Below, one piece after another: positions 1 through 64,000 of a stretch of DNA of 64,000 bases. The translations under genes were made by a program, and so were the position numbers. Under the pieces are notes generated by a model. The model made no database searches and was not told the origin of the DNA. It saw only the letters and a list, made by a program, of their open reading frames with translations. The stretch is from IMG/VR virus record IMGVR_UViG_3300033997_000478, positions 186,001 to 250,000 of that record; one strand, written 5' to 3'. How positions within the stretch are numbered: the first letter of the stretch is position 1; the number at the start of each line of letters is the position of its first letter.

Positions 1-1
1 G

Positions 2-103
2 GAGATCCTGAAGCGTCAGCTCGACACGCTGTTTGACAGGACTGGTCTGGAGCCGTGGCCGGAATGCGAGAAGTCCTTGCAGGAGTATTGGGAAAGCTTC
101 TGA
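2..103 (+). CDS. 3' end of a CDS truncated by the window edge
   Basis: Open frame EILKRQLDTLFDRTGLEPWPECEKSLQEYWESF to TGA at 101-103. Confidence 0.4.
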   Translation, partial: EILKRQLDTLFDRTGLEPWPECEKSLQEYWESF

Positions 104-110
104 ACGAGTT

Positions 111-434
111 ATGGAGTTTGAAATGTTCAACTGGTTCAAAGAAAGGCGCCGCCGCAAGGACATGGCCCAGATGCTGGCTGCCGAGTTGATCAACCTCTGC
201 GAAACCCTGAAGATGACGCGGGGTGAGATTGTCGAGATGTTGATCATCAATCAAGGCGTGCTCGAAGAGTTCGATTGGGACGGACCTGAAGAAGGGCGCC
301 GTAAGCGTTACTTCGAATTCCTGGTGGAGCAGAATCTGGTGCCCGTCAAACGGCTGGAACTGCTCAGGACCAACCCGGACATCGAAGCACAGCTTCAAAC
401 CTGGTTCGAGCAACCCTCGCTCATCCAGTTGTAA
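111..434 (+). CDS. hypothetical protein
   Basis: ORF 33..434; ATG at 111 (or 123) just after the upstream stop. Confidence 0.6.
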   Translation: MEFEMFNWFKERRRRKDMAQMLAAELINLCETLKMTRGEIVEMLIINQGVLEEFDWDGPEEGRRKRYFEFLVEQNLVPVKRLELLRTNPDIEAQLQTWFEQPSLIQL

Positions 435-537
435 TTTCGCACAGCCGTGCGAAACCCTGTGTACGACGGTGAGGGCCCAAAGCGGACAGGCCGTCGTGCA
501 TTTCAATCAACGCTAAACACCAACAAAGGTAAGCGCA

Positions 538-1467
538 ATGAACACCAACACCAACGGCCGCCGCGAACTGACCGTCGATGAACGTACCCAGCTGTGGTTT
601 TCCACTCAGGTTAATCCCAAGGTCGCGTTGGATCGCAAGCTTGCATTCGAGTCGGGGAACATGCTGACGGCTGAAGCATGTCATGAGATGCTCGACGAGC
701 TTCACATCCCCACCCATGCCGGCGAATTCATGTTCGTCGACCTGCCCAAGGATGGTCTGACGCACGACATGATCACCTTCAAGCCGGAGTGGATTGACAG
801 CAGCGGCCTGCCCTATGGGGCGATCAAGTGGGGTATGCTCAACATCGGTGCCCGGCGCGACAGCAAGATCTGCATGTGCTTCCTGCTCGACCAGCCGGCC
901 ATCGTGGAGATCAGTCGTTTCGACGAATCGGTCACGGTGAACATCGTGATCGGCACGCGCACGCGGGTGAAAATGGGTCAGGACCACTACACGATCTTTA
1001 CCCGTGGCATGCGCGATGAAGAGCAGCGTTTTGAACGGCGTATGGATCCCCAAGGTCAGCCGGTGTGGGTACCCACCCGTGTGCTGAAGAACACCATCCT
1101 GCCGACGGCACTGAACTGCCCCACCACGATCTGGAACTACCAGCGTGAAGTCGGTAAGCAGTTGTGCTGGCGTTGGAATGACAACCAGAACGGCGAACTA
1201 CTTGTGTCGGTGGACGATGTACTGGGTCGCTACACGATCTTCAACGGCCCCACTACGGCGGAGATGGCGCAGGCGTTCTACACCCACATCAACGTGCTGA
1301 ACTTGAATCATCCGTTGGATGACAAGGACAAACGTTGGCTCAACCCGATCGAGTTCTTCGACCTCCTGCATCGGATGGCCGTGGTCCTCGGTGTGGACGA
1401 AGACAAACTTCGCACCATCCGGGAAGAGGCCGCCCGCGCAGCCGCTGCCTGGAACCCGGCGCAATAA
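538..1467 (+). CDS. hypothetical protein (309 aa)
   Basis: Long ORF, AAAGGT RBS-like sequence upstream, followed by a hairpin. Confidence 0.75.
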   Translation: MNTNTNGRRELTVDERTQLWFSTQVNPKVALDRKLAFESGNMLTAEACHEMLDELHIPTHAGEFMFVDLPKDGLTHDMITFKPEWIDSSGLPYGAIKWGMLNIGARRDSKICMCFLLDQPAIVEISRFDESVTVNIVIGTRTRVKMGQDHYTIFTRGMRDEEQRFERRMDPQGQPVWVPTRVLKNTILPTALNCPTTIWNYQREVGKQLCWRWNDNQNGELLVSVDDVLGRYTIFNGPTTAEMAQAFYTHINVLNLNHPLDDKDKRWLNPIEFFDLLHRMAVVLGVDEDKLRTIREEAARAAAAWNPAQ

Positions 1468-1468
1468 A

Positions 1469-4929
<3,461 letters not shown>

Positions 4930-4937
<8 letters not shown>

Positions 4938-5343
4938 GTACTTCGCCATCTACTTCGTGAGCTGTGACGATGACGGCGCTTGCAGTTATCGAGTGAGGCT
5001 TATCCGGGCCAAGGACCTGACTCACGCACTCGCCACCCCGGTGGGTGGCAACAAGGTTCTCGATGTGGTCGAAGCGCACAAGTTCGAACGCGTCATGGCC
5101 TCGCTCACCTTCCCGACCAACCCGATCCATTACCAGTGGGCCTACATGACCGCTCGTCAGGAGTTCTGGGGGTTGGGTCACCACCGTGATCCTGATCAGG
5201 ACGAACTGGAAGAGCAGGCCCTCGCCGATTACGGTCGCGGCATTGCGCAGGAAGTCTTGATCCTTGATGCCCGTGAGGCTTTGCTCTTCCTGCAAAGTGC
5301 CCACGCCGCTTGGGAACTATACCAACAGGAAATTGCATCATGA
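4930..5343 (+). CDS. hypothetical protein
   Basis: 137-aa ORF overlapping both neighbours. Confidence 0.65.
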
Positions 5344-5780
5344 AGACCGTCTTCTATCTGGTATGGGGTCAAGGCGATCAGCTGGAAATCCTCGACCGTA
5401 AGGAACCGGACGACAGCTTCACCCACCCCCAAGAGTACGAAGACTGGGACGTCCATGTCCTGATCGCGATCTTCGGTGAGCAGCGCTTCCGCGCCGCCAT
5501 CCAGTCGTTGCAAGACTTGCGTATTGTGGATGGACATTACTACGCCCTCCTCTCGCGTAACTTGGCCTTCTACGATCTGGGTGCGGTTGACAACTACGAC
5601 CCCGAAGCACTGGCGGCTGAAGCTCTCAAGCGTCATGCCGGTCCCTACGAACAGAGCGCCACCGTCTTCACCGCCACTCAGGTCAGTGAGATCCTGCGTA
5701 TGGGTCTGTACAGCCTGCAATGTCTTGACCAGGAGAAACAGAACGATGCGAGTACGGGAACATCGAGCACTGCTGGTTGA
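5340..5780 (+). CDS. hypothetical protein
   Basis: ATGA start/stop overlap at 5340. Confidence 0.65.
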   Translation: MKTVFYLVWGQGDQLEILDRKEPDDSFTHPQEYEDWDVHVLIAIFGEQRFRAAIQSLQDLRIVDGHYYALLSRNLAFYDLGAVDNYDPEALAAEALKRHAGPYEQSATVFTATQVSEILRMGLYSLQCLDQEKQNDASTGTSSTAG

Positions 5781-6255
5781 GTCGCTGGAAACGGCGGTTG
5801 AGATCGCAGAGAACCGGCCGGCGCTGGTAGCGCACGTCATCAAAACGTGCGCACCGCTGCTGGAGGTGAAGGCTCGCGACATCAAGGTCAAGCCGTATGG
5901 TCCCCACCCCGGTCTAGGTGACCCGGAATGGATCGTCCTCATCGAGGGGTACGGTGTGTTCGGGTTTATTGACCGTGTGGTTGAACCTGGCCCTTGGCTG
6001 ACCGAAGGGTTCTACCCGGACCTGCTGGAGCGCTACCGCGAAATCCTACGTGCCGCAGAAGACTGGGTCGGCCCTGACAAAGCCGGCCGTACCCATCTGC
6101 TGTGGATGCTAGATGAACTGGAATGTCGCCACGAACAGAGCCTGACCAAGAAGCATCGTTGGTTGGGTTTCATCCAAGGGGTGATGATCGATCGCGGTTT
6201 GATGACGGTGGACGAAGAGCGCGATCACACGCGCTCTGTTTTCCTCGGGGCCTGA
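5746..6255 (+). CDS. conserved phage protein of unknown function
   Basis: ATG 5746 after AGGAG; C-terminal HLLWML..KKHRWLGFIQG..ERD motif recalled from other phage hypotheticals. Confidence 0.7.
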   Translation: MRVREHRALLVESLETAVEIAENRPALVAHVIKTCAPLLEVKARDIKVKPYGPHPGLGDPEWIVLIEGYGVFGFIDRVVEPGPWLTEGFYPDLLERYREILRAAEDWVGPDKAGRTHLLWMLDELECRHEQSLTKKHRWLGFIQGVMIDRGLMTVDEERDHTRSVFLGA

Positions 6256-6363
6256 AAGGCTAATAGTGTGTAGTTGTTCTGCTCTCCGGGCTCATGGCCC
6301 GGAGGGTATTATGCTGTCGATTTTTACGATCGACCCTCATTTTACGCATACAAGGAGATAGCA

Positions 6364-6723
6364 GTGTCCATCATTGAAACGGCGTCCATTACGGGCGCTT
6401 ACGGTGAAGTAATCCGGGTCAACCCACTCTCGCACACGCCGATGGTCGAAGTGCGCGTCACCGTGACTCCCAAGGGTGCGAGGAAGTCGCTGGACCTGAG
6501 CCTGTACTACGGTTTCATCACCAGCCCCCGTAGTGTGGATCTGGACGTGGCGGCGATCGATCTGTTTGAAGACATCCGCATCCATGCCTCTGAATGCTTG
6601 GCTATCGCCGGCTACAAGCTGCCCAAACCCAAGGATGGCAAGTCCGCGCTGGTGATTGGGTTCACTCAGAAATTCCGCGACCATCACGCATATTGGCCGC
6701 AGGGCCTGAAGGTGCTGGCATAA
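6364..6723 (+). CDS. hypothetical protein
   Basis: GTG at 6364 preceded by AAGGAG. Confidence 0.6.
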   Translation: MSIIETASITGAYGEVIRVNPLSHTPMVEVRVTVTPKGARKSLDLSLYYGFITSPRSVDLDVAAIDLFEDIRIHASECLAIAGYKLPKPKDGKSALVIGFTQKFRDHHAYWPQGLKVLA

Positions 6724-6766
6724 AGTCGCTTCGACACACCTTTTCCGTCAATACCCTGGAAGTACC

Positions 6767-8500
6767 ATGTCCTTGAAAATCGAACGCCGTCCAGTACCTG
6801 ACTACGACAAGTCAGCATGGCCCCCCACCACACTCCCGATCATTCGTGACATCTACGCTTCTCGCGGTGTTACCAAGCCGGAGAGCGTGACCCATGTTCT
6901 TTCCAAGATGATCCACTGGAAAGAGCTGGGCGGTATTGTCGAGGCTGCCAAGATCATCGCTCAGGCTATTCGTGAGCAGTGGTTCATTACGATCTCTGGC
7001 GACTACGACTGCGACGGCGCCACCGGTACATCGGTGGCAGTGCTGGGCCTGAAGATGCTCGGGGCTCGCAACGTCAAGTTCATTGTCCCCAATCGCTTCA
7101 AGCACGGCTACGGCCTGAGCCCGGCGTTGGTGGATGACATGGATGAACGCACTCAGTTGATCATCACGGTCGACTCGGGTACGTCCAACGTGGACGGTGT
7201 GGCACGAGCCAAGGAACTGGGACGCAAGGTGGTCATCACCGACCACCATCTGCAAGGTGAAAAGCTGCCTGATGCAGATGCCATCGTCAATCCGAATTTG
7301 ATTGGCGATCCGTTCCCCTCCAAGGCGCTGGCTGGTGTGGGCGTGATGTTCTACGTCCTGCTGGCCACTCGCGCTTACATGCGTACTCAGGAGCCGGTGA
7401 CGCAAGCCGAGCCGGATCTGCGCAAGCTGTTGGATCTGGTAGCACTGGGCACGATTGCCGATCTGGTACCGCTGGATCAGAACAATCGCATCTTGGTCGC
7501 TGCGGGTCTGCGGGGCATACGTGCTGGTCAGATCTCTCCGGGATTGAAAGCCCTGATTGAAAAGGCGGGTAAGAACATCCGTGAACTGACCGCTACCGAC
7601 TTCGCCTTTGCCGTGGGCCCACGGTTGAATGCAGCTGGCCGCATGGAAGACATGTCCATCGGCATCACCGCACTGATCAGTGAAGACCCCGCCCAGATCG
7701 ATCAGTACGTCGATGAGCTCGAAGAGATTAACTCTCTGCGAAAAGAAAAACAGCAGGAGATGATCGGCGAAGCCGAGGAGATCTTGGCCGCAGACAGCGA
7801 GCTGTTGGGCAAGGGTGTGGTCGTCTACGATCCCAAGTGGCATTCGGGTATCGTCGGTCTGGTAGCCTCCAAGCTGAAGGAGACCCTGTACCGTCCGGTC
7901 ATCGCCCTGTCGCCTGCCGAAGAAGGCAGTACCGAACTGCGTGGCTCGGCGCGTTCGATCCCCGGCTTCCACCTGCGTGATGCACTGGCGGTGGTGGATG
8001 CGCGCAATCCTGGCCTGATGAAGAAGTTCGGTGGTCACGCCATGGCCGCTGGCCTGAGCATGCACATCGACAACGTGGAGCGCTTCACCAAGGCCTTTGC
8101 TGAAGTAGCTGAGGAGTTGATCACTCCGGACATGCTCAGTGCTACGGTCCTGCACGACGGTGAAGTGCCGGAAGGCTATTTCACTGCCGGCTTTGTCGAC
8201 TTCCTTAACGAGTGCGGTCCGTGGGGTCAGGGCTTCCCGGCTCCGTTCTTCCAGAACGTGTTTGACGTGGATGTGGAGTACTGCAAGGTGCTCAACAACC
8301 GCATCACTCAGGAACCCACCCACCTGAAGTTGTGTCTGTACGATCCGCGTGATGGTCAGCAGGTCTGGGGAATTCATTTCTTCTCTGAGTTCCTGGACAA
8401 CATCCCGACCAAGGCCCGAATCACCTTTGAACTGGCCATTGACACCTACCGTGGCCGCAACGCACAGCTGGTTGTGCGCCACATCGAACCTTTGGAGTGA
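6767..8500 (+). CDS. recJ: single-stranded DNA exonuclease RecJ (DHH family)
   Basis: GDYDCDG, ITVDSG, TDHH, DLVALGTIAD, GPRLNAAGR, RGSARS, FGGHAMAAG. Confidence 0.95.
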   Translation: MSLKIERRPVPDYDKSAWPPTTLPIIRDIYASRGVTKPESVTHVLSKMIHWKELGGIVEAAKIIAQAIREQWFITISGDYDCDGATGTSVAVLGLKMLGARNVKFIVPNRFKHGYGLSPALVDDMDERTQLIITVDSGTSNVDGVARAKELGRKVVITDHHLQGEKLPDADAIVNPNLIGDPFPSKALAGVGVMFYVLLATRAYMRTQEPVTQAEPDLRKLLDLVALGTIADLVPLDQNNRILVAAGLRGIRAGQISPGLKALIEKAGKNIRELTATDFAFAVGPRLNAAGRMEDMSIGITALISEDPAQIDQYVDELEEINSLRKEKQQEMIGEAEEILAADSELLGKGVVVYDPKWHSGIVGLVASKLKETLYRPVIALSPAEEGSTELRGSARSIPGFHLRDALAVVDARNPGLMKKFGGHAMAAGLSMHIDNVERFTKAFAEVAEELITPDMLSATVLHDGEVPEGYFTAGFVDFLNECGPWGQGFPAPFFQNVFDVDVEYCKVLNNRITQEPTHLKLCLYDPRDGQQVWGIHFFSEFLDNIPTKARITFELAIDTYRGRNAQLVVRHIEPLE

Positions 8501-8503
8501 GAG

Positions 8504-8821
8504 ATGCGAAACAAGGAATACCCCTATACCTCCCCGCTGCCGCTGTTCTACGTCGTCGGCGTTGTACTTCTGATGGGTGGCGTGCTGCTCAATGCAAGCT
8601 GCTCCCGGCAGGTCACCCCGCAGGAACAGGAGGAGCAGTTGCGCGCCGCTCAGGTGGCCCGCGGCGAGACCATCCCAACCGTGCCTGAGCGCGCGGCATG
8701 GGTGGGTCTGAACAAAGACGTTGACAAGTTGGTCGACCCTGACACCGGCAACGTCTGCTATCGCCTCAACGGTGACCGGAGCCCCGAACGCCTGCGCTTT
8801 GACTGCGTACAGGGGAAGTAA
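8504..8821 (+). CDS. small membrane-anchored protein, possible lipoprotein
   Basis: Hydrophobic N-terminal stretch ending in NASC; C-terminal LVDPDTGNVCY..DCV. Confidence 0.7.
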   Translation: MRNKEYPYTSPLPLFYVVGVVLLMGGVLLNASCSRQVTPQEQEEQLRAAQVARGETIPTVPERAAWVGLNKDVDKLVDPDTGNVCYRLNGDRSPERLRFDCVQGK

Positions 8822-8823
8822 CC

Positions 8824-9453
8824 ATGGCTTCTTCGGTTTACTTCACCTTCCAGGCACAGCTGAGCAAGGACACACCCAAGTGGATCATCGAGGCCATCCA
8901 AGCGATGGTCAGCGAAGATGATTCCGATCCGGCGGTGTTGGAAAAGATCATGGATCTCACCCGTAGCGACCTGGACAAGTTCTTCAAGCAGCATCGCTGG
9001 GAACGTCTGTTGACGCAGCGTGACTGCGCCTGGCCGGAGGACAATGAGGCGCCGCCGACGCGTTTTGATCCGGTACTCGACGAAGACGGCAAGCTGGTGC
9101 GCTGGGGTCTGTACGGCGCCTCCAGTGTCAAGCGCAACGGCTGGGATCTGGCCTACGAGTTCGCCAACATGATCGGTCCGTGGTTGGAACCCGAGCACAA
9201 CCTTGTCGACGTCTCTGAAGGGCGGAAATGTCAGCCGTTCATGCTGGCTCAGGACGATGTGCCCTTCGATGCCGATCGTCCCGAACTCACGCTCTACTTC
9301 CGTCACGGCATGCGCGCCGTGACGCAGTACCGAGTGCGGGAATACATCGACGACTTCCCGATCCCGACCTGCTGGGGCGAAGCCCATACGTGGGGTATGG
9401 AGAAGTCCAAACCCGTCAGCGTCTTCGACGTGGGCAAACTCGTGACCAACTGA
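8824..9453 (+). CDS. phage protein of unknown function (paralog of 16025..16585)
   Basis: LSKDTPKWIIEAIQAM N-terminal motif shared with 16025..16585. Confidence 0.7.
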   Translation: MASSVYFTFQAQLSKDTPKWIIEAIQAMVSEDDSDPAVLEKIMDLTRSDLDKFFKQHRWERLLTQRDCAWPEDNEAPPTRFDPVLDEDGKLVRWGLYGASSVKRNGWDLAYEFANMIGPWLEPEHNLVDVSEGRKCQPFMLAQDDVPFDADRPELTLYFRHGMRAVTQYRVREYIDDFPIPTCWGEAHTWGMEKSKPVSVFDVGKLVTN

Positions 9454-9460
9454 TAAGACC

Positions 9461-9997
9461 ATGAGCGAACAGACATTATCCAACACCCCGCCGCCCATGC
9501 CGACAGACGAAACTGATCGGAAGATGTGGTTCTACGTGCTGTCCACGGCCGGCCGTCTACTTCAGCCGCCGCAGGATGAACTGTGGAGTGACCACGCCAG
9601 CGGTTCAAACCACGTCGACATCAACCTACATGGCATCCCACCGCTCTGGCTGCTGCAACGTGGTGGGCTGCAGAGCTGCGACATCCATCGCACAGTCAGG
9701 GCGGTTGACGATCTGGTCCACACCAAGACCTTCACGATCAATACGCCCAACTATCCACGCCGCATCGAGATCCAACGCGATCGCGACAAGATGCTGCGGG
9801 TGTGGGAGCTTTGGCACGAGCTCGGCCGTAAGCTACACGACTACCTGGCTGAGATCTTCAGTCTGCACACCGAGCCGGGGCACTGGTATATCCCCTTCAA
9901 GCTCACCCTGGAATACAGCGATTACGGCCAGAAGATCGTGGCCGCTGTGCATTATCGCGAAATGAAGCGAGTGGAGGAAATTGCCAATGTATCTTGA
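9461..9997 (+). CDS. hypothetical protein
   Basis: 178-aa ORF in an operon-like arrangement. Confidence 0.65.
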   Translation: MSEQTLSNTPPPMPTDETDRKMWFYVLSTAGRLLQPPQDELWSDHASGSNHVDINLHGIPPLWLLQRGGLQSCDIHRTVRAVDDLVHTKTFTINTPNYPRRIEIQRDRDKMLRVWELWHELGRKLHDYLAEIFSLHTEPGHWYIPFKLTLEYSDYGQKIVAAVHYREMKRVEEIANVS

Positions 9998-10652
9998 ACA
10001 ACCCCGCCTGCGTGAGATCACCCTGCTCTCGCTGGACACCACGGCCTTGGAGGTAGCTACGGCTGTCTTCAAGGACATTCCGTTCAACGACACGCTGGCC
10101 AAGGCCGACGTGATCGTCAAGGCCCGCACCTGCACGCTGGAGAAGCTGCTGGCTACGGAAAGTTTCGATGCCATCGCCGCACCGGGCAACAGCTTCGGCC
10201 ACATGACCGGTGGCTTTGACGGAGCGTTGGCTGCGCAGTACCCCTTCTTGGATAAGCGCGTGCGCGACTACATCCAAGCGGTGTTCTGCGGGGAGTGCAA
10301 TGTGGGGCAGGCCTTTGAGGTATCGGCAGACCGCTTTGGTCCTTCGATCATCTACGCCCCGACCATGCGTATCCCCAAGAAGCTGCCCGACAACAGCGAA
10401 GCACCGTACCTAGCCACCTTCGCAATCATGCAGGTGGTGCGTCGGATCAACCTCGGCGCACAAGGCGAGACGATGCCGCCGGAAGGCATTAACACCCTGC
10501 TGTTGCCGGTGATGGGCATGGGTACCGGTCTGTTGCCGATCACCAAGGTGGCTCGCCAGATGCAGATGGCCATCGTGCGCGCCCTGGACCACAGCCCGAT
10601 CGACACCCTGGGTAACATGGGGTATGCGATCGACACCGTCATCAACCGCTGA
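9987..10652 (+). CDS. macrodomain (ADP-ribose binding/hydrolase) protein
   Basis: DAIAAPGNSFGHMTGGFDGAL, IYAPTMR and LPVMGMGTG match macrodomain signatures. Confidence 0.85.
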   Translation: MYLEQPRLREITLLSLDTTALEVATAVFKDIPFNDTLAKADVIVKARTCTLEKLLATESFDAIAAPGNSFGHMTGGFDGALAAQYPFLDKRVRDYIQAVFCGECNVGQAFEVSADRFGPSIIYAPTMRIPKKLPDNSEAPYLATFAIMQVVRRINLGAQGETMPPEGINTLLLPVMGMGTGLLPITKVARQMQMAIVRALDHSPIDTLGNMGYAIDTVINR

Positions 10653-10662
10653 AGGTCTTTCG

Positions 10663-10917
10663 ATGTCGAAAATGTCAACGGTACTCGCACTCGTGGTGGG
10701 CGGATTGGCGGCGGTGGTTGTGGTGAACGCACGATCTGCGCGCACCGGTTTCTTCTCGGTGGAAAGTCAGGTGCAGTTTGACGAGACTTACTTCTATCGC
10801 CTGATCGACCGCGAACTGGGGACGGTCTGCTACTACCGGCACGCCAGTCGCATGCCGCCGATACCGCTGGGGTGCGTTAAGTACGCCGAACCCCCGGCCC
10901 AACCAAGGAAGCTGTAA
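10663..10917 (+). CDS. small membrane-anchored protein (paralog of 8504..8821)
   Basis: N-terminal TM segment; LIDRELGTVCYY..GCV. Confidence 0.65.
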   Translation: MSKMSTVLALVVGGLAAVVVVNARSARTGFFSVESQVQFDETYFYRLIDRELGTVCYYRHASRMPPIPLGCVKYAEPPAQPRKL

Positions 10918-11339
10918 TGGAAGTGGTAGTCAAAGAAACCCCGCCGGTTCGTCAATTCTTGGCCGATTGGTCTAGGCAGGTCAACCCGAAAGCGTGCTCG
11001 CCACTTGCGAAAATGGAACTTCGCATCACCCACGACGTCACGAAGCATGTCGGCAAGTTGGATGAGTGCCTCGCCAAGTTCAAGAAACCGCGTAACAGTG
11101 CGATTGGCCCCTCGTACTCGCGCCTGCTGCGGGGCCTCTACGTGCATGCTCACAAGGGCCGTTCCAAGCGCAAGCACTGGCGCCCGCGCAAGCCGCTGGA
11201 GCTGGTGGAAGTCTACGTACTCGGCAATTCGTACGTGACCGCTCCACCACACACCGTGCACGTCCCCAGTTCGGGACTGCTAGAAATCAACCACACCTTC
11301 ACTTTCAAGGATCCCGATGAAATCTCTGCTGAACAGTGA
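10917..11339 (+). CDS. basic protein carrying the RGxYxHxHKG motif
   Basis: LRGLYVHAHKGRSKRKH at 11127..11177. Confidence 0.7.
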   Translation: MEVVVKETPPVRQFLADWSRQVNPKACSPLAKMELRITHDVTKHVGKLDECLAKFKKPRNSAIGPSYSRLLRGLYVHAHKGRSKRKHWRPRKPLELVEVYVLGNSYVTAPPHTVHVPSSGLLEINHTFTFKDPDEISAEQ

Positions 11340-11703
11340 ACCGGTGGATACCCAGTCCACCAAACGCGCCATTCCGCTGGCGAGTGAACTCAAAGCCAAC
11401 GGTGTACGGATCAACCCGTGCTTCATCGCCGAAGATGGGAAGCTCGATTTCCTCCCCGGTGCGAACCGGGTCGATGAACTGCACAACGATCCGACCTTTG
11501 CCAATGAGCCGCTCGTGCTGACCAACCGCAACGGCGCCAGCTACATGGAGTTCGTCAACTCCACCTTCTTCGCCCTGTGGATCTGGCTCTACCCCGATCT
11601 GCAGATTCCCATGGGGCAGGAGCGTGAGAAGCTGCGCGACCACGTCCACATCGCCGCCCAGCTGAAAGCTGCCCAGCTCGGCCTGAAGCTGTACCTCAGC
11701 TGA
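11317..11703 (+). CDS. hypothetical protein
   Basis: 128-aa ORF coupled to neighbours. Confidence 0.6.
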   Translation: MKSLLNSEPVDTQSTKRAIPLASELKANGVRINPCFIAEDGKLDFLPGANRVDELHNDPTFANEPLVLTNRNGASYMEFVNSTFFALWIWLYPDLQIPMGQEREKLRDHVHIAAQLKAAQLGLKLYLS

Positions 11704-12599
11704 TGCGTATCGGCGCCGGCACACCAGCGCATCTGGCCCAACGCGGGCTGGATGCAAAGCTGTACAACCAGTACGGTGAGCTGCGCGGAGCGCTGTTAGC
11801 AACGACACGTAATCCTGAAGGTTGTGTTGTCTCTGTCCTTGAAGACGAGCAATACAACCTTCAGGGGATATGCCTGATCGAAGAAGACGGGCGGATCCAA
11901 GTGTTTGTCCGCGAAGAACATCGTGGTAAAGGTTGGGGGCGAAAGTTGGTGCAAATGGCGTGCATCATCTCCCCTCGACCTCGAAGTGAATTGCAGGCAG
12001 GTCCGGGCGATGCCTTTGTCCCGTCGGTGGACTTCTGGCGTCGTGAACAGATTCCAGTCCATGAACCAGATGGGATGTTCCTCCTACCTGCTTCGGCCTA
12101 TCAGGAAATGAAGGCCGGCAACACCCTGCTCCTGCACAAAGCCGCCGATCGCTTGCGGCGTAACACGGTAACTACCCTGTACCTGCATGGGGCGTTTGAA
12201 CGCAACGTGCCGAAGGACTACAACAGCATCAAGAACTGTTTGGCAGAGTTGGAGTTCTTTTTGTCCAACCCCGTCCTCGACTACACCCAACTGCCTTGCC
12301 ATTACATCGTTTTTCACATGGGATCAGGATCGTGTGGACCAAGGTTCTACAGCACAGGCATCGCTATCGAACGACCCGACAGCAGCATCGAGATCCAGCT
12401 GTATGTTGACCCAACCAAGCGCAAACAGGGGATGGGCCAGAAGATCATCGACACGATCAAGGAAGTCTACCCCGGCCGCACGCTCTGGGGTTATCACACC
12501 GACACATCCCGCTCTCTACTGTTGAGTAACGGGATCAAGAACCTGAGGAAAGAGTTAGATGAATATCCAGTACCCGTCGGAGCTGCAGCCGTTGGCTGA
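11703..12599 (+). CDS. tandem GNAT-family acetyltransferase
   Basis: Two acetyl-CoA motif A copies: VFVREEHRGKGWGRKLV and LYVDPTKRKQGMGQKII. Confidence 0.75.
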   Translation: MRIGAGTPAHLAQRGLDAKLYNQYGELRGALLATTRNPEGCVVSVLEDEQYNLQGICLIEEDGRIQVFVREEHRGKGWGRKLVQMACIISPRPRSELQAGPGDAFVPSVDFWRREQIPVHEPDGMFLLPASAYQEMKAGNTLLLHKAADRLRRNTVTTLYLHGAFERNVPKDYNSIKNCLAELEFFLSNPVLDYTQLPCHYIVFHMGSGSCGPRFYSTGIAIERPDSSIEIQLYVDPTKRKQGMGQKIIDTIKEVYPGRTLWGYHTDTSRSLLLSNGIKNLRKELDEYPVPVGAAAVG

Positions 12600-13662
12600 T
12601 CAAATCGTACCGATCATCGAGAAGACGATCCAGCACTACGCCGGTGAACGTGGCATGATCCTGGCCGGCTACCCGCTTTCCCGCGAAGCCTACCACCGCA
12701 CCCTCACCAACGGCGTGCTGGTCGGTGACGACGAGTGCATCCCCTACGAGATCAAGGTGGATGTCACCACCGGTAACCGCACCCGCATGTCCTCTTCGGT
12801 CGCACGTGACATGATGCAGGCTGAACTGAGCCGACTGCTTCTCAAGCACAAGGTCATCGTGTTGCGCAGTGACCGCAACGAAGCCAAGGACTGCCGAGAC
12901 GGAGCGCACTTCTTCCGTCTGGCGTTCATTCCGGCCAAGGTCTTCGCTGAGGCGTTGATCGTCAACTTGAAGCTCCGCCGTCCGCGCGTGTTCGAGCTCG
13001 GCCAGAACCCGCAGTTGTTGCTCGATGACGACGACGCCCGGTTGGACGGGGCGGTCTGGAAGGAAGAAGTCAGTCCCTACTGGTGGTTGGATCGTCCGTT
13101 CCGCTTCGGCCGTGCGGTGCGTGCTCATTTCCACGAGGCCAGTGAAGGTAATGACTGGCAGATGATCCAAGACGAAGCCAACGTCCTCTTGCGCGACCAA
13201 GGCGTGGAGGTGATGCGCCTGTACCGCGACTCGGTGCTGCTGAGTCTGGCCGGTATGTGTCCGGACCTGGTGGAGGAAGACGTGCGCTGGGCTGCGGCGC
13301 AGTGCGACACCGATAACTACGGGCTGGCCGTTCTGGCACCGCATCTGCCCGAGGATGCTCGTGACTTCCTGTTCGCCTATGCCGAGCACTTCCACACTTG
13401 CAGTACGAAGGGTCAATTCCTGAAGGCCATCCGTCTGCGTGGGCTGCCCTACCCGCTGCCCAACCACATCGTCGATGACATCATCGAGCACGATCAACCG
13501 CTGGGTGTAACCGACCAGTTTGAGATCCAGTTCAAGCTGCTGCACGCCTTCCTCTACGACGACAACTTCAAGCGAGCCTACAACTTCGACAAGCGCTCGA
13601 TTCGTCGGCAGTCCCTACACCGCTACGTGGAGTTCCGCAATGCACACGCTCCTTCAGCCTGA
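12559..13662 (+). CDS. hypothetical protein (367 aa)
   Basis: Long ORF with phage-like codon usage. Confidence 0.7.
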   Translation: MNIQYPSELQPLADQIVPIIEKTIQHYAGERGMILAGYPLSREAYHRTLTNGVLVGDDECIPYEIKVDVTTGNRTRMSSSVARDMMQAELSRLLLKHKVIVLRSDRNEAKDCRDGAHFFRLAFIPAKVFAEALIVNLKLRRPRVFELGQNPQLLLDDDDARLDGAVWKEEVSPYWWLDRPFRFGRAVRAHFHEASEGNDWQMIQDEANVLLRDQGVEVMRLYRDSVLLSLAGMCPDLVEEDVRWAAAQCDTDNYGLAVLAPHLPEDARDFLFAYAEHFHTCSTKGQFLKAIRLRGLPYPLPNHIVDDIIEHDQPLGVTDQFEIQFKLLHAFLYDDNFKRAYNFDKRSIRRQSLHRYVEFRNAHAPSA

Positions 13663-14230
13663 CGAAGACAACATCCGTCGGCAGATCCTGCTGACCCACC
13701 CGGAGTTGAACCTGCCGTTTGACTTCCAGCTGGACTACGTTGACCTGACCCATCTGGCGCATGACTTCAACCGACATCCTTACGCGGCGTACGTCGAACC
13801 GTACTTGATGAATCACATCAACGAACTGGTGCAGACCCGTTGCTTTGATGAGCAGGGTGAGCCGATCGGTTGCAAGCACATCCACTTGGCCATCAATGTC
13901 ACCGGGTTCACCCCCTTCATGGTGGCCAATGCGCGCATGCGACTGGAGCCCGGCTACTTCCAGGCTGCGGGTATCGGCAGCATCACACTGATCGATAACA
14001 ACCCCCGGCCGTTCAGCACTCCCGGCCACGCCTACGCCGGCGCTCTGCCGGCACTGCGGGCGATGACTAGTAGTCGCTGGACCGACACTGAGGGTAGTCT
14101 CCTCGGTGAGATGGCGGTGGTCGACACGATCAAGCGCCTACTCGATACCATCGATGACCAACAGCGCCAGCTGGCACTGAAGGACAACGAGATCGTCGGC
14201 ATGCGTCAGGTGATCTACAAGGGCCGGTAA
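13640..14230 (+). CDS. hypothetical protein
   Basis: ATG at 13640 overlapping the upstream gene end. Confidence 0.65.
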   Translation: MHTLLQPDEDNIRRQILLTHPELNLPFDFQLDYVDLTHLAHDFNRHPYAAYVEPYLMNHINELVQTRCFDEQGEPIGCKHIHLAINVTGFTPFMVANARMRLEPGYFQAAGIGSITLIDNNPRPFSTPGHAYAGALPALRAMTSSRWTDTEGSLLGEMAVVDTIKRLLDTIDDQQRQLALKDNEIVGMRQVIYKGR

Positions 14231-14346
14231 AGTCCATGGAACGACGCAACATAAAAGCCATGCTCCGGGAAATGGCCTCGCCGCAATGGCAGGCCAAACA
14301 ACGCGAGCACCACCAATTCAACACACCACCGCCCAAGGAACCACCC

Positions 14347-15195
14347 GTGTCCCGCAACTACAGCGACAATACCCCTCCGCACATCCCCGGTTGGCTGATC
14401 GCCACCGTCCTGATCCTCGTCTTCATGGTCCTCGCCGTTATCGGCGGCTGCAGCGCTTTCGATCGCGTCAAGACCGAAGCCGGCACCGAGACGGTGGTCA
14501 CCGACACCCCGCTGTTCTTCGGCAAGGGCGGCGTGCGTCCGGAAACCCTCAAGCCGGGCGCCGAGTGGATCTGGTCCACCACCAAGCGCGACGTGGTCAA
14601 CCCCAAGCCGGTGATGATCCCGGTCACGATCGATGACTTCGTGTCCGAGGACAACATCCTGTTGGACTTCGACGCTTCGGTTACTGTGCAGGTCACCAAC
14701 TGGCCGCTGATGATGAGCCTGTACGGCGAGCAATGGTGGAAGAACAACCTGGAGCGTCCGTACCAGGCCATGGTTCGCGAGCAGGTCAAGCAGAAGTCCA
14801 TGAAGGCCATGATGTCCGACGTCACTGCCGCCAAGGAAGTCGACGACAACCTGACCAAGAACCTGACCGACAAGGTCGCCGAACTGAAGATGCCGGTTCG
14901 CATTCTGGAGATCTCGCTGGGCAAGGCCAAACCCAACCCCAAGATCCTGGAACAGATGAACGAAACGGCGGCCCAGCAGCAACGCCTGCTGACGCTGGAG
15001 CAGGCTCGTCTGGCCGAAGTCAAGCGTAAGGAAGAGCAGACCGCCAAGGCCCAAGCCGACAACGCCTACCGCAACACCATCGGTCTGAGTGCAGAGGAGT
15101 ACGTCCGCCTGCAGCTGGCCGACAAGCTCGTTGCCGCCTGCCGCGAGGCCAAGGAATGCGTGCTGGTGCCGCAGGGCACCAACGTCGTGCGCTGA
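14347..15195 (+). CDS. SPFH/Band 7 (prohibitin/HflC-like) membrane protein
   Basis: Single TM, LKPG..W, D..SEDNILLDFD, coiled-coil tail with AKAQADNAY; GTG start after AAGGAA (ORF open from 14236). Confidence 0.85.
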   Translation: MSRNYSDNTPPHIPGWLIATVLILVFMVLAVIGGCSAFDRVKTEAGTETVVTDTPLFFGKGGVRPETLKPGAEWIWSTTKRDVVNPKPVMIPVTIDDFVSEDNILLDFDASVTVQVTNWPLMMSLYGEQWWKNNLERPYQAMVREQVKQKSMKAMMSDVTAAKEVDDNLTKNLTDKVAELKMPVRILEISLGKAKPNPKILEQMNETAAQQQRLLTLEQARLAEVKRKEEQTAKAQADNAYRNTIGLSAEEYVRLQLADKLVAACREAKECVLVPQGTNVVR

Positions 15196-15263
15196 TGCCC
15201 AGCTGGGCTTTGCACCAGCAGTTCCTGTTTTACCACCAACTACGTTCCAAGGAGCAACCAACG

Positions 15264-15518
15264 ATGGATGAACAGCTGATCGACCACAGCAACAAGCGCG
15301 TGACGCCGGGCGTGTACAAGCACTACAAACGTGGCCGCTTCGTCGTGCTGGGCGTTGCCAAGAACTGCAAGACCAACGAAGAGGTCGTGGTCTTCTACAA
15401 CGAGGAAGACATGTCCTCGATGTGGATTCGCCCGGTCGAGGAGTTCCTGAGCACGGCCGAGCTGGACGGTGATCAGGTGGTCCGCTTCGTCAAGGTCGAC
15501 CACGTCCTGCGCGACTGA
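15264..15518 (+). CDS. DUF1653-family protein
   Basis: GVYKHYKRG..V.GVAK...T.E.VV.Y....MWIRP..EF; AAGGAG RBS. Confidence 0.8.
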   Translation: MDEQLIDHSNKRVTPGVYKHYKRGRFVVLGVAKNCKTNEEVVVFYNEEDMSSMWIRPVEEFLSTAELDGDQVVRFVKVDHVLRD

Positions 15519-15582
15519 GTGTGATCGTATGTGGGGAGGATGGTCCTCCCCACTGCGCTGTAAGAACCCTAGGGGAATTAGG

Positions 15583-15981
15583 ATGAAAGTGCGACGCAGG
15601 GGATTGTTCCAGAGCTTGGTGTTTGTCATCGCATGGCGGTTGAACGCCTTGCGCCAGAAGTACTTCTCACCGGACGTACCGCCGGTGGTCCAGATCCCGC
15701 GGGAGATCCTTCCGCTGACGTATCTGGGTTCGGTGATCATGCAGTACTGCGCCTTCACCAACCGTGAGCCGGAGGAGCTGAAAGCTTCTGCCAAGCTGAC
15801 CCAGTTGGTCGAACGCGGCACCGGTGACCACGAGCTGCACAGCACGCTGCTGGAGATGTTTATCCACGGCTCTTACGTCACCTCGACGTTTGACTGGCTG
15901 GTCAGTATCGGCGATGCCAAACACGAAGAGCGGGAGGCGTTCTTTAAGTTCGCCACGATCTCACCTGTAATCCCGACCTAA
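15583..15981 (+). CDS. hypothetical protein
   Basis: ORF followed by a hairpin. Confidence 0.55.
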   Translation: MKVRRRGLFQSLVFVIAWRLNALRQKYFSPDVPPVVQIPREILPLTYLGSVIMQYCAFTNREPEELKASAKLTQLVERGTGDHELHSTLLEMFIHGSYVTSTFDWLVSIGDAKHEEREAFFKFATISPVIPT

Positions 15982-15985
15982 CCAT

Positions 15986-16008
15986 CCCCGCCTTCGGGCG
16001 GGGTTTTA
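15986..16008 (+). terminator. intrinsic terminator-like hairpin
   Basis: CCCCGCC-TTCG-GGCGGGG-TTTTA. Confidence 0.75.
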
Positions 16009-16024
16009 TTCGCATGGAGAAGTT

Positions 16025-16585
16025 ATGGCGCGTGAAGAAAATGCGTTGATGTTTCGTCTGCAAGTGCGACTGAAATCGGACACTCCGGACTTTGTAATTC
16101 AGACGCTACGTCTGATGGTGGGGCAGCGTGCAGTGCAGCCGCCCAAGCACCCGCCCGAACATGCTTTTGGCCGTTTGCCGGGATGGTACAACCTGCTGCG
16201 TAATCTGAGCACGCGTACGCAGCGCTTTGCCTCCCACGAAACGGGCGGCAGTGGGAAGTTCAGCCAGTTGAAGTACACGTCGGGTTCATCCACCTTGCGT
16301 GAGTACAGTGGTTACTACGAACTCAAGGCAATTGGTGTCAGTAGTGCTGAAGAGCAGGATTTCGGTCTGTTCCTGGCATGGCTCTCGCCCTACTTGGTGC
16401 GTGCTGAGGGCGATCAGTGGTTGGCGCTGGTGCAAGCCTATGCCTTCTACACCCCGAAGGCAGGTCGTCGTAGGACCAAAGCAGGACTGATCAAGTTGTA
16501 TAGTCATCCGGTGAAAGGTGGTAGCTATCCGACCCTACATTACCGCGTTGGTCGTTTGCCGGATCTGGTCAAGCACATCTTGTGA
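16025..16585 (+). CDS. phage protein of unknown function (paralog of 8824..9453)
   Basis: LKSDTPDFVIQTLRLM motif; GGAG RBS. Confidence 0.7.
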   Translation: MAREENALMFRLQVRLKSDTPDFVIQTLRLMVGQRAVQPPKHPPEHAFGRLPGWYNLLRNLSTRTQRFASHETGGSGKFSQLKYTSGSSTLREYSGYYELKAIGVSSAEEQDFGLFLAWLSPYLVRAEGDQWLALVQAYAFYTPKAGRRRTKAGLIKLYSHPVKGGSYPTLHYRVGRLPDLVKHIL

Positions 16586-16607
16586 GACCCTCGTTCAAGG
16601 ACACCCC

Positions 16608-16919
16608 ATGTACGGCACCGCCGACAACAAGAAGAGCTTCCATCTGCGGATGGGGCCAGTAACGCTGCACTCCCTCCCGCCCAAGGACGTTGCAGTTCGC
16701 GTCCACATCTGTCCGGAGACCAACGTGCTGTTGGTGTTGGGCCGCGATAAGGGTGAGTGGACGGAGAAGCACTTGATGGCTGCGCAGTTCATCGCCGACC
16801 TGGCTGAGTACATGAAGCAGCGCGCCTTCACCGGGCACTTCTATCTCGGCGGCGCTGAGTACCTGCGCGTCAACCAACGCTACACCCGTTCGACCCCGCG
16901 CGCCCGCGCACCTCTGTGA
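16608..16919 (+). CDS. hypothetical protein
   Basis: ATG at 16608 after AAGGA. Confidence 0.6.
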   Translation: MYGTADNKKSFHLRMGPVTLHSLPPKDVAVRVHICPETNVLLVLGRDKGEWTEKHLMAAQFIADLAEYMKQRAFTGHFYLGGAEYLRVNQRYTRSTPRARAPL

Positions 16920-16924
16920 CGGCA

Positions 16925-16959
16925 CATAGCCCCTCCCCCAAACGGGGAGGGGTTTATGC
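16925..16959 (+). terminator. intrinsic terminator-like hairpin
   Basis: CCCCTCCCC-CAAAC-GGGGAGGGG-TTTATGC. Confidence 0.75.
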
Positions 16960-17028
16960 GACGTCTTTCTTTTTTGCCTTAATACTGTGGAGAGCACCAT
17001 TCCTTCCCACACTCAGGGTTTTAACCCC

Positions 17029-17817
17029 ATGGCAAAGAACGCACAGAAGTCTGATCGTCGCAGCGGTAAGCGTGCTCGTCGTCAAGAAGAGACCGGCTCC
17101 AACGTGATCCCGTTCACTGTCAGCGCCAAATCCGACAAGCGCCACCGCGAAGAGTCCACTCGTCGACTCATCGCCAAGCCGCTAGTGTGCAAGGGCGACA
17201 CCCAGCCGAAATACCTGGACGCAATCCGTGGTCATGACCTGACTTTCGGTGTGGGTCCGGCCGGTACGGGTAAGACCTACGTGTCCACCAAGTGGGCCGC
17301 CATCGAAGTTGACCAGAAGCGCTACCAGCGCCTGATCATCGTTCGCCCCATCGTCGAAGCAGGTGGTGGCCTGGGCTTCTTGCCCGGTGACATCGCAGAA
17401 AAGACCGACCCCTACCAGGAACCGTTCAAGCGCGTGCTGATCGAGCACTGGGGTGAGAGTCATCTGGAAAACCTGATGCGCGGTGAGGACGCCAAGGTGG
17501 TGTTCGTGGCGCCGGAGTTCATTCGTGGCCGCACCTTCGACAATGCCGTGGTGATTCTGGACGAAGCCCAGAACATGACGCCGCTGCAGATGAAGACCTT
17601 CCTCACCCGTATCGGTGAGAACTCCAAGGTCATCATCAACGGCGACATCGACCAGGTGGACATCAAGGGGCTGTCGGGCCTGAAGGACGCCATCGACCGG
17701 CTGGAAGGAATGGACGAAGTGGGCATCATCCACTTCACCGAAGAAGACATCGTGCGCAGCAAGCTGGTCAAGGCCATCCTGATGCGCTACCGCACCCAAG
17801 ACACCCTCAAGGTGTAA
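17029..17817 (+). CDS. phoH: PhoH-family ATPase
   Basis: GPAGTGKT, LGFLPG, IRGRTF, ILDEAQN, GDIDQVD. Confidence 0.95.
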   Translation: MAKNAQKSDRRSGKRARRQEETGSNVIPFTVSAKSDKRHREESTRRLIAKPLVCKGDTQPKYLDAIRGHDLTFGVGPAGTGKTYVSTKWAAIEVDQKRYQRLIIVRPIVEAGGGLGFLPGDIAEKTDPYQEPFKRVLIEHWGESHLENLMRGEDAKVVFVAPEFIRGRTFDNAVVILDEAQNMTPLQMKTFLTRIGENSKVIINGDIDQVDIKGLSGLKDAIDRLEGMDEVGIIHFTEEDIVRSKLVKAILMRYRTQDTLKV

Positions 17818-17858
17818 GCATAATGCGTACCGCCCCCGCCTTCGGGCGGGGGTTATGC
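17818..17858 (+). terminator. intrinsic terminator-like hairpin
   Basis: GCATAA..CCCCCGCC-TTCG-GGCGGGGG-TTATGC. Confidence 0.75.
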
Positions 17859-17936
17859 TGCTAAGTTTTCAGACGACCTCTAATGGTATGCACAGGTCAA
17901 AGGACCATGTGCACTCCTGACAATAAAGAGGTTCAA

Positions 17937-18920
17937 ATGAACACCTATAACGAAAGCGCTCACGTAGAAGAACCGACGGATGCCGTCGAACCAACCATCG
18001 CCAAGATCGAAATGGCGTGGGGTTGGAACAACACCACCTGTCGCCAGTTGGTTTTCTTTGAGGGTATCTACGATTACTTCCGGCGGCGTGCTTTTGGAAG
18101 CGACATCACCGATCCAGTTGAAGCTGACTATTTGGAAGTCAACCGCACGGATCTGCAGGGTTTCCAATTCCTGCGGTTCAATCGCGCAACTCGAGAACTC
18201 CATGGTACGGTCCGTCTGAAGGGTCGCCAACGCCATTCTACCAAGATGGTGGATGTCGATCTGGTCTTCAAGATGACCCCCATTCTCTTGGAAATTGAGT
18301 ATCGCGGTAAAAGCCAACCCGGTACGGTGCTCTGGCAGAAATTCATCGAGGTCGAACGTGGGATTGCTCCACGTTGGATCAGGGTGATTGACACCACCCC
18401 TCGCCGCATGGTTCCCCCCAACATGCTCTCCTTGGACAGTAAGGAACTGGTGTCTACCATCAGCCGCGAACTGTCCGTCAATGTCATGTTGGACTCAGAG
18501 TCCTGCGAAAATCTCAACTTCATCCTCGGCAGCCTTCAGGCTTGGCGGGGGATGCGGGTAATCGATGAGGAGCTGGCTCTCAGGCATATGGGGGTACTGT
18601 CTATCGCTCTGTACGACGCACAGAGTGAACTTAACGCGGAGATCCCCGTTGGTGACGGGACCAAGACCCGCGGGCACCTTACTCGGAAGGCTGTTTTGCG
18701 TATCATGAAGGCGTTGGATCCTTTCACCGAACCGGGGACATCGCCAATGGGGCAGGTGTTTGCCCAAGTGGCGGGTAGGAAGATGTTGTCCATTCAGTTG
18801 GACCCCGACGACCCCAACCCGATCGATACGGTTAGCTTCCTGATTGACGAGCACCGCAAGCGTGAACGTTACCCTGGCACGATCATGAAAGTGGCAGATC
18901 GGAAGAGGGATTGGTCCTAA
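17937..18920 (+). CDS. hypothetical protein
   Basis: ATG at 17937 after AGAGG; long ORF. Confidence 0.7.
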   Translation: MNTYNESAHVEEPTDAVEPTIAKIEMAWGWNNTTCRQLVFFEGIYDYFRRRAFGSDITDPVEADYLEVNRTDLQGFQFLRFNRATRELHGTVRLKGRQRHSTKMVDVDLVFKMTPILLEIEYRGKSQPGTVLWQKFIEVERGIAPRWIRVIDTTPRRMVPPNMLSLDSKELVSTISRELSVNVMLDSESCENLNFILGSLQAWRGMRVIDEELALRHMGVLSIALYDAQSELNAEIPVGDGTKTRGHLTRKAVLRIMKALDPFTEPGTSPMGQVFAQVAGRKMLSIQLDPDDPNPIDTVSFLIDEHRKRERYPGTIMKVADRKRDWS

Positions 18921-18931
18921 CCCCATCCATA

Positions 18932-18959
18932 GACCCGTTCTTCGGAACGGGTTTTATGC
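18932..18959 (+). terminator. intrinsic terminator-like hairpin
   Basis: ACCCGTTC-TTCG-GAACGGGT-TTTATGC. Confidence 0.75.
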
Positions 18960-19177
18960 TGTCGGCGCATCATATGTGGGGAAAGAATTCTGTCCCGAAA
19001 CACACGTCGAGAAGACCCCCTAAGGACTGCTCGACAAGCAAGGTTTGTGCCCTAAGGTGGGTCTGTAAAAAACAACCCCCGACCTTGTAGGATATGAAAA
19101 AGTCCTCTAAGCCGCAACACGCAATCACCCCCATCAGAGGATACCCGTCCCTCTGATCGTCCAACTCAGGAAACAAC

Positions 19178-21943
19178 ATGGAAACTCTGGAAGACCGGAC
19201 CGCCTACAATGCAGCCATCGCCACCTCGCACGCTCAGCTCAAGGAGCTGATCGCCGCCCATGCGCATGTGCTGGTCATCTTCAGCCGCGTGACGTGCCCG
19301 CACTGCCGCACGCTGGAAGCTGTAATGGCTGAACCGGTGATCCAAGACGCCTTCGCTGCGCGCGATGTGAGCGTTGTCGAGATCAAGCTGGACAAGGTCG
19401 AGCCGGCCGTGGCCGTCGAATACGGTTTGCGTGCAGCGCCGACCCAGGTGTACTTCGTGGAAGGCAAGGAAGTGGCCCGTGCAACCGGCGCTACCGCCCT
19501 GACCGATCTGGTCGGCCTGATCGAAGCCAACTTCTCCAAGCCGGCTGCTGAAGAGAAGCCGCTTGTGGACATCAAGCCTGATGCGGTCCTTGAAAAGCAC
19601 CTGGTCAGCGAAGCACAGCCGCAGAAGGCTCCTGAAATGCGCGTGACCAAGCGCAACGGCAAGACCGAGCCGGTGGACCTGAACAAGATCCTGCGCGCCG
19701 TACAGCGCAGCGCAGAAGGCCTGAACGCCGTTGATCCGATGCGCGTGGCCACCCGTACCATCTCCGGCCTGTACGACGGCGCCACCACCCGTGAACTGGA
19801 CGAGCTGTCCATCCGCACCGCCGCCCTGCTGACCGGCGAAGACCCTGAGTATTCCAAGCTGGCTGCGCGCCTGCAGGCGAACTACATCGCCAAGGAAGTC
19901 ACCAACCAGCAGATCTACGCGTTCACCCAGTCCATCCAGCTGGGCTTCGATGTCGGCCTGATCAATGAGCGTCTGCTGAAGTTCGTGCAGGCCAATGCCC
20001 GCAAGCTCAACGACACCATCAACATCGAAAACGACAACAACTTCGAGTACTTCGGTCTGCGGACCATGTACGACCGCTACCTTCTGCGCCACCCGATCAC
20101 CCGCAAGGTCATCGAGACCCCGCAGCAGTTCTTCCTGCGTATCGCTTCGGCCCTGGCCACCGACGTCTCCGAAGCCCAGGCCCTGTACGAGCGCATGGCT
20201 GCGCTGGACTACCTGCCGTCCTCGCCGACCCTGTTCAACTCCGGCACCCGCCATGAGCAGATGTCCTCCTGCTTCCTGCTGGACTCCCCGCAGGACGACC
20301 TGGGCGCGATCTACGCCAAGTACGGCGACATCGCTCAGCTGAGCAAGTTCTCCGGCGGTATCGGCGTGGGCTTCACCCGCGTACGTGCTCGTGGTTCGCT
20401 GATCAAGTCCACCAACGGCCACTCCAACGGCATCGTGCCGTGGCTGAAGACCCTGGACTCCTCCGTGGCCGCCGTCAACCAGGGCGGCAAGCGCAAGGGC
20501 GCTGCTTGCGTCTATCTGGAAACCTGGCATGCCGACGTCGAGGACTTCCTCGAACTGCGTGACAACGTGGGCGATGAAGCCCGCCGTACCCACAACCTGA
20601 ACCTGGCCAACTGGATCCCCGACCTGTTCATGCAGCGCGTGGAAGCTGACCAGCAGTGGTCGCTGTTCGACCCGAACAAGGTCCCGCACTTCACCGACCT
20701 GTACGGTGACGACTTCACCGCCGCCTACGAGCAGGCCGAGCAGCAGGGCCTGTACGAACGCCAGATCTCCGCACGCAAGCTGTACGCGCGCATGATGCGC
20801 ACGCTGGCTGAGACCGGCAATGGCTGGATGAACTTCAAGGACAAGTGCAACAAGGCGTCCAACCAGACCGCCAAGGCCGGCAACGTCATCCACCTGTCCA
20901 ACCTGTGCACCGAGATCCTGGAAGTCACCGACAAGGACGAGACGGCCGTGTGCAACCTCGGCTCGATCAACCTGGGTCACCACGTGGTCAATGGCGAGTT
21001 CGACTTCGCCAAGCTGGGTGAGACCGTGCGTCTGGCCATCCGTCAGCTGGACCGGGTGATCGACCTGAACTTCTACCCGATCGAATCGGCCCGTCGTTCC
21101 AACAGCCGCTGGCGTCCGGTCGGTCTGGGTACGATGGGTCTGCAGGACGTGTTCTTCAAGAAGGGCTACGCCTTCGACTCCGAAGAAGCCCGCGCCCTGT
21201 CCAAGCAGATCGCCGAGACCATCTACTTCTACGCGCTGGAAGCTTCGTGCGAACTGGCTCAGCAGCTGGGCAAGCACGCCTCCTTCGCCGACACCCGTGC
21301 CGCCAAGGGCGAGCTGCAGTTCGACGCGTGGGGCGTGACCCCGAGCGATACCGCCAAGTGGGACGCTCTGCGTGAGCAGATCAAGCAGCACGGTCTGCGC
21401 AATTCGCTGATGATCGCCATCGCCCCCACTGCCACGATCGCCTCGATCGCCGGCTGCTACGAGTGCGTGGAACCGCAGGTGTCCAACCTGTTCAAGCGCG
21501 AGACCCTGTCTGGCGACTTCCTGCAGATCAACAAGTACCTGGTGGCTGACCTGAAGAAGGCCGGCCTGTGGAATGCTGGCGTGCGCGACGCCATCAAGCT
21601 GGCTGAAGGTTCGATCCAGGGCATCGAGGCCATTCCGGCCGCTCTGCGTCAGACCTATCGCACCGTGTGGGAACTGCCGATGCGTTCGCTGATCGACATG
21701 GCCGCCGATCGTGGTGCGTTCATCGACCAGTCCGCCTCGCTGAACCTGTTCATGGAAAGCCCGAACATCGGCGCGATGTCTTCCATGTACATGTACGCTT
21801 GGAAGAAGGGTATCAAGACCACCTACTACCTGCGTTCGCGCCCGGCGACCAAGATCGCCAAGACCACCGTGTCGGCCTACAGCCCGACCGATGCCGTGGC
21901 CTGCTCGCTGGAAAACCCGGAAACTTGCGAAGCCTGCACCTGA
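19178..21943 (+). CDS. nrdA: class Ia ribonucleotide reductase alpha subunit with N-terminal thioredoxin-like domain and ATP cone
   Basis: Thioredoxin CPHC; ATP cone VTKRNG; PTLFNSG, SSCF, GGIG, SNLCTEI, CNLGS, IAPTATI, KTTYYLR, C-terminal CEAC. Confidence 0.97.
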   Translation: METLEDRTAYNAAIATSHAQLKELIAAHAHVLVIFSRVTCPHCRTLEAVMAEPVIQDAFAARDVSVVEIKLDKVEPAVAVEYGLRAAPTQVYFVEGKEVARATGATALTDLVGLIEANFSKPAAEEKPLVDIKPDAVLEKHLVSEAQPQKAPEMRVTKRNGKTEPVDLNKILRAVQRSAEGLNAVDPMRVATRTISGLYDGATTRELDELSIRTAALLTGEDPEYSKLAARLQANYIAKEVTNQQIYAFTQSIQLGFDVGLINERLLKFVQANARKLNDTINIENDNNFEYFGLRTMYDRYLLRHPITRKVIETPQQFFLRIASALATDVSEAQALYERMAALDYLPSSPTLFNSGTRHEQMSSCFLLDSPQDDLGAIYAKYGDIAQLSKFSGGIGVGFTRVRARGSLIKSTNGHSNGIVPWLKTLDSSVAAVNQGGKRKGAACVYLETWHADVEDFLELRDNVGDEARRTHNLNLANWIPDLFMQRVEADQQWSLFDPNKVPHFTDLYGDDFTAAYEQAEQQGLYERQISARKLYARMMRTLAETGNGWMNFKDKCNKASNQTAKAGNVIHLSNLCTEILEVTDKDETAVCNLGSINLGHHVVNGEFDFAKLGETVRLAIRQLDRVIDLNFYPIESARRSNSRWRPVGLGTMGLQDVFFKKGYAFDSEEARALSKQIAETIYFYALEASCELAQQLGKHASFADTRAAKGELQFDAWGVTPSDTAKWDALREQIKQHGLRNSLMIAIAPTATIASIAGCYECVEPQVSNLFKRETLSGDFLQINKYLVADLKKAGLWNAGVRDAIKLAEGSIQGIEAIPAALRQTYRTVWELPMRSLIDMAADRGAFIDQSASLNLFMESPNIGAMSSMYMYAWKKGIKTTYYLRSRPATKIAKTTVSAYSPTDAVACSLENPETCEACT

Positions 21944-21946
21944 TCC

Positions 21947-22474
21947 ATGGAACTGTATCAGCACCCGGTCTTTCCGGGTGTTCAGGCCACGCGATCCGGT
22001 GAGGTCTTCTCGCACGGCAAGCATCTGAGGGGAAGCAACATCAAGTACCCTCAGGTGTTTGTCCGCGATGCGGGTAAGCTCCAAACCAAGCATCGTCTTG
22101 TCTACGAGTGCGTCACCGGTGAGCCATTACCGGAATACGAACGCAAGGGCAACGGGCTTGAACTCAACCACAAAGACGGCGACACCCGCAATGCCGCCTT
22201 CGACAACCTTGAGCTGATCACCCATGGCGAGAATATGCGCCATTCATGGCAGACGCTTGGCAAACGCCAAGCTCTTGCTCCCGGTGTGCTCAACGCCAGT
22301 GCCAAACTGACGGTCCATGACATCCATGTGATCTTCATCGACTGGTACTACGGCGCCACCTATGCGGAACTCGGGCGACGGTTCGGTGTGCATGAAAGTG
22401 CCATCAGTCGAATCATCTCCGGAGAGCAATACCAACGCGAATCCCAGCAGATCCGGGAAGAGCTCGGACTGTAG
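21947..22474 (+). mobile_element. free-standing HNH homing endonuclease with C-terminal HTH
   Basis: HRLVY..ELNHKDGDTRNAAFDNLELITHGENMRH, then AKLT..DI..ELGRRFGVHESAISRI. Confidence 0.85.
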
Positions 22475-22535
22475 TAACTGAGATGGGGGTGCCCGCAACG
22501 GCACCCCCTCTTTATCCCCTGACAAGAAGAAGATC

Positions 22536-24530
22536 ATGACGAAGAAAATGTTGCTCGACCCCGGTTTCGAACTGACGCTGCGCCCGATGCGCTACCCGCA
22601 GTTCTACGACATGTACCGCGACGCGATCAAGAACACCTGGACGGTTGATGAAATCAACTTCCAGCTGGACATCAGCGACCTGCATGACAAGATGACGCCG
22701 GCCGATCGACACCTGATCCACCGCCTGGTTGCGTTCTTCGCCACCGGCGACAGCATCGTCTCCAACAACCTGGTGCTCAACCTGTACCAGCACCTGAACT
22801 CACCTGAAGCGCGCATGTACCTGTCGCGCCAGCTGTACGAAGAAGCCCTGCACGTGCAGTTCTACCTGACCCTGCTGGACAACTACCTGCCGGATCCGGA
22901 ACAGCGCAATGCCGCCTTTGCTGCGGTCGAGAACATCCCCTCGATCAAGAAGAAGGCCGACTTCTGCTTCAAGTGGATCGACTCGATCCAGGACCTGCAC
23001 AAGCTGGAAACCCGCGAACACCGCCGGCAGTTCCTGCTCAACCAGATCTGCTTTGCCGCGATCATCGAAGGCCTGTTCTTCTTCGCTGCCTTCGCCTACG
23101 TGTACTACTTCCGTTCGCGCGGTCTGCTCTCCGGCCTGGCCAGCGGCACCAACTGGGTGTTCCGCGACGAAAGCTGTATGCCTGTGGACTCCACGGAGAT
23201 TTTGACCGATAAGGGCTTTGTGGGCCTGCGTGAGGTCATTGCGCGGGGCGAGGCGGGCGATAGCTTCAACGTTGCCCAGTACGCCGCTGACGGCACTGTG
23301 AGCTTTGTGGAACCGCGCGGTTATGTACTCAAGCCTTTCAACGGTGAGCTGATCCACTGCCGCACTGAGAAGAGTGTGTCGCTACTGACCACCGATGACC
23401 ATGACAACGTGACGCGCTCCAAAACCACCGGTGCACTGCGCAAGACTAAAGCGATGGACATGTCGCTTTCTTCGACGTCGGAAATGGTCTGCGCCGGCTT
23501 CGGCATGGGTCCTGCGGCTACGTTGACTGACATCGAACGCTTTGCTATCGTTTACCAGGCCGATGGCGTTGAGCGCGTCAATGGTAATGGTGAGCGCAGC
23601 GGTACTGTTGGCGTTAAGTTTGGCTTTGCCAAGGAACGCAAGATCCAGCGCTTTGAAGCGCTGTTGGATCGCCTGCGGTGGGATTACTCCAAGGTCATCA
23701 GCTCTCGTGAAAACGAGCGTAACGACCAGGTTGTGTACCGCGTTAAGATGCCTGCCTCGCTGATGGCAATCATCGACAAGGACTTCTCCTGGGTGACTAT
23801 GGATCGGATCCATAGCAACTGGGCGCGTGAGTTCATCGAAGAGGTCTCCCATTGGGACAGTTATCTGGCTGAAGACCGCACCTGCGTGCAGTACATCAAT
23901 ACCAACGAGGACGCGGTTAACAAGGTACAGGCGGTGGCCGCTCTGGCCGGGTATGCCACCAACCTCTACCGCAAGACCGACGGCCGTAGCGACAGCTACA
24001 ACGACGTGTACAACCTGTTTATCAAGCATCGCGATTACGCTGACCTGCATAATGCGGAATTGGTCACCGTACCGTTCACCGGGGATGTCGGTTGTGTGAA
24101 CGTACCCACCGGAATGATCATCGTTCGTCAGGACGGTAAGGTTCACGTTACCGGGAACTGCCACATGAACTTCGCCTTCGAGTCGGTGCGCGTGATCCGT
24201 GAAGAAGAGCCGGACCTGTTCGACGCCGAGATGGAAGCGCAGGTGTACCAGATGCTGGAAGAAGGCATCGAGTGCGAGCTGCAGTTCGCTGAAGACGTCC
24301 TCTCCGGCGGCGTGGCTGGCATCTCCACCAACGACATGCGCCAGTACCTGCAGCACTGCGCCGACAACCACTTCCTGCGCCTGGGCATGAAGAAGAAGTA
24401 CAACGTCTCCAACCCGCTGCCGTTCATGGAGCTGCAGGACGTCCAGGAACTGACCAACTTCTTCGAGCGCCGCGTCTCGGCCTACCAGGTCGGCGTGCAA
24501 GGCGAAGTTGCCTTCGACATGAACTTCTAA
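22536..24530 (+). CDS. nrdB: class Ia ribonucleotide reductase beta subunit, intein-containing
   Basis: FFATGD, YEEALHVQFY, IEGLFF, RDES/CH, NFFE; 328-aa in-frame insertion. Confidence 0.97.
   Translation: MTKKMLLDPGFELTLRPMRYPQFYDMYRDAIKNTWTVDEINFQLDISDLHDKMTPADRHLIHRLVAFFATGDSIVSNNLVLNLYQHLNSPEARMYLSRQLYEEALHVQFYLTLLDNYLPDPEQRNAAFAAVENIPSIKKKADFCFKWIDSIQDLHKLETREHRRQFLLNQICFAAIIEGLFFFAAFAYVYYFRSRGLLSGLASGTNWVFRDESCMPVDSTEILTDKGFVGLREVIARGEAGDSFNVAQYAADGTVSFVEPRGYVLKPFNGELIHCRTEKSVSLLTTDDHDNVTRSKTTGALRKTKAMDMSLSSTSEMVCAGFGMGPAATLTDIERFAIVYQADGVERVNGNGERSGTVGVKFGFAKERKIQRFEALLDRLRWDYSKVISSRENERNDQVVYRVKMPASLMAIIDKDFSWVTMDRIHSNWAREFIEEVSHWDSYLAEDRTCVQYINTNEDAVNKVQAVAALAGYATNLYRKTDGRSDSYNDVYNLFIKHRDYADLHNAELVTVPFTGDVGCVNVPTGMIIVRQDGKVHVTGNCHMNFAFESVRVIREEEPDLFDAEMEAQVYQMLEEGIECELQFAEDVLSGGVAGISTNDMRQYLQHCADNHFLRLGMKKKYNVSNPLPFMELQDVQELTNFFERRVSAYQVGVQGEVAFDMNF
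23175..24158 (+). mobile_element. intein in NrdB, probably with a degenerate LAGLIDADG-type endonuclease
   Basis: Starts CMPVDSTEILTDKG, ends VGCVNVPTG..VRQDGKVHVTGN followed by +1 Cys; removal restores RDES-CHMNF. Confidence 0.93.
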
Positions 24531-24548
24531 CCCGCAAGGATCCTGCGC

Positions 24549-24890
24549 ATGCAGCGCTTTACTTTCAGGGGGTATGAGATCAATGCCCTCAATGAAGTCG
24601 ATGATGAGCATCTGTGTCAGCTCGAAACCGACTCAGCCTTCAGAGCGGTAACGGCATGTCTGGATCCGAGCCGGCGGTTGGATTACCTCAAGGTGATCTT
24701 CCGCACTAACGGTGCCACGTTCGGTGAGTTCTCTCCGTATTCGGTGTGGGGTACGCTGGAGGTTTTTGAGGAAGCCCTACGTAACACCATTCTGGCTACG
24801 AAGGTCCAACTGAACCTGGAGCTGAGCCAAGAGCGGGCTACTGAAGATCTGATCGTGTCTGCACTGGATCGGATTCGCCTGCGCAGTTGA
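24549..24890 (+). CDS. hypothetical protein
   Basis: ATG after AAGGA; ends at a hairpin. Confidence 0.6.
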   Translation: MQRFTFRGYEINALNEVDDEHLCQLETDSAFRAVTACLDPSRRLDYLKVIFRTNGATFGEFSPYSVWGTLEVFEEALRNTILATKVQLNLELSQERATEDLIVSALDRIRLRS

Positions 24891-24892
24891 CA

Positions 24893-24929
24893 GCATAACG
24901 CCCCCTCCCAGACGGGAGGGGGCTTATGG
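24893..24929. terminator. bidirectional terminator-like hairpin between convergent genes
   Basis: GCATAA-C-GCCCCCTCCC-AGAC-GGGAGGGGGC-TTATG. Confidence 0.75.
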
Positions 24930-25211
24930 TCACTCTTGCTGCTTGCCGCCGAAGACAGACTTGAACAGGGCAAAGCGTTCGGCGATGGCCTTCTGATCGA
25001 CCAGGCGGCTGACGGCACCGAGGAAGCCAACCCACTGCACCAGGCGCTCGAAGATCAGCGGCAGATGACCAGCACTGATCAGCTTGTACTGTACGGCCAG
25101 TGCGTAGAGTTCCGGAGAGAAGCCGATGATGAAGAAGGCCCACATCGAGAACCACTTCCAGGCCCGCTTCCAGTCGTTGACCAGATACTTGTTGAAGAAC
25201 TCGGCAATCAT
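24930..25211 (-). CDS. putative holin-like membrane protein
   Basis: MIAEFFNKYLVNDWKRAWKWFSMWAF..; LV.DW..AWKW.SM pattern of small phage holin-like proteins, two hydrophobic segments. Confidence 0.65.
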   Translation of the reverse strand: MIAEFFNKYLVNDWKRAWKWFSMWAFFIIGFSPELYALAVQYKLISAGHLPLIFERLVQWVGFLGAVSRLVDQKAIAERFALFKSVFGGKQQE

Positions 25212-25334
25212 TGTAAAGCTCCAGCGGATGATGCTCTCCATAGGATGCTGTGAATAAAAACAGCCGTGTTTGATGGTGTGGCTCAAAGGCCAGAGCGCTG
25301 CGCATTCTGCGCGCCCAAACACAGAGAAAAAGAA

Positions 25335-25958
25335 ATGAGTGACGCAACCATCGTGAAACCGAGTTACCAGCTGGGCACCCCGGTCATCCCGATCGATCAG
25401 GGCCAGGGAATTTTCCTGGAGCACTTCCAGCTTCCCAAGCAGTATCTGGCAGTGGACGGTAAGCTGCTGCCGGTTGCCGTGCTGAAGTTCGACACCGCCT
25501 ACGACCTGATCGGCGTCAGTCAGGACCACACCCTGCTCCACGGCGGTCACATCGACTTTACCGACTCGTTGGACGAGGAGGTCTCGATCGACGCGCTGTA
25601 TTATCGAGACGAGTTCTCCAAGGATGCCGAGTGGAAGATCATCGACGTCACTGCTTTCTCTGAGCGCTTCTGCTTTGACAAGTTCCCCGTCGAAGGCAAC
25701 AGCCGTGTGCGCGGCCTGCAGGAATACATCGTCCTGCCGATTACCATCGACGGCGAAGAACATCGCGTCAAGTACGCCATCGCTGGCGAATTGAATGTGG
25801 AGTTCGGCAGCGTCAAGGTCTGGTGGAGCATCAACGAAATCCTCACTGCTCCCTCCGGCCAGCAGAAGGAACTGCGTGCCAAGATCTTCAATCTCAACCC
25901 CCTGCGCGGTTTCAAGGTCGGCGCCTACCGCGCCAACGCCAACCGCGCTACACGCTGA
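25335..25958 (+). CDS. stand-alone homolog of an internal major capsid protein domain
   Basis: Collinear matches to MCP residues about 279-463 (see findings). Confidence 0.85.
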   Translation: MSDATIVKPSYQLGTPVIPIDQGQGIFLEHFQLPKQYLAVDGKLLPVAVLKFDTAYDLIGVSQDHTLLHGGHIDFTDSLDEEVSIDALYYRDEFSKDAEWKIIDVTAFSERFCFDKFPVEGNSRVRGLQEYIVLPITIDGEEHRVKYAIAGELNVEFGSVKVWWSINEILTAPSGQQKELRAKIFNLNPLRGFKVGAYRANANRATR

Positions 25959-25967
25959 GGGCCAACC

Positions 25968-26714
25968 ATGTCCGATGTAATGAAGATCCAGACCGTGGCT
26001 TTTGACGGCGACCAGACGGAAGTCGTTGAAGAGCACGTCATTCCCAATGACACCCGACACACCCAGCTACTGACCTTCGAAAACGGCCCAACCGAAGAGC
26101 CGGCCAATGATGCTGTTCTGATCAACGGCCGTGTCATCGCTCTGGGTTACTTCGAACTGGATAAGACCTACGATCTGTTGAACTCTTCAGATCACCCATA
26201 TCTGCGAGAACAGGGTCTCATCCATGCCAATGACAGCATCGACGGACATATCACGGTTGAAGGTCTGCTGGTACGCGGTATCTGGGCTGATGACGGTCAT
26301 GTGATCCAGGGTCCCACCTACGTTCGACTGGATGTGTTTGGTAAGGAATACGCCTACGACCAGCATACCGACTACGCCACCATCGACGCGGTGAACATCC
26401 AGATCGAATTGCCGATTGGCGTGCCCGGCCATGGAGGTGTCCAGTTCAAGCTGTGGCTGCAAGGTGAGCTGTCACGTCGCAAGGGTACGGTGAATCTGGA
26501 AGTGGTTCGCTGCGAAGCCATCGGTCGCTGGGAGGGCTCTGAACTGATCCGTCACCCGGAGAGGTGGGCGACGAATGTTGAAAGTGCCGACCTGTTCGAA
26601 AAGTGGTTCCGGGAGTACCAACCCATCGAAGGTTATCGGGTCAAGACTACCCGTACCTACAGCGCCAACTTTATGGCCTTCCTCGCCCAACGTGAAGCTA
26701 AGCGCCAAGCATAA
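25968..26714 (+). CDS. second, more diverged homolog of the MCP internal domain
   Basis: ELDKTYDLL..GLIHANDSID, QGELSRRKGTV, IEGYRVKTTRTYSAN align with 25335..25958 and the MCP. Confidence 0.7.
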   Translation: MSDVMKIQTVAFDGDQTEVVEEHVIPNDTRHTQLLTFENGPTEEPANDAVLINGRVIALGYFELDKTYDLLNSSDHPYLREQGLIHANDSIDGHITVEGLLVRGIWADDGHVIQGPTYVRLDVFGKEYAYDQHTDYATIDAVNIQIELPIGVPGHGGVQFKLWLQGELSRRKGTVNLEVVRCEAIGRWEGSELIRHPERWATNVESADLFEKWFREYQPIEGYRVKTTRTYSANFMAFLAQREAKRQA

Positions 26715-26746
26715 TAGAGCCCCGCCTTCGGGCGGGGTTTTATGCC
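26709..26746 (+). terminator. intrinsic terminator-like hairpin
   Basis: GCATAA..CCCCGCC-TTCG-GGCGGGG-TTTTATGCC. Confidence 0.75.
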
Positions 26747-26753
26747 ACCAAAC

Positions 26754-26786
26754 AAAAAAGTTTCATCGCTATAATACCCTCGTGAA
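26754..26786 (+). promoter_or_regulatory. putative phage promoter, copy 1
   Basis: AAAAAAGTTTCATCGCTATAATACCCTCGTGAA; motif recurs at 28931 and 51761. Confidence 0.6.
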
Positions 26787-26833
26787 CTCCAATCCCGGAA
26801 GTTCACAACCTTTGTTAGCAAGGAGAGTTATTC

Positions 26834-27532
26834 ATGTCTGAGATTTTCAACGTCACCGCCGAGACCACCTACCGTCAGCTGGCCAAGGCCACTGGCATCC
26901 CGCTGAAGGATCTGCTCCAGGATCTGAAGGACAAGGGCTACAAGGTCAAGCGTGACTACCGCGTGCGCGCCACCAGCCCGCACTACAGCCGCGTACGCAA
27001 GGTGCTGGACCAGTACGAACTGGCAGTGGGTGTCAAGTTCATCAAGGTGGCTGCCAGCGTCCGCATGGCCAACCACAACCACAACATGGCCCTGTACCGC
27101 AAGAAGGTCAAGACCATCAGTACGGCCGAGCTGGTGGAAGCGTTCGGCAAGGCAACGCGCAACCGTCGCCTGCGCAAGACCGAAGACGGCAAGCTGATCA
27201 AGGTCACCAAGACCGCAGCCAAGAAGACTTCGGCCAACAACTCGGGTCTGACGATCCGTGAGCTGGAAAAGGAGATCTTCTTCGTCGACAAGCTGCGTGT
27301 GGTGATCCGTGCTCCGTCGCATCTGCGCAGCGGCTGCACCACCTACGGCAAGGCGCTGCCGAAGGGCTCCACCGTGGAGACGCTGACCCGTCGCCTGGAA
27401 CGCTACTTCCGCAACAGCCGTCATGCTGAAGAGCTGGCCGGTGTCGAGTTCGTGGTGATCACCCCGCGCGGTGAAGCGCATCACAACACCCGCACCAAGA
27501 AGCTGCCGATCGCTCGCGCTCGCTTCGAGTAA
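26834..27532 (+). CDS. highly basic putative nucleic-acid-binding protein
   Basis: AAGGAG RBS; K/R-rich; N-terminus TYRQLAKATGIPLKDLLQDLKDKG. Confidence 0.75.
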   Translation: MSEIFNVTAETTYRQLAKATGIPLKDLLQDLKDKGYKVKRDYRVRATSPHYSRVRKVLDQYELAVGVKFIKVAASVRMANHNHNMALYRKKVKTISTAELVEAFGKATRNRRLRKTEDGKLIKVTKTAAKKTSANNSGLTIRELEKEIFFVDKLRVVIRAPSHLRSGCTTYGKALPKGSTVETLTRRLERYFRNSRHAEELAGVEFVVITPRGEAHHNTRTKKLPIARARFE

Positions 27533-27633
27533 TCGACACGCCCCCGGAGACCTGATCGTCTCCGGGGGTTAACTCGCTGTATTTCTTTTTGCGTCACCCC
27601 ACAACTTTTGTACCAGCCGCTGGAGAGTAGGAA

Positions 27634-27924
27634 ATGTCGCACCTGATCGCTTTCATCTTGGCGATGATCATCGCCGCCCCGAGCCAGCAGCTGCCCAACC
27701 CGCAGCAGCCGGTCAATACCAACCAACTGGAAGTGCTGCGCAAGAACGACAAGCAGCTGGAAAAGAAGTACCCCGGCTTCAGTCGCTTCCAGCGCCAGTT
27801 GGCCGATTGCGGTCAGCAGCTGAAGGAGCAGTTCGGCGAACCGGTGGACCCGCAAGACTTGGAGGCGTGCATCACCTATGCACGTTACATCACCGATACG
27901 CTCGACCAAGCGGAGGGTAAGTAA
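27634..27924 (+). CDS. putative secreted protein
   Basis: Signal-peptide-like MSHLIAFILAMIIAAP. Confidence 0.6.
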   Translation: MSHLIAFILAMIIAAPSQQLPNPQQPVNTNQLEVLRKNDKQLEKKYPGFSRFQRQLADCGQQLKEQFGEPVDPQDLEACITYARYITDTLDQAEGK

Positions 27925-28226
27925 TGGGATTTCTCTCTGAAGTCGGTAAAATCTTCCTGCAGGTCTTCGCTACTCCGGTGCGTGACATACCGGAAATCGA
28001 GCGGGTTGGCGGGACCATCAATTACGCCAACAGTCGAATGTATCCGGCACGCCGTCGTACCCACCGGTACGTCGGTAACGAGCGCAAGAAGTTGTTGAGC
28101 GTCGAGGCGGGTTGGTACATCATCGACCACATCGCCAACCGTCAGGAAACCAAGGTGGGGGTTTTCTTCGAGGCCAATTCACCTGGCGAAGCTTTCCGCC
28201 AATACCAAAACAAGGACAAGACATGA
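27924..28226 (+). CDS. hypothetical protein
   Basis: TAATG coupling to the upstream gene. Confidence 0.6.
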   Translation: MGFLSEVGKIFLQVFATPVRDIPEIERVGGTINYANSRMYPARRRTHRYVGNERKKLLSVEAGWYIIDHIANRQETKVGVFFEANSPGEAFRQYQNKDKT

Positions 28227-28483
28227 AGTGGGTTGCAATGATGTTGGTGGTGCTGGCTGCGGCCGGTTGTAAGCGGGTTGAACCTGCCACTCCGACTGGT
28301 CGCGTGCAGCAGGTCTTCGAAACCTGTATGCGGGAAGCCGGCCGCACCGCAGGCGGACAACTGCCAGCCGAAGTCGTGCGCGAATGTCGTCAACTGGCTG
28401 AATCAGCGCTCAAGGCCGAATGCCCTTCGGGTCTTCTAGGTGAGGCGCCCTTGTCCCACCCAAGACCAAAGGAAAACGAATGA
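28223..28483 (+). CDS. putative lipoprotein
   Basis: MKWVAMMLVVLAAAG/C lipobox; AAGGA RBS. Confidence 0.65.
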   Translation: MKWVAMMLVVLAAAGCKRVEPATPTGRVQQVFETCMREAGRTAGGQLPAEVVRECRQLAESALKAECPSGLLGEAPLSHPRPKENE

Positions 28484-28860
28484 TCAAGCGCGACCCTGAG
28501 AACCTGAAGATCGAGAAGGTGACCTTCAACGACGTGACCAGCGCAGTCTGGAATCGTGAGAACGTGCAGATCGTGTTCCTCTGCCCCGGTCATCTGTTCA
28601 TCAAGCAGACCCCGGTGGAGAACACCATCCGCCGTAGTGTCGGCGCCGGTTACCGCTACGAGACGGCACTGAGCGAGCGCATGACCGTCTCGCATCTGGT
28701 CCACCGCCTGCAGCGTGAAGTCGGTGACGTGCCCTTCCTGATCGTGTTGCCCGATGGTGGCGTCTACGATCCGCGCCTGGCACATCACGCCATCGTACCG
28801 ATGGGTACGGTGCGCGATTACTACCGCAGGACGCCGGACTACCACAAGCCCTACGCGTAA
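28480..28860 (+). CDS. hypothetical protein
   Basis: ATGA overlap; ends before a hairpin. Confidence 0.65.
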   Translation: MIKRDPENLKIEKVTFNDVTSAVWNRENVQIVFLCPGHLFIKQTPVENTIRRSVGAGYRYETALSERMTVSHLVHRLQREVGDVPFLIVLPDGGVYDPRLAHHAIVPMGTVRDYYRRTPDYHKPYA

Positions 28861-28866
28861 TGGCAC

Positions 28867-28897
28867 ACCCCCTCCCTTCGGGGAGGGGGCTTTATGG
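28867..28897 (+). terminator. intrinsic terminator-like hairpin
   Basis: CCCCCTCCC-TTCG-GGGAGGGGG-CTTTATGG. Confidence 0.75.
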
Positions 28898-28930
28898 CCT
28901 TTGTTTTTTGGCTTGAACCAAAGAGATCCT

Positions 28931-28962
28931 AAAAATTCAAAGGACTATAATATCGATTTGAG
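28931..28962 (+). promoter_or_regulatory. putative phage promoter, copy 2
   Basis: AAAAATTCAAAGGACTATAATATCGATTTGAG. Confidence 0.55.
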
Positions 28963-29049
28963 GGTGGTGGTAACGAATCCTCCCTGCAAGGCCGCGCCAC
29001 AGAGGCAAAAAGGTCAAGTAGGTTTCCCTAAAACCCAGTGAGGTTAAAA

Positions 29050-30408
29050 ATGAACAGCAATACCCGTAAGACCGCGGTGTCTTTCTTCTTTGACGAGAAG
29101 GATGGCGGTAAGTTCACCCTGAGCATTGTGGTGGAAAACCTCGGCGTGACCGATCGTTACGCTCTCCATGGTACCGTCACCCGGCAGTTGGGAATCGTGA
29201 CGCTCGACGAACTTGAACACAGCATGCCGGAAGGGACGCGTCTGAGCGACCTCTTCCAAGCAACGGTGTTGCGCGTGACCAGCTTGTACACCGGCTACGC
29301 GCTGCGCAAATTCCACATCGCCAACGAGCTCGTCAAGTACTTCTCCGAGTACACGATCAGCGATGTGCCGAACGAGTACAACCTGCCGGCAGTCAAAGTC
29401 AAGGAAACCTTGGAGGCCAGCAAGGCAGCGGCTGAGGTGTTTGATGTGACGTGTACGAACATGTACGCGATCTTGACGCATGACCCTGAAGATGTGACCT
29501 TCCAGGAAGAGTGGATGGACACCACAACGCAAATGATGCTCAATGCGGTGTTTGAGATCCCCAAGATGTGGACGTCCAACATCAACGCTTCGGGTATGGT
29601 GGTGCGTGACTCGCAAACGGAGTGGGTGTGGAACTACAGTCCCTCCACCGAGATCCTGATCATCCACGTCCGTGATCGTGCCAACAAGAAGCACTCCCAG
29701 TGGGAAGTCACCAAGGAACTGGCTATCCACTTCACCGGTAACGATCGTGAGAACGGCACGCACTATCGCAGTTTCATCAACCACGAGGGTGGTCGCCAGT
29801 GGCATGTGACTCGTAAGGTCGTTATCCAGCGGGCGTTCATCACTGAGTTGCCGGCGGGCACCACCAGGGGCGTGTTCAAGCAGATCAAGCACATCCTGCA
29901 GGTCTTGCAGGACAGGGCCACCTGCAAGATCGGTGAAACGACCTTTACCCCCAACTACCTGCTCTGGCTGCCGATGACCTCGCTGGAAGAAGCGTGGCGA
30001 GGTGCTGACGGCAAACTCCCCATCGAACCACCCGCGGCGCTGCGCGAAGCCTACCTGAGGCTGGTTTTCCACTACGACAACACACTGCCCAAGTACAACG
30101 CCCCCGACGGCAGTAGTGGACCTGCTCGTTCGCAGGAAGTGGTGGAGGCGATGTATGAACTGCTGGCGCCGCGGTACGGGTCTGGTGAATCGCAAGCAGC
30201 GCGGTTCTCGAAGTTCTGGGCGCAGTTTGACATCGATCTCGAAAAGCTCCGAACGGACATGGCTGCCAAGTTCGAAGGTGACCGAGCGTCGAATAAATAC
30301 GATGTTTTCGTTACGATCAATACGTCCAACATCCTACAGAACCTGATGACCTTTAAGTCAGAGGTCAAGGAAAAGGAAAACCAAGAGGATGAGAACATTG
30401 GCCATTAA
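29050..30408 (+). CDS. hypothetical protein (452 aa)
   Basis: ATG at 29050 after GAGG. Confidence 0.7.
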   Translation: MNSNTRKTAVSFFFDEKDGGKFTLSIVVENLGVTDRYALHGTVTRQLGIVTLDELEHSMPEGTRLSDLFQATVLRVTSLYTGYALRKFHIANELVKYFSEYTISDVPNEYNLPAVKVKETLEASKAAAEVFDVTCTNMYAILTHDPEDVTFQEEWMDTTTQMMLNAVFEIPKMWTSNINASGMVVRDSQTEWVWNYSPSTEILIIHVRDRANKKHSQWEVTKELAIHFTGNDRENGTHYRSFINHEGGRQWHVTRKVVIQRAFITELPAGTTRGVFKQIKHILQVLQDRATCKIGETTFTPNYLLWLPMTSLEEAWRGADGKLPIEPPAALREAYLRLVFHYDNTLPKYNAPDGSSGPARSQEVVEAMYELLAPRYGSGESQAARFSKFWAQFDIDLEKLRTDMAAKFEGDRASNKYDVFVTINTSNILQNLMTFKSEVKEKENQEDENIGH

Positions 30409-30994
30409 GCGTCCCTTCGCACTGCCGAAGTTTGTACAGCGCCTGACCATGCACAACGACGACTTCGAGAATCGCTTCTTGGAGAACCATCGCTTTCAGG
30501 TGATGGGTAACGTCGAGTTCGAAGGTGGCAATCCCTCTCGTGCTATCCGGCACTTGGGGGAGGTGGGTAAGATCGCCTCGATCTCACCTCACGGCTACCA
30601 GACGTTGGTGATCTACGACCCGGCCATCCATGACCGGGAATCGTTGGTGTTGATGCTCACCGCTCTGTGGGACGGCTCGTTCGTCCCCACCGAGCGCGTC
30701 GACTTCAACAAGGACAACACCAGCCGCAAGAAGCTGTATGGCATCAAGGATCATGAACGCCCCAACGCATGGTTGGACATCGTCAATAACGTCTACTGGA
30801 CCATGGTGGATGTGAACATTGCCGACGTTCAGAAGACCATGCGGATTCAGGCCAACTACTGGGATGCCCAGCGCAGGATCCGGCAAGGTAAGGCCAAGCA
30901 GCAGCGCAACGCCGTTGAACGCGCCCTGCGTCGGGGCTCGGAATCGGACCTGCGCGCGCAGCTGATCCTCACCGGCCGCCTCAAGCCGAGATAG
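30389..30994 (+). CDS. hypothetical protein
   Basis: Overlaps upstream gene; GAGG RBS. Confidence 0.65.
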   Translation: MRTLAIKRPFALPKFVQRLTMHNDDFENRFLENHRFQVMGNVEFEGGNPSRAIRHLGEVGKIASISPHGYQTLVIYDPAIHDRESLVLMLTALWDGSFVPTERVDFNKDNTSRKKLYGIKDHERPNAWLDIVNNVYWTMVDVNIADVQKTMRIQANYWDAQRRIRQGKAKQQRNAVERALRRGSESDLRAQLILTGRLKPR

Positions 30995-31021
30995 TATGGG
31001 GAAACTATCTGAGATCCACCA

Positions 31022-31297
31022 ATGGGGAATAAAGAGCACTACGTAACCAGACCAGCCCTTGATCAATCACCCAAAGCCCGCGCACGTGCCCGGTTTTTGA
31101 TCAACGGTCTGTACTCTGACATGTTCGGGAAAGCAATCCGACATGAGACCGTGCGATCGATCCGTGTCAAGATCATCGAACTGGAAGCCAACCTGGAACG
31201 GGTACGGGAATTCTTACCCATGGCTGTCTACCAATCGATGGTCCGGCAAGTAGTGAACTACGAACGGGTCTGCGAGCAACTGGAAGTGCTCTCTTGA
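31022..31297 (+). CDS. hypothetical protein
   Basis: 91-aa ORF followed by a hairpin. Confidence 0.55.
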   Translation: MGNKEHYVTRPALDQSPKARARARFLINGLYSDMFGKAIRHETVRSIRVKIIELEANLERVREFLPMAVYQSMVRQVVNYERVCEQLEVLS

Positions 31298-31302
31298 AAC
31301 AA

Positions 31303-31332
31303 GGTCCCCACCTTCGGGTGGGGACTTATGCC
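31303..31332 (+). terminator. intrinsic terminator-like hairpin
   Basis: GTCCCCACC-TTCG-GGTGGGGAC-TTATGCC. Confidence 0.75.
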
Positions 31333-31379
31333 GCCTAAAAAGAAATTAAGCTGTACCATCGTCTGAATCCAACCAAGGA

Positions 31380-33077
31380 ATGTACGCAATGAATGAGAAG
31401 GTATTCATCGGCAGCACTGTCGACCGTGTTGCCATGTCGCAGGAAGTGGCTCGCTTCAATGCCGCACTGGCCGAGCGTTTGAAGGCCGCCCTTGCCCTGG
31501 TCGTGGGCACCCATCCCACCTACGGCGGCCGCTATGCATGGGTACAGCTGGATGTGGATGGTCTGTACCTGACCTTCACCAGCGTGCTCGATGAGCGCAC
31601 TGCTGCCGAATACGACTGCTCCTGCTGCCGCACGTTCGTCAACCGCTACCTGACCAGCGCCATCCTGGACACCCACACCGGCAAGATCGTCCGCACCTTG
31701 ATGCCGGAGGCCGACCAGGTCGATGACATCTTCAAGCCGGGCGTGATCGCAGCCCAGGAAGCGCTGCTCAAGGCCAACGTGATCGGCGTGTTCCCGATCG
31801 ATGAAGTCAAGGCCGGTCATAAGCTGTTGGGCGTCAAGATGGCCGGTGGTTTTGACCACTTCCATTTCGAACTCGACCCTTCGGCGGTCCGTACCCTGAT
31901 CGCCGGCAACACGCTGGACGCGTACACGCGTCTGTCTCAGCGTGAAGACCAGCGCGACATGCTGGTGCGTTCGCTCAAGGCGTATGATCCGGCGCTGGTA
32001 CGGGCCTCGATCATCCACATCAACAACGCCTTCGGTGAGTCGCTCGAACTGCGCAAGTTCGTCAGCAACCTGGAAGCCTTCGTGGAGGTCAAGGCGGTGT
32101 TTGAAGCCACCACGGGCATCGATCGCAGCCGACTGCTGAACAACTACGCCATGCGTGGCAACCAGGCCGTCATTCGCATGGACACCGCTGGCGCGCTACT
32201 GGGCGGGTTCCTCTCGCGCATGAAGGATGCAGGTGAAAACGAGCATCAGATCAAGAACGCGCTGAACTGGTTGGCTACCAACGGCAACGGTATCCGTTAC
32301 CGCCGTCAGGTGGCTGCTCCGAAGGATGGCACGATCCACCGTGCCAACCAGATCTTCGAGGAGCGTGGTCTGGCTCCGTCGATGGCCCGTCGTGCACTGC
32401 CACTGGCCGAAGTCATCGATCGCGTCTGGGAGCGCAAGGAAGCGGTGCAGGAAGAAACCAAGAGCGGTGGGTTCTTCGACAAGCAGTTGAGCACCAAGCC
32501 GGACGCTCCGGCCAAGCTGCCGCCGCGTAAGCGGACGGTTCGCCTGAGCCAGCTGGGCGAAGTGATCCAGGAGTTCGATCGCCTGTATCATCAGTTCAGC
32601 CGTCCCGGTCATTCGGCCATCCTCATCGGTCTGACCACCGCCGTCAATCTGGATGCCCCGCCGATCCTGAAGTGGGACGACCAGGAAGACCGCTACCCGT
32701 ACTCCGGGTACCAGCCGAGCCAGCCTCGTCCTCTGAGCGAGTATGGCGAAGCACTGGCTGCTGAAGTACGTGAAACCGGCCGTGCGGAAATCGCTGTGGT
32801 CACCAACATGCTCGAGCGCATGCGCTTGGGCAATGGTCAGCTGTTGGCGCTCTACGTCAACGGTCACCACCGCCTGACGTCCGGCTCCTCGCTGTTCCCG
32901 GAAACCCTGCGACCGGACCTGTACGAGGTCAGCAAGGTCATCGAGCAGTACTCCAACAACGATCCGCTGGCGGATCATGAAAAGGGTGCTGTGGGTTGGT
33001 GGCTCAACAACGCGCTGATCGTCGGCGTTCGCGCCGACGGCAGCGAAGACCACATCACGGTGGTTGCGGCCGAGTAA
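31380..33077 (+). CDS. large phage protein with a YDCSCCRxF motif, function unknown
   Basis: 565-aa ORF, strong codon bias, Cys cluster. Confidence 0.75.
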   Translation: MYAMNEKVFIGSTVDRVAMSQEVARFNAALAERLKAALALVVGTHPTYGGRYAWVQLDVDGLYLTFTSVLDERTAAEYDCSCCRTFVNRYLTSAILDTHTGKIVRTLMPEADQVDDIFKPGVIAAQEALLKANVIGVFPIDEVKAGHKLLGVKMAGGFDHFHFELDPSAVRTLIAGNTLDAYTRLSQREDQRDMLVRSLKAYDPALVRASIIHINNAFGESLELRKFVSNLEAFVEVKAVFEATTGIDRSRLLNNYAMRGNQAVIRMDTAGALLGGFLSRMKDAGENEHQIKNALNWLATNGNGIRYRRQVAAPKDGTIHRANQIFEERGLAPSMARRALPLAEVIDRVWERKEAVQEETKSGGFFDKQLSTKPDAPAKLPPRKRTVRLSQLGEVIQEFDRLYHQFSRPGHSAILIGLTTAVNLDAPPILKWDDQEDRYPYSGYQPSQPRPLSEYGEALAAEVRETGRAEIAVVTNMLERMRLGNGQLLALYVNGHHRLTSGSSLFPETLRPDLYEVSKVIEQYSNNDPLADHEKGAVGWWLNNALIVGVRADGSEDHITVVAAE

Positions 33078-33087
33078 TCGGCACAAG

Positions 33088-33115
33088 CGCCCCCACCTTC
33101 GGGTGGGGGCTTTAT
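33088..33115 (+). terminator. intrinsic terminator-like hairpin
   Basis: GCCCCCACC-TTCG-GGTGGGGGC-TTTA. Confidence 0.75.
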
Positions 33116-33216
33116 TCTGCTTTATCGGCGGGTCGGAGTCGTAAATCTCTACACGCCACCTTCATTCTCTGCCTACTCCAATTTCACAACCACTACAAGA
33201 AACAAGGAAACCGACC

Positions 33217-33957
33217 ATGCATCACGACATCGAGTCCCAGGAAGACAAGCTGTACGGTGAGCTCTACAAGCTGGCTGAAATGCTGCTCACCAACGGCAAC
33301 CTCAAGGTCCTCCAGCTGCCGCTGGTGGCCAACGTCGACTGGCAGAAGGGTCCGTCGCTGACCAAGGACAAGACCTACATGCTCGAAGCCTCCATGTCCA
33401 TCGAGTACGCCATGGGCCGGCCGATGGTGAACGTCGACATGGTCTTTGACGATGACATCGGCGCCACCACCCGTCTTAGCGGCGCTCACCTGCTGATGTT
33501 CAATCCGGTCGACCGTGAAGCGGCCATCGAGACCATCAATTCCACCCTGCAGGACCGTCGCGCCAGCCGCCTCGCTGAAGCGCTCAAGAGCCTGACCAAG
33601 GCGGCCGACCACAACCCGATGACCCTCAAGCCCGGCGACGTCGTCAGCCGTCAGGACAAGCTGGACGCCGAGGTGGTGGACGATGAATACACCTGGGTGG
33701 TGGTTCATGTGCTCACCAAGGCCGAACAGCTGCTGTACTGGAAGGCACAGGGCGGTCAGACCACCCTGCAGCACGTGATCTTGGTCGGCACCCAGACTGG
33801 CGCCGACGGCTCGCAGGCGCGCACCTGCTTGCCGGTCTCAGCGCTGGATCTGGTCAAGATCGGCACGCTGGCCGATTTCGGTCTGGAATTGCCGCAGGGC
33901 GATTGGCTGGAGATGATCCTGCCGATGGGTCCGGGCTTCAGCGACCTGGTGAAGTAA
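33217..33957 (+). CDS. hypothetical protein
   Basis: AAGGAA RBS; 246 aa. Confidence 0.7.
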   Translation: MHHDIESQEDKLYGELYKLAEMLLTNGNLKVLQLPLVANVDWQKGPSLTKDKTYMLEASMSIEYAMGRPMVNVDMVFDDDIGATTRLSGAHLLMFNPVDREAAIETINSTLQDRRASRLAEALKSLTKAADHNPMTLKPGDVVSRQDKLDAEVVDDEYTWVVVHVLTKAEQLLYWKAQGGQTTLQHVILVGTQTGADGSQARTCLPVSALDLVKIGTLADFGLELPQGDWLEMILPMGPGFSDLVK

Positions 33958-33994
33958 CAAGGGCAGGGGGTAGGAAACTACCCCCTTCTTCAAA

Positions 33995-34267
33995 ATGTCC
34001 AATGGGGAGAAACAGATGTCGTGTGGCTGCTGTGATGGATCCAAGGGATTGACGTTGCCTACTGAAGCACCCGCCCCGTGCTGCCCGCGCAGTGAGTGGC
34101 CCAGTTACTTCGTCCCCGACCCGCAAGACCCCAGATGGGGCACGTGGCATTGCCCACGCTGTGGCATTGGACAGCCCGACAAGAGCACCGCCGACGTACC
34201 GCAGGCACGCACCCTGTGGCAACGTCTTTCCAGCTGGTGGGCCGACAAGAGTCCGCTGGCGATCTGA
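33995..34267 (+). CDS. small Cys-rich putative Zn-binding protein
   Basis: CGCC..CC..CPRC. Confidence 0.5.
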   Translation: MSNGEKQMSCGCCDGSKGLTLPTEAPAPCCPRSEWPSYFVPDPQDPRWGTWHCPRCGIGQPDKSTADVPQARTLWQRLSSWWADKSPLAI

Positions 34268-34281
34268 TCGAGAAACCGAAA

Positions 34282-35184
34282 ATGACAACGATCGTTTATC
34301 ATGGTCTGGAACAAACCTTCGCTATGGACAGCATGGTGACCTGGACCAATGGGGCTAAGCAACACCGCATCGAAAACAGTTACAAGATCGATGATCTCTC
34401 CAAGGCGGGGATTGTCACCTGCGAAGGTGAGCGCCTGATCGCTATGTGCCTGTCTGGCTCGGTCAACAGCTTCGAGCGTTGTGCCAACTTCATCCTCGAC
34501 CACCTGCATAAGTGGGAAGAGAAGATGAAGATCGTCAACGACATCGGCGGTTCATTCGGTGTGCAGAACACCGTGGGTGTTATTCTAGTCACCGACAAGC
34601 ACACCTACGTCTTCCGCTTCAACGGTCAAGGCGTCAACGTGGTCAAGCACAAGCCTGAAGCCTTCGTTGCGGCTGGTTCTGGCGCGATCCCGGCCATGAC
34701 GGCACACCACGTTTACGGCGCTTCGGCACTGGATGCAGTCAAGGCCGCGGCATTGATCGATGAGGGTAGTGGTTACCTGGTACACGCGCTGCGTATCGTC
34801 GATGGTAAGGTGTCGCCGAACCAACCGCATTACATCACCGACGCGAAGGCTGAAGTGATGGCCATGCGTAAGCGTGCTGGTAAGTCTCAGGCTTACGACA
34901 TGCCCAAGAAGACCACCGAGTTCGCCAACCGTTACAGCCACACCGACGACGCGCGCGACAAGAAGCTAACCAAGATCCGTGAGGACCAGGAAAAGCTGCG
35001 GAAGGAGGCTGAAGCCAAGGCAGCTGAAAAGGCTGCCGCTGAGAAGGCCGGGAAGAAGGGCAAGCGCACGCAGGGCCGCAAGGCTCAAGAAAAGCAGCTC
35101 ACCGAACTGACTGAGAAGACCACGCCGGTTCAGCCGCTGGGCCGTCGTCGTGGTAAGGCCGGTCCGCTGCCGGCACGCACCTAA
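34282..35184 (+). CDS. HslV/proteasome-beta-like Ntn-hydrolase with basic C-terminal tail
   Basis: N-terminal M-TTIVY..AMDS, AAGSGA, AVKAAA.ID.GSG. Confidence 0.7.
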   Translation: MTTIVYHGLEQTFAMDSMVTWTNGAKQHRIENSYKIDDLSKAGIVTCEGERLIAMCLSGSVNSFERCANFILDHLHKWEEKMKIVNDIGGSFGVQNTVGVILVTDKHTYVFRFNGQGVNVVKHKPEAFVAAGSGAIPAMTAHHVYGASALDAVKAAALIDEGSGYLVHALRIVDGKVSPNQPHYITDAKAEVMAMRKRAGKSQAYDMPKKTTEFANRYSHTDDARDKKLTKIREDQEKLRKEAEAKAAEKAAAEKAGKKGKRTQGRKAQEKQLTELTEKTTPVQPLGRRRGKAGPLPART

Positions 35185-35193
35185 GGAGGACCC

Positions 35194-35751
35194 ATGCGAG
35201 GTCGCTTCAGCAAGTTGACCACCAAAGTGTTCCAAGGAGTTACCGTGGACTACTTACCGCAACCTATCAAGTATCATCCCCGTTACACACATCGTCGGAT
35301 TGAAAATCCCCACTTGGTCCCTCTGGAGACCTTGCGCAACTGGGGTAACCAGCCTTCCTTCGCTGATCTGTTCCGGATGAGGATGCAGGGAAAGGCCAAG
35401 GTGGTTGTCTCTCGGATGTACCACTGGACCGATGGTGAAGACCTGCGAATGGAAGACCTCACCCATGGTCGTTTGTATCTGAGCCACAACTCTGCACACT
35501 GGGCACCTAAGGTAGCCAATGGTCAGGCGTTGTTTGAACTGGACTGCCGATTCGATCAGCCGGTACATTTTGGCGATATGGGTCAGCCGTATGAGCACGT
35601 ATGGCGTCGCTTGGAGGATCGCCTGGAAGCGATTCACTTGCAACGTGATGCGCTATTCTATACTCCCGCAACCGTCGAACCGCCCCAAGGCTTCGTTTAC
35701 GATGCGCGGAAGTCTATTCTGGCGATCAGGTACATCGGAACTGCCATTTGA
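35194..35751 (+). CDS. hypothetical protein
   Basis: AAGGAGG RBS; 185 aa. Confidence 0.65.
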   Translation: MRGRFSKLTTKVFQGVTVDYLPQPIKYHPRYTHRRIENPHLVPLETLRNWGNQPSFADLFRMRMQGKAKVVVSRMYHWTDGEDLRMEDLTHGRLYLSHNSAHWAPKVANGQALFELDCRFDQPVHFGDMGQPYEHVWRRLEDRLEAIHLQRDALFYTPATVEPPQGFVYDARKSILAIRYIGTAI

Positions 35752-35837
35752 AGAAAGACCCCTAGTCAGTCATCTTAGGTTGGAATACCTGAGCAATGCA
35801 TCTGGCTAGGGCCCATTCCTACAAGAGCGTCACCTGT

Positions 35838-36464
35838 GTGTTCAACTACCTTAAACTGATCCTGATCTCCTTCCTGGCGATCACCTCACTGACGGCCTGC
35901 ACTACGCTTAGCAACCGTACTGCCGCTGTCGCTCCGATCACCATCTCCGAACTGGAAGTCGAATACCCAACGATCGATTTGATCGACGCAGTTGCAGTGG
36001 AAGCGCCTGTACTGGAAGTACGGGAAATCAGCGTGCCCATGGAGCCGCTGGAGTTGCATGAGAAAGCTCGGATCGTTATGAGCGATGCCGAGGTACGTTG
36101 CATGACCGACGCAATATACCACGAAGCCCGTAGCGAATCCTACGAAGGCAGAGTTGCGGTAGGCTATGTTGTGCTGAATCGAATTGCAGATGGTCGCTTT
36201 CGCGATTCCATCTGTAGCACGGTCTACCAAAAAGATAAAGGCCGTTGTCAGTTTAGCTGGTGTAAGAGTCAGCCTCGCATCAAGTATCCGCAACTCTATC
36301 GTGAGGCGAATGAGATCGCCCTGAGGGTGATGCGGCGTGAGGTTGCAAATCCCATCGGCAATAGTTTGTTCTTCCACGCCAAATACGTTAACAACGGCAA
36401 GAAGTATGCCATGGAGTATCGTATTGGCGGGCATCGTTTTTATGGCGCTGTAGTCAGAATGTAG
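35838..36464 (+). CDS. SleB-like cell wall hydrolase with lipoprotein signal
   Basis: CMTDAIYHEARSE..G..AVGYVVLNR, IC..VYQ, CQFSW, LFFHA; N-terminal LILISFLAITSLTA/C. Confidence 0.85.
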   Translation: MFNYLKLILISFLAITSLTACTTLSNRTAAVAPITISELEVEYPTIDLIDAVAVEAPVLEVREISVPMEPLELHEKARIVMSDAEVRCMTDAIYHEARSESYEGRVAVGYVVLNRIADGRFRDSICSTVYQKDKGRCQFSWCKSQPRIKYPQLYREANEIALRVMRREVANPIGNSLFFHAKYVNNGKKYAMEYRIGGHRFYGAVVRM

Positions 36465-36471
36465 GTGGTGT

Positions 36472-37089
36472 ATGCGTTTTCTTGATTTGACTGGTCAACG
36501 GTTTGAACGGTTAGTGGTCCTGAGCTACGAAAAGGTGGGTCAAAAAACCAAATGGAACTGCCGCTGTGATTGCGGTAACCACACCTCTGCCGCCACCAGT
36601 GATCTCAGATCAGGGAAGACGAAGAGCTGTGGTTGTTTGCGTAACGAGCAAAATCTGACGAATAAGATGACCCACGGCATGTCCTCAAGTCCCGAGCATT
36701 CCAACTGGACGGCAATGAAGAATCGTTGCCTCAATCCTAATGGGTCGGACTTCAATCGCTACGGCGGTCGAGGCATCACCATCGATCCACGTTGGATCAA
36801 TTCGTTCGAGGCCTTCTACGCCGACATGGGACCACGGCCCACCCCTGAGCACACCTTGGAGCGAAAAGACAACGACCAAGGATACAGCAAAGACAACTGC
36901 ACCTGGGCCACCCGTAAAGAGCAGGCAAGGAATCAATCTACCACTCTGAGATATGAGTACAAGGGGCAGTTGCTGTCACTGCGTGAAATCACTGAGCTGG
37001 AAGGCGTCAGTTTCGACATGGTATATCAGCGCATGCGGAACATGGGGATGACCCTCGAAGAAGCCCTCAATCCAGTTCACTTTCGATAA
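36472..37089 (+). mobile_element. HNH-type homing endonuclease
   Basis: DLTGQRFERL, CRCDCGN, TKSCGC, AMKNRC, YGGRGI, TLERKDND.GY..DNC.WAT..EQARN. Confidence 0.85.
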
Positions 37090-37090
37090 C

Positions 37091-37125
37091 CCATAAGACC
37101 CCCACCTACGGGTGGGGGCTTATGT
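37091..37125 (+). terminator. intrinsic terminator-like hairpin
   Basis: CATAAG-A-CCCCCACC-TACG-GGTGGGGG-CTTATG. Confidence 0.75.
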
Positions 37126-37150
37126 CAATTCTTACCCTAGGAGAGCTGTA

Positions 37151-37780
37151 ATGAAACCCAACATTGTCGATAACACCCATCGTCCGGTGGACGTTGGTCT
37201 GCGCGAAATTCTCGATGAAGACCATCTGCCCAACTGGATGTTTGATCCGTTACTGCGCGCACTTAAACGCGTCGATCCTACTGGGGAAGGTAGTATTTTC
37301 CTGAACGGGATGACCTTCAGTACGTCCGGTTACCACCCTGGGCGTGGGAACTTCGTCAAGTTCGATCGACCGCGTACTTTCGAGCAGGGCGAACTGGGTT
37401 TGATCGATTACGCTGTGCGCCGTCTGGACGTGGATAAACCGTTCGCTGATGACTTTACTGTTCGTGGGGAATCCACTGTCATTGACGGTGAGTTCAACAT
37501 TGAAGGTATGCTGCAAACCATCGCCACGTACACTACCGACGCTTTTATTGGTGAACGCACCACGATCGCGATGGATGGTGTGTTGTGGGCGTACTGGTTG
37601 GAGGAAATGCACAAGGACGGCATTCAATCGCGTCTGATGCTTTTCCACATGGACGAAGAACAAGTGTACATGGGTACGGTAGAGCACGAGAACATGCAAC
37701 TGTCGCTGATCTTGAATCTCACCAAGATGCAAGTGATCAACCCCGCCACTGAAGTTGCGAGCTCGCCCCGTCTGCACTAA
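37151..37780 (+). CDS. hypothetical protein
   Basis: ATG at 37151 after AGGAG. Confidence 0.65.
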   Translation: MKPNIVDNTHRPVDVGLREILDEDHLPNWMFDPLLRALKRVDPTGEGSIFLNGMTFSTSGYHPGRGNFVKFDRPRTFEQGELGLIDYAVRRLDVDKPFADDFTVRGESTVIDGEFNIEGMLQTIATYTTDAFIGERTTIAMDGVLWAYWLEEMHKDGIQSRLMLFHMDEEQVYMGTVEHENMQLSLILNLTKMQVINPATEVASSPRLH

Positions 37781-37851
37781 TCTTCACTCGAGCACTACGT
37801 GCTGTTAATCACAACGCGTAGTGCTTACACTTTGACCCAACGGTAACCGCC

Positions 37852-38370
37852 ATGGAAATAGCACCTCTACCGCCAGCAGTGGCCGATCATTTCTTCAATA
37901 TCTGTGGGACGCTGCAGGAAGCCCCATGGCATCCGGGCAGTGCGCTGTGGTACGGTCACGACATGGCAATTGACAACCAAGTCAACTTCGGTTGGAATCC
38001 TACCGAGGATGAAGCCACTGAAGTGCGTACGATCGAATTGCTACATCTCACCGGCACATCGGAGGAGATTGAAAAGCTATACCATCCATTAGTAAATGGA
38101 ATGGTGTTGATCGACGTTCCCGCCATCAGCATTCAAAGTACGCGCGATTTTATCTTCGCTGCGTGGTGTGATCCCAATGTTCGTTTGGGGCCGGATCTAA
38201 TGTTGTGTCTGGGGCTGCCTTATCTGGTACAGGAAGAACTAAAGCCCCAGCGCGTACGGCAAGGCTACGACGCTCAGAACAAGACGATTGTCTACATGTT
38301 CGACATGGAAGGCTTCTCCTTGTTCTGGACGATCTACGCTAAGTCAATCTCCGTCATGAAGACCGAGTGA
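37852..38370 (+). CDS. hypothetical protein
   Basis: 172-aa ORF. Confidence 0.6.
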   Translation: MEIAPLPPAVADHFFNICGTLQEAPWHPGSALWYGHDMAIDNQVNFGWNPTEDEATEVRTIELLHLTGTSEEIEKLYHPLVNGMVLIDVPAISIQSTRDFIFAAWCDPNVRLGPDLMLCLGLPYLVQEELKPQRVRQGYDAQNKTIVYMFDMEGFSLFWTIYAKSISVMKTE

Positions 38371-38375
38371 GAAAC

Positions 38376-38813
38376 ATGTCCAACCCCCAGTATGACGACG
38401 AAGACGTCCCCGAGGAGGAACGTTTGTACTTCTACGCGCTGCAGGCCGACGGAGCAATGTTCGCATTGCCCAAGTCCATGTCGGTCAATACCTCGATCCA
38501 GCGCTACCACGATGAATGTGCCGCTGCTGGCATCACACCCAAGAGCTTCGAGCTGGTGTACACCGATGTGCTGTTGAGCCAATTGATCGCCAACATGGAT
38601 GCGATCGAGGCCAACAACAACATCACCACCCATTACTTCGCCATCATGATCAACGATCTGGTCTCGCCCAGTCCGTCGCAGTTCGGCGATGACCTGGCCA
38701 AGGCCCAGGCGTGGTATGACAAGCTGCGCAAGCCGCCGTTCAACTTCAAGCTGATTGGCCCCATCGCTACGGCGCGCATGCGCACCGAGTGGACGGCGCT
38801 GCTGCAGCACTGA
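38376..38813 (+). CDS. hypothetical protein
   Basis: Coupled to the upstream ORF. Confidence 0.65.
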   Translation: MSNPQYDDEDVPEEERLYFYALQADGAMFALPKSMSVNTSIQRYHDECAAAGITPKSFELVYTDVLLSQLIANMDAIEANNNITTHYFAIMINDLVSPSPSQFGDDLAKAQAWYDKLRKPPFNFKLIGPIATARMRTEWTALLQH

Positions 38814-38976
38814 ACTACCCCTCATCGAGCAATGAGGTAGTAATCTGGGCCGTTATCCCCAACGGCTCAGTCGATGGTTCTCTTCTCCCCAGAGTAGATC
38901 CATTAAGTGGCAAGCACTGTTGTTAAATAGAGCTTCGGTCATACGCGGAGGGGTCGTGCCCTCCGCACTTTATGCC
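38814..38976 (+). ncRNA. candidate structured non-coding RNA or 3' UTR element
   Basis: Five or six consecutive hairpins, two with CCCC loops, ending in a terminator-like stem. Confidence 0.4.
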
Positions 38977-39002
38977 GCACTTCCCTTAAATAGGAGCAGT
39001 AC

Positions 39003-40109
39003 ATGAACAAGCAAGCCAAAGCTGTATTGAGCACCCCGGTGATGTCGGACTACCTGACCAAGGCTCTGATCACCGGTGTGGAGAAGAACCGTCTGCGTCT
39101 GGTGTCGATGTGCAACGTCGCCTCCAAGATCGACGGTGAGAATCTTTTCAGTCGCGCCCTGATCCGCGTCAAGCTCGGCGGCGCGCCGATGGAGTACACC
39201 CTGTCGATCTTCAACGCCGACCAGCTCGAGAAAGCCGGCGGTAGTGATGGCGACATCTTCGCCCATTCCTTCTACAAGGTGGCAGGCAGCGACCAGAAGG
39301 ACGATGGGATTCCGGCAGGTGCTGATCGGTGGGTGAACAACTACGTTCCTCAGGATGATGTTTTCTCCGAGCGTAGCCTGTCCTTCCTCAACACCCGCCC
39401 CGACGAAGGTACCTACGAGATCGCCTGCCTGTTGCTGGACCTGATGGACCTGCCGAAAGAGCACCATCTCGCATTGGTGTATCTGGACAACATCGGCCTG
39501 CGTCACGTCCTGTGCTTGCCCAACGAAAACGACGGCGATCCGGAAGTGACCTACGTGCTGATCCATCAGCCCGGTCGTGAAAACTTCCGTCGTCCCAACG
39601 ACTACCGGCTGCCGCTGCTGTCCAAGAACCCGCCGGCCCTGCTGCGGTTGCTGTTGCGTGAACTGCACCTTGACGGTGACGGCGATCGTGACGACATCCA
39701 TCCGCTGGACACCGATGTAGAAAAGGTCCAGTGGGGCTACGGCGGTCCGTACGCAGTCCAGTACGGCCTGGCCCGGTTGTTGATTTATACGGCCGAGGCA
39801 GAAGGTGTGTTGCCAGCACATCCGCTGTTGATTGTGGCCGACAGCGCACTGGCATCGGCCGGTACCTACGGCGCCGCCCCGCACTGCATGCGGTGTCCGA
39901 CCGACATTCGTTGGGCACTGGAGAACATCCCGGCACTGTACCAGCCCCATCCGGCCAGCGAACTGGCGCGTGATTTCCTGGCATGCTTGATGAAGCAGAA
40001 TTCCTTCGATAAGGTCCTGTTGTTCATTCGCGTCGACCATGCCGGACAAGCCAGTGGCTTTACCCTGATTCAGGACGATGCCGCCATCGATTTCAACCTG
40101 CAGTACTGA
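39003..40109 (+). CDS. hypothetical protein (368 aa)
   Basis: AGGAG RBS. Confidence 0.75.
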   Translation: MNKQAKAVLSTPVMSDYLTKALITGVEKNRLRLVSMCNVASKIDGENLFSRALIRVKLGGAPMEYTLSIFNADQLEKAGGSDGDIFAHSFYKVAGSDQKDDGIPAGADRWVNNYVPQDDVFSERSLSFLNTRPDEGTYEIACLLLDLMDLPKEHHLALVYLDNIGLRHVLCLPNENDGDPEVTYVLIHQPGRENFRRPNDYRLPLLSKNPPALLRLLLRELHLDGDGDRDDIHPLDTDVEKVQWGYGGPYAVQYGLARLLIYTAEAEGVLPAHPLLIVADSALASAGTYGAAPHCMRCPTDIRWALENIPALYQPHPASELARDFLACLMKQNSFDKVLLFIRVDHAGQASGFTLIQDDAAIDFNLQY

Positions 40110-40135
40110 TTCACCTCAACCAGAGAAGGCAATAC

Positions 40136-41410
40136 ATGAATACCAACCAGAACCTCCAGGACATCATCCGCCAGAACCTGGCTGCCAACGTGATGGAAGC
40201 CAGCGGCAAGTTGCCGACTCCGATCTCCCTGGCCCAGCGCAACCTGGCCGACATGTACCTGGATCACCTCAAGCAGCAGTTCGGCGATGAGCAGGCCCAG
40301 ACGATGTGGAGCGTGCCGCAGCCGATCTTCATCAGCCATCCGGCCTATACCGAGATCAACCTGGTCAACGCCAGCCCCGTCGCCTTGGGTGCCAACTCCA
40401 ACAGCTGGCTGCGCGTGGTCTACTACTCCGGCCGCATCTTCACCCAGAACCGTACCCCGGTCGGCAATACCGATTGGATCGAGCCAGCTCTGGCCGAGAT
40501 CTTCGGCACCCAGCCGCATGTGATCTTCCACAACGACGACGTGCGTTCGCAGTTCACCGGCCTGACCGGCACCTGGCAGGCCGTGGATCGCGTGCTGGAA
40601 CAGCTGGACAGCCCGCATCACAGCGAGAGGTCCCTGCGCTTCTACGGCGCTGTGGCGGCCACCGAGTACTACCAGAACCACTCGATGCAGAAGCTGTACT
40701 TCGTCTACCACGACGTAGATCGCGTGTATCTGGTCGATGCCTACGGCTGGGGTCAGGGTGCGCCGGGCTGCCATCGTCTGGTGGGCTTCTCGATCGAAGC
40801 ACTGGGCTTCTACCAGAATGCCCGTGAAGAAGGCCTGGCCATCACCAACCCGCAGACCAACCAGCAGTACAACCTGGCCGCCCCGCTGTCCACCGGCCTG
40901 ATGTCGGTTTGGCTGGCACCGGCCGGGCTGCCGACTGGCGTGTACGCTTACCGCGACCAGCCGGCCAACGTGGGTGACTGGCAGTACAGCCTGACCAGCC
41001 ACACGCCGGGTGACGTGCCCAAGACCAGCACTGGCTCTGCGGTGGCTGAGGAGTTCAGCGCTGACCCGGTGGAACGTCGTGAGCGTGTCCTGGAGCTGTT
41101 CGTCCAGGCGCACGAGGGCAAGGGTCAGAAGGCCTACGACTACGGTCTGCTGGTGACGGTGCTCTCCCGTCAGGTGAGTGCGGAGCTGCTGCGCGATGTC
41201 TTCATCGACGAGGAAGGCTCGCTGGTGATCGATGTCGGCCTCGGCCCGGCGGCCGATGAACGCTTCACCTTCCGCACCTGGCGAGGTGAGACTCAGGACA
41301 ACGCACCGGTTGATCGTGCAGAGCCGGCGCAGGTGGAAGAAGCTGCCGAACCCCGTCGTGATGAGCTCGAAAACAACCTGAAGGACCTGGGCATCGAAAA
41401 GCCTGAGTAA
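40136..41410 (+). CDS. hypothetical protein (424 aa)
   Basis: Strong codon bias; AAGG RBS. Confidence 0.75.
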   Translation: MNTNQNLQDIIRQNLAANVMEASGKLPTPISLAQRNLADMYLDHLKQQFGDEQAQTMWSVPQPIFISHPAYTEINLVNASPVALGANSNSWLRVVYYSGRIFTQNRTPVGNTDWIEPALAEIFGTQPHVIFHNDDVRSQFTGLTGTWQAVDRVLEQLDSPHHSERSLRFYGAVAATEYYQNHSMQKLYFVYHDVDRVYLVDAYGWGQGAPGCHRLVGFSIEALGFYQNAREEGLAITNPQTNQQYNLAAPLSTGLMSVWLAPAGLPTGVYAYRDQPANVGDWQYSLTSHTPGDVPKTSTGSAVAEEFSADPVERRERVLELFVQAHEGKGQKAYDYGLLVTVLSRQVSAELLRDVFIDEEGSLVIDVGLGPAADERFTFRTWRGETQDNAPVDRAEPAQVEEAAEPRRDELENNLKDLGIEKPE

Positions 41411-41419
41411 ATAATTCCG

Positions 41420-41591
41420 GCAGGTTCTGATGATGTGGAACTTGACTGCACGTGCCGCGACGGTGGCAATCCAACCGTGCAGATCGTCTGGGAGACCCAC
41501 GTAAGTTACGTAAGTCCTCCCGCCAGCAGACGTTCATGAGGCGTTTGCAATGACCGGCCGGGCTGTGAAAGCAGCCCGGTCTCTTTATGCC
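41420..41591 (+). ncRNA. candidate structured non-coding RNA or 3' UTR element
   Basis: At least three hairpins then a GACCGG..GGGCTG-TGAAAG-CAGCCCGGTC terminator-like stem. Confidence 0.35.
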
Positions 41592-41619
41592 ATCCGCAAC
41601 AAATGAGGGATAGAAAGCC

Positions 41620-43041
41620 ATGACCGAAGTACAGAGCAGCCCGGCACCGAAGAAGCACAACCTGCACGAATTTTCCAACACCCATTTCCATCTCCTGATC
41701 GTTGCCGACGACCAGGACGTCAACAAGGCACTGCTGGAACGTGCGAAGCTCGCCGCTCCCATTTCGAGCGTCCTCGTCGACCTGTCCCCGATCAGGGACA
41801 CCAGCGGGCGTGCGCGCGGCATTGCCGTGGACAAGCTGCTGGCCGCGGCCGCCAAGGCACATCCGGATAGTGAGCTGATCGTGGCAACGAGCGCACCGGC
41901 TGCGTTTGCAGGCGCAATGGTCAAGGGCGAAGACAACTCCTTTGCTCGCGGCGCACTGCAGAACATCATCGACGGCCTGCTTGGCTTCCGCACCCTGAAC
42001 CTGCTCGATTCGATCACGGTCTACGCCGGCGCCCTCAAGAAGTCGCACTGGTTCAGTTCGGCCATGCCGGCTTGGTCCAAGCTCCAGCATCCGAAAGCTG
42101 AACCGAAGCCGGTCAAGGTCCATGGCAACTTCAAGGTGGCAGGTGGCCGTGTGGAAGTATCGCGCGGTGGCCCGGCTCGGATGACCAAGACGGCCGGCGA
42201 GCTCGCCGCCGAACAAGGTGTCGAAGTGATCTTGGAAAAGCAGACCAAGGGCACCGCTGAAGCCAAGCTCGGTGGTAAGCTCGCTGGCGTCAAGGGTAGC
42301 CAAGGGTACACCAATCCCTGGCTGGCCTTCGGTTTCAACGAAGGTCCGGAAGACGACCGCAACCAGCACGTGGCCTTCGACAGCCTGTTCGATCATCATG
42401 CCAAGGCTCGCATGGGTCTCGATGTCCTGTCGCTCGATGAAATCGTCGAGACCGCCCGCCTGATCACTTCCCTGGAAGGCAGTGCGGCACCACACGAGAT
42501 CAGTAACAAGCAGACCTTGGCCCGTCTGATCGGTGCTGTCCGTCGTTCGCTGGCCGGTGAGCGGTACGCCGAACAGCTCAGCGATCTGCTGTTTGCGCTG
42601 AAGGCTGAGCAGGCCGGCGGCAACGACATCCGCAAGCAGATCATGATGGTGGTGGAGACCGGTGCGATCAAGTACGTCGCAGTCGCCAACCGCCGTCCGC
42701 TGCTGGCAACGGTCTTCGAAGGTCTGCACCGTCGTGTCAAGGGGGCACTGCGCCGTCGTAAGCAAGTGGCTGACCAGAAGAAGGCGCAGGCTGAACCGGC
42801 ACCGGTGGTTGAAGCTCCGGCCAAGAAAAAGAAGAAGCGCAAGAAGAAGGTCGAGCAGGCATCGACCGAACAGCCCTTCGAATCGCGCTTCGCGGCCAAG
42901 ATTCTCGACACCGATCAACCGACCCTGAGTGAACAGGAGTATCAGGCTCGCAAGCAACAGCTTCTCGATGCTAGGAAGACCCACAGCGAAGAAGCCACGC
43001 CGCAGCCAGCGGCAGAACTCGCGCAGACCGAAGAGAAGTAA
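41620..43041 (+). CDS. hypothetical protein with charged low-complexity C-terminus
   Basis: 473-aa ORF; GAGG RBS. Confidence 0.7.
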   Translation: MTEVQSSPAPKKHNLHEFSNTHFHLLIVADDQDVNKALLERAKLAAPISSVLVDLSPIRDTSGRARGIAVDKLLAAAAKAHPDSELIVATSAPAAFAGAMVKGEDNSFARGALQNIIDGLLGFRTLNLLDSITVYAGALKKSHWFSSAMPAWSKLQHPKAEPKPVKVHGNFKVAGGRVEVSRGGPARMTKTAGELAAEQGVEVILEKQTKGTAEAKLGGKLAGVKGSQGYTNPWLAFGFNEGPEDDRNQHVAFDSLFDHHAKARMGLDVLSLDEIVETARLITSLEGSAAPHEISNKQTLARLIGAVRRSLAGERYAEQLSDLLFALKAEQAGGNDIRKQIMMVVETGAIKYVAVANRRPLLATVFEGLHRRVKGALRRRKQVADQKKAQAEPAPVVEAPAKKKKKRKKKVEQASTEQPFESRFAAKILDTDQPTLSEQEYQARKQQLLDARKTHSEEATPQPAAELAQTEEK

Positions 43042-43099
43042 GTCTCAAAGTTAACACCGCAAGTCTTAACTTGTGATAACACTTTGAGATCGTCGGATC

Positions 43100-43738
43100 A
43101 TGAAACTCACACCTGCTCAGCAACGCTTTCGGCAGAATCAAATCACCAACGTCAGCCTGGAAGGTGACGCGGATGGTTCGACCAAAGTCGAGAAAGAGAT
43201 CGTCACCTTCGGCAAGATCGTAGACTTCAAGCAGCTCGAAAAGGCCGACCGCAAGGAACGCCAAGAGCAATGGGAACTGCGCTCCAAAGATGGTGACAAC
43301 CTGCACGGTGGTTGCATTCGCATTCGGTGTATTGACGAGAAGAAGTACATCCTGACCGTCAAGACGTTTGTCCCGGACAAGGGCAATCTGTCGGAAACCG
43401 AAACCGAACTGGACGCCGAAGCCGGTAAGGCCATGCTGAAAGAGTTCTCCAAACTCTCCAGCGGTGGCATGATCAAAACGCGTTACTTCTTCAACGTCCC
43501 CGACTCGGAGTTGGTCTGGGAAGTGGACGTGTACTACGACGAGAAGGGTAACCCTCGTGAGTGGTGCAAGATCGATCTGGAGGTGACGGACATGCGCATC
43601 AAGCGTCCGGAGCTTCCGATTGAACTGAAGGAGGCTCGTGAGATTCCGCCAAAGAATCGCAGCGAGGAAGAGCAGAAGTTCGTGGAGCGGCTGATGAGTA
43701 AGGAATTCATTACTCCCAATCCGTATCCGGCCAAGTGA
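43100..43738 (+). CDS. CYTH-like (triphosphate tunnel metalloenzyme) protein
   Basis: EKE, RIR, LTVK, ETETE, KTRY, WEVDVY, IDLEV pattern. Confidence 0.65.
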   Translation: MKLTPAQQRFRQNQITNVSLEGDADGSTKVEKEIVTFGKIVDFKQLEKADRKERQEQWELRSKDGDNLHGGCIRIRCIDEKKYILTVKTFVPDKGNLSETETELDAEAGKAMLKEFSKLSSGGMIKTRYFFNVPDSELVWEVDVYYDEKGNPREWCKIDLEVTDMRIKRPELPIELKEAREIPPKNRSEEEQKFVERLMSKEFITPNPYPAK

Positions 43739-43740
43739 TG

Positions 43741-43775
43741 GCATAATGTCCCCCTGCCTTCGGGCAGGGGGCATA
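43741..43775 (+). terminator. intrinsic terminator-like hairpin
   Basis: GCATAA-TGTCCCCCTGCC-TTCG-GGCAGGGGGCA. Confidence 0.7.
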
Positions 43776-43891
43776 CCCTCTTATTTGTTTTTTGCCCATC
43801 CATTACGGATGGGTGCTTATGCCCTTGATTCAAACAGAAGTCAAACCCGTATCATCTTCTTGAACCAACAACCAAACCTGGAGTAAACGCT

Positions 43892-44164
43892 ATGTACCGT
43901 AACCTTGGTACCGGCGGCCGACTCCTCTGGGGTCTGACCGTCTTTGTTATCTGGTGTGTGCTGTTTGGATATTCCGTCAAGGTGTTCAACGCAGTGCACG
44001 AGGTAGTCACTGACTGGCTGTATCCTGCGGTTTATGCTGGTGGTTTCTCAAGCATTGTCGCCTCGGTCATTGAGCTGTTGACTGTGGTGATTGGCATTCT
44101 CGTTTTCCCAGGCACTGCGACCTGGGGGCTTTATTTCGCCAATAAGAAACTCAAGGGTAACTGA
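43892..44164 (+). CDS. two-TM membrane protein
   Basis: Two hydrophobic helices; GGAG RBS. Confidence 0.65.
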   Translation: MYRNLGTGGRLLWGLTVFVIWCVLFGYSVKVFNAVHEVVTDWLYPAVYAGGFSSIVASVIELLTVVIGILVFPGTATWGLYFANKKLKGN

Positions 44165-44165
44165 C

Positions 44166-44348
44166 ATGAAACACCAATTCACTGCAAGCGACTTCGACGA
44201 TCATATGGACCGTTGCTCTGACTGCCGCCACGATCCACTCAACCCGTGCCAGGAGGGACGCCGCACCCTCCACGACTCGGTGCGTGAGGGTCGGGCTAGT
44301 CCCTTCGATCGTCGGCTGCACAACTCCTTTGATGACAGTGAGGAATGA
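44166..44348 (+). CDS. small hypothetical protein
   Basis: HMDRCSDC..C; fills the gap between coupled genes. Confidence 0.45.
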   Translation: MKHQFTASDFDDHMDRCSDCRHDPLNPCQEGRRTLHDSVREGRASPFDRRLHNSFDDSEE

Positions 44349-44349
44349 G

Positions 44350-44895
44350 ATGGACCTGAGGAAACCTGAAGGGGTGACTGTGTGCTTGATCGCTGCCGTG
44401 GACAAGAACGGTGCAATCGGTACTGGCAACAAGTTACCCTGGCACCACCCGCTGGAGATGAAGTACTTTCGCCAGATGACGATCAACAGCACAGTTCTGA
44501 TGGGCGCCAATACCTGGCGCTCGCTGGGCTGCAAGCCGTTGGTGCAGCGTCGCAACATCGTGCTGACCTCCGATCCGGAGCAGTTCGGTGAGCCGTCGCT
44601 GGATACGCATTTCATCTCCGACCCGAATGAAGCCTTCAAGCTTCTGAAGTCGGACGAACTGCTGGTCATCGGCGGGGCCAAGGTGTATGAACTGTTCCTG
44701 CCGTTGGCGGACTACCTGTTCATCACCGAGATCGACATCGAAGTGGAAGCACCTGATGCATACTTCCCCAGGTTCGATGAAGCGGCCTTCCATCCGGTAC
44801 AGCGCTACCCGCGCGAGCCGGAAGTGTATGGCGATGTGATGTTGCCTGCCTGGACACCCACCACCCGTGCTCGCATCATCCCCGAGCGCAGCTGA
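44350..44895 (+). CDS. folA: dihydrofolate reductase
   Basis: LIAAVDKNGAIG..NKLPWH, MG..TW.SL..KPL..RRNIVLT, IGGAKVY, DAYFP. Confidence 0.92.
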   Translation: MDLRKPEGVTVCLIAAVDKNGAIGTGNKLPWHHPLEMKYFRQMTINSTVLMGANTWRSLGCKPLVQRRNIVLTSDPEQFGEPSLDTHFISDPNEAFKLLKSDELLVIGGAKVYELFLPLADYLFITEIDIEVEAPDAYFPRFDEAAFHPVQRYPREPEVYGDVMLPAWTPTTRARIIPERS

Positions 44896-44896
44896 C

Positions 44897-44937
44897 GGCA
44901 TAGCCCCTCCCTGCACTAGCAGGGAGGGGCGTTATGC
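44897..44937. terminator. bidirectional terminator-like hairpin
   Basis: GCATA-GCCCCTCCCTGC-ACTA-GCAGGGAGGGGC-GTTATGC between convergent genes. Confidence 0.75.
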
Positions 44938-44952
44938 GGTCTTACTTTTTTG

Positions 44953-47900
44953 TTACGCCTGCGGGACTTCTTCAGGCGGCATGACCTTCGTGCGGACGTA
45001 GTTCTGCTGACGCACGATCGTGGCCAGCGGGTACTCGCCGATATTCACGTAGGCATTCTGACCGTAGATCAGGTAGCCGTCGGTGTTGGAGTTACCCGTG
45101 TTGGCCTTGTCCACCAGGATGCCCTTGACGTTCGAGCAGGACAGCGGCAGACGTTCCGGCATCAGCTGACCGTTCTCGTCAATCACGAACACGTCGCGAT
45201 TGTGACCGAAGCGGTTGCCGTTCGAATCGCGCCACCAGGCCGTACGCTTGGCCACCATGAAGCCGCTCTGGTCGCTCAGCGGGACCAGATCGACCAAGCC
45301 GTAGCCATCGCTCTGGCTCTCGTCGGAACCTTCCAGAATGCGACCATTCCAGGCCGGATCCACCTTCCAGTCCGAGGTCAACCGTTCGACCGTGAACAGG
45401 TCGTAGTCGTAGGTCGGATTGGCCAGACGGGTCCGGCTGCTGTACACGATCCAGCCGTTGGTGTACGGGCAGGCGTAGACCTTGTAAATCTGGCAGTTCT
45501 GGTTGGCCTTGAACGGCTGGGCATTGGATGCCGGCACCGTACCGTCGGACTTGATCAGGATCGGCTGATAGCCCTTGGTGCCGCCCTGGTTGACGATCAG
45601 ATCGCCGTTGGGCAGCATCAGCGCCGAACGGAAGTCGATGTCGGCCAGCGAACCGCCCGGATTCATCGGGTTGTTCCAGCTACCGTCCACCGTACCATCA
45701 GCGTTGAACTTGGCGATGTAGTAGCAGTCGTTAACGCCGACCTTACGCAGTGCGCTGGAGATCAGGAACACCTTACCGTCGGGGGTGACCGACAGGGTGG
45801 CATTGTTGACGTTGCGACCACCGAACTGGTCGATCAGGTCCGGCTGCGGCCAGACCGTGGCCGTGCCACCGTTGGGTGCCACACGAGCAAAACCGTAGAA
45901 GGTCACGTTGTTGACGCGGGTAATGCTGCCGGACATCAGGATGCTGTCATCCTGACACACCACCACGCTGGTCAGATCGTTGATCGTGGTGTTGCTGGCC
46001 GAGAAGGCCGGTGTGAAGCTGGTGTCCAGCGAACCCATGCGCGTGGTCGGATCACCGACATTGCCCCGATCGGCCTTGAGGCGGAACAGGTAGCGGTTGG
46101 CGTTGACACCGGCCACATTGGCGAAGGGACCTGCGACCAGGACCTTACCGTCGGACTGCTGCACAGCATGGGTCACGTAGGCGGCAACTTCGGTATTGCT
46201 ACCGATGTTGTCAGCCGGCGACGGGCTGGGGTAACGCATGTCGTTGACCGGCGGAATGACCGGGGTGTAGACCGGCTCGGCCGTACCTTCAGCAGTGGCC
46301 GTCACGTAGGTGGCCTGCTCGGTCAGGTCAACGTCCTTGAACAGGTCCTCGGTGCCGGTTCCGTACTGCCAACCACCGAAGGTCTCGCGGTCGGTCGTCC
46401 AAGCCAGGAACTCGCCGTCAGCGTCAGCGCGCTTGCCGGAGATCACAATGCGTTCGCCGTTGTCGTAGATACGGCCTTCGCTGATGCGGCTGTCTTGCAG
46501 TACCACACCTTGCTCAGCGTCGGAATTGCCGATGGTACGGTAGAGTACGATGCCGTAGCGGTCGAACGGGACACCTTGGTCGTCGTTGATCGAGGCGCGG
46601 TCGATATAGATCAGCACCTTGTTGCCGACCACAGCCATGTGCTTGAACTCACCTGCACCCGGTGCTTCGGTGGCCTGCGGGAACTGGGTCTGCCAGTTCG
46701 GCCAGTAGTCCAGCGGGTAGATGTTCATGCTGTAGCTGCCCGGACCGGTAATGCCGACCTCGAAGTAGACCTCACGGGTCTTGTTCGACTGCGCCAGATC
46801 GACCCACTCGCACTTGCCCAGGCCGATGACCATGCCTTCGTAGACGGCCAGTGCGTGCACACGGATCTGCGGTTCGGGCACGATCTCCGGCGAGCTGGAC
46901 CATTCGTGGAACAGCTTGATGCGGTTCCAGTTGACAGCGTCTTCGGATTGGTGCAGCCAGGTGGTGGGCTCGTAGGAGAGCTTGTTGTCGTCGGGCTCTT
47001 CGCTGGTCATGGCCAGCGTATTGGCATCGGCGGCAATGGCCGGTAGGAAGGTGTTCTGCAGCGCGATGATCGGCTGGAAGTTGAACACGCCACCGGTTTC
47101 GTCTTCTTCCTGCAGGCGGCACACCCAGAGGATGTTGGTCGCAGCGTGGATGAAGTAACCGTAGACAGCACCCTTGAAATACGCCAGCATGCGACCGGTG
47201 AACTTCCAATCCGGATAGCCCTGCGTGTTACCTTGGACCGGACCTTCGTCGTTACGCAGGTCGTCCTTACGCCAGACCTGGCCGCCGTTGGTGGTGCGAT
47301 GCAGGGTGGTCCACTGGTTCTTGCCCAGGAAGGCCCAGATACGGCCTGCCTTGTCGCCAACAGCCGCTTCGGTCTTGACGTACTGCCAGTTGGTGCCGAA
47401 CACCGGGGCCAGCGAATCGGGGATCGACTCGTAGGTGGCAAAGTCGCTGGTGACGCCACGGGCCATGGAGTTGGACAGGAAGAAGCCGGTCTTACCCGTC
47501 GGCTCCGGATCAACTGGACCGGTGGAACCTTCGCCCACGGTGCAGGCCAGTTCGCCAAACAGCAGGTAGGAGGTCGACTTGGCCTTGATGGTCACGCTGA
47601 ACGGCGCAGTGCCACTGCGGTCGATCGGCTCGTCGATGATGTCATCGGCGGTGATCGTGATGCCAGCGCGAGCGGACAGCTTGGGCAGCAGCTGATGGGT
47701 GCCGGTCTCGTTGCCGTCAGCGAACTCCTTGCTGCGCAGGGAGAACAGCTTCTGCAGCTGCAGGCGGTTGTAGGTGACATCCAAGTCGACCGAGGGTTCA
47801 GCACCGGCCTTGGTGGAGATCTTGGTGGACGTATTGCGCTTGCCGGCGACGGACAGGTCCAGCACGGTGGGGTCAACCAGCACCAGCGGAGCGTAGTCAA

Positions 47901-47985
47901 CTTGTGCCAGGGTAAGCTCGGTCTGCAGGCGTGCATTGACCAAATCCAGCAGGTGCTGCTGGATGTTCGTGATGGGTTGGGACAT
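44953..47985 (-). CDS. large virion protein, candidate tail fibre/receptor-binding protein
   Basis: N-terminal RNT..YNRL anchor domain; beta-propeller-like region with QxDGK.L / LD.SF (Delta-60-like) repeats. Confidence 0.75.
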   Translation of the reverse strand: MSQPITNIQQHLLDLVNARLQTELTLAQVDYAPLVLVDPTVLDLSVAGKRNTSTKISTKAGAEPSVDLDVTYNRLQLQKLFSLRSKEFADGNETGTHQLLPKLSARAGITITADDIIDEPIDRSGTAPFSVTIKAKSTSYLLFGELACTVGEGSTGPVDPEPTGKTGFFLSNSMARGVTSDFATYESIPDSLAPVFGTNWQYVKTEAAVGDKAGRIWAFLGKNQWTTLHRTTNGGQVWRKDDLRNDEGPVQGNTQGYPDWKFTGRMLAYFKGAVYGYFIHAATNILWVCRLQEEDETGGVFNFQPIIALQNTFLPAIAADANTLAMTSEEPDDNKLSYEPTTWLHQSEDAVNWNRIKLFHEWSSSPEIVPEPQIRVHALAVYEGMVIGLGKCEWVDLAQSNKTREVYFEVGITGPGSYSMNIYPLDYWPNWQTQFPQATEAPGAGEFKHMAVVGNKVLIYIDRASINDDQGVPFDRYGIVLYRTIGNSDAEQGVVLQDSRISEGRIYDNGERIVISGKRADADGEFLAWTTDRETFGGWQYGTGTEDLFKDVDLTEQATYVTATAEGTAEPVYTPVIPPVNDMRYPSPSPADNIGSNTEVAAYVTHAVQQSDGKVLVAGPFANVAGVNANRYLFRLKADRGNVGDPTTRMGSLDTSFTPAFSASNTTINDLTSVVVCQDDSILMSGSITRVNNVTFYGFARVAPNGGTATVWPQPDLIDQFGGRNVNNATLSVTPDGKVFLISSALRKVGVNDCYYIAKFNADGTVDGSWNNPMNPGGSLADIDFRSALMLPNGDLIVNQGGTKGYQPILIKSDGTVPASNAQPFKANQNCQIYKVYACPYTNGWIVYSSRTRLANPTYDYDLFTVERLTSDWKVDPAWNGRILEGSDESQSDGYGLVDLVPLSDQSGFMVAKRTAWWRDSNGNRFGHNRDVFVIDENGQLMPERLPLSCSNVKGILVDKANTGNSNTDGYLIYGQNAYVNIGEYPLATIVRQQNYVRTKVMPPEEVPQA

Positions 47986-48045
47986 CTGAAACTCCTCGTC
48001 GGAACGAAAGGGTGTTATCGAATTTGAAATCGACTCACAACATAA

Positions 48046-48075
48046 GTGGAGGTCCCCGAAGGGACCTCCTTACTC
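48046..48075 (-). terminator. intrinsic terminator-like hairpin
   Basis: GGAGGTCCC-CGAA-GGGACCTCC with CATAA flank (TTATG on the minus strand). Confidence 0.65.
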
Positions 48076-48093
48076 ATGCTACAAAACTGGAGA

Positions 48094-48549
48094 TTACTGC
48101 TGATTGGCCGAGCGCTTGACTTGGATCTGTACCGTACCAAACACGCCGTAGGAGTTCGCCTTCGCAGTCAACTGCAAAGTGGCGTTGTCGCTGTCGCCGA
48201 CAGGAACGGTGTCTTCAATATCAGCCGTACCAACCTCCCGGCCCAACCATTGGGAGAGCGTAGCGACGATCTGGTGAGCGCTGGTGGGCATTACATCCAC
48301 TACCAGCAGGTTGCTCTTCAGTCCGGCCAACTTGGCCAGACTCAGACGATTGTACTCAAGTACCAGATTTAGCTTGGGATCGGTAGGTAGCTTGTTGGTA
48401 AAGCGTACCGAGGTGTTGCGGATGTCGGGATCTTCAAACCCCGTGGCATCGTTGAGTTTGATCGGCAGTCCAACATTGGCGTTGTCTAGACTCAGTTCGG
48501 TCTGGAATAGCTTGTTGGCGTACCCAATCACTCTAGTCAGATTATCCAC
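48094..48549 (-). CDS. virion structural protein (RNT..YNRL paralog family)
   Basis: IRNTSV..LEYNRLSL..TADIED. Confidence 0.7.
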   Translation of the reverse strand: MDNLTRVIGYANKLFQTELSLDNANVGLPIKLNDATGFEDPDIRNTSVRFTNKLPTDPKLNLVLEYNRLSLAKLAGLKSNLLVVDVMPTSAHQIVATLSQWLGREVGTADIEDTVPVGDSDNATLQLTAKANSYGVFGTVQIQVKRSANQQ

Positions 48550-48998
48550 GTGTTACCTCCTGGCGGCCGGACATCGATCTCCACCGCACCGGTCACGGCC
48601 AACGAACCAGGCTTGGCAACCAAGGTGATGATGGCCGTATCCCCGTTCTTCGGGATGGGCGCATCTTCCACGTCTTGCGGTCCCAAACGAATGCGCAGGT
48701 AAGTGGCCAAGATGGGCAGAGCTTCGTGGACAGTGGCAGGTAGCTGCTGCGCGTGAAGTTCCGGAGCCAGCGCTACAGTCAGCTGTTCCAGATCCAGTCG
48801 GTTGTAGTACACCAACAGATCACGCGGCTTGACGGGTTGGTTCTTGATCTCCACCGAGATCGAGGTGTTCTTACCTTCCCCACCTACGCCGGGCACGCCG
48901 TACAGCAGGTCTTCCTCACGCAGGTTGAACTGGAAGCCGGCGTTATCCATGGTCTTCTGGATAAGGTCACGCATCATTTCAGAGGGCGTCTGGATCAC
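48537..48998 (-). CDS. virion structural protein (RNT..YNRL paralog family)
   Basis: KNTSI..YYNRLDL..PQDVED. Confidence 0.7.
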   Translation of the reverse strand: MIQTPSEMMRDLIQKTMDNAGFQFNLREEDLLYGVPGVGGEGKNTSISVEIKNQPVKPRDLLVYYNRLDLEQLTVALAPELHAQQLPATVHEALPILATYLRIRLGPQDVEDAPIPKNGDTAIITLVAKPGSLAVTGAVEIDVRPPGGNTWII

Positions 48999-49477
48999 GG
49001 CGCAGCTCCTGTTACAGTGAAGCGCTCCAGACCGAAGTAGGTGCGCGATTCAGGATGGGCTTCCACGTCCACCACCAGCGGCCAAACACCAGCGCCGTCA
49101 ATGGGGCGATCCACCAGATCTTCGGCACTGATGGGCATGCCAGAGATGGCGGCCAACTGCGGGGCCAGATCACGGGTAGAGGTCGGCTGACCGCTCAATA
49201 CGTGCTCACGGCCATAGAAAAGGTTGGGGATGAAAATGCGGTTATAGTGCAGCTCAGTATCAAACGCTCGTCGAGCATCAGGCGTGGAGGACATCCGGAT
49301 GGTGCTGTTACGCGGCGCTTGGTGGATGTTGGTTGCCGAGGCGTCGATCAACACTGGCACTCCAAAGACAACCTCCGAGAGCAGCACGGCCGTTTGATTG
49401 CGCACATTGAGGTGGAGCAACAGCAGCTCCTCTACACTCAAGTCCGCAGACGGGTACTCGGGCAACTGGTCAGACAT
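48995..49477 (-). CDS. virion structural protein (RNT..YNRL paralog family)
   Basis: RNSTI..HYNRIFI..AEDLVD. Confidence 0.7.
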   Translation of the reverse strand: MSDQLPEYPSADLSVEELLLLHLNVRNQTAVLLSEVVFGVPVLIDASATNIHQAPRNSTIRMSSTPDARRAFDTELHYNRIFIPNLFYGREHVLSGQPTSTRDLAPQLAAISGMPISAEDLVDRPIDGAGVWPLVVDVEAHPESRTYFGLERFTVTGAAP

Positions 49478-49506
49478 GGCTTCACCGAAAAGAAAGGCGA
49501 GATAAA

Positions 49507-49533
49507 AACCCTCCTGCCCGAAGGCAGGAGGGC
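49507..49533 (-). terminator. intrinsic terminator-like hairpin
   Basis: CCCTCCTGCC-CGAA-GGCAGGAGGG with T-run on the minus strand. Confidence 0.7.
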
Positions 49534-49556
49534 ACGCTGCAACGCGTTGGTGTTAC

Positions 49557-51104
49557 TTAGGCAGCCGCACGGTTGTCGGTGATGGACTCAACGGTCCATT
49601 CAGCGCCATCGGCGGTCAGCTTGAAGACCGAACCCACTTCCAGGTCTTCGACCAGGGCTTCGACGAACTCGCCGTCAACCTGGATCCACACAGCTTCGCT
49701 GGCGCCGCTGGAGAAGTTGCTCAGGTTGCCTTCGGCGTCACGAGCGGAGTACTCGAAGTCCGACTTCTCTTCAGCTTCGTCTTCGGACTGCACTTCCTCG
49801 GCCGGAGCAGCAGCCGGTTCTTCAGCCGGTGCGTCCTGGATGGACACGTTCTCGTCCGAACCGGCGCTGTCGGTGGCAGCTTCATCAGCCGCGCTGTTGT
49901 CGGCGCTGTCGACGTCGCCATCGGTGAAACCTTCTTCGTCGCCAACCGGGGCGGAGAAGGAAGCGATCATCGCCTGCGGCACTTCGCCGCCATCGGCAAC
50001 CTTGGTGGCGCTGACGGTGTAGCTCACCACGACCGGATCGATACCGGTGGCCTGCTTACGCACGGCCTTGGCTTCGATGGTGTAGTCGCCCAGCAGGGCG
50101 CCGGCTTCATTGGTTTCCACGCTGCCGAAGGCCTGCTTGTAGGCCGACAGGCGCTGGATGTCCTGGTAGACCGACTGGTCGCCCGAGACGAAGCCGTTGA
50201 CGATGCGCAGATCGTTGGCGGTGTCGACGAAGACCAGCTTGCCGTATTCGCGCTTCAGGGCGAAGTTGAGCACGCCGCCGCCGGTACCGGCAGTGACCTT
50301 CAGGGAGATGTCGTACAGGTCGGTGATGGTCGAGCCGTTCTTCTTGTTCAGCAGGGCGAAGCTGTACGGCAGGTTCCAGTCGGCGGTTTCGCCGACCACC
50401 AGCGCGTAGCTGTTCTCGCTCGGAGCGACCAGGTTGGCGTTCTTGAACAGGCGGGCGCCGACGGCGATTTCCAGTTCACCGTTGTCGGCCACGATCAGCT
50501 TGCCATTCGGGTTGCCGGTGCCGGCAGCGAGGGTACCGTCGGCCTTCAGCGCCAGCGGCGCGGCGATCGGAGCATTGACGACTTCTTCGACCGGGGTGAT
50601 GATGCTGGTATCCTGCACGATGGCCTTGGCCACGTCCACGGCGAACTGGCCGGTGAAGCGCAGCGAGGTATCGGTGGCACGCAGCAGCACGCTGGTCGGC
50701 AGCTTGGTCGGATCAACGGTCACCGCAGCCAGGTCGGCGTCGCCGGCGACGGTCTCGAAGACGACCTTGACTTCGTCCTTGATCTTGGCAGCGATGCTGA
50801 CGATGTCGATCGTCTCGCCTTCGGCAAAGCGCAGGGTCAGGTGCTTGTTCAGGAACAGCCGGCCCAGGTCGAGGCGGTTGTAGTGGATCGGGACCAGCAG
50901 GCCGGTTTCGCCTTCCGGCAGCACCACGGCTTCAGGAAGGGCTTCCTTCTTGATGGTGATGTCGATGTCGGTGTTGTAGTCGACGTCGGCCGAGGAGGTC
51001 GGGGCGCCGATGATCAGGTCGCTGACGGTGTAGCTGGTGCCGTTTTCTTGGTTGAGCAGCTGGACGATGGTTTCTTCACCACCGTGGATCAGTTCAATGG
51101 ACAC
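49557..51104 (-). CDS. virion structural protein (YNRL family) with extra domains and acidic tail
   Basis: GTG start at 51104 after CAAGGA; YNTD..HYNRLDL. Confidence 0.75.
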   Translation of the reverse strand: MSIELIHGGEETIVQLLNQENGTSYTVSDLIIGAPTSSADVDYNTDIDITIKKEALPEAVVLPEGETGLLVPIHYNRLDLGRLFLNKHLTLRFAEGETIDIVSIAAKIKDEVKVVFETVAGDADLAAVTVDPTKLPTSVLLRATDTSLRFTGQFAVDVAKAIVQDTSIITPVEEVVNAPIAAPLALKADGTLAAGTGNPNGKLIVADNGELEIAVGARLFKNANLVAPSENSYALVVGETADWNLPYSFALLNKKNGSTITDLYDISLKVTAGTGGGVLNFALKREYGKLVFVDTANDLRIVNGFVSGDQSVYQDIQRLSAYKQAFGSVETNEAGALLGDYTIEAKAVRKQATGIDPVVVSYTVSATKVADGGEVPQAMIASFSAPVGDEEGFTDGDVDSADNSAADEAATDSAGSDENVSIQDAPAEEPAAAPAEEVQSEDEAEEKSDFEYSARDAEGNLSNFSSGASEAVWIQVDGEFVEALVEDLEVGSVFKLTADGAEWTVESITDNRAAA

Positions 51105-51224
51105 AGGGTCTCCTTGTTTCGTGAACGAGTTGTTATTTGACTTGGGGGCCTTTGCATAGGATGAGACGTCCCAAGCTAAAAAATTAATGGTCTGACACCT
51201 TTCTATAGAGCCAGAGGACACGTT

Positions 51225-51761
51225 ATGTCTAACGTCTATCAATTCACACCCAAGACAGCACAAAGGCATATCATGACCGACGGTGAGCGAGAGTCTGTGG
51301 TTCGCACTCTCAACGCTCGGGCACATGAAGCCTTCTTCCCCCTCAACCGGTTGTTCACTCGTTTTGCCATCACCGTCAACGAGTATCCGCTGGAGAATCC
51401 AGTCATCAAGGACTTGGAGAAGGTTGGCACGCTCATGACCGCCGACTATCCCAACTTCGATCTGACGTGGTTGTTTCGCATCGAAAAGATCCGCAGCAAA
51501 CCCCGCATGCCGGCCATTCCCGATGACCAGATCTACGGGTTACTGAGAAAGGGCGCTGAGGCGTTGGGTTTGATTCCCCATGGCGTCAGGTTTGCCTATC
51601 GCTACTTGCACGAGCTTGGTAGCGTGGTGTGGTGCGAATCGATCATTGTCATAGAGGACAGTATCATCGTGGACGGCTTCATCGCAGCCGAACACTTGGG
51701 CGCAGAGGGAGATCGCACCTATCATCCGTTTAAGATGGTGGTCCGAAAACTGCCTCAATGA
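51225..51761 (+). CDS. hypothetical protein
   Basis: GAGGA RBS. Confidence 0.6.
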   Translation: MSNVYQFTPKTAQRHIMTDGERESVVRTLNARAHEAFFPLNRLFTRFAITVNEYPLENPVIKDLEKVGTLMTADYPNFDLTWLFRIEKIRSKPRMPAIPDDQIYGLLRKGAEALGLIPHGVRFAYRYLHELGSVVWCESIIVIEDSIIVDGFIAAEHLGAEGDRTYHPFKMVVRKLPQ

Positions 51762-51793
51762 AAATACTTTCAGGACTATAATACCTCAGTGAA
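51761..51793 (+). promoter_or_regulatory. putative phage promoter, copy 3
   Basis: AAAATACTTTCAGGACTATAATACCTCAGTGAA. Confidence 0.6.
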
Positions 51794-51833
51794 GTAGTAG
51801 CACAAAAACCTACCCACTGACGGAGAGCAAGAC

Positions 51834-52400
51834 ATGTACAACAAGATCAAGCGTGAAATCCTGACCATCGCCATCGTTCTGAACCGTATCTTCTACGGCC
51901 TGCACAATCGCAGCGAGAACTTCGGTCATTGGTTCTTCAATCTGACCCTGTATCGGGGTCGTCCGGGTTATGTCGAGTTCAACATCGACAATGATGAGTA
52001 CGATGGCCACATCGTCCATCGCGTGACCCACCGCCAGTACCGCGATGAAGTCGGTGCTGAAGTCAACACGCAGGTGCAGGAGCGGATGACCTTCCGCATC
52101 ACCAACCGCTGGCTGGTCCGCAATGGCCGTCTGCCGGACGTTGATGCGCTGTGGGCCATCTGCACCGATGCCCAGACCCGCGAAGGTCTGGTGGTCGTTG
52201 AGGTGGTCTGCGGTAAGGAAGCACACAAGCAGGTGAAGTTCCGTCCGTTCGATCTCTCGCGCCTGCCGCCGCAGGAAGTACTGGATCGTCGCAACGCTCG
52301 TCGCATGTGGGTGCAGAACTTCTTCAGCCGTCTGTTCCCGGTGGCTGCTGACGCACATCTGCACGAAGACATGCGTGGCTTCATCATCAAGCGCGTCTAA
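51834..52400 (+). CDS. hypothetical protein
   Basis: GGAG RBS; first gene after the promoter motif. Confidence 0.7.
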   Translation: MYNKIKREILTIAIVLNRIFYGLHNRSENFGHWFFNLTLYRGRPGYVEFNIDNDEYDGHIVHRVTHRQYRDEVGAEVNTQVQERMTFRITNRWLVRNGRLPDVDALWAICTDAQTREGLVVVEVVCGKEAHKQVKFRPFDLSRLPPQEVLDRRNARRMWVQNFFSRLFPVAADAHLHEDMRGFIIKRV

Positions 52401-52409
52401 GGTGCGGAC

Positions 52410-52679
52410 ATGATCGACATCTTGACCCTCTTTATCAACCCGATCAGCCAGATGCGCGGGCGTTACATTCACGCCCACAAGGGACGCGGGCGCAGGCGGG
52501 GACATCCCAAACCCTTCGAACCGTCCTCCAAAACGCGGCGGCGTCAGGAGGCGATGTTCCAACAGGCCCAGCAGGAACTCGATCTACGCCGGCAGTTGGA
52601 TGAGTGGTTCAGTCAGAACATGGGTCGCATCAGCCCTGCCTTCGGCGTGATGTTGCAAAACCCTGAGAAGTCTGTATAG
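52410..52679 (+). CDS. RGxYxHxHKG-motif protein
   Basis: MRGRYIHAHKGRGRRRGH. Confidence 0.7.
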   Translation: MIDILTLFINPISQMRGRYIHAHKGRGRRRGHPKPFEPSSKTRRRQEAMFQQAQQELDLRRQLDEWFSQNMGRISPAFGVMLQNPEKSV

Positions 52680-52688
52680 TTCGAATCA

Positions 52689-52738
52689 CTGGCTTCGGCC
52701 AGGTTCCAAACGAAGGTCTTCGGACCTTCGGCTTTATA
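52689..52738 (+). terminator. double hairpin / terminator
   Basis: CTGGC-TTCG-GCCAG then CGAAGGTC-TTCG-GACCTTCG-GCTTTATA. Confidence 0.6.
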
Positions 52739-52763
52739 CCCTCAACCTAGAAAGGATAGCTAC

Positions 52764-53108
52764 ATGAGCGTTACCGTTGAAGATTTCACCACGGAGTGGA
52801 ATCGCGAGCTGGATCGTCGCAATCGCTTCTCTCACATCCTGCGCGGCATTGCCCGTGAGAACGCTCAGTCGCTCAATGCGGCAGAGCTGAACAAGATGGA
52901 GATCGACGAGAAGATCCGTCAGGCCATCTACGTGTGGGCCCACCGCAATCAGCGCGGACGCTACCTGCACAGCCACAAGGGTAAGGCGCGTCGGCAGCAC
53001 AAGCGGACTCCGATGATGCAGTCGCAGGCCCGCTACCGGATTGCCCGGATGGTGGGGCGTGAGTCCCAGCGCACCAGTAGTCTGGACCGGCTGCTGATCG
53101 CTGCGTAA
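52764..53108 (+). CDS. RGxYxHxHKG-motif protein
   Basis: QRGRYLHSHKGKARRQH; AAGGA RBS. Confidence 0.75.
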   Translation: MSVTVEDFTTEWNRELDRRNRFSHILRGIARENAQSLNAAELNKMEIDEKIRQAIYVWAHRNQRGRYLHSHKGKARRQHKRTPMMQSQARYRIARMVGRESQRTSSLDRLLIAA

Positions 53109-53183
53109 GTAACAGCGGTAACACAGGGGCGGGTGCGGAAGCATCCGCCCTTATTCTTTCTCTTTCTCACAAGGAACGCTACA

Positions 53184-53354
53184 ATGAAAACCATCGAGAA
53201 TTCCGTTCTGGAAATGGCCGAGCAGATCAAGGCCGGTATGAAGGTCACCGAAGAGGGCCTGATCGAAGCGGGCGACATGCACATTGGTTCGATGTCACCT
53301 ACTCGTGATCAGATGGCGGCCGGTCACATGACGCAGGTTGCGGTGAAGTCATGA
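53184..53354 (+). CDS. small hypothetical protein
   Basis: AAGGAA RBS; ATGA overlap with the next gene. Confidence 0.55.
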   Translation: MKTIENSVLEMAEQIKAGMKVTEEGLIEAGDMHIGSMSPTRDQMAAGHMTQVAVKS

Positions 53355-53533
53355 GGTTCCGTTACGTAATGGACGTGCGGATTGCTCAGGCGCTCTACCT
53401 GCGCGGTAAGTACGTGCACAGTCACAAGGGCAAGTACAAGCGCCGTCACAGGCGAGCATCGGTGGCACGCGTGGTGCCGCAGATCTTCGTCGGTGAAATC
53501 CACTTCGCAACCACTGTTGTTACCCCGGAGTAA
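53351..53533 (+). CDS. RGxYxHxHKG-motif protein (60 aa)
   Basis: LRGKYVHSHKGKYKRRH. Confidence 0.7.
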   Translation: MRFRYVMDVRIAQALYLRGKYVHSHKGKYKRRHRRASVARVVPQIFVGEIHFATTVVTPE

Positions 53534-53536
53534 GCC

Positions 53537-54010
53537 ATGGTTACCGACTCAGTTATCCCCGTGTGTGATTGCGGCAAGACCGTTGGTGCTTCCAAGGTGG
53601 GCTTGATGTGTGAGCACTGCAACAGTCCGGTAAAAGCTGTCGTCGATCTGTTCCTGCCTTTAGCGACGTCTTCCTACAGGCGGATGAGGACCCGTGAGAC
53701 GGTCAAGAACATCATGACCGGGCCTGCACCTGAACAACCCAAGTCCCCCTACCCGCGCCGCAACCCGGCGCGCATTCCTGGCGCCTACGAACGAACCATC
53801 TGGGGCCTGGAGAAACGCGGCAAGACCTACAGTGTCGACCAGCTGCTTCGTGGCCGCTACGTCCTGCGTCACAAGGGCAAGCCGCTGCGGCAGCACAAGC
53901 TCACCTCCAAGGGACATCTCCACCTCGGCATGCGCGAGATCCTGGCGAACGAACCGCGCCTGCTCGTCACCATCAATCGCATGCCGAAGTTCAACCCTTT
54001 CGTTGTCTAA
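53537..54010 (+). CDS. RGxYxHxHKG-motif protein with N-terminal CxC..CxxC
   Basis: CDCG..CEHC; LRGRYVLRHKGKPLRQH. Confidence 0.7.
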   Translation: MVTDSVIPVCDCGKTVGASKVGLMCEHCNSPVKAVVDLFLPLATSSYRRMRTRETVKNIMTGPAPEQPKSPYPRRNPARIPGAYERTIWGLEKRGKTYSVDQLLRGRYVLRHKGKPLRQHKLTSKGHLHLGMREILANEPRLLVTINRMPKFNPFVV

Positions 54011-54038
54011 TCGATTCGCCCCCACAAGGACCGCACCA

Positions 54039-54482
54039 ATGAATGACCTTCCCACCCACCACAACGAACGCATCGTCCCAACGTTCGTCAGTCCTGATGA
54101 TTCGCGTCTGCAAGGGATCGAACATCGTGACAACTGGTACGAGCCGCGCAATGACGCAGAATGGGCTGAAGTGACGAAAGATCAAGCCACTGCCAAGTGG
54201 CTGATCGCTAACCATAAGGCGAAGATGCGCAATGAACTGCGCGGGCGCTTTGTGCACATGCACAAGAGCCGTCGTTTGCGTAAGCATGCTCGTCGCGCCG
54301 GCCACTACCACTTCCACGCCCAACTGATGAATGACCAGAACATCCTGAGTCTTCAGACGGGTCTGCTGAGGTGGAGCGCTCGCCAGCCGGTTCGACTGAT
54401 GGGTGAGTCCGAAGTTCGCTTGGTCCAAGTTGTTGTTTCGCCCTCCGTAATCACCTCTCTCCTGAAGGATTCTGATCTATGA
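54039..54482 (+). CDS. RGxYxHxHKG-motif protein
   Basis: LRGRFVHMHKSRRLRKH; AAGGA RBS. Confidence 0.7.
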   Translation: MNDLPTHHNERIVPTFVSPDDSRLQGIEHRDNWYEPRNDAEWAEVTKDQATAKWLIANHKAKMRNELRGRFVHMHKSRRLRKHARRAGHYHFHAQLMNDQNILSLQTGLLRWSARQPVRLMGESEVRLVQVVVSPSVITSLLKDSDL

Positions 54483-54997
54483 GCAATGAACAGCGCGTCA
54501 ATGACGAACTGGAACGACAGCGCGATCGCTACCGTTCCATGATGAAGAACCACGGCTACGCACTGGTGACAGTGGAGGATGATGACAATGATCTTCCCTT
54601 CCACTACACGGTGGGGCTGACCAACGGCGGCCTGCCGGAACTGCTGTTGGTTGGCAAGTTCGAACGCCCGGTGGCCGAGCACATCCTCAACAGCGTGGCC
54701 GCGATCCTGATCGGTCGTGGCGCCACCAACCAGTTGGGTCAGTACAGCCAGATCAAGCTCACCGATCTACTGGCTGATGCCGAAGACCGGCCGATCCCGC
54801 TGCGCCTGCAGCTGATCAACCAAGCCGAGGCGGAACGGATGTACCTGATCCAAGCCGAACCCATCCTCCAAGACCATCTGGTGGGTGTGGTGCAGATCCT
54901 GACGCCGGACAATTGGGGACGCTATCCGGACGATTCGGGTTACAACTTCAACGACTACCCGCAGGTGCTGGCAGCACCAAAGGCCTACAGCCAATGA
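54479..54997 (+). CDS. DUF4262-like protein
   Basis: HGYALVTV..PFHYTVGLT..GLPELLLVG. Confidence 0.65.
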   Translation: MSNEQRVNDELERQRDRYRSMMKNHGYALVTVEDDDNDLPFHYTVGLTNGGLPELLLVGKFERPVAEHILNSVAAILIGRGATNQLGQYSQIKLTDLLADAEDRPIPLRLQLINQAEAERMYLIQAEPILQDHLVGVVQILTPDNWGRYPDDSGYNFNDYPQVLAAPKAYSQ

Positions 54998-55515
54998 GCG
55001 ACCTTGCCCCTCACACTGGGTTTGCTCGTGTCACCTCCGATCCCTTCCTGGCCTACTTCCGTATGCGCTGGGCCAACTGGGAACGGCACGGCTTCCCCAA
55101 CTGCGACAAGAAGATGTTGCCCCTGATGCCGATGTTGGGCGCCTTACCCGGCTTGGTGCCGGTGGCGTGCTGCTCCTCGCATCCTGATCGGGGTACCAGT
55201 GATCGTGACCGGACCTTCTTCATCAACTTCGCCACCGATGAGCAAGGTCTGGAAACGATGGACGTGTTGTGTGGGCTGGTCATGCCGCACGATCCGTTCC
55301 TGGAGTTCAAGCGCTGGCAGCCGATAGAACCGATGTACCCCACCGAGTCCCGTGACGTGAATGCCCGCAAGTGGATGGGTTATCGCTTCAACCGGATTTG
55401 GCACACCCTGCATCACACCAATGCCAACGTCGATGAACTGCTGAAGAACTTCGAACGCGGCCTGCGCAATACCCTGTCGATCTTGGAAGTTGAACTTCCG
55501 AACAAGGCAGCATAA
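54994..55515 (+). CDS. hypothetical protein
   Basis: ATGA overlap; VACCSSH motif. Confidence 0.6.
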   Translation: MSDLAPHTGFARVTSDPFLAYFRMRWANWERHGFPNCDKKMLPLMPMLGALPGLVPVACCSSHPDRGTSDRDRTFFINFATDEQGLETMDVLCGLVMPHDPFLEFKRWQPIEPMYPTESRDVNARKWMGYRFNRIWHTLHHTNANVDELLKNFERGLRNTLSILEVELPNKAA

Positions 55516-55524
55516 ACGCCATAT

Positions 55525-55563
55525 CGCCCTCTCCCTCCATTGCGGAGGGAGAGGGCTTTATGA
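55525..55563. terminator. bidirectional terminator-like hairpin
   Basis: GCCCTCTCCCTCC-ATTGC-GGAGGGAGAGGGC-TTTATG between convergent genes. Confidence 0.75.
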
Positions 55564-55584
55564 CTGCCGATTGTTTTTGGCTTT

Positions 55585-55929
55585 TCAGCACCAAACCAGG
55601 AAACTCGTTACAAGAACGTAGACCACCACCATCCCCAACTCGCAGGTGATGTGACGGCTGAGCATCTTGCGTAGCGGAGCCTCTCTCTCAAACAGCGTGG
55701 TAGCCACCACACCGGACAGCTCGATCAGCAGGACGAGCACGACCGACTCCAGTGAGAACTGCGAGAGAACATACATCGTGCCCGCTAACTCGGCCAGGCT
55801 ATGGAAGAGCAGACCCAAGTACCAGAGCTTATTCTGCTGTCGCCGTGAGGCGCTGTAGCCGAAGTCTACCAAATGGGCCAGCAGTCCATGCTTGAGCAGG
55901 AGGAGTCCTAGCAATTGCGCCCCTGTCAT
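55585..55929 (-). CDS. DUF3307-like membrane protein
   Basis: LLAHLVDF..K...LLFH and several TM segments. Confidence 0.55.
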   Translation of the reverse strand: MTGAQLLGLLLLKHGLLAHLVDFGYSASRRQQNKLWYLGLLFHSLAELAGTMYVLSQFSLESVVLVLLIELSGVVATTLFEREAPLRKMLSRHITCELGMVVVYVLVTSFLVWC

Positions 55930-55973
55930 CTCCGGCTCCTAGGTAGAGACTTACCGACCCCTACATAGAATGC

Positions 55974-56006
55974 GCATAAGAGAGCAGCCCCACGGGGCTG
56001 CTCTCT
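55974..56006 (-). terminator. terminator-like hairpin after the helicase
   Basis: AGAGAGCAGCCCC-AC-GGGGCTGCTCTCT, TTATGC on the minus strand. Confidence 0.7.
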
Positions 56007-56031
56007 CTGCGGTGGGCTTTTTTCTTTTGGC

Positions 56032-57624
56032 TTACAGGGGCAAACCAGCAGTGACGCCACCGGGTGCATGCCACGGAATCTCCTCACCACTACCCATCGG
56101 ACCGCCGCCGGGTGCTTTGAGGGAGATGTCCGCCTTGCCGTAGTCATCGCGGATGTCGGCAATGGGACTGAACGGCAGCACGGTGTAGCGATGACGAATC
56201 GGAGTATCGCGCGGCTTACGGTGCTTACCACGCTGGATCGTCAGGAACGACTCTTGGTTAATGACTTCCTTGTGGATGAAGATCTCCAGATCCACCTCTT
56301 GGTCAATCGTACCGCAGGAGTCGTAGTAACCCTTGCCTTCCAGATGCTTGACGAAGTCGTTGACGCCCAGGCGGGTCATCTTCTTCGCTTCAGTGGACAG
56401 CTGGGCCGGGGTGATGAAGGTGATACCGCGCGGAGCAGTGAAGTTACGAACACGACGGAACAGGTCACGGATTTCCGAACCGGTCGGACCGCCCTGGATG
56501 CAGCCTCGCTTGGAGATCATGTTCAGGTAGTCAAAGACGATGGCGTGGATTTCATAGCCCTGCGACTCCAGCGCCGTGATCATGTCAAAGATGCGCTCGT
56601 AGGTCATCTCCGACGGATCGCAACGGCCCATCATCACGTTGTAGCCATTGACCGACATCTTCTCGTAGATGTATGCCTTGGCCTCGTCGATGGCCGCCTG
56701 CTTGATCAGCGGGTCCGGATCGGAGAACATGGCCGTCGGTGCCAGCTGGCCGGTCTCGTTCTCGTACAGGTAGCGGTACAGCTGCACGATGTTCAGCTGC
56801 AGCTCGTTCTCAGCCGAGATATGCAACAGCAACGGCTTCTTGGTCGGGTCACGCATGTACGGGGTGTTGTACAGGGCGATCTGACGGAACAGGTGCAGGG
56901 TGAAGCCGGTCTTGAAGTTGTGCTGCAGTGCGCCGATCAGGACGAACTCACCACGACGCAGGCCTTGGTGTTCGCCGAGCATGCGATTGATCGCCTGCCA
57001 GCCCAGACGCAGAACACCTTCCAACGAGGTTTCCTCACCGGCCCGGTTGATCAGGCGGGAGATGTTGTCACCGTCAGACAGATCGACCATGTCAATCATG
57101 CCGCCGATCTTGAACTCTTCGGAGGTGTTGTTGCGGTACGGGTCGAGCTTTTCGTGGACTTCACTGATCAGGCTGGACCAGTTGACCTTCTCCGGATTGA
57201 AGTTGGCCTTATAGGAGAACTCTTTGAGGATCTCCTTGATCTTGGTCTGATTGACGTAGTCGCGCAGCTCCATGCGCTGGGCCATGCAGCGCTTTTTCAG
57301 GACGATCAGGTCGGTGGTGTCACCGATACCCTGCTCGAACCCGTAGTACAAACCTTCTTCATCCGAAGAATTGACACGTATTCTTTGAAGAACAATCGTA
57401 CGATCCAGCTCTTCGCCGGGAGCGCGTTCTGCCATCCACTCCACGGTACGTTTGAGATTCAGCAAGATCTCACGGGATCGATCGAAGTCGACGCCGGGCT
57501 CGCCGAACTTGATGGTCTCCAGCACTTCCTGCACGAGGTTGACCGAATGGATCGTCGGATCTTTCAGTTGGCCCTCGTTGAACAACAGTGTTGCTAGTTT
57601 GACCAGAAGCAGCTTGGGGTCCAT
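56032..57624 (-). CDS. DnaB-like (SF4) replicative helicase, phiKZ gp118-like
   Basis: LRRGEFVLIGALQHNFKTG variant Walker A, HISAEN, IVFDYL Walker B, TPAQLS, RGKHR; divergent from the capsid operon. Confidence 0.85.
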   Translation of the reverse strand: MDPKLLLVKLATLLFNEGQLKDPTIHSVNLVQEVLETIKFGEPGVDFDRSREILLNLKRTVEWMAERAPGEELDRTIVLQRIRVNSSDEEGLYYGFEQGIGDTTDLIVLKKRCMAQRMELRDYVNQTKIKEILKEFSYKANFNPEKVNWSSLISEVHEKLDPYRNNTSEEFKIGGMIDMVDLSDGDNISRLINRAGEETSLEGVLRLGWQAINRMLGEHQGLRRGEFVLIGALQHNFKTGFTLHLFRQIALYNTPYMRDPTKKPLLLHISAENELQLNIVQLYRYLYENETGQLAPTAMFSDPDPLIKQAAIDEAKAYIYEKMSVNGYNVMMGRCDPSEMTYERIFDMITALESQGYEIHAIVFDYLNMISKRGCIQGGPTGSEIRDLFRRVRNFTAPRGITFITPAQLSTEAKKMTRLGVNDFVKHLEGKGYYDSCGTIDQEVDLEIFIHKEVINQESFLTIQRGKHRKPRDTPIRHRYTVLPFSPIADIRDDYGKADISLKAPGGGPMGSGEEIPWHAPGGVTAGLPL

Positions 57625-57655
57625 TTCTAATTATCCAACCTTAAAGGTTTTTCTG

Positions 57656-58189
57656 ATGAAGATCGTCTATGTTCCGCAACACATCTACGGCGCGCTGAAG
57701 CAGGCGGGTCTGGCTTCGCGCGACCTGTGCGATGTTGGGAAGCTCTTGGGCACACTATCGGCGGAAGATGTAGCTTTTTATTTCTACGCCAACACGCCGG
57801 GAAAAAGCTGCCCCATTCCCAAGCCGCTGAGCGACTACCTGCCGAACCTGTTCTTCCACACCGACAACGGCGCTGCGCCCTTTGACAGCAGCGACCCGAT
57901 GCAGGCGCAAGCTATGCGTATGTGGAACTCGTTCGTAAAGAACGGCTCCGCTGCATCACTGTATGAGAAAAATTCGGTTCTCACTTCGGACTGCTCCGAA
58001 GAGGACCTGCTCATCCTCACCCACGTAGCACAGCCCGACGCTGCGGACGGTGAGAAGCCGAAGTTCGATGAAACGGCATTCTATGACCGGGTCATCCAGC
58101 AACTGCTGGCTTTCCAAAGCCCCGAGCAAGTCATGGCCTCTCCGGTCCTGACCGCTTGGCTGAAGTCGGTGCGGCCCTCTGCTGCGTAA
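57656..58189 (+). CDS. hypothetical protein between helicase and MCP
   Basis: ATG at 57656; position in the core gene block. Confidence 0.65.
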   Translation: MKIVYVPQHIYGALKQAGLASRDLCDVGKLLGTLSAEDVAFYFYANTPGKSCPIPKPLSDYLPNLFFHTDNGAAPFDSSDPMQAQAMRMWNSFVKNGSAASLYEKNSVLTSDCSEEDLLILTHVAQPDAADGEKPKFDETAFYDRVIQQLLAFQSPEQVMASPVLTAWLKSVRPSAA

Positions 58190-58284
58190 CCCCCAACAGC
58201 AGAGCTTGTAACAAAAACCTGCTTTCACAATGACTAATGATTTGGTAGTTGTTCTACCAAGAGCTTTTAGCTCGCCCCATTGCG

Positions 58285-58317
58285 TATGTAAAAACGTATT
58301 CTGTACGTAAAAACGTA
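58285..58317 (+). promoter_or_regulatory. direct repeat / candidate late promoter upstream of MCP
   Basis: TA(T/C)GTAAAAACGTA twice at 19-nt spacing in an AT-rich intergenic region. Confidence 0.45.
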
Positions 58318-58462
58318 ATGGTGTGAGGTTAGCCCTCGTTAGAGTGGTGGTCCATAGATTGCCTGCCAGACCCGGCAGCGGCTAGGAGGCCCCATCAATT
58401 AGTGAAAGCGGTGGGGAAAAGGCTACTACTGCTGCCCTTCAAACTCAAGGAACCAAAGAACC

Positions 58463-60733
58463 ATGTCCTCTCTGAAGCTCAAGGGTCGGAACCAGGCCCC
58501 GCTGACCAAGCTGGCCCACACCCTGAAGGCGAACATCGCCACCCAGGGCGCTGACTTCGTCTCCGCCGGCCAGACCAACACCCTCATCTCGATGGAAGGC
58601 TTCTCCGATGCGCAGGCTGCCAGCCTGCAGAGCACCTTCGACCAGGTCCGCAGCGACATCCGCGACGAACTGAAGAAGTTCAAGCTGGGCGCCGGCTTCG
58701 GCTTCGAAGCCCTTGCCGACGGCTGCGAAGATCCGGAAGCCATCCGTCAGCTCGACACCGCGCTGGACGCCGGCGCCATGGCCGCCATGGCTGCGGGCAA
58801 CCCGGTTGCCTACGCACAGCAGGCCTACAACGGCCAGCCGGTTGCCACCGGCGAGAACGTCACCCTGGTCGACACCATGGCCCTGCAGGGCGGTGCCAAC
58901 TCGATGGACTACCGCGCCAACGTGGCGATGGAAGCCTTCAACGAGCAGGAACTGCGTGATCACCTGCCGTACTCGATCCTGTTCAACGTCTTCGCCTCGC
59001 GCCAGGACGACTTCAGCGAAATGCTGTTCCCGACCACCGTCGTGCCGCCGGATCAAGCCGGTCTGGACATCACCGTGGCCCGCATGCAGGTCTTCAACGA
59101 AGTCCGTCACCAGGCCTCCGGCGCCAAGATCGACTTCGGCAAGCGCAACCTGATCGACGCCGCCATCGACCACACCATCCTGGCCGATGAGCACACCCGC
59201 CTGGTCCCGGTCGTCCTGGAAGACGGCAGCAACGCCGACAAGTTCGTCGACGAAGCCGTGGTTCCGACCTTCTTCCAGCGCGTGGGCAACTTCGACGTGC
59301 CGACCTCGGCGCTGAAGCTGGATGAAACCATCGACCTGCTGGGCATCTCGCAGTGGCAGCCGCTGCTGGGCGCTGGCGTGATCGACCACTCCGACGACGT
59401 CGACGCTCGCGTCGTGCTGTCCGAGCTGTACCTGCAGTCGGCCGACGGCGCCGTTGCTGTCAAGTTCCCGGTCGAGCGTCTGGCTCGCAACCAGTTCAAC
59501 AAGACCACCGAAGGCAACAGCCGCCTGACCGGTCTGCAGTTCACCTCCACCGACCTGGTCATCGACAAGAACTCGAAGGCCCTCGACGGCACCGACGTCG
59601 CCGCGTTCGCCGGCATCGTCACCGGTGAGTACACCGTGCGCCTGTCGGTCAACGTGTCGGGTGAGCTGAACCACGAGTTCGGCAACATCAAGGTCTGGGC
59701 CTCGAAGGTCTCGGTCGCCTCGATCCAGGACAAGAACGGCAATGCCATTCCGACCTCGGCCGGTGCCGGCAAGGCCGTCGCTGATGCCCTGAAGCCGCTG
59801 TCCATCATCGGCTACACCATCCGCGCCAACCGTACCAACGCCAACAAGCGTACCCGTGGCCACCTGCTGGACACCGTGTACGAAACCCAGCGCTACACCA
59901 TCCCGCTGGGCAGCCCGCTGTCGATCACCTCCCCGGTGAGCCATGGCGATGCCCGCGACGCCGCTGACCAGAAGACCCTGATCGCTGCCGCTCGTATGCG
60001 CAACAGCAACAACGCGGTCACCGCGCTGTTCGCCATTGCCGACCAGCTGCGCGAAGTCACCAAGGGTCCGAAGCTGCCGGCCGGTGAGTACTGCGGCGTG
60101 GGCGGCCTGGGCCGCTTCCTGGTCGATCCGTTCTTCGAAGAGCACACCGTCGACCTGGTGCAGTGCCTGAACAGCATCAAGTCGCAGGACCGTGCGCTGG
60201 ACATCAGCTCGGTGCTGGTCAACGTGCTGCGTGACATCGCCTACCGCATGTACCGCGACACCAAGATCCAGCCGGCGATCGACGCCCAGACCGGTACCAC
60301 CGGCGAAGCTCCGATCCTGCTGGTCGGTACCGACCAGGTGCTGATCCGTCACCTGCTGATCAACGGCGACAGCCGCACCTTCGGCACCGTGTTCGACAAG
60401 GCCGTCGTCAAGGCCTCGCTGGACCGCCGCATGTACGGCAAGATCGTCCTGACCCTGACCCGCGCCAACGCGGAAGGTCCGGATCCGCTGACCTTCGGTA
60501 CCCACGCCTGGATGTCGGAACTGATCGCCACCATGCCGATCAGCCGCAACGGCGCCACCACCAAGGAAGCGACCGTTCAGCCGCGTACCCTGCACATCAA
60601 CAACATGCCGGTCCTGGCCATCGTGTCGGTGAAGGGTCTGTCGAAGGTCCTGGTCGACAAGACCAGCACCCCGGCGATCGCTGCTGCCGTCACCAACGTG
60701 TACCTGGACGGCCTGAAGTACCCGACCCTGTAA
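58463..60733 (+). CDS. major capsid protein (phiKZ gp120-like)
   Basis: 756 aa; extreme codon bias; FEALAD, MEAFNE, RQDDFSEMLFPT.VV.PD, RGHLLD..IPLGSP, HINNMP motifs typical of phiKZ-like MCPs; synteny. Confidence 0.85.
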   Translation: MSSLKLKGRNQAPLTKLAHTLKANIATQGADFVSAGQTNTLISMEGFSDAQAASLQSTFDQVRSDIRDELKKFKLGAGFGFEALADGCEDPEAIRQLDTALDAGAMAAMAAGNPVAYAQQAYNGQPVATGENVTLVDTMALQGGANSMDYRANVAMEAFNEQELRDHLPYSILFNVFASRQDDFSEMLFPTTVVPPDQAGLDITVARMQVFNEVRHQASGAKIDFGKRNLIDAAIDHTILADEHTRLVPVVLEDGSNADKFVDEAVVPTFFQRVGNFDVPTSALKLDETIDLLGISQWQPLLGAGVIDHSDDVDARVVLSELYLQSADGAVAVKFPVERLARNQFNKTTEGNSRLTGLQFTSTDLVIDKNSKALDGTDVAAFAGIVTGEYTVRLSVNVSGELNHEFGNIKVWASKVSVASIQDKNGNAIPTSAGAGKAVADALKPLSIIGYTIRANRTNANKRTRGHLLDTVYETQRYTIPLGSPLSITSPVSHGDARDAADQKTLIAAARMRNSNNAVTALFAIADQLREVTKGPKLPAGEYCGVGGLGRFLVDPFFEEHTVDLVQCLNSIKSQDRALDISSVLVNVLRDIAYRMYRDTKIQPAIDAQTGTTGEAPILLVGTDQVLIRHLLINGDSRTFGTVFDKAVVKASLDRRMYGKIVLTLTRANAEGPDPLTFGTHAWMSELIATMPISRNGATTKEATVQPRTLHINNMPVLAIVSVKGLSKVLVDKTSTPAIAAAVTNVYLDGLKYPTL

Positions 60734-60789
60734 TAGGGCGGCGTGCAGGCTACGTGCAAAGAACCATAGCGTAGTAGCCGACGTAACGG

Positions 60790-60826
60790 TAGCCGAGGCC
60801 CTCGAAAGAGGGCCTCGGTTTTATGC
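60790..60826 (+). terminator. terminator after MCP
   Basis: CCGAGGCCCTC-GAAA-GAGGGCCTCGG-TTTTATGC. Confidence 0.8.
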
Positions 60827-60918
60827 TGCCTTTTGGTTGAACCGGATTACAAACCCTTACTATCTACTTGTAGCAGTTCTCGAAAAGCTACGAAACACCA
60901 TCCAGCAGAAAGACAGGT

Positions 60919-62088
60919 ATGGGAAAAAATCCACAACAACCAAGGCACTACCGAACCAAGGTAGTGGCGTCCACGGGGGAACGGTTCCAAAATCTCTCGG
61001 CGGCCGGGGAGTTTGGATACCAGATCTTTAACACGATGTATCGGTCGCTCTTCGTGGCCACCCGTGCCGGGGTGCGCTTTGAAGTTCCGCGACAGTCAGT
61101 ACGGGTCAACAAGGATCCCGGAGTCCTGATTCGCGTGAAGGTTGCTGCCTCACCTTCCGTAAATCTAGACGTATCTGGGCTATCTAATGACAAAGGTACA
61201 AAAGCATCCACGCAGGAAGCAACCGCCTATATTGGCGCTATTGAATCTGCTGCTGCTAAGGCATTGGGTCAGGCATCTCGGGTCTGCTACGTAGACTACA
61301 AGATCCCTGAGGAGGATTTCGACAACAATGGAGGTTTGCTGTTCCTCCAGAATTTGGACATCCAGCTTTCCGTACTCAGTGCTGCCAATACCCCTCACCA
61401 TCCCTACTCCATTTCTGGTCAGCGCGACCGGGACGCTTATGCCCTCAGGCAGAGCAAGGAGATCACCACGATGTACGGAGTGACCATCCGCGACAAGGAT
61501 GGATATTTCGGCAATCGTTTCTTGAACATCAACGGCGAGGTCTATCGAGTCCCCGTCATCCGCGATGGTCAAGAACCTGATGGTGTCTACCGTCATGTCA
61601 CCGGCCGCACGACCGGTGAGTTCACAGTAGATCGTACCGCTGTCGAGTTCTTCGAGTTTGAAGAAGCCGACAAGGAACTGGGGTTGTACCTCACCTACAA
61701 CGAAGCCTTGGCCCTCGGGAACCAGGCCGATAAGAACAAGCGCGAGTATGAAGAAAAGGCCAATGCCCACCGGCAGGCTGAACTTCAGGCAAAGCTCTAC
61801 CAGAGCCAAGCCGATGCAGCGTTCTCCCGCGAGAAGGAGGCGATGCGTCTACATGCAGCGCGACGAGAGCACGCCTTGCGTGAACTCGAACTTGCCCAGC
61901 AGGCCCTCGAAGTTGCACTCAATCAACGCGAGGCTTTGCTCAGGCGCGACATCCTGTTGCTGAAGGAACTGTCCGAGAAGTCCAGTTATGCCCGTCGCGA
62001 GACGGCAGACCTGATGAAGACAATCCCGATGCTGATCACCTCTGGTATCGCCCTAGTAGTTGCAATTCAGAAACTCCGCTCCGCTTAA
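60919..62088 (+). CDS. conserved chimallivirus protein with C-terminal coiled coil
   Basis: 389 aa between the MCP and the RNAP subunit; coiled-coil and hydrophobic C-terminus. Confidence 0.65.
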   Translation: MGKNPQQPRHYRTKVVASTGERFQNLSAAGEFGYQIFNTMYRSLFVATRAGVRFEVPRQSVRVNKDPGVLIRVKVAASPSVNLDVSGLSNDKGTKASTQEATAYIGAIESAAAKALGQASRVCYVDYKIPEEDFDNNGGLLFLQNLDIQLSVLSAANTPHHPYSISGQRDRDAYALRQSKEITTMYGVTIRDKDGYFGNRFLNINGEVYRVPVIRDGQEPDGVYRHVTGRTTGEFTVDRTAVEFFEFEEADKELGLYLTYNEALALGNQADKNKREYEEKANAHRQAELQAKLYQSQADAAFSREKEAMRLHAARREHALRELELAQQALEVALNQREALLRRDILLLKELSEKSSYARRETADLMKTIPMLITSGIALVVAIQKLRSA

Positions 62089-62107
62089 AAGAAGGCACAC
62101 GTCCATC

Positions 62108-63730
62108 ATGGATAAATACGCGTTTGGCATCATCGATCGCGAAGGCCCCAAGCACAACCGAAAGATCGTCGATGGACTGGCGACAGAAGAGTTCAAACAG
62201 ATCGAGGCCTACATCGATCGAATCTGGCGCACGGCTACCGCCGAGCTGTCGCCGGAGATCACTTATCACGGACTGCGTGCTTGCAGTGTCCGTGAAGAGT
62301 ATCAGGAACTGACCCGACGCACCGGTGGTCGCAACACGATCGAACTGGCTCGCTCCAATGCCCGGATGATCGAGATCGACCTGCGTCACAATGGCGATCC
62401 GCTTCCTAAGCGGTACATGTACATCCCCTTCGTTCGTCGTGGTGGGCTGATCACCCTGCGTGGCAGTGACTTTGCGATCTCTCCGGTGATGGCTGACAAG
62501 GCTATCTCAGTGGGTCCGAATCTGATCTTCATTCCGATGGCATGGGATCGGATCAACTTCCTGCGCGTGACGCACTACTTCTACGCCAATGGCGTACAGG
62601 AGTCGGTGCCGGTGGTCTGGTCCAAGATTCACCACTACGTCCTGAAGCAGCGTCGGACGAACTCCAAGATGGACGTTCGTGCCAACACTACTCTTCCGCA
62701 TTACCTCTTCGCCAAGTACGGCGTGACTCGCGCCTTTGCTGAGATGCTCAACACGCACGTCGTGGTGGGACCTTCTGGCGAAGTGAACAAGGAAACCTAC
62801 CCGCCGGATAAGTGGGTGGTGTGCGAATCCAACCGAGAGAAGCCGCGTTCGGTTCGTGACAAGGCCTACATGCCGCCGGATGTCCGCATTGCGGTTCCGC
62901 TGGAGAAGTGGGGCCCGGCTGTGGCGCATCTGGTGGCAGGCTTCTACTACGTGGCCGATCACTTCCCTGATCGTGTCGTGGCCGATGAAGTTGACGAGCC
63001 GCGTCTGTGGCGCGTGCTGTTGGGTTACATGATCTTTGGCCCCGGCCAGAGTGAGGGTAAGCTGTACGACAACATCTCCGAGCACTTTGGCTCGCTGGAC
63101 AACTACATCGAAGTCCAGACCCGCCAGCGCTTGGAAAGTGTCGGTGTGTACGTGGAAGACATCTATCAGCTGTTCATGCACCTGATCGAGAACTTCGACT
63201 ACTACCTGGCCCAGTCCACCACCAACCTGTCCAGTACGTACGGCAAGCGCCTGATGGCGATGAGCTATGCGACCTCGGACATCACGTGGGCAATCCACCG
63301 CTTCATGTTCATGGTCCAGACCCAGCGCAAGCGCAAGACGCTTACGAAGGACGATGTGCTCAAGATCATGAACAAGACGCTCAAGACCCAGACCATGTTC
63401 AGGATGAACAAGAACCATGGTGAGGTCAATCCGGTCTCTGTGTCCGGCGACAACATCTACTTCAAGATCACCTCCCACGTGGTCCCGCAGGAATCCTCCA
63501 GCGGCGCCCGTACCAAGCAGCGCTCCACCGCAGACGATCCGTCCAAGATCCTGCACATCTCGCTGGCAGAGAACGGTAGCTACAGCACGATGAAGAAAGC
63601 TGAGCCTACGGGCAACGGCGCTCTGAATCCGATGGCCATTCTCAGCCCGCATGACAACGAGCTGCTGCGGAACCCGAAACTGCTGGACATCACCGAGAAG
63701 ACTCAGGCGATGATTCAGCGTACCGCCTAA
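62108..63730 (+). CDS. putative non-virion RNA polymerase beta-type subunit (phiKZ gp123-like)
   Basis: YIPFV..GG.I.LRGS.F.ISPVMAD, LPHYLFAKYG motifs and position after the MCP. Confidence 0.65.
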   Translation: MDKYAFGIIDREGPKHNRKIVDGLATEEFKQIEAYIDRIWRTATAELSPEITYHGLRACSVREEYQELTRRTGGRNTIELARSNARMIEIDLRHNGDPLPKRYMYIPFVRRGGLITLRGSDFAISPVMADKAISVGPNLIFIPMAWDRINFLRVTHYFYANGVQESVPVVWSKIHHYVLKQRRTNSKMDVRANTTLPHYLFAKYGVTRAFAEMLNTHVVVGPSGEVNKETYPPDKWVVCESNREKPRSVRDKAYMPPDVRIAVPLEKWGPAVAHLVAGFYYVADHFPDRVVADEVDEPRLWRVLLGYMIFGPGQSEGKLYDNISEHFGSLDNYIEVQTRQRLESVGVYVEDIYQLFMHLIENFDYYLAQSTTNLSSTYGKRLMAMSYATSDITWAIHRFMFMVQTQRKRKTLTKDDVLKIMNKTLKTQTMFRMNKNHGEVNPVSVSGDNIYFKITSHVVPQESSSGARTKQRSTADDPSKILHISLAENGSYSTMKKAEPTGNGALNPMAILSPHDNELLRNPKLLDITEKTQAMIQRTA

Positions 63731-63779
63731 AGCGTCTTAGAACGCTGGCACCACCCGCCTACGGAGATATTGAAACCCA

Positions 63780-64000
63780 ATGTCCAACAACATCATCTAC
63801 AATCCACCAGTTGTGGTCAACGTCAATGTTGAACCGGAACTGCGTCCTGCAATTCCGTTGTTCAGCGGCTACGCCATTGCAGCACTGACGGACATCCCTA
63901 ACGACCATCGTGGTCCGGGCCGTGCGCTGTACCGGGACATCATGGAGAAAGACCAGAACCTGTTCCAGGAGATGGTCCAGATCCTGGCCTCGGCCACCGA
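63780..64000 (+). CDS. 5' part of a CDS running off the window
   Basis: GGAG RBS; MSNNIIYNPPVVVNVNVEPEL.. Confidence 0.6.
   Translation, partial: MSNNIIYNPPVVVNVNVEPELRPAIPLFSGYAIAALTDIPNDHRGPGRALYRDIMEKDQNLFQEMVQILASAT

What the first reader, a model, noticed from the sequence alone, without database searches (positions are those of the whole stretch)
19178..19640. Thioredoxin domain fused in front of the ATP cone of NrdA
Seen: one uninterrupted ORF with a thioredoxin-like domain (FSRVTCPHCRTL..GLRAAPTQVYFVEGKEVAR..G), a P/E/K-rich linker, then the usual NrdA start MRVTKRNG and a C-terminal C..CEAC shuttle. Established: NrdA needs an external Trx or Grx, and some RNRs carry fused glutaredoxins. 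Inference: a self-reducing RNR that needs only host thioredoxin reductase.
Basis: partly seen in the sequence, partly recalled or inferred. Interest (0 to 1): 0.65.

Follow-up and report, generated by a model that had tools for sequence, protein, structure and literature searches.

The report
Phage thioredoxin fused to host-derived NrdA
A 324-kb jumbo phage encodes its ribonucleotide reductase large subunit as one protein with a thioredoxin domain tethered in front, which probably gives the enzyme its own built-in electron donor; this is a thioredoxin version of the known glutaredoxin-RNR fusions, not a new principle.

Summary
Window 19178-21943 (+) is one open frame of 921 aa: a thioredoxin domain (Pfam PF00085, 39 bits against a cut-off of 23.5; CPHC at aa 40-43), a disordered linker of about 33 aa, then a complete class Ia NrdA (ATP cone, catalytic cysteines, C-terminal C909/C917/C920).

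It is not an assembly artefact. Fifteen sequence variants come from JGI, ENA and Logan assemblies, and contigs from independent studies cross the junction without gaps. The linker carries an in-frame one-codon indel. dN/dS is 0.29 for the Trx part and 0.36 for the linker.

The gene is a chimera:
- The NrdA body and NrdB are 82-90% identical to chromosomal Stenotrophomonas genes.
- The Trx part matches, end to end, the stand-alone thioredoxin of related Xanthomonas jumbo phages (LucasX, RTH11).

This is the phage's only redoxin. The phage encodes no glutaredoxin and no thioredoxin reductase.

Most likely it is a tethered reductant for the NrdA C-terminal cysteines, recharged by a host system. 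That role, and the electron source (TrxR or glutathione), are inferred. Glutaredoxin fusions to RNR subunits are published. I found no other Trx::NrdA fusion, but my survey was limited. Verdict: new variant of a known kind, moderate interest.

The parts
19178..21943 (+). Whole trx::nrdA fusion ORF (921 aa plus stop)
   Evidence: Fifteen variants in independent assemblies. Ungapped contigs from other studies.
19178..19537 (+). Thioredoxin domain, aa 1-120 (Pfam match aa 16-116 = 19223-19525)
   Evidence: PF00085 39 bits against a cut-off of 23.5. Aligns to E. coli Trx1 residues 15-107. AF2 model with Foldseek hits all thioredoxins. dN/dS 0.29. 36-37% identical end to end to the stand-alone Trx of phages LucasX and RTH11.
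19295..19306 (+). Active-site CPHC (C40, C43)
   Evidence: Present in every cluster member that covers it, 14 of 15; P0014 starts downstream of the motif. Aligns with C32/C35 of E. coli Trx.
19439..19441 (+). Pro88, equivalent of the conserved cis-proline (Pro76 of E. coli Trx)
   Evidence: Alignment. Invariant in A2 and A4.
19538..19636 (+). Linker, aa 121-153, predicted disordered
   Evidence: pLDDT below 50 for nearly all of it. Most variable stretch, with an in-frame one-codon indel between subclades. No significant DNA similarity to the host nrdA leader.
19637..19882 (+). ATP cone (aa 154-235); homology to bacterial NrdA starts here
   Evidence: PF03477. tblastn to Stenotrophomonas starts at aa 148-154. 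Bacterial nrdA contigs in run X13 match from 19637 onward, with unlike sequence before. GC3 steps up here.
20039..21832 (+). NrdA all-alpha domain and catalytic barrel, with C365, N575, C577, E579, C592 and Y883-Y884
   Evidence: PF00317 and PF02867, E 1e-198. Motif positions. 82% identity to Stenotrophomonas NrdA.
21902..21937 (+). C-terminal redox shuttle: C909, C917-x-x-C920
   Evidence: The same tail is present in the bacterial homologue on L008.
21947..22474 (+). Free-standing HNH endonuclease between nrdA and nrdB
   Evidence: PF13392 HNH_3, 36.7 bits. Absent in relative L004, where nrdB follows nrdA directly.
22536..24530 (+). nrdB (partner subunit) interrupted by a 326-aa intein-like insert (aa 215-540, nt 23178-24155)
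   Evidence: PF00268 split into two stretches. Exteins are 86-90% identical to Stenotrophomonas NrdB and 96% to the uninterrupted L004 NrdB.
16987..17817 (+). phoH, a synteny anchor shared with LucasX and RTH11
   Evidence: PF02562. 52-63% identity to LucasX and RTH11 PhoH.

Best explanation
The phage makes a single polypeptide in which a thioredoxin-fold domain (CPHC active site) is tethered by a flexible linker of about 33 residues to the N-terminus of a complete class Ia RNR alpha subunit. After each turnover the active-site disulfide (C365/C592 equivalents) passes to the C-terminal cysteines (C917/C920, perhaps C909). The tethered domain, in cis or across the alpha2 dimer, reduces that tail disulfide. 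A host system, thioredoxin reductase or glutathione, then re-reduces the domain. The gene arose in the phage lineage by joining the lineage's own stand-alone thioredoxin gene to an nrdAB cassette captured from a Stenotrophomonas-like host. Shown: the architecture, its conservation, purifying selection and the chimeric origin. Inferred: electron flow from the domain to the tail, and the identity of the upstream reductant.
For: One ORF with Trx, ATP-cone and NrdA domains. Thioredoxin fold confirmed by model and fold search and by alignment to E. coli Trx1 with both cysteines and the cis-Pro in register. Fifteen variants in independent assemblies keep the frame, and the 14 that cover the motif keep CPHC, with an in-frame indel in the linker. 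dN/dS is 0.29 for Trx, 0.36 for the linker and 0.24 for the ATP cone. Ungapped contigs in other studies, and short contigs from RNA-type libraries crossing the linker. It is the only PF00085 match in the 324-kb genome; there is no PF00462 and no PF07992 match. Catalytic residues and the C-terminal cysteines are intact, and nrdB lies adjacent. Precedent: a fused Grx reduces RNR in Facklamia ignava, and Grx:NrdA fusions occur in phages phiW-14 and S-TIM5 (PMC6187632). Chimeric origin: NrdA is 82% and NrdB 86-90% identical to Stenotrophomonas but only 25% to LucasX NrdA. The Trx part is homologous to LucasX and RTH11 stand-alone Trx with shared SPFH-PhoH-NrdA synteny. GC3 steps from 0.77 (Trx) and 0.61 (linker) to 0.85-0.87 in the NrdA body.
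Against: There is no biochemical evidence. The active site is CPHC, which in thioredoxin scaffolds raises the potential by about 42-66 mV (PMC2665069, PMC4395160), so the domain is probably a weaker reductant than classical Trx. It lacks the WCGPC tryptophan and the buried Asp26 (Ile34). The complex prediction gave no answer. An internal start that yields plain NrdA cannot be excluded. The CXXC dipeptide differs among the phage homologues (CPAC, CAGC), so the family's chemistry is not fixed.
Confidence: 0.6

Rival explanations
1. Two products: the ORF yields both the full fusion and, from an internal start (ATG at 19637, or GTG at 19565), a plain NrdA. The fusion would be a minor or regulatory isoform while bulk RNR uses host redoxins.
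For: An in-frame ATG sits exactly where bacterial homology begins. Its Shine-Dalgarno pairing energy (-3.4 kcal/mol) is close to that of the annotated start (-4.3) and within the range of the phage's gene starts. The last eight linker codons are nearly invariant.
Against: 29% of internal ATGs in this window have an equal or better SD score, so the signal is not specific. In the bacterial donors this Met appears to be internal, preceded by a leader that looks coding by eye, and called proteins there are 794-809 aa. No + strand promoter-like or terminator-like site lies between the parts. Purifying selection on Trx and a frame-preserving indel show that the upstream part is translated in frame.
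Confidence: 0.2
2. The Trx domain serves another purpose than recharging NrdA: a redox sensor or regulator of RNR activity or oligomerisation next to the ATP cone, or a general disulfide reductase or oxidase for other phage or host targets that is merely co-expressed.
For: The CPHC motif is the DsbA motif and shifts thioredoxin scaffolds toward oxidising potentials. The domain sits next to the regulatory ATP cone, not next to the C-terminal tail. The complex prediction gave no support (not evidence either way).
Against: The domain has a plain thioredoxin fold of about 110 aa, without the helical insert of DsbA, and its N-terminus shows no hydrophobic signal-like stretch. The experimentally tested F. 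ignava Grx::ATP-cone::NrdB fusion has the same redoxin-then-ATP-cone order (on NrdB), and its Grx is an efficient RNR reductant. RNR is the classical thioredoxin client, and the phage has no other redoxin.
Confidence: 0.12
3. A neutral or decaying fusion: an accidental read-through product with a non-functional N-terminal appendage.
For: The fusion is confined to one narrow clade, a single 90%-identity protein cluster.
Against: dN/dS is 0.29 over the Trx part, similar to the ATP cone. CPHC and the cis-Pro are invariant where covered. No stops or frameshifts occur in the 14 full-length variants, and the linker indel is in frame. The ancestral stand-alone Trx slot is empty, so this is the only copy.
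Confidence: 0.05

Closest known systems
Facklamia ignava Grx::ATP-cone::NrdB, and the Grx fusions to NrdA, NrdB, NrdD and NrdJ listed by Rozman Grinberg et al. 2018 (PMC6187632), including Grx:NrdA in Delftia phage phiW-14 and cyanophage S-TIM5, and ATP-cone:Grx:NrdA in CroV and CeV
   Same: A redoxin domain fused N-terminally to an RNR subunit, upstream of an ATP cone, and frequent in viruses. In F. ignava the fused domain was shown to be an efficient RNR reductant.
   Different: Here the domain is a thioredoxin (PF00085; Glutaredoxin PF00462 scores only 13.5 bits, below its cut-off). It carries CPHC rather than a Grx CPYC-type site, sits on the catalytic subunit, and was joined to a host-captured nrdA. 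That paper searched only for PF00462, so Trx fusions were not surveyed.
Stand-alone thioredoxins of Xanthomonas jumbo phages vB_XciM_LucasX (LUCX_236) and RTH11 (WJJ55068)
   Same: 36-37% identical over the whole domain, with the same IFSR..C..C, GLR.AP and EVAR..G signatures. The genome neighbourhood is shared (SPFH ... PhoH ... NrdA).
   Different: They are separate genes of about 115 aa, lying about 2.4 kb upstream of a different NrdA (25% identity). Their active sites are CPAC and CAGC. They end where the linker of the fusion begins.
Chromosomal class Ia NrdA/NrdB of Stenotrophomonas and other Lysobacterales
   Same: 82% (NrdA) and 86-90% (NrdB exteins) identity. Same ATP cone, same catalytic residues and same C-terminal cysteine tail.
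   Different: The bacterial proteins have a short leader of about 26-40 aa instead of a thioredoxin domain. None of the 119 nearest non-self clusters carries PF00085.
E. coli thioredoxin 1 and its CPHC active-site variant
   Same: Same fold, with the CXXC and cis-Pro loop in register. The CPHC variant is a characterised, more oxidising thioredoxin.
   Different: About 30% identity. It lacks Trp28/Trp31 and Asp26, and it is covalently tethered to its presumed client.

Membership tests
Thioredoxin family (Pfam PF00085) | Profile score above the curated threshold | tested here: met
   39 bits for aa 1-153 alone, 35 bits within the whole protein; cut-off 23.5. The genome scan gives 39.5 bits.
Thioredoxin family (Pfam PF00085) | Thioredoxin fold (beta-alpha-beta-alpha-beta-alpha-beta-beta-alpha) | tested here: met
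   The AF2 model has strands 12-15, 30-36, 65-70, 89-94 and 97-103 with interleaved helices. The top 50 Foldseek PDB hits are thioredoxins or designs based on one.
Thioredoxin family (Pfam PF00085) | CXXC at the start of the active-site helix, and a cis-Pro loop | tested here: met
   C40/C43 align with C32/C35 and P88 with P76 of E. coli Trx1. They are invariant in the clade where covered.
Thioredoxin family (Pfam PF00085) | Canonical WCGPC signature and buried Asp26 | tested here: not met
   The sequence reads TCPHC, and Ile34 stands at the Asp26 position. The phage homologues also have Ile or Val there.
Thioredoxin family (Pfam PF00085) | Reduced by NADPH-thioredoxin reductase | not testable with these tools
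   Only the R85-A-A-P88 loop resembling the R73-G-I-P76 loop of E. coli Trx can be noted. That loop's role in thioredoxin reductase contact is from my own knowledge, not tested here.
Class Ia ribonucleotide reductase alpha subunit (NrdA) | ATP cone, all-alpha domain and ten-stranded barrel domain | tested here: met
   PF03477, PF00317 and PF02867 (E 1.4e-198).
Class Ia ribonucleotide reductase alpha subunit (NrdA) | Catalytic Cys/Asn/Glu, redox pair, Tyr-Tyr radical path and C-terminal cysteine pair | tested here: met
   Motifs SSCFLL (C365), SNLCTEI (N575, C577, E579), AVCNLGS (C592), TTYYLRS (Y883/Y884), and C909/C917/C920. The assignment to E. coli residues is from my knowledge of NrdA.
Class Ia ribonucleotide reductase alpha subunit (NrdA) | Adjacent NrdB partner | tested here: met
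   nrdB at 22536-24530, PF00268. It is interrupted by an intein-like insert, so activity requires splicing.
Redoxin::RNR fusions (Rozman Grinberg et al. 2018) | Redoxin domain and RNR subunit in one ORF | tested here: met
Redoxin::RNR fusions (Rozman Grinberg et al. 2018) | The redoxin is a glutaredoxin (PF00462 above threshold) | tested here: not met
   PF00462 scores 13.5 bits against a cut-off of 22.9. No PF00462 match in the genome.
Redoxin::RNR fusions (Rozman Grinberg et al. 2018) | The fused domain supports RNR turnover | not testable with these tools
   Needs an enzyme assay.
DsbA-type oxidase (considered because of CPHC) | Helical insertion domain in the Trx fold, and export signal | tested here: not met
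   The domain is about 110 aa with plain Trx topology. The N-terminus is polar, with no hydrophobic signal-like stretch. No signal-peptide predictor was run.

The most novel reading that the evidence does not exclude
This is the first natural thioredoxin-family (PF00085) fusion to an RNR catalytic subunit. A jumbo phage built it by welding its own lineage-specific thioredoxin onto an nrdAB cassette stolen from its Stenotrophomonas-like host. The enzyme would then turn over with only a host flavoprotein reductase (or glutathione) and be independent of the host's thioredoxin and glutaredoxin pool. It would be a case of a phage 'domesticating' a host enzyme by adding its own electron-delivery module.
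Probability: 0.35. Interest if true: 0.65.

Novelty: new variant of a known kind. Interest (0 to 1): 0.5.

Why it matters
RNR must be recharged after every turnover, and which redoxin does this is usually hard to establish. A natural covalent Trx-NrdA pair would give a defined system for studying how a redoxin reaches the flexible C-terminal tail of class Ia RNR. It extends the published glutaredoxin-fusion theme to the thioredoxin family. The CPHC site offers a natural test of how much reducing power is needed once the redoxin is tethered. The chimeric origin, a phage Trx joined to host-captured nrdAB with an intein and a homing endonuclease arriving in some variants, also documents stepwise remodelling of nucleotide metabolism in jumbo phages. 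It points to Stenotrophomonas or a close relative as the host.

Tried and rejected
1. Complex prediction of Trx (aa 1-125) against NrdA (aa 154-921) gave no answer (score 0.00, mark 0.34). It is not evidence either way.

2. I suspected that the linker is the translated host nrdA leader, with its SD and GTG start (alignment A3). Local DNA alignment against five bacterial leaders was no better than shuffles (p 0.11-0.99). The idea is dropped and the linker's origin stays open.

3. Shine-Dalgarno pairing energies do not discriminate the annotated start from internal candidates.

4. Word-index searches with aa 1-160 and aa 1-125 found only the protein's own cluster. One 120-aa hit (P0016) is the same gene cut by a contig end, not a stand-alone gene.

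5. The exhaustive HMMER search with aa 1-240 listed only ATP-cone matches in its top 150. Ten hits with N-terminal extensions carried no Trx domain. Caveat: the library holds 50%-identity representatives, and even this protein's own cluster was not listed, so fusions can hide behind plain NrdA representatives.

6. The ESM Atlas feature search scored at most 0.77 and was uninformative.

7. IMG/VR scans found only one more contig of the same phage clade with the fusion, plus two distant stand-alone CGPC thioredoxins with no nrdA nearby.

8. A megablast of the region against GenBank phages found nothing.

9. The sigma-70 promoter and terminator scan found nothing on the + strand between the parts. 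The hairpin upstream of the start is not significant.

10. No alternative genetic code was used.
Full report
**Where the window lies**

The window is bases 186001-250000 of a 324,428-bp virus record with direct terminal repeats, estimated complete. Neighbouring genes and relatives mark it as a phiKZ-like jumbo phage. A close relative's contig carries a PhiKZ_MCP-family gene. SPFH and PhoH proteins are 52-68% identical to those of the Xanthomonas jumbo phages vB_XciM_LucasX and RTH11, in the same order.

**Observation**

The ORF listing and translate give one uninterrupted frame, 19178-21943 (+), of 921 aa. Pfam finds four domains:

| Domain | Residues | Score |
|---|---|---|
| Thioredoxin PF00085 | 16-116 | 39 bits when aa 1-153 are scanned alone; cut-off 23.5 |
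| ATP-cone | 154-235 | 44.7 bits |
| Ribonuc_red_lgN | 288-359 | 74.5 bits |
| Ribonuc_red_lgC | 363-885 | E 1.4e-198 |

PHROGs agrees: phrog_84 for the RNR part and phrog_22 'thioredoxin domain' for the N-terminus.

**The N-terminal part is a thioredoxin**

- phmmer against PDB sequences aligns aa 23-119 with residues 15-107 of E. coli thioredoxin 1. C40/C43 fall on C32/C35 and P88 on the cis-Pro76.
- An AlphaFold2 model of aa 1-160 gives pLDDT 82-92 for aa 11-110 with the thioredoxin strand-helix order. Nearly all of aa 121-160 has pLDDT below 50, so it is a flexible linker.
- Foldseek against the PDB returns thioredoxins throughout the top 50.
- The domain is atypical. Its active site is T-C-P-H-C instead of W-C-G-P-C, and Ile34 replaces the buried Asp26.
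- CPHC is the DsbA dipeptide. In thioredoxin scaffolds it raises the potential by about 42-66 mV (PMC2665069, PMC4395160). The domain is therefore probably nearer to glutaredoxin potentials than to classical thioredoxin. This is inference.

**The NrdA part looks fully functional**

The catalytic cysteine motif, the redox pair, the Tyr-Tyr pair and the C-terminal C909/C917-x-x-C920 tail are all present. nrdB follows at 22536.

**The fusion is not an artefact**

- The protein's 90%-identity cluster has 15 distinct sequences from JGI, ENA and Logan, on contigs up to 327 kb.
- Aligned, they form two subgroups about 89% identical over the first 200 residues. The 14 members that cover the motif keep CPHC, and the frame stays open. 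The linker differs by a one-codon in-frame indel.
- Nei-Gojobori dN/dS between the window and relative L004 is 0.29 for the Trx part, 0.36 for the linker, 0.24 for the ATP cone and 0.12 for the rest. The upstream part is translated and constrained.
- The junction stretch is held by runs from 13 studies, covering subsurface, freshwater, root, termite gut, indoor and wastewater samples.
- A 213,964-bp freshwater contig covers 18800-20300 with 19 substitutions and no gaps. A 9,694-bp termite-gut contig covers 18800-19947 with 9 substitutions and no gaps.
- Short contigs from RNA-type wastewater libraries cross the Trx-linker and linker-ATP-cone boundaries. This is consistent with transcription, but DNA carry-over cannot be excluded.

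**Origin: a chimera**

- The NrdA body (from aa 148-154 on) is 82% identical to chromosomal NrdA of Stenotrophomonas species, and 74-81% to other Lysobacterales. The NrdB exteins are 86-90% identical to the S. forensis gene.
- The NrdA of the related phage LucasX is only 25% identical. This lineage therefore replaced or acquired its nrdAB from a Stenotrophomonas-like host.
- GC3 agrees. It is 0.85-0.87 in the NrdA body and 0.86-0.90 in the NrdB exteins (host nrdA 0.90). It is 0.77 in the Trx part and PhoH, and 0.61 in the linker.
- In run X13, bacterial nrdA contigs match the window from exactly 19637 onward, with unlike leader sequence before it.
- The Trx part is 36-37% identical, over its whole length, to the stand-alone thioredoxins of LucasX (CPAC) and RTH11 (CAGC). 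Those proteins end just where the linker starts.
- In those phages the trx gene lies between homologues of window ORFs 15451-15978 and 16515-16916, upstream of phoH. That slot holds no trx here, and the fused copy is the only PF00085 match in the genome.
- A Stenotrophomonas thioredoxin-like protein is nearly as similar (34%, 54 bits against 64-66 bits for LucasX). The phage-lineage origin of the domain thus rests on the slightly better full-length match, the shared signatures and the synteny. It is not proven.

**How widespread is it?**

- Word-index searches found no fusion outside the cluster.
- Of the 120 nearest NrdA clusters, only its own carries PF00085.
- Eighty IMG/VR NrdA loci and eighty bacterial loci contain no match to this Trx next to nrdA, apart from the same clade.
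- An alignment-based IMG/VR scan added only two stand-alone CGPC thioredoxins.
- The exhaustive HMMER search with aa 1-240 showed no second protein with both a Trx and an ATP-cone match in its top 150. Its 50%-identity representatives can hide fusions, so this is weak negative evidence.
- Published work lists glutaredoxin fusions to NrdA, NrdB, NrdD and NrdJ, many of them viral, and proves function for F. ignava Grx::ATP-cone::NrdB. That survey used only the Grx profile.
- The RNR-family phylogeny paper I checked (PMC9531940) does not mention redoxin fusions.
- I found no report of a Trx::NrdA fusion, but I cannot exclude one in RNRdb or InterPro.

**Mechanism**

The most likely reading is a tethered, dedicated reductant for the C-terminal cysteine shuttle, recharged by a host reductase. 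Three points support it:
- The phage has no glutaredoxin, no second thioredoxin and no thioredoxin-reductase-type flavoprotein.
- The linker and the C-terminal tail are both flexible, so they can plausibly reach each other (for the linker; the rest is inference).
- The same domain order, redoxin then ATP cone, works in F. ignava, there on NrdB.

Whether TrxR or glutathione is the electron source is open. So is whether a plain NrdA is also made from an internal start. SD energies are non-discriminating, and no promoter-like or terminator-like site separates the parts. The complex prediction gave no answer.

**Verdict**

This is a new variant (thioredoxin-type, on the catalytic subunit, of chimeric origin) of the known redoxin-RNR fusion theme, and of moderate interest.

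Noticed in passing
window 22536-24530 (insert about 23178-24155): nrdB carries a 326-aa intein-like insert. It starts with Cys and ends ...GN followed by Cys, and gives a weak LAGLIDADG_3 match. The close relative L004 has an uninterrupted 336-aa NrdB, so the intein is polymorphic within the clade.
   Followed up: partly
window 21947-22474: A free-standing HNH_3 endonuclease with a C-terminal HTH sits between nrdA and nrdB. It is absent in L004, where nrdB starts 75 nt after nrdA. It is probably a homing endonuclease.
   Followed up: partly
window 19637-24530; L088: The whole nrdAB cassette is 82-90% identical to Stenotrophomonas chromosomal genes and has host-like GC3 (0.85-0.90). This indicates recent capture from the host and points to Stenotrophomonas or a close relative as the host.
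   Followed up: yes
L008 (IMGVR_UViG_3300011847_000004): This 'viral' IMG/VR contig carries a plain bacterial-type nrdA (81% identity) amid very GC-rich, bacterial-looking genes. It may be a misclassified Stenotrophomonas-like chromosome fragment.
   Followed up: partly
L088-L167, upstream of the ATP cone: Lysobacterales NrdAs carry an N-terminal leader of 26-40 aa ending in a conserved F-x-L-T-x-P-P-x-A-x-x motif just before the ATP cone. Differences between species lie mostly at third codon positions when read by eye, so the leader looks coding. Its function is unknown.
   Followed up: partly
window 15978-16515: The position where LucasX and RTH11 carry their stand-alone thioredoxin gene, between homologues of window ORFs 15451-15978 and 16515-16916, holds no thioredoxin here. 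This fits relocation of the gene to the front of nrdA.
   Followed up: partly
window 19133-19157: An 8-bp-stem hairpin lies 20 nt upstream of the fusion's start codon, and its stem is identical in relative L004. The folding energy of the region is not better than shuffles (z -0.36), so its significance is unclear.
   Followed up: partly
window 17883-18920: A 345-aa ORF between phoH and the fusion has no Pfam match. A counterpart of 322-323 aa occupies the same position in relatives L004 and L087.
   Followed up: no

Follow-up and report, generated by a model that had tools for sequence, protein, structure and literature searches.

Two intact open reading frames downstream of a conserved leader

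The window analysed here is a stretch of 64,000 nucleotides (positions 186,001 to 250,000 of the IMG/VR record IMGVR_UViG_3300033997_000478). It carries two co-oriented and probably co-transcribed genes, each of which encodes only the insertion (I) domain of a phiKZ-type major capsid protein (MCP). ORF A (25335..25958, plus strand) encodes 207 residues. ORF B (25968..26714, plus strand) encodes 248 residues and starts 9 nt after the stop codon of A. The MCP of the same phage has 756 residues, is encoded at 58463..60733, and matches the Pfam family PhiKZ_MCP (E 4e-215). Its I domain comprises residues 236-465 (59168..59857, plus strand) and represents the parent-type domain of A and B. A six-frame profile scan of the window finds exactly three copies of the I domain: A, B, and the MCP. 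The distance from A to the MCP gene is about 32.5 kb.

A 93-nt leader or promoter region (25242..25334, plus strand) separates A from a divergent DUF7940 gene. The leader is almost identical in an alignment of the window with three relatives (L003, L005, and L007), although the A proteins are only 71-91% identical. It contains an AT-loop hairpin followed by TTTGATGGTGTG and is foldable (consensus energy -27.8 kcal/mol), but the fold shows no covariation. Downstream of B, a GC-rich hairpin followed by TTTTATG (26716..26745, plus strand) closes the A-B unit. It looks like a terminator, although a terminator scan reported this same hairpin only on the minus strand (26737..26720), and it resembles the hairpin+TATG units at many intergenic sites of the window. 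An Rfam scan of the locus gives only a sub-threshold isrJ hit on this terminator.

Promoter motifs are uninformative as to the timing of expression. No sigma-70-like site is found, the TATAATAC-type motif is rare, and the hairpin+TATG motif is almost universal in this genome. The ATGGTGTG motif shared by the regions upstream of A and the MCP gene is not enriched (4 found against 2.7 expected). A crude GC-frame gene caller picked a 376-residue antisense ORF (24930..26060) instead of A. However, only its 3' third is a real gene (DUF7940), whereas the A frame carries the homology and the selection signal. The neighbouring genes give no functional clue.

A and B are homologous to the I domain of the MCP

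The preliminary description had aligned A with MCP residues of about 279-463 and regarded B as a more diverged copy, and this observation is confirmed. The four segment pairs it compared are exact: A positions 50, 120, 151, and 192 correspond to MCP positions 284, 350, 400, and 450, with 15/31, 8/10, 10/13, and 6/12 identities. By BLASTP, A aligns with a slightly wider segment, MCP residues 236-465 (29% identity over 237 columns, E 1e-18). The Smith-Waterman score is 176 against 35 +/- 5 for shuffled sequences (z = 28.5). In accordance, A matches Pfam PhiKZ_MCP (PF25620) at 35.1 bits, above the 27-bit cut-off. B is weak against the MCP alone (BLASTP E 0.005; z = 5.8; about 26% identity over the aligned 104 residues). 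B is nevertheless homologous, as A against B gives E 2e-8, a profile of 83 full-length MCPs hits B at E 9e-7, and a profile of the stand-alone family hits B at E 1e-42.

In phiKZ, the I domain extends the E-loop and comprises residues 248-472 of gp120 (PMC11297242). The family profile maps to residues 239-473 of gp120 in PDB 8y6v, so the domain boundaries coincide with those of the structural domain. A and B align only to the I-domain segment of the MCP profile, and nothing aligns before position ~216 or after position ~446. The N-arm, P domain, and A domain are therefore missing, and neither protein can form an HK97-type shell, as the preliminary description had proposed.

AlphaFold2 predicts both folds with confidence (A, pLDDT 87.4 and pTM 0.83; B, pLDDT 78 and pTM 0.75). 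B has an N-terminal β-hairpin extension and a C-terminal helix. Below E 1e-3, Foldseek searches of the PDB with these models return only the jumbo-phage MCP structures 8bfl and 8y6v, at E 1e-10 and 4.5e-9 for A (TMq 0.63-0.65) and at E 1.7e-7 and 4e-5 for B. It should be noted that the alignments used for prediction included MCP I domains, which biases the models towards this fold.

Both genes are under purifying selection

Orthologues of A are 71-100% identical and share a conserved ATG start. The ORFs are intact in five lineages, and dN/dS is 0.17-0.45 for A and 0.09-0.43 for B. The preliminary description had named decay, with dN/dS near 1, as a condition that would refute it, and the genes are not decaying. 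A functionless relic of a partial MCP gene duplication might be expected from partial copies located far from the structural gene. This reading is very improbable and effectively refuted by the selection and conservation data, the precise boundaries shared by dozens of clusters, the confidently predicted folds, and the absence of DNA-level similarity to the MCP gene. We also rejected a silent cassette for gene conversion of the MCP I domain, since only collinear matches of 24-31 nt at conserved motifs, and no extended DNA homology, are found.

B is absent from the relatives L003 and L004, where A is followed directly by the terminator; in L003, this is the same hairpin as described above. The cluster of A occurs on a 278.6-kb contig and that of B on a 327-kb contig. 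In another relative (L009), an ORF of 176 residues is inserted before A; it has no significant similarity to A, B, or the MCP. In a tree of I domains, the A clade groups with WJJ55076.1 of Xanthomonas phage RTH11 and with the relative P0103 (support 90/83). These occupy the same position downstream of the ribonucleotide reductase (RNR) genes, indicating synteny with RTH11 across deep divergence, which also speaks against a functionless relic. Stand-alone copies sit on long branches and evolve faster than MCP I domains. GC3 is 0.79 for A and 0.64 for B, against 0.89 for the MCP, so the codon bias of both genes is well below that of the MCP.

A family of stand-alone, tandem, and fused I-domain proteins

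A profile search of 1.84 billion representative proteins gave 131 hits. They include 83 full-length MCPs, about 29 single stand-alone proteins (clusters at 50% identity) with identical domain boundaries (MCP-profile positions of about 224-446), and 3 tandem forms. Five further proteins (P0031, P0042, P0062, P0123, and P0128) carry an additional domain of roughly 125 residues, at either end of the protein, whose profile hits Tad1 crystal structures at E 6e-17 and phiKZ gp184 at E 2.5e-20. Another relative, P0139, is a fusion of a Tad2-like domain (PF11195, E 3e-12) with an I domain and is encoded next to a chimallin gene. In addition, an Acb2/Tad1-hairpin gene lies 4 kb from a tandem I-domain gene. 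Neither a Tad1-like nor a Tad2-like domain is present in A, in B, or anywhere in the window. A word-indexed profile search returned only close relatives and added little.

A tblastn search of 50,697 phage records with A, B, the MCP I domain, P0103, and P0052 (another relative) hit only MCP genes apart from RTH11, which made the family look absent from cultured phages. A fold search and profile checks, however, show diverged members. Gp106 of phage 201phi2-1 matches the family profile at E 7e-19 and lies between chimallin and an nvRNAP subunit. It carries no mass-spectrometry flag in a record that flags virion proteins, although this is negative evidence taken from an annotation. PhiPA3 gp326 is a weaker candidate (Foldseek TMq 0.42; HMM E 3e-4 over 55 residues). 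It is annotated as similar to phiKZ gp266, which tolerates transposon insertions (3334 reads at 24 sites, against 13 reads for chimallin), indicating that this weak phiKZ relative is non-essential. The preliminary description did not foresee a large family with tandem and fused forms and members in cultured chimalliviruses.

PHROG phrog_36436, a 229-position profile of unknown function, matches the MCP I domain (E 6e-5) and 41 of 71 family or I-domain sequences, although A itself scores only E 0.02. It is probably an already-clustered subset of this family, without a recognised link to the MCP; a 229-residue I-domain-like protein of Ralstonia phage RP12, returned by the fold search, has a matching length. 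We found no prior description of the family, and about 30 clusters of hypothetical proteins thereby gain a structural identity. Whether the MCP I domain arose by capture of a free-standing gene also becomes testable.

Possible roles of the free I domain

The analysis establishes that A and B are old I-domain paralogues without an HK97 core, not recent copies of the MCP gene of this phage, that they are under purifying selection, and that they belong to a large family in jumbo phages. Their function, including any binding to a sensor or to the MCP, is inferred only. The preliminary description listed decoys of capsid sensors, assembly modulators, blockers of related phages, and decoration proteins without choosing among them. 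Its interpretation is partly supported: the domain identity, the inability to build shells, and the maintenance of the genes hold, whereas none of the four functions is shown and only the defence-related one gains circumstantial support.

Our preferred reading, which is tentative, is that A and B are non-virion accessory proteins that would present a soluble copy of the most exposed MCP surface, one that cannot assemble into capsomers. They would act in the conflict with host systems that sense capsid proteins, such as Thoeris ThsB and CBASS cyclases, and could occupy the sensor, or the MCP surface it reads, without the oligomerisation that triggers it. In the fused relatives, sensor blocking and signal sequestration would then be combined in one protein. 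A and B may work as a pair, as I domains dimerise in capsids and some relatives carry two I domains in one chain. This reading is consistent with the fusions to Tad1-like and Tad2-like sponge domains, with the early or metabolic-type neighbours of family members, such as RNR and chimallin, with the variable copy number and the absence of B from L003 and L004, with the missing virion flag of 201phi2-1 gp106, with the codon bias below that of the MCP, and with the non-essential phiKZ gp266. It is also consistent with reports that Thoeris ThsB1/B2 bind MCPs (PMC12578639), that MCP triggers share a need for oligomerisation (PMC13728456), and that phiKZ gp184 is Tad1. However, there is no direct evidence of an interaction with a host sensor, and no Tad-like domain lies in this window. 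The low identity to the MCP I domain means that mimicry would have to be at the level of fold, not epitope, and a protein that binds a sensor could activate it rather than block it.

The Tad1 fusions also fit a capsid-associated role, in which the free I domain docks onto the MCP lattice as a minor capsid or cement protein and, in the fusions, would be the anchor that carries Tad1 or Tad2 cargo into virions, as the N-terminus of phiKZ gp184 does. In phiKZ capsids, I domains dimerise at quasi-two-fold axes and sit on neighbouring subunits (PMC11297242), either of which could provide a docking site. PhiKZ gp184 is itself a minor capsid protein, with its N-terminus wedged in the shell and its C-terminus released and injected. 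Four of the five Tad1 fusions share this order, with the I domain at the N-terminus, and the domain boundaries are strictly conserved. On the other hand, every canonical I-domain site in a complete T=27 lattice is already filled by the MCP itself, and cargo attached to the outer surface, where the I domain lies, would not be injected. P0128 and P0139 have the reverse order. Furthermore, no non-MCP chain of any solved structure, including the capsid entries 8y6v, 8bfl, 36za, and 11bt, matches the I-domain profile. The genes lie among RNR and chimallin-type neighbours rather than head genes, the codon bias is below that of the MCP, and 201phi2-1 gp106 lacks a virion flag. A decoration or anchor role is therefore weakened and appears unlikely, but is not excluded. 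Prohead-protease motifs (S/A/G-x-E), inspected by eye in the linkers of the Tad1 fusions, are too short and not conserved and were not used as evidence.

An assembly modulator or chaperone is less likely still. A natural binding partner exists, because the I domain packs on the A/P junction and the I-domain linker of the adjacent subunit. A free I domain bound to this seat on unassembled MCP would delay or steer capsomer formation and might hide the MCP from sensors until procapsids form. The missing virion flag of 201phi2-1 gp106 is compatible with this. However, a core assembly factor should be conserved and important for fitness, whereas the family is patchy and variable in copy number, B is dispensable in close relatives, and the weak phiKZ relative is non-essential. 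The sponge fusions are not explained by this reading. Inter-phage competition, in which the free I domains poison the capsid assembly of co-infecting related jumbo phages as dominant-negative subunits while having diverged enough to spare the MCP of their own phage, is quite improbable. It is compatible with the fast evolution and accessory character of the stand-alone copies, and interference competition between co-infecting chimalliviruses is documented (PMC11620839). But there is no specific evidence for it, and the repeated fusion to anti-host sponge domains points to host immunity rather than to rival phages.

Several bacterial defences, including Thoeris, CBASS, CapRel, and Lit, are triggered by major capsid proteins, and no phage countermeasure built from a capsid-protein fragment is known. 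The family consists of the exposed MCP insertion domain alone and has been joined repeatedly to two unrelated anti-Thoeris/CBASS sponge families. If the mimic idea is right, it gives a directly testable handle on how jumbo-phage capsids are sensed and how that sensing is evaded. In its boldest form, which we consider doubtful but which the data do not rule out, stand-alone I-domain proteins would be capsid-surface mimics deployed by jumbo phages as monomers that engage sensors, or shield the MCP surface, without triggering them, and the fusions would be two-function anti-defence proteins. This would be the first family of phage counter-defence proteins derived from the very structural protein that the host senses. 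If the capsid-anchor idea is right instead, the family shows a second route, besides the gp184 N-terminus, for loading sponge cargo onto virions.

Comparison with known systems

A and B resemble the I domain of phiKZ-type MCPs in sequence, predicted fold, and boundaries, including the VP(I/V)Y...FVD and GY.L.A.R.N.NRR motifs. They differ from it in being free-standing polypeptides without the N-arm, linkers, P domain, and A domain, in evolving faster, and in being encoded away from the head genes. Full-length MCP paralogues used as special capsomers, such as T4 gp24 against gp23, are likewise duplicates of a capsid-protein gene retained for a separate role. However, they keep the whole HK97 fold and are built into the shell, whereas A and B keep only the insertion domain and cannot form capsomers.

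PhiKZ gp184 is a capsid-borne, injected Tad1 sponge for Thoeris/CBASS signals, and relatives of A and B are fused to a domain homologous to it. Both cases link capsid-derived or capsid-bound parts with sponge cargo. A and B carry no such domain, and the N-terminal region of gp184 is not I-domain-like, since the I-domain profile does not hit chain I of 8y6v. The mode of action proposed for A and B, inferred by analogy and without demonstrated binding, is that of phage inhibitors that bind the sensor of a structural-protein-triggered defence, i.e., Tad3-7, which inhibit ThsB by direct binding (PMC13728456), and DSAD1 on DSR2 (PMC11087589). These would share with A and B the occupation of the sensor or competition with the structural trigger, but none of them is derived from the structural protein that is sensed.

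Two free-standing copies of a capsid-protein domain

The window is part of a phiKZ-like jumbo phage. Its closest cultured relatives are Xanthomonas phages LucasX and RTH11, whose major capsid protein (MCP) I-domain segments are 75% and 66% identical to that of the window. The MCP (756 aa) is encoded at 58463..60733 (Pfam PhiKZ_MCP, E 4e-215). The ORF directly upstream (57452..58189, + strand) gives a weak hit to PhiKZ_gp119, the vertex-binding protein, from residue 69 (E 0.004), consistent with the phiKZ gp119-gp120 gene order, and its true start is probably the internal Met.

ORF A (25335..25958, 207 aa) and ORF B (25968..26714, 248 aa) are real open reading frames. ORF A aligns with MCP residues 236-465 at 29% identity (BLASTP E 1e-18), its Smith-Waterman score lies 28.5 sd above shuffles, and it passes the Pfam cut-off for PhiKZ_MCP. 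ORF B is weak against the MCP alone (E 0.005; z 5.8), but is clearly related to ORF A (E 2e-8) and to a profile of 83 full-length MCPs (E 9e-7). A six-frame profile scan finds just three copies of this domain in the window: ORF A, ORF B, and the MCP. The preliminary description had reported two stand-alone copies of an internal MCP domain, and this observation held; the four pairs of aligned segments on which it rested are exact. Its interpretation is supported in part.

The phiKZ capsid structure divides gp120 into an N-arm, I-domain linkers, an I (insertion) domain at residues 248-472, and P and A domains (PMC11297242). The I domain is described there as an extension of the HK97 E-loop that sits on a neighbouring subunit and forms I-I dimers at quasi-two-fold axes. 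The MCP of Goslar is built the same way. A profile of ORFs A and B, their relatives, and MCP segments maps to gp120 residues 239-473 of PDB 8y6v, and in the whole PDB hits only four MCP sequences at significance. The AlphaFold2 models are confident (pLDDT 87.4 and pTM 0.83 for A; pLDDT 78 and pTM 0.75 for B), and below E 1e-3 they match only phiKp24 and phiKZ MCP chains, although MCP I domains were included in the input alignments. Therefore, A and B are free-standing I domains. Lacking the HK97 core, they cannot form capsomers.

Conservation and organization of the locus

Six orthologue clusters of ORF A, 71-100% identical, exist in metagenomes. Five loci share the order RNR-small / 113 aa / DUF7940 (minus strand) / A / (B) / 232 aa. 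All ORFs are intact, and the ATG at 25335 is the conserved start. Pairwise dN/dS is 0.17-0.45 for A and 0.09-0.43 for B, at or below the values of the flanking 232-aa gene, indicating that these are maintained genes and not relics. ORF B is missing from the closest relative (loci L003/L004), in which the same terminator hairpin follows A directly; B is thus accessory to A. A further relative (L009) has an extra 176-aa ORF (1616..2146 of that locus) inserted between the DUF7940 gene and ORF A, which has no significant similarity to A, B, or the MCP. There is no DNA-level homology between these genes and the MCP gene, so the locus is not a recombination cassette.

ORFs A and B are 9 nt apart with no terminator between them, and a GC hairpin followed by TTTTATG comes after B. 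They are probably one transcription unit. A GC-rich hairpin followed immediately by T(T)TATG(C/T) recurs at many intergenic sites of the window, for example at 26720..26745 and upstream of the genes at 16025, 17029, 17883, 31380, 37151, 39003, 41620, 43892, and 60919. It looks like a terminator fused to a phiKZ-type "TATG" promoter start, and the same unit precedes the I-domain genes of RTH11 and of locus L011.

The 93-nt leader before ORF A (25242..25334) is almost invariant in relatives whose A proteins have diverged to 71-91% identity and whose coding regions have diverged to a dS of 0.25-0.7. It can form a long-range GTGTTTG/CAAACAC stem enclosing two hairpins, but the alignment shows no covariation to test the fold, and no Rfam family matches. 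The gene transcribed divergently from ORF A (24930..25241, minus strand) encodes a DUF7940, holin-like (phrog_1356) small membrane protein that is conserved in all relatives and in RTH11.

The RNR small-subunit gene (22536..24530, + strand; 664 aa) carries an insertion of about 330 aa that splits the Ribonuc_red_sm match in two. The orthologue in the relatives L005/L006 is 336 aa, and that in L003 is also 664 aa. The boundaries of the insertion (...FRDES|CMPVDS... and ...VHVTGN|CHMNF...) look intein-like, but no Pfam intein or Hint domain reached E 0.01. In the adjoining segment (19178..22474, + strand), the RNR large subunit has an N-terminal thioredoxin plus ATP-cone fusion (921 aa), and an HNH endonuclease gene (21947..22474) is wedged between the large- and small-subunit genes.

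A large family of I-domain proteins

To determine how widespread such proteins are, we searched a profile of A and B orthologues against 1.84 billion representative proteins and sorted the 131 hits at E <= 1e-3 with a full-MCP profile. They comprise 83 full-length MCPs, 6-7 MCP fragments, about 29 single-domain proteins of 177-245 aa, 3 proteins with two I domains in tandem (representatives P0009, P0017, and P0083), and 7 proteins with an I domain plus an extra region (apart from P0007, P0008, P0103, and P0080, which are counted as single-domain). The single-domain proteins start with Met at the VP(I/V)Y...FVD motif and end just after GY.L.A.R.N.NRR.

One single-domain protein is WJJ55076.1 of RTH11 (OQ790161.1, 142133..142750). 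Its annotated start (179 aa) is too far downstream; the real ORF begins at the in-frame ATG at 142133 and gives a protein of about 205 aa that matches P0103 from residue 1. The gene lies in the order RNR-alpha / RNR-beta / 122 aa / I-domain, and a 315-kb contig shows the same order. This arrangement is syntenic with ORF A. The A clade groups with these two proteins in a maximum-likelihood tree (support 90/83). ORF B forms a separate long-branched clade, and no stand-alone copy groups with the MCP of its own phage. A single origin is neither shown nor excluded by this tree.

Sequence searches of 50,697 phage records found no other stand-alone copies. However, a fold search of predicted viral structures did find them, in 201phi2-1 (B3FIW9, 188 aa), Ralstonia phage RP12 (229 aa), Phabio (315 aa), PhiEaH1 (246 aa), pEt-SU (two proteins), FBKp24 (two weaker matches, E 1.3e-3 and 9.3e-3, above the 1e-3 mark), and PhiPA3 (gp326, 146 aa). 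The only 188-aa gene found near chimallin in 201phi2-1 is gp106, which we therefore take to be B3FIW9. It matches the family profile at E 7e-19 over its full length.

Fusions, neighbourhood, and virion status

Several members of the family are fused to sponge domains. P0139 carries a Tad2-like domain (PF11195, E 3e-12) in front of its I domain. P0031, P0042, P0062, and P0123 (C-terminal) and P0128 (N-terminal) share a domain of roughly 125 aa (phrog_2428), the profile of which hits Tad1 crystal structures at E 6e-17 and phiKZ gp184 residues 123-227 at E 2.5e-20. The precomputed Pfam annotation of P0031 is Acb2_Tad1_hairpin. A weak Acb2/Tad1-hairpin gene also lies 4 kb from the tandem I-domain gene P0009. 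Gp184 is the Tad1 of phiKZ, a non-essential minor capsid protein whose C-terminus is released by the head protease and injected. The capsid-structure paper describes gp184 (PDB 8y6v chain I) only as a beta-rich vertex-complex protein and does not mention Tad1; the shared profile hits are in line with the later TnSeq preprint that calls gp184 Tad1.

The I-domain genes sit beside RNR genes (the window, RTH11, and L011) or beside chimallin and nvRNAP genes, and not among head genes. In two distant lineages the I-domain gene lies next to the gene of chimallin, the nuclear shell protein. In locus L012 (7001..10271), the Tad2-I-domain fusion P0139 is two genes upstream of chimallin, and in 201phi2-1 (locus L019, 7607..10294; gp105-gp106-gp107), gp106 is immediately downstream of chimallin gp105. 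The 201phi2-1 record marks proteins identified by virion mass spectrometry, and gp106 is not marked. GC3 is 0.89 for the MCP, the highest of 63 genes, but 0.79 for A and 0.64 for B.

In addition to the absence of ORF B from close relatives, a possible phiKZ relative appears dispensable. The PhiPA3 record annotates gp326 as similar to phiKZ gp266, and the gp266 gene carries 24 transposon insertion sites and 3334 reads, whereas essential chimallin has 13 reads. This link is weak, as the Foldseek TMq is 0.42 and the profile match (E 3e-4) covers only the N-terminal motif.

Possible roles of the free I domain

The structural identity of A and B is secure, whereas the mechanism, including any engagement of host immunity, is inferred. 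Published work shows that Thoeris ThsB1/B2 bind MCPs to start signalling (PMC12578639), that MCP triggers from unrelated phages share a need to oligomerise and that capsid or scaffold mutations escape CBASS (PMC13728456), and that Tad3-7 inhibit ThsB by direct binding. We tentatively favour, at less than even confidence, a non-virion accessory role in which the free I domain mimics the exposed MCP surface in the contest with capsid-sensing immunity. Such a role fits the recurrent fusion, in both orientations, to two unrelated sponge families that counter the very systems known to sense capsids, as well as the patchy, variable-copy, and fast-evolving behaviour of the family, the early or metabolic-type neighbourhoods, and the negative virion evidence. 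The tandem forms, together with the I-I dimer seen in capsids, suggest that A and B may pair.

The main rival, which we consider unlikely, is that the I domain is a capsid-docking module. Gp184/Tad1 sets a precedent for capsid-borne sponge cargo, and 4 of the 5 Tad1 fusions share its N-to-C order. However, all lattice seats are already occupied, the I domain faces outward, two fusions are reversed, and gp106 lacks a mass-spectrometry flag. Assembly modulation is possible but less likely still, and interference with co-infecting phages even less so; neither explains the sponge fusions. Decay is effectively excluded.

None of the capsid or review papers examined mentions free I-domain proteins, and we did not find the free-standing family, its tandem forms, or its sponge fusions described in the literature searched. 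PHROGs holds part of the family as an unannotated cluster, phrog_36436. The domain itself is known from phiKZ-type MCPs, and the proteins described here differ from it in being free-standing, in tandem, or fused to sponge domains; the family would be categorically new if the capsid-mimic mechanism proves true.

What the first reader, a model, noticed from the sequence alone, without database searches (positions are those of the whole stretch)
52410..54482. Array of small basic proteins sharing a 17-aa RG[RK][YF]xHxHKG[KR]xxRxH motif
Seen: five of six consecutive genes carry the motif: MRGRYIHAHKGRGRRRGH (52410), QRGRYLHSHKGKARRQH (52764), LRGKYVHSHKGKYKRRH (53351), LRGRYVLRHKGKPLRQH (53537) and LRGRFVHMHKSRRLRKH (54039). 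A sixth copy, LRGLYVHAHKGRSKRKH, is at 10917. The proteins range from 60 to 157 aa, look unrelated outside the motif, and carry it at different positions. Third codon positions vary (CGC GGG, CGC GGA, CGC GGT, CGT GGC, CGG GGC), so conservation is at the protein level, not a DNA repeat. The cluster lies downstream of the putative early promoter at 51761. I recognise no family for this motif. Inference: a shared docking or address tag delivering different payloads to one target, such as the ribosome or rRNA (weak resemblance to the HKG..KR stretch of ribosomal protein L35), a host defence protein, or the phage nucleus import machinery; alternatively a His-based metal or nucleic-acid binding micro-domain. 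This is the best candidate for an undescribed system in this window.
Basis: partly seen in the sequence, partly recalled or inferred. Interest (0 to 1): 0.9.

Follow-up and report, generated by a model that had tools for sequence, protein, structure and literature searches.

The report
Jumbo-phage small basic motif proteins
A giant phage carries a cluster of small, very basic early genes that share one 17-residue peptide, and some of them also carry copied pieces of the phage's own RNA polymerase, so this is an undescribed, phage-only protein family that probably acts on the phage's transcription machinery.

Summary
Six copies of RG[RK][YF]xHxHK[GS][KR] lie in the window, all in + strand genes, against 0 in shuffles, and they are conserved as peptide, not as DNA. 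A seventh copy lies elsewhere in the same 324-kb genome, a phiKZ-like jumbo phage related to Xanthomonas phages RTH11 and LucasX.

A motif profile finds only 43 clusters among 1.84 billion proteins. Nearly all are small, unnamed and basic, with the motif at any position. The motif is absent from 185,579 cellular genomes, Pfam, PHROGs and the PDB. Related phages have arrays of different membership at the same site, downstream of a conserved early-type promoter. Copy number runs from about 1 (LucasX) to at least 7.

The proteins are not unrelated outside the motif. They are mosaics, and some modules are copies of the phage's non-virion RNA polymerase: the beta' zinc ribbon, and beta-C residues 657-690 and 3-18. 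One member carries a capsid-protein fragment.

Not supported: ribosomal protein L35, a three-His metal site, a general nucleus-import tag, host mimicry, and beta' switch 2 as the motif's origin.

Best reading, which is inferred: a common anchoring peptide joined to interface mimics that act on the phage polymerase. The function is untested.

The parts
51775..51785 (+). Conserved AT-rich element ACTATAATACC, a putative early (virion-RNAP) promoter upstream of the operon that holds the array
   Evidence: TATAATAC occurs twice in 64 kb against 0.1 expected. The element is invariant in five sister loci and conserved in RTH11 and LucasX. It fits the published description of jumbo-phage early promoters (PMC7598289).
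51834..52400 (+). 188-aa gene that forms the conserved left border of the variable array (no motif)
   Evidence: Orthologues occupy the same position in L010-L013, RTH11 and LucasX. dN/dS is 0.30.
52410..52679 (+). Family member 1 (89 aa, pI 11.4); motif at 52455-52505, near the N-terminus
   Evidence: Orthologues P0016 and P0021 keep the motif, while both flanks differ.
52711..52739 (+). Terminator-like hairpin (8-bp stem, TTCG loop, GCTTTAT tail) after member 1
52764..53108 (+). Family member 2 (114 aa, pI 11.3); motif at 52953-53000
   Evidence: Orthologues are P0002, P0004 and P0005; dN/dS is 0.13-0.22.
53125..53162 (+). Strong intrinsic-terminator-like hairpin (12-bp stem plus T-run) that splits the array
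53184..53354 (+). Motif-less member (56 aa, pI 5.1). It is the two ends of a 167-aa family gene whose central ~100 aa, including the motif, are deleted. It retains module M3 (SPTRDQMAAGHMTQV), which resembles nvRNAP beta-C residues 3-18.
   Evidence: (comparison with L010 5315-5818), (hhalign E=0.002).
53351..53533 (+). Family member 3 (60 aa, pI 11.3); motif at 53402-53449
   Evidence: AF2 with a 43-sequence alignment gives a helix at residues 9-17 followed by an extended motif, pLDDT 64.
53537..54010 (+). Family member 4 (157 aa, pI 10.4). It has an N-terminal Cys4 zinc ribbon (53549-53647) copied from the nvRNAP beta'-N subunit, a degenerate M2 at about 53765-53800, and the motif at 53849-53896.
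   Evidence: PHROG 2987 hit; tblastn against many phage beta' genes; BLASTP against 37 beta'-N subunits, 52-61% identity to the RTH11 type; phiKZ gp55, 7OGP; unbiased proteome search E=1e-6.
54039..54482 (+). Family member 5 (147 aa, pI 10.1). The motif is at 54240-54287. The C-terminal module (54375-54479) is homologous to nvRNAP beta-C residues 657-690.
   Evidence: BLASTP E=5e-5; hhalign probability 87%, E=4e-6; the module is invariant among orthologues.
54479..54997 (+). DUF4262 gene that forms the conserved right border of the array (not a family member)
   Evidence: Pfam PF14081, E=9e-17. It holds the same position in L010-L013.
10917..11339 (+). Dispersed family member (140 aa, pI 9.8); motif at 11130-11177. 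It lies downstream of the RecJ-like gene (6767-8500), a second conserved site for the family.
   Evidence: It has seven orthologues. RTH11 and LucasX also carry copies right after RecJ.

Best explanation
The cluster is an expanded, fast-turning-over family of small (57-221 aa), very basic, largely unstructured early proteins. The family is restricted to a clade of nucleus-forming phiKZ-like jumbo phages: this genome, sister metagenomic genomes, Xanthomonas phage RTH11, and a remnant in LucasX.

The one element common to all members is a ~19-residue peptide. A helix ends in Leu and is followed by R-G-[RK]-[YF]-[VIL]-[HL]-x-H-K-G-[KR]-x-x-R-[RQK]-[HG].

The rest of each protein is a mosaic of short modules. 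Several modules are copies of conserved segments of the phage's own non-virion RNA polymerase (nvRNAP):
- the beta' zinc ribbon;
- the beta-C 'PVRIxGExEVRL...' segment;
- the beta-C N-terminus.

**Proposed mechanism.** The shared peptide is a common anchor. It most probably binds nucleic acid (RNA, or DNA in a transcription complex) in the manner of an arginine-rich motif, or else one common protein partner. The borrowed polymerase segments act as interface mimics. They let individual paralogues engage whatever the parent segment normally contacts, for example the beta' subunits. In this way the proteins would modulate assembly, import or activity of the phage polymerase early in infection.

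**Shown:** the family, its motif, its restriction to phages, its mosaicism, the polymerase-derived modules, purifying selection, and its placement behind an early-type promoter.

**Inferred:** every statement about binding partners and effect.
For: **Motif and distribution.**
- The motif is real and selected as peptide.
- Only 43 clusters match among 1.84 billion representatives. Apart from one 675-aa repetitive hit they are small, and the motif sits at any position.
- It is absent from cellular genomes.

**Physical character.**
- Median pI is 10.4, and still 9.7 with the motif removed.
- AF2 finds no autonomous fold: helix, then extended motif, pTM 0.27.
- The invariant Gly at two positions, plus an aromatic residue, argue for a specific bound conformation rather than mere charge.

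**Array behaviour.**
- Arrays of different membership sit in a fixed genomic frame in five sister genomes.
- Fusion and deletion derivatives occur.

**Polymerase-derived modules.**
- Zinc ribbon matches nvRNAP beta'-N.
- W54039 residues 113-146 match beta-C 657-690. This block is as invariant as the main motif among orthologues.
- M3 matches beta-C residues 3-18.
- In an unbiased search of all 5,962 ORFs of RTH11 and LucasX, polymerase subunits are the top non-family hits.

**Link to polymerase import.** In phiKZ, the residue aligned with the end of the beta-C module (gp71-73 N643) is needed for import of both beta' subunits. The authors read this as a subunit-subunit contact (preprint 10.64898/2026.09.21.753271; alignment).

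**Timing.** A conserved early-type promoter element lies upstream.
Against: - No binding or localisation data exist.
- The main motif itself has no counterpart in any polymerase subunit.
- Three of the window's seven members (52410, 52764, 10917) show no polymerase-like module.
- One member (P0043) carries a capsid-protein fragment instead. The borrowed pieces are therefore not exclusively polymerase, and could be raw material rather than functional mimics.
- Detecting borrowed fragments is biased towards conserved genes.
- M3 and the degenerate M2 have only modest statistics.
- LucasX grows with a single degenerate copy, so the family is dispensable there.
- 'Early' expression rests on a promoter consensus only, and two terminator-like hairpins lie inside the array.
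Confidence: 0.3

Rival explanations
1. The proteins are generic nucleic-acid-binding host-takeover factors. The motif is an arginine-rich or AT-hook-like nucleic-acid anchor, and the proteins coat or target host DNA or RNA (nucleoid, mRNA, rRNA) early in infection. The polymerase and capsid fragments are only evolutionary filler, picked up by illegitimate recombination in a hypervariable region.
For: - The proteins are extremely basic, even without the motif, and no fold is predicted.
- They sit in a hypervariable island with fusions and deletions.
- A capsid-protein fragment in P0043 shows that pieces come from more than one source.
- Several members have no recognisable borrowed module.
Against: - The beta-C-like block is invariant among orthologues that are otherwise 58-71% identical, so it is selected.
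- Positional conservation of two Gly, an aromatic residue and a His is tighter than non-specific charge binding requires.
- The AT-hook core RGRP is not present; position +3 is always Y or F.
Confidence: 0.25
2. The motif is an address tag for the phage nucleus. It is a linear signal, or a shell/importer-docking peptide, that takes small cargoes to or into the chimallin compartment. The polymerase-like modules would let them ride with, or compete with, nvRNAP during import.
For: - The host clade is nucleus-forming in type: RTH11 encodes a tubulin and split RNAPs.
- The motif resembles a basic NLS and works at any position in the protein.
- nvRNAP import in phiKZ depends on subunit contacts and on a small, poorly structured, lineage-restricted factor, Imp7.
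- The W54039 module ends at the residue aligned with gp71-73 N643.
Against: - No linear import signal is known; selectivity is thought to use surface patches (PMC11087766).
- The motif is absent from all large, presumably nuclear enzymes in the window and in RTH11.
- Imp7 is acidic, lacks the motif and is unrelated.
- LucasX has essentially lost the family.
Confidence: 0.12
3. The motif is a ribosome- or rRNA-docking peptide resembling a ribosomal-protein extension. The proteins would then be analogous in role to the early ribosome binder PhiKZ014.
For: - The proteins are small, basic and probably early.
- There is precedent for an abundant early jumbo-phage protein on the 50S subunit (PMC10914614).
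Against: - There is no Pfam hit to any ribosomal protein family at E<=1, and no PDB hit, although thousands of ribosome chains are in the PDB.
- PhiKZ014 is a larger, folded protein, and nothing in the paper's description resembles this family; its sequence was not compared directly.
- The modules that could be identified come from RNA polymerase, not from translation proteins.
Confidence: 0.08
4. The motif is a His-based metal-binding micro-domain (H-x-H ... H).
For: Most copies have three His, at +5, +7 and +15.
Against: - H5 is Leu in 13 of 57 segments and H15 is Gly in 11 of 57. Only H7 is nearly invariant.
- No fold is predicted.
- No metal-site family matched.
Confidence: 0.04
5. The ORFs are decaying fragments of duplicated genes (gene debris) with no function.
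For: - They contain fragments of polymerase and capsid genes.
- Deletions and fusions occur.
- The family is nearly absent from LucasX.
Against: - dN/dS is 0.13-0.51, like the neighbouring control genes.
- Orthologues are kept across several genomes.
- Every gene has a Shine-Dalgarno-like sequence, and GC3 matches the genome.
- The motif is maintained through synonymous change.
Confidence: 0.03

Closest known systems
Arginine-rich-motif phage proteins that act on transcription complexes (lambda N, HK022 Nun). What is said of them here is from my own knowledge.
   Same: These are small, basic, intrinsically disordered early phage proteins. A short basic peptide anchors them to nucleic acid, and other short segments contact RNA polymerase. 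In Nun, His residues contribute to polymerase binding.
   Different: - There is no sequence similarity.
- The motif here has fixed Gly, aromatic and His positions, and occurs at any position in the protein.
- The family is multi-copy and mosaic.
- The relevant polymerase would be the phage's own multisubunit nvRNAP.
- RNA binding has not been tested.
Imp7 (phiKZ gp166), a small factor needed for maximal nvRNAP import into the phage nucleus (preprint 10.64898/2026.09.21.753271)
   Same: It is a small, lineage-restricted jumbo-phage protein with a low-confidence predicted fold, and it is functionally tied to nvRNAP.
   Different: Imp7 is acidic (pI 4.7), has no motif and shows no detectable similarity to any family member. 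It is a single-copy gene.
PhiKZ014, an early jumbo-phage protein that clamps 5S rRNA on the 50S subunit (PMC10914614)
   Same: It is an early, abundant jumbo-phage protein that uses Arg, Lys and His contacts to bind a host nucleic-acid machine.
   Different: PhiKZ014 is a folded multi-domain protein more than 260 residues long. It belongs to PHROG 16056, which the members here do not hit. No ribosomal link was found here.
nvRNAP subunits beta'-N (phiKZ gp55) and beta-C (gp71-73), PDB 7OGP
   Same: Some members contain true homologous copies of short segments of these subunits: the zinc ribbon, beta-C 657-690 and beta-C 3-18.
   Different: The members are 60-220 aa long and hold only 16-35-residue pieces. 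They have no catalytic or structural core, and the main motif is not found in any polymerase subunit. They are not polymerase subunits.
Short linear motifs of eukaryotic viral proteins. This comparison is from my own knowledge.
   Same: A conserved peptide a few residues long is embedded in disordered, fast-evolving viral proteins. It is position-independent and is combined with mimicry of partner interfaces.
   Different: Such motifs have been described mainly for viruses of eukaryotes. Here the partner is unknown, and the motif is longer (about 17 residues) and more conserved than typical motifs of this kind.

Membership tests
Ribosomal protein bL35 | Match to the Pfam Ribosomal_L35p profile or to solved L35 chains | tested here: not met
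   There was no Pfam hit at E<=1 for any of the six proteins. The motif profile found no ribosomal chain in the PDB at E<=10.
AT-hook | Core R-G-R-P flanked by basic residues | tested here: not met
   Position +3 after R-G-[RK] is Y (35) or F (22) in all 57 distinct segments, and never P.
Three-histidine metal-binding site | All liganding His conserved across the family | tested here: not met
   H5 is present in 43 of 57 segments (Leu in 13), H15 in 45 of 57 (Gly in 11) and H7 in 53 of 57.
Arginine-rich RNA-binding motif (lambda N / Tat type) | A short, Arg-rich, unstructured peptide | tested here: met
   The ~17 residues hold 6-8 Arg or Lys. AF2 predicts an extended coil with no fold.
Arginine-rich RNA-binding motif (lambda N / Tat type) | Specific binding to an RNA hairpin | not testable with these tools
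   This needs peptide-RNA binding assays. Stereotyped UUCG-loop hairpins are abundant in the genome, but nothing links them to the motif.
RNA polymerase beta' switch-2 segment as the origin of the main motif | The motif profile scores best, and in register, on the switch-2 segment of beta' subunits | tested here: not met
   Only negative scores were obtained on 37 phage beta'-N subunits, and they were not in register. No RNAP chain in the PDB matched at E<=10.
nvRNAP beta'-N zinc-binding domain (module of member 53537) | A CxCG...CxxC ribbon homologous to phage beta'-N | tested here: met
   Identity to RTH11-type beta' is 52-61% over 28-33 residues, E about 1e-8. The proteome-wide search gave E=7e-9. 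PHROG 2987 matched.
nvRNAP beta-C segment 657-690 (module of member 54039) | Profile-profile homology to the beta-C alignment | tested here: met
   hhalign gave probability 87% and E=4e-6 over 34 columns. BLASTP gave E=5e-5.
Imp7 (phiKZ gp166) | Sequence similarity or a shared motif | tested here: not met
   There was no HMM hit, the best BLASTP E-value was 1.2, and the pI is 4.7.
General phage-nucleus import signal | Presence in proteins expected to be nuclear (polymerases, ligase, helicase, RecJ) | tested here: not met
   The motif is found only in small ORFs, both in the window and in the complete RTH11 and LucasX genomes.
Mimic of a host protein | The motif is present in bacterial proteomes | tested here: not met
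   The degenerate DNA pattern found 2 chance-level hits in 185,579 species' genomes. Every profile hit is a small phage-like protein except one 675-aa repetitive outlier.

The most novel reading that the evidence does not exclude
These are polymerase-interface decoys. Each would be a small early protein that joins a common anchoring peptide to a copied contact surface of the phage's split non-virion RNA polymerase, or of the capsid protein. The proteins could then insert into, cap or titrate assembly intermediates. Their role would be either to time the phage's own switch from virion to non-virion polymerase and its import into the phage nucleus, or to poison the corresponding machines of related jumbo phages that co-infect the same cell. 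The zinc ribbon of member 53537 is closer to RTH11-type beta' (52-61%) than to this phage's own beta' (36%), which is compatible with the second role.
Probability: 0.15. Interest if true: 0.85.

Novelty: new variant of a known kind. Interest (0 to 1): 0.62.

Why it matters
Jumbo phages that build a nucleus and carry their own split RNA polymerases are a very active field. How the non-virion polymerase is assembled, licensed for import and regulated is only now being worked out. This is a phage-only family that pairs one strictly conserved peptide with copied polymerase segments. It would give direct handles on those interfaces: ready-made dominant-negative fragments that evolution has already selected. 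It would also be a rare bacterial-virus example of motif-plus-mimicry protein design. RTH11, a cultured Xanthomonas phage, carries at least four clear copies and LucasX about one, so the idea can be tested. If the borrowed pieces turn out to be mere filler, the family still defines a new basic peptide motif whose ligand is worth finding.

Tried and rejected
1. **Switch-2 origin of the main motif.** The lead was a remembered G-R-F-x5-G-K spacing. The motif HMM gave only negative, out-of-register scores on 37 beta'-N subunits, and no RNAP hit in the PDB.
2. **Member 53537 as a collinear degenerate beta'.** The second HSP, to the NRxPxL region, had E about 1 and was absent against the phage's own beta'.
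3. **Homology of the 52764 group to beta-C 498-605.** BLASTP gave E of 0.004-0.012 with LucasX only, and hhalign found nothing.
4. **Relation to Imp7.** None was found.
5. **L35, AT-hook, three-His metal site, host mimicry, general import tag.** See the membership tests.
6. **tblastn of a 34-aa motif segment against phage records.** It found nothing, not even the known RTH11 copy. Complete genomes were therefore fetched and scanned with an HMM instead.
7. **AF2 of the 140-aa member with 7 orthologues.** pLDDT was 39, which is uninformative. For that reason no fold search was run.
8. **Metagenome DNA-pattern scan.** Of 10 hits, 2 were real and both came from the same clade.
9. **A second search of the big protein database with 37 diverse members.** It was swamped by candidates and added little.
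10. **Own-versus-foreign comparison for M2.** The segment is equally conserved in the phage's own beta-C, so the comparison says nothing.
Full report
**1. The observation**

The six ORFs exist as described, and each carries the peptide. In the six-frame translation of the 64-kb window, RG.[YF]...HK[GS][KR] occurs six times. All six are on the + strand and inside these ORFs. Thirty shuffles gave none. The DNA encoding the copies is only about 66% identical and differs at synonymous sites, so this is not a DNA repeat.

All the genes have Shine-Dalgarno-like sequences and genome-typical GC3. Against orthologues in sister genomes, dN/dS is 0.13-0.51, compared with 0.17-0.30 for neighbouring control genes. 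Within the motif, 14-16 of 17 residues are identical despite 2-7 synonymous codon changes. The genes are real and the peptide is under selection.

**2. The genome**

The window is part of IMG/VR contig UViG_3300033997_000478 (324 kb). It encodes:
- a phiKZ-type major capsid protein;
- NAD-dependent ligase, a RecJ-like exonuclease and ribonucleotide reductase;
- a multisubunit-polymerase piece;
- an array of DUF7941 virion proteins.

The nearest cultured phages are Xanthomonas phages LucasX (capsid protein 74% identical) and RTH11 (70%). RTH11 encodes a tubulin and many split polymerase subunits, so it is of the nucleus-forming type.

**3. How widespread the motif is**

No Pfam or PHROG family matches any member, and no PDB chain resembles the motif.

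A 34-column motif profile searched against 1.84 billion representative proteins found 43 clusters at E<=1e-3. Nearly all are proteins of 57-221 aa, and the motif begins anywhere from residue 14 to residue 184. The one exception is a 675-aa repetitive protein with ten weak partial matches. No hit that carried source information had a name, and none came from NCBI.

| Scan | Result |
|---|---|
| IMG/VR, degenerate DNA patterns | only this genome, a fragment of it, and one other 295-kb phage contig (L006) with its own three-gene array |
| JGI metagenomes | 2 true hits among 10 |
| 185,579 bacterial and archaeal genomes | 2 chance-level hits |

The motif is therefore phage-only and rare.

The consensus from 57 distinct segments is [RQ]-x-L-R-G-[RK]-[YF]-[VIL]-[HL]-x-H-K-G-[KR]-x-x-[RK]-[RQK]-[HG]. 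R0, G1 and K8 are invariant. H7 and G9 are nearly so. H5 and H15 are replaceable. The tail comes in two flavours, '..RRQH' and 'SPKRGNPW'.

**4. The array is a variable island in a fixed frame**

In four sister contigs (L010-L013) the same frame is kept. It runs from divergent DUF7941 genes, through a 178-aa gene, a promoter element and a 188-aa gene, to the array, and then to DUF4262, a 173-aa gene and a convergent DnaB gene. The array itself holds four or five members of differing identity. RTH11 has one member there and LucasX none.

Whole-genome HMM scans give the following copy numbers:

| Phage | Copies |
|---|---|
| RTH11 | at least four clear copies: one in the array, two adjacent genes right after RecJ, one at 130.8 kb; plus weaker ones |
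| LucasX | one degenerate copy, again right after RecJ |
| Window's phage | at least seven, including one downstream of its RecJ gene (10917) and one near a contig end (L009) |

The family is therefore accessory and dynamic.

**5. Transcription signals**

ACTATAATACC (51775-51785) is conserved upstream of the 188-aa gene from this clade through to RTH11 and LucasX. TATAATAC occurs only twice in the window. Jumbo-phage early promoters are described as conserved AT-rich elements of about 10 nt near -10 (PMC7598289).

Terminator-like hairpins follow the first and second array genes. Early expression is therefore plausible but not shown.

**6. Physical character**

The motif-bearing members in the window have pI values of 9.8-11.4. 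The family median is 10.4, and it is still 9.7 with the motif removed.

AF2 gave pLDDT 39 for the 140-aa member. For the 60-aa member, with a 43-sequence alignment, it gave a short helix ending at the Leu before R-G, followed by an extended motif (pLDDT 64, pTM 0.27). This looks like a peptide that takes up structure only on a partner.

**7. The proteins are mosaics**

With the motif masked, all-against-all local alignment joins 25 proteins into one component. These include window genes 53184, 53351, 53537 and 54039.

The links are short modules found in different orders:
- **M2** ('QPVR[IL]xGE[ST]E[AV]R[LV]') lies before the motif in some members and after it in others.
- **M3** is 'SPxRxQxMxGHxTQV'.

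Fusion and deletion derivatives also occur:
- P0057 joins the first 23 residues of the 167-aa type to a complete zinc-ribbon type.
- The window's motif-less gene 53184-53354 is the two ends of the 167-aa type.

**8. Several modules are copies of the phage's own non-virion RNA polymerase**

(a) *Zinc ribbon.* Residues 5-37 of member 53537 form a Cys4 ribbon homologous to the N-terminal zinc-binding domain of beta'-N (phiKZ gp55). The evidence is a PHROG 2987 hit, tblastn hits to dozens of phage beta' genes, a weak hit to 7OGP chain A, and BLASTP against 37 beta'-N subunits. Identity is 52-61% to the RTH11 type but only 36% to this phage's own beta'.

(b) *beta-C 657-690.* M2 plus the following ~20 residues of member 54039 is homologous to residues 657-690 of beta-C. 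BLASTP gave E=5e-5, and hhalign gave probability 87% with E=4e-6. beta-C is the orthologue of phiKZ gp71-73 (7OGP chain C, E=2e-125). Among orthologues 58-71% identical overall, this block is invariant, like the main motif.

(c) *beta-C 3-18.* M3 resembles these residues. BLASTP gave E=1e-3, and hhalign gave E=0.002 at low probability.

(d) *Control for selective looking.* A motif-masked search of 69 family proteins against all 5,962 ORFs of RTH11 and LucasX ranked the non-family hits as follows:

| Rank | Hit |
|---|---|
| 1 | beta'-N |
| 2 | a 389-aa RTH11 protein with an internal beta'-type ribbon |
| 3 | the major capsid protein (a 38-residue fragment in P0043, including LSFGTHGWMPEVVA against LTFGTHGWMSELIA) |
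| 4 | beta-C |

Borrowed pieces are thus mostly, but not only, from the polymerase. The main motif itself has no counterpart in any polymerase subunit.

**9. Link to polymerase import**

A 2026 preprint shows that import of phiKZ nvRNAP subunits into the phage nucleus depends on Imp1, on the small factor Imp7 and on contacts between subunits. The mutation gp71-73 N643K impairs import of both beta' subunits.

phiKZ N642-N643 aligns with RTH11 N690-S691. That is where the member-54039 module ends. The copied beta-C segment therefore includes a region that the authors interpret as a contact with beta'.

Imp7 itself is acidic, lacks the motif and is unrelated to the family. No linear import signal is known (PMC11087766).

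**10. Interpretation**

*Shown:* a phage-restricted, multi-copy, mosaic family of small basic proteins. It is defined by one selected peptide, placed behind an early-type promoter, and includes selected copies of polymerase segments in some members.

*Inferred:* the peptide is a common anchor, either nucleic acid in the manner of an arginine-rich motif or one common protein. The copied segments would be interface mimics aimed at the phage polymerase, affecting its assembly, import or activity. I give this 0.3.

The main rival (0.25) is that the proteins are general nucleic-acid binders and the borrowed pieces are filler. A nucleus-address tag (0.12), ribosome docking (0.08), a metal site (0.04) and gene debris (0.03) follow. 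The remainder is unassigned.

**11. Novelty**

The family and its motif are undescribed. Its architecture, a strictly conserved position-independent peptide combined with copies of the virus's own polymerase surfaces, has no counterpart known to me in phages. The function is untested and the lineage is narrow. I therefore rate it a new variant of a known kind (small early accessory or arginine-rich phage proteins), with interest 0.62.

Noticed in passing
window 1477, 16930, 17833, 24900, 28868, 33089, 37099, 48048, 49532, 55527, 60793 (and others): The intergenic hairpins are stereotyped. Each has a C/G-rich stem of 8-12 bp, often a TTCG loop, and a (C)TTTATG tail. Many are flanked by an inverted CATAA...TTATG, so they read as terminators on both strands. 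In six-frame translation they produce recurring 'RHKxPxRRQG' strings.
   Followed up: partly
window 22536-24530: The ribonucleotide reductase small-subunit ORF is 664 aa. The NrdB-like matches lie at residues 16-213 and 532-654, with a different match in between. This suggests an inserted element, an intein or an endonuclease.
   Followed up: no
window 44953-51326 (- strand) and L010-L013: There is a tandem array of paralogous DUF7941 / PHROG 1037 virion structural proteins, of very different lengths (146-1072 aa). It is transcribed divergently from the motif operon.
   Followed up: no
window 9981-10652 and 11703-12599: A weak Macro-domain protein and a GNAT acetyltransferase flank the dispersed family member at 10917.
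   Followed up: no
window 26770-26777: This is the only other exact TATAATAC in the window, upstream of ORF 26834-27532. It is possibly another early promoter.
   Followed up: no
L072:34429-35598 (RTH11 record 182928-184097, WJJ55122): This 389-aa hypothetical protein has an internal zinc ribbon of the beta' type (residues ~175-214, PHROG 2987). The polymerase zinc-binding domain has therefore been copied into more than one non-polymerase gene in this clade.
   Followed up: partly
L071 ~27704 (RTH11 record ~126703, + strand): A motif-like sequence (LRGRFVRHHKNAR) lies on the + strand where the record annotates a - strand CDS (126502-126768). This may be a mis-called gene in a run of family members after RecJ.
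   Followed up: no
P0043 residues 87-124: This family member from a metagenome carries a 38-residue fragment of the phiKZ-type major capsid protein, matching residues 666-705 of the RTH11 protein.
   Followed up: partly
L020 (own beta'-N) compared with window 53549-53647: The zinc ribbon of member 53537 is much closer to RTH11-type beta' (52-61%) than to this phage's own beta' (36%). This suggests that the module was acquired horizontally, or that it is aimed at a foreign polymerase.
   Followed up: partly
L006 4233-5096 and 13965: An unrelated-looking 295-kb phage contig (UViG_3300048854_000232) has its own three-gene array, with the 'SPKRGNP' tail variant, and a fourth degenerate copy. Its relationship to phiKZ-like phages was not checked.
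   Followed up: no
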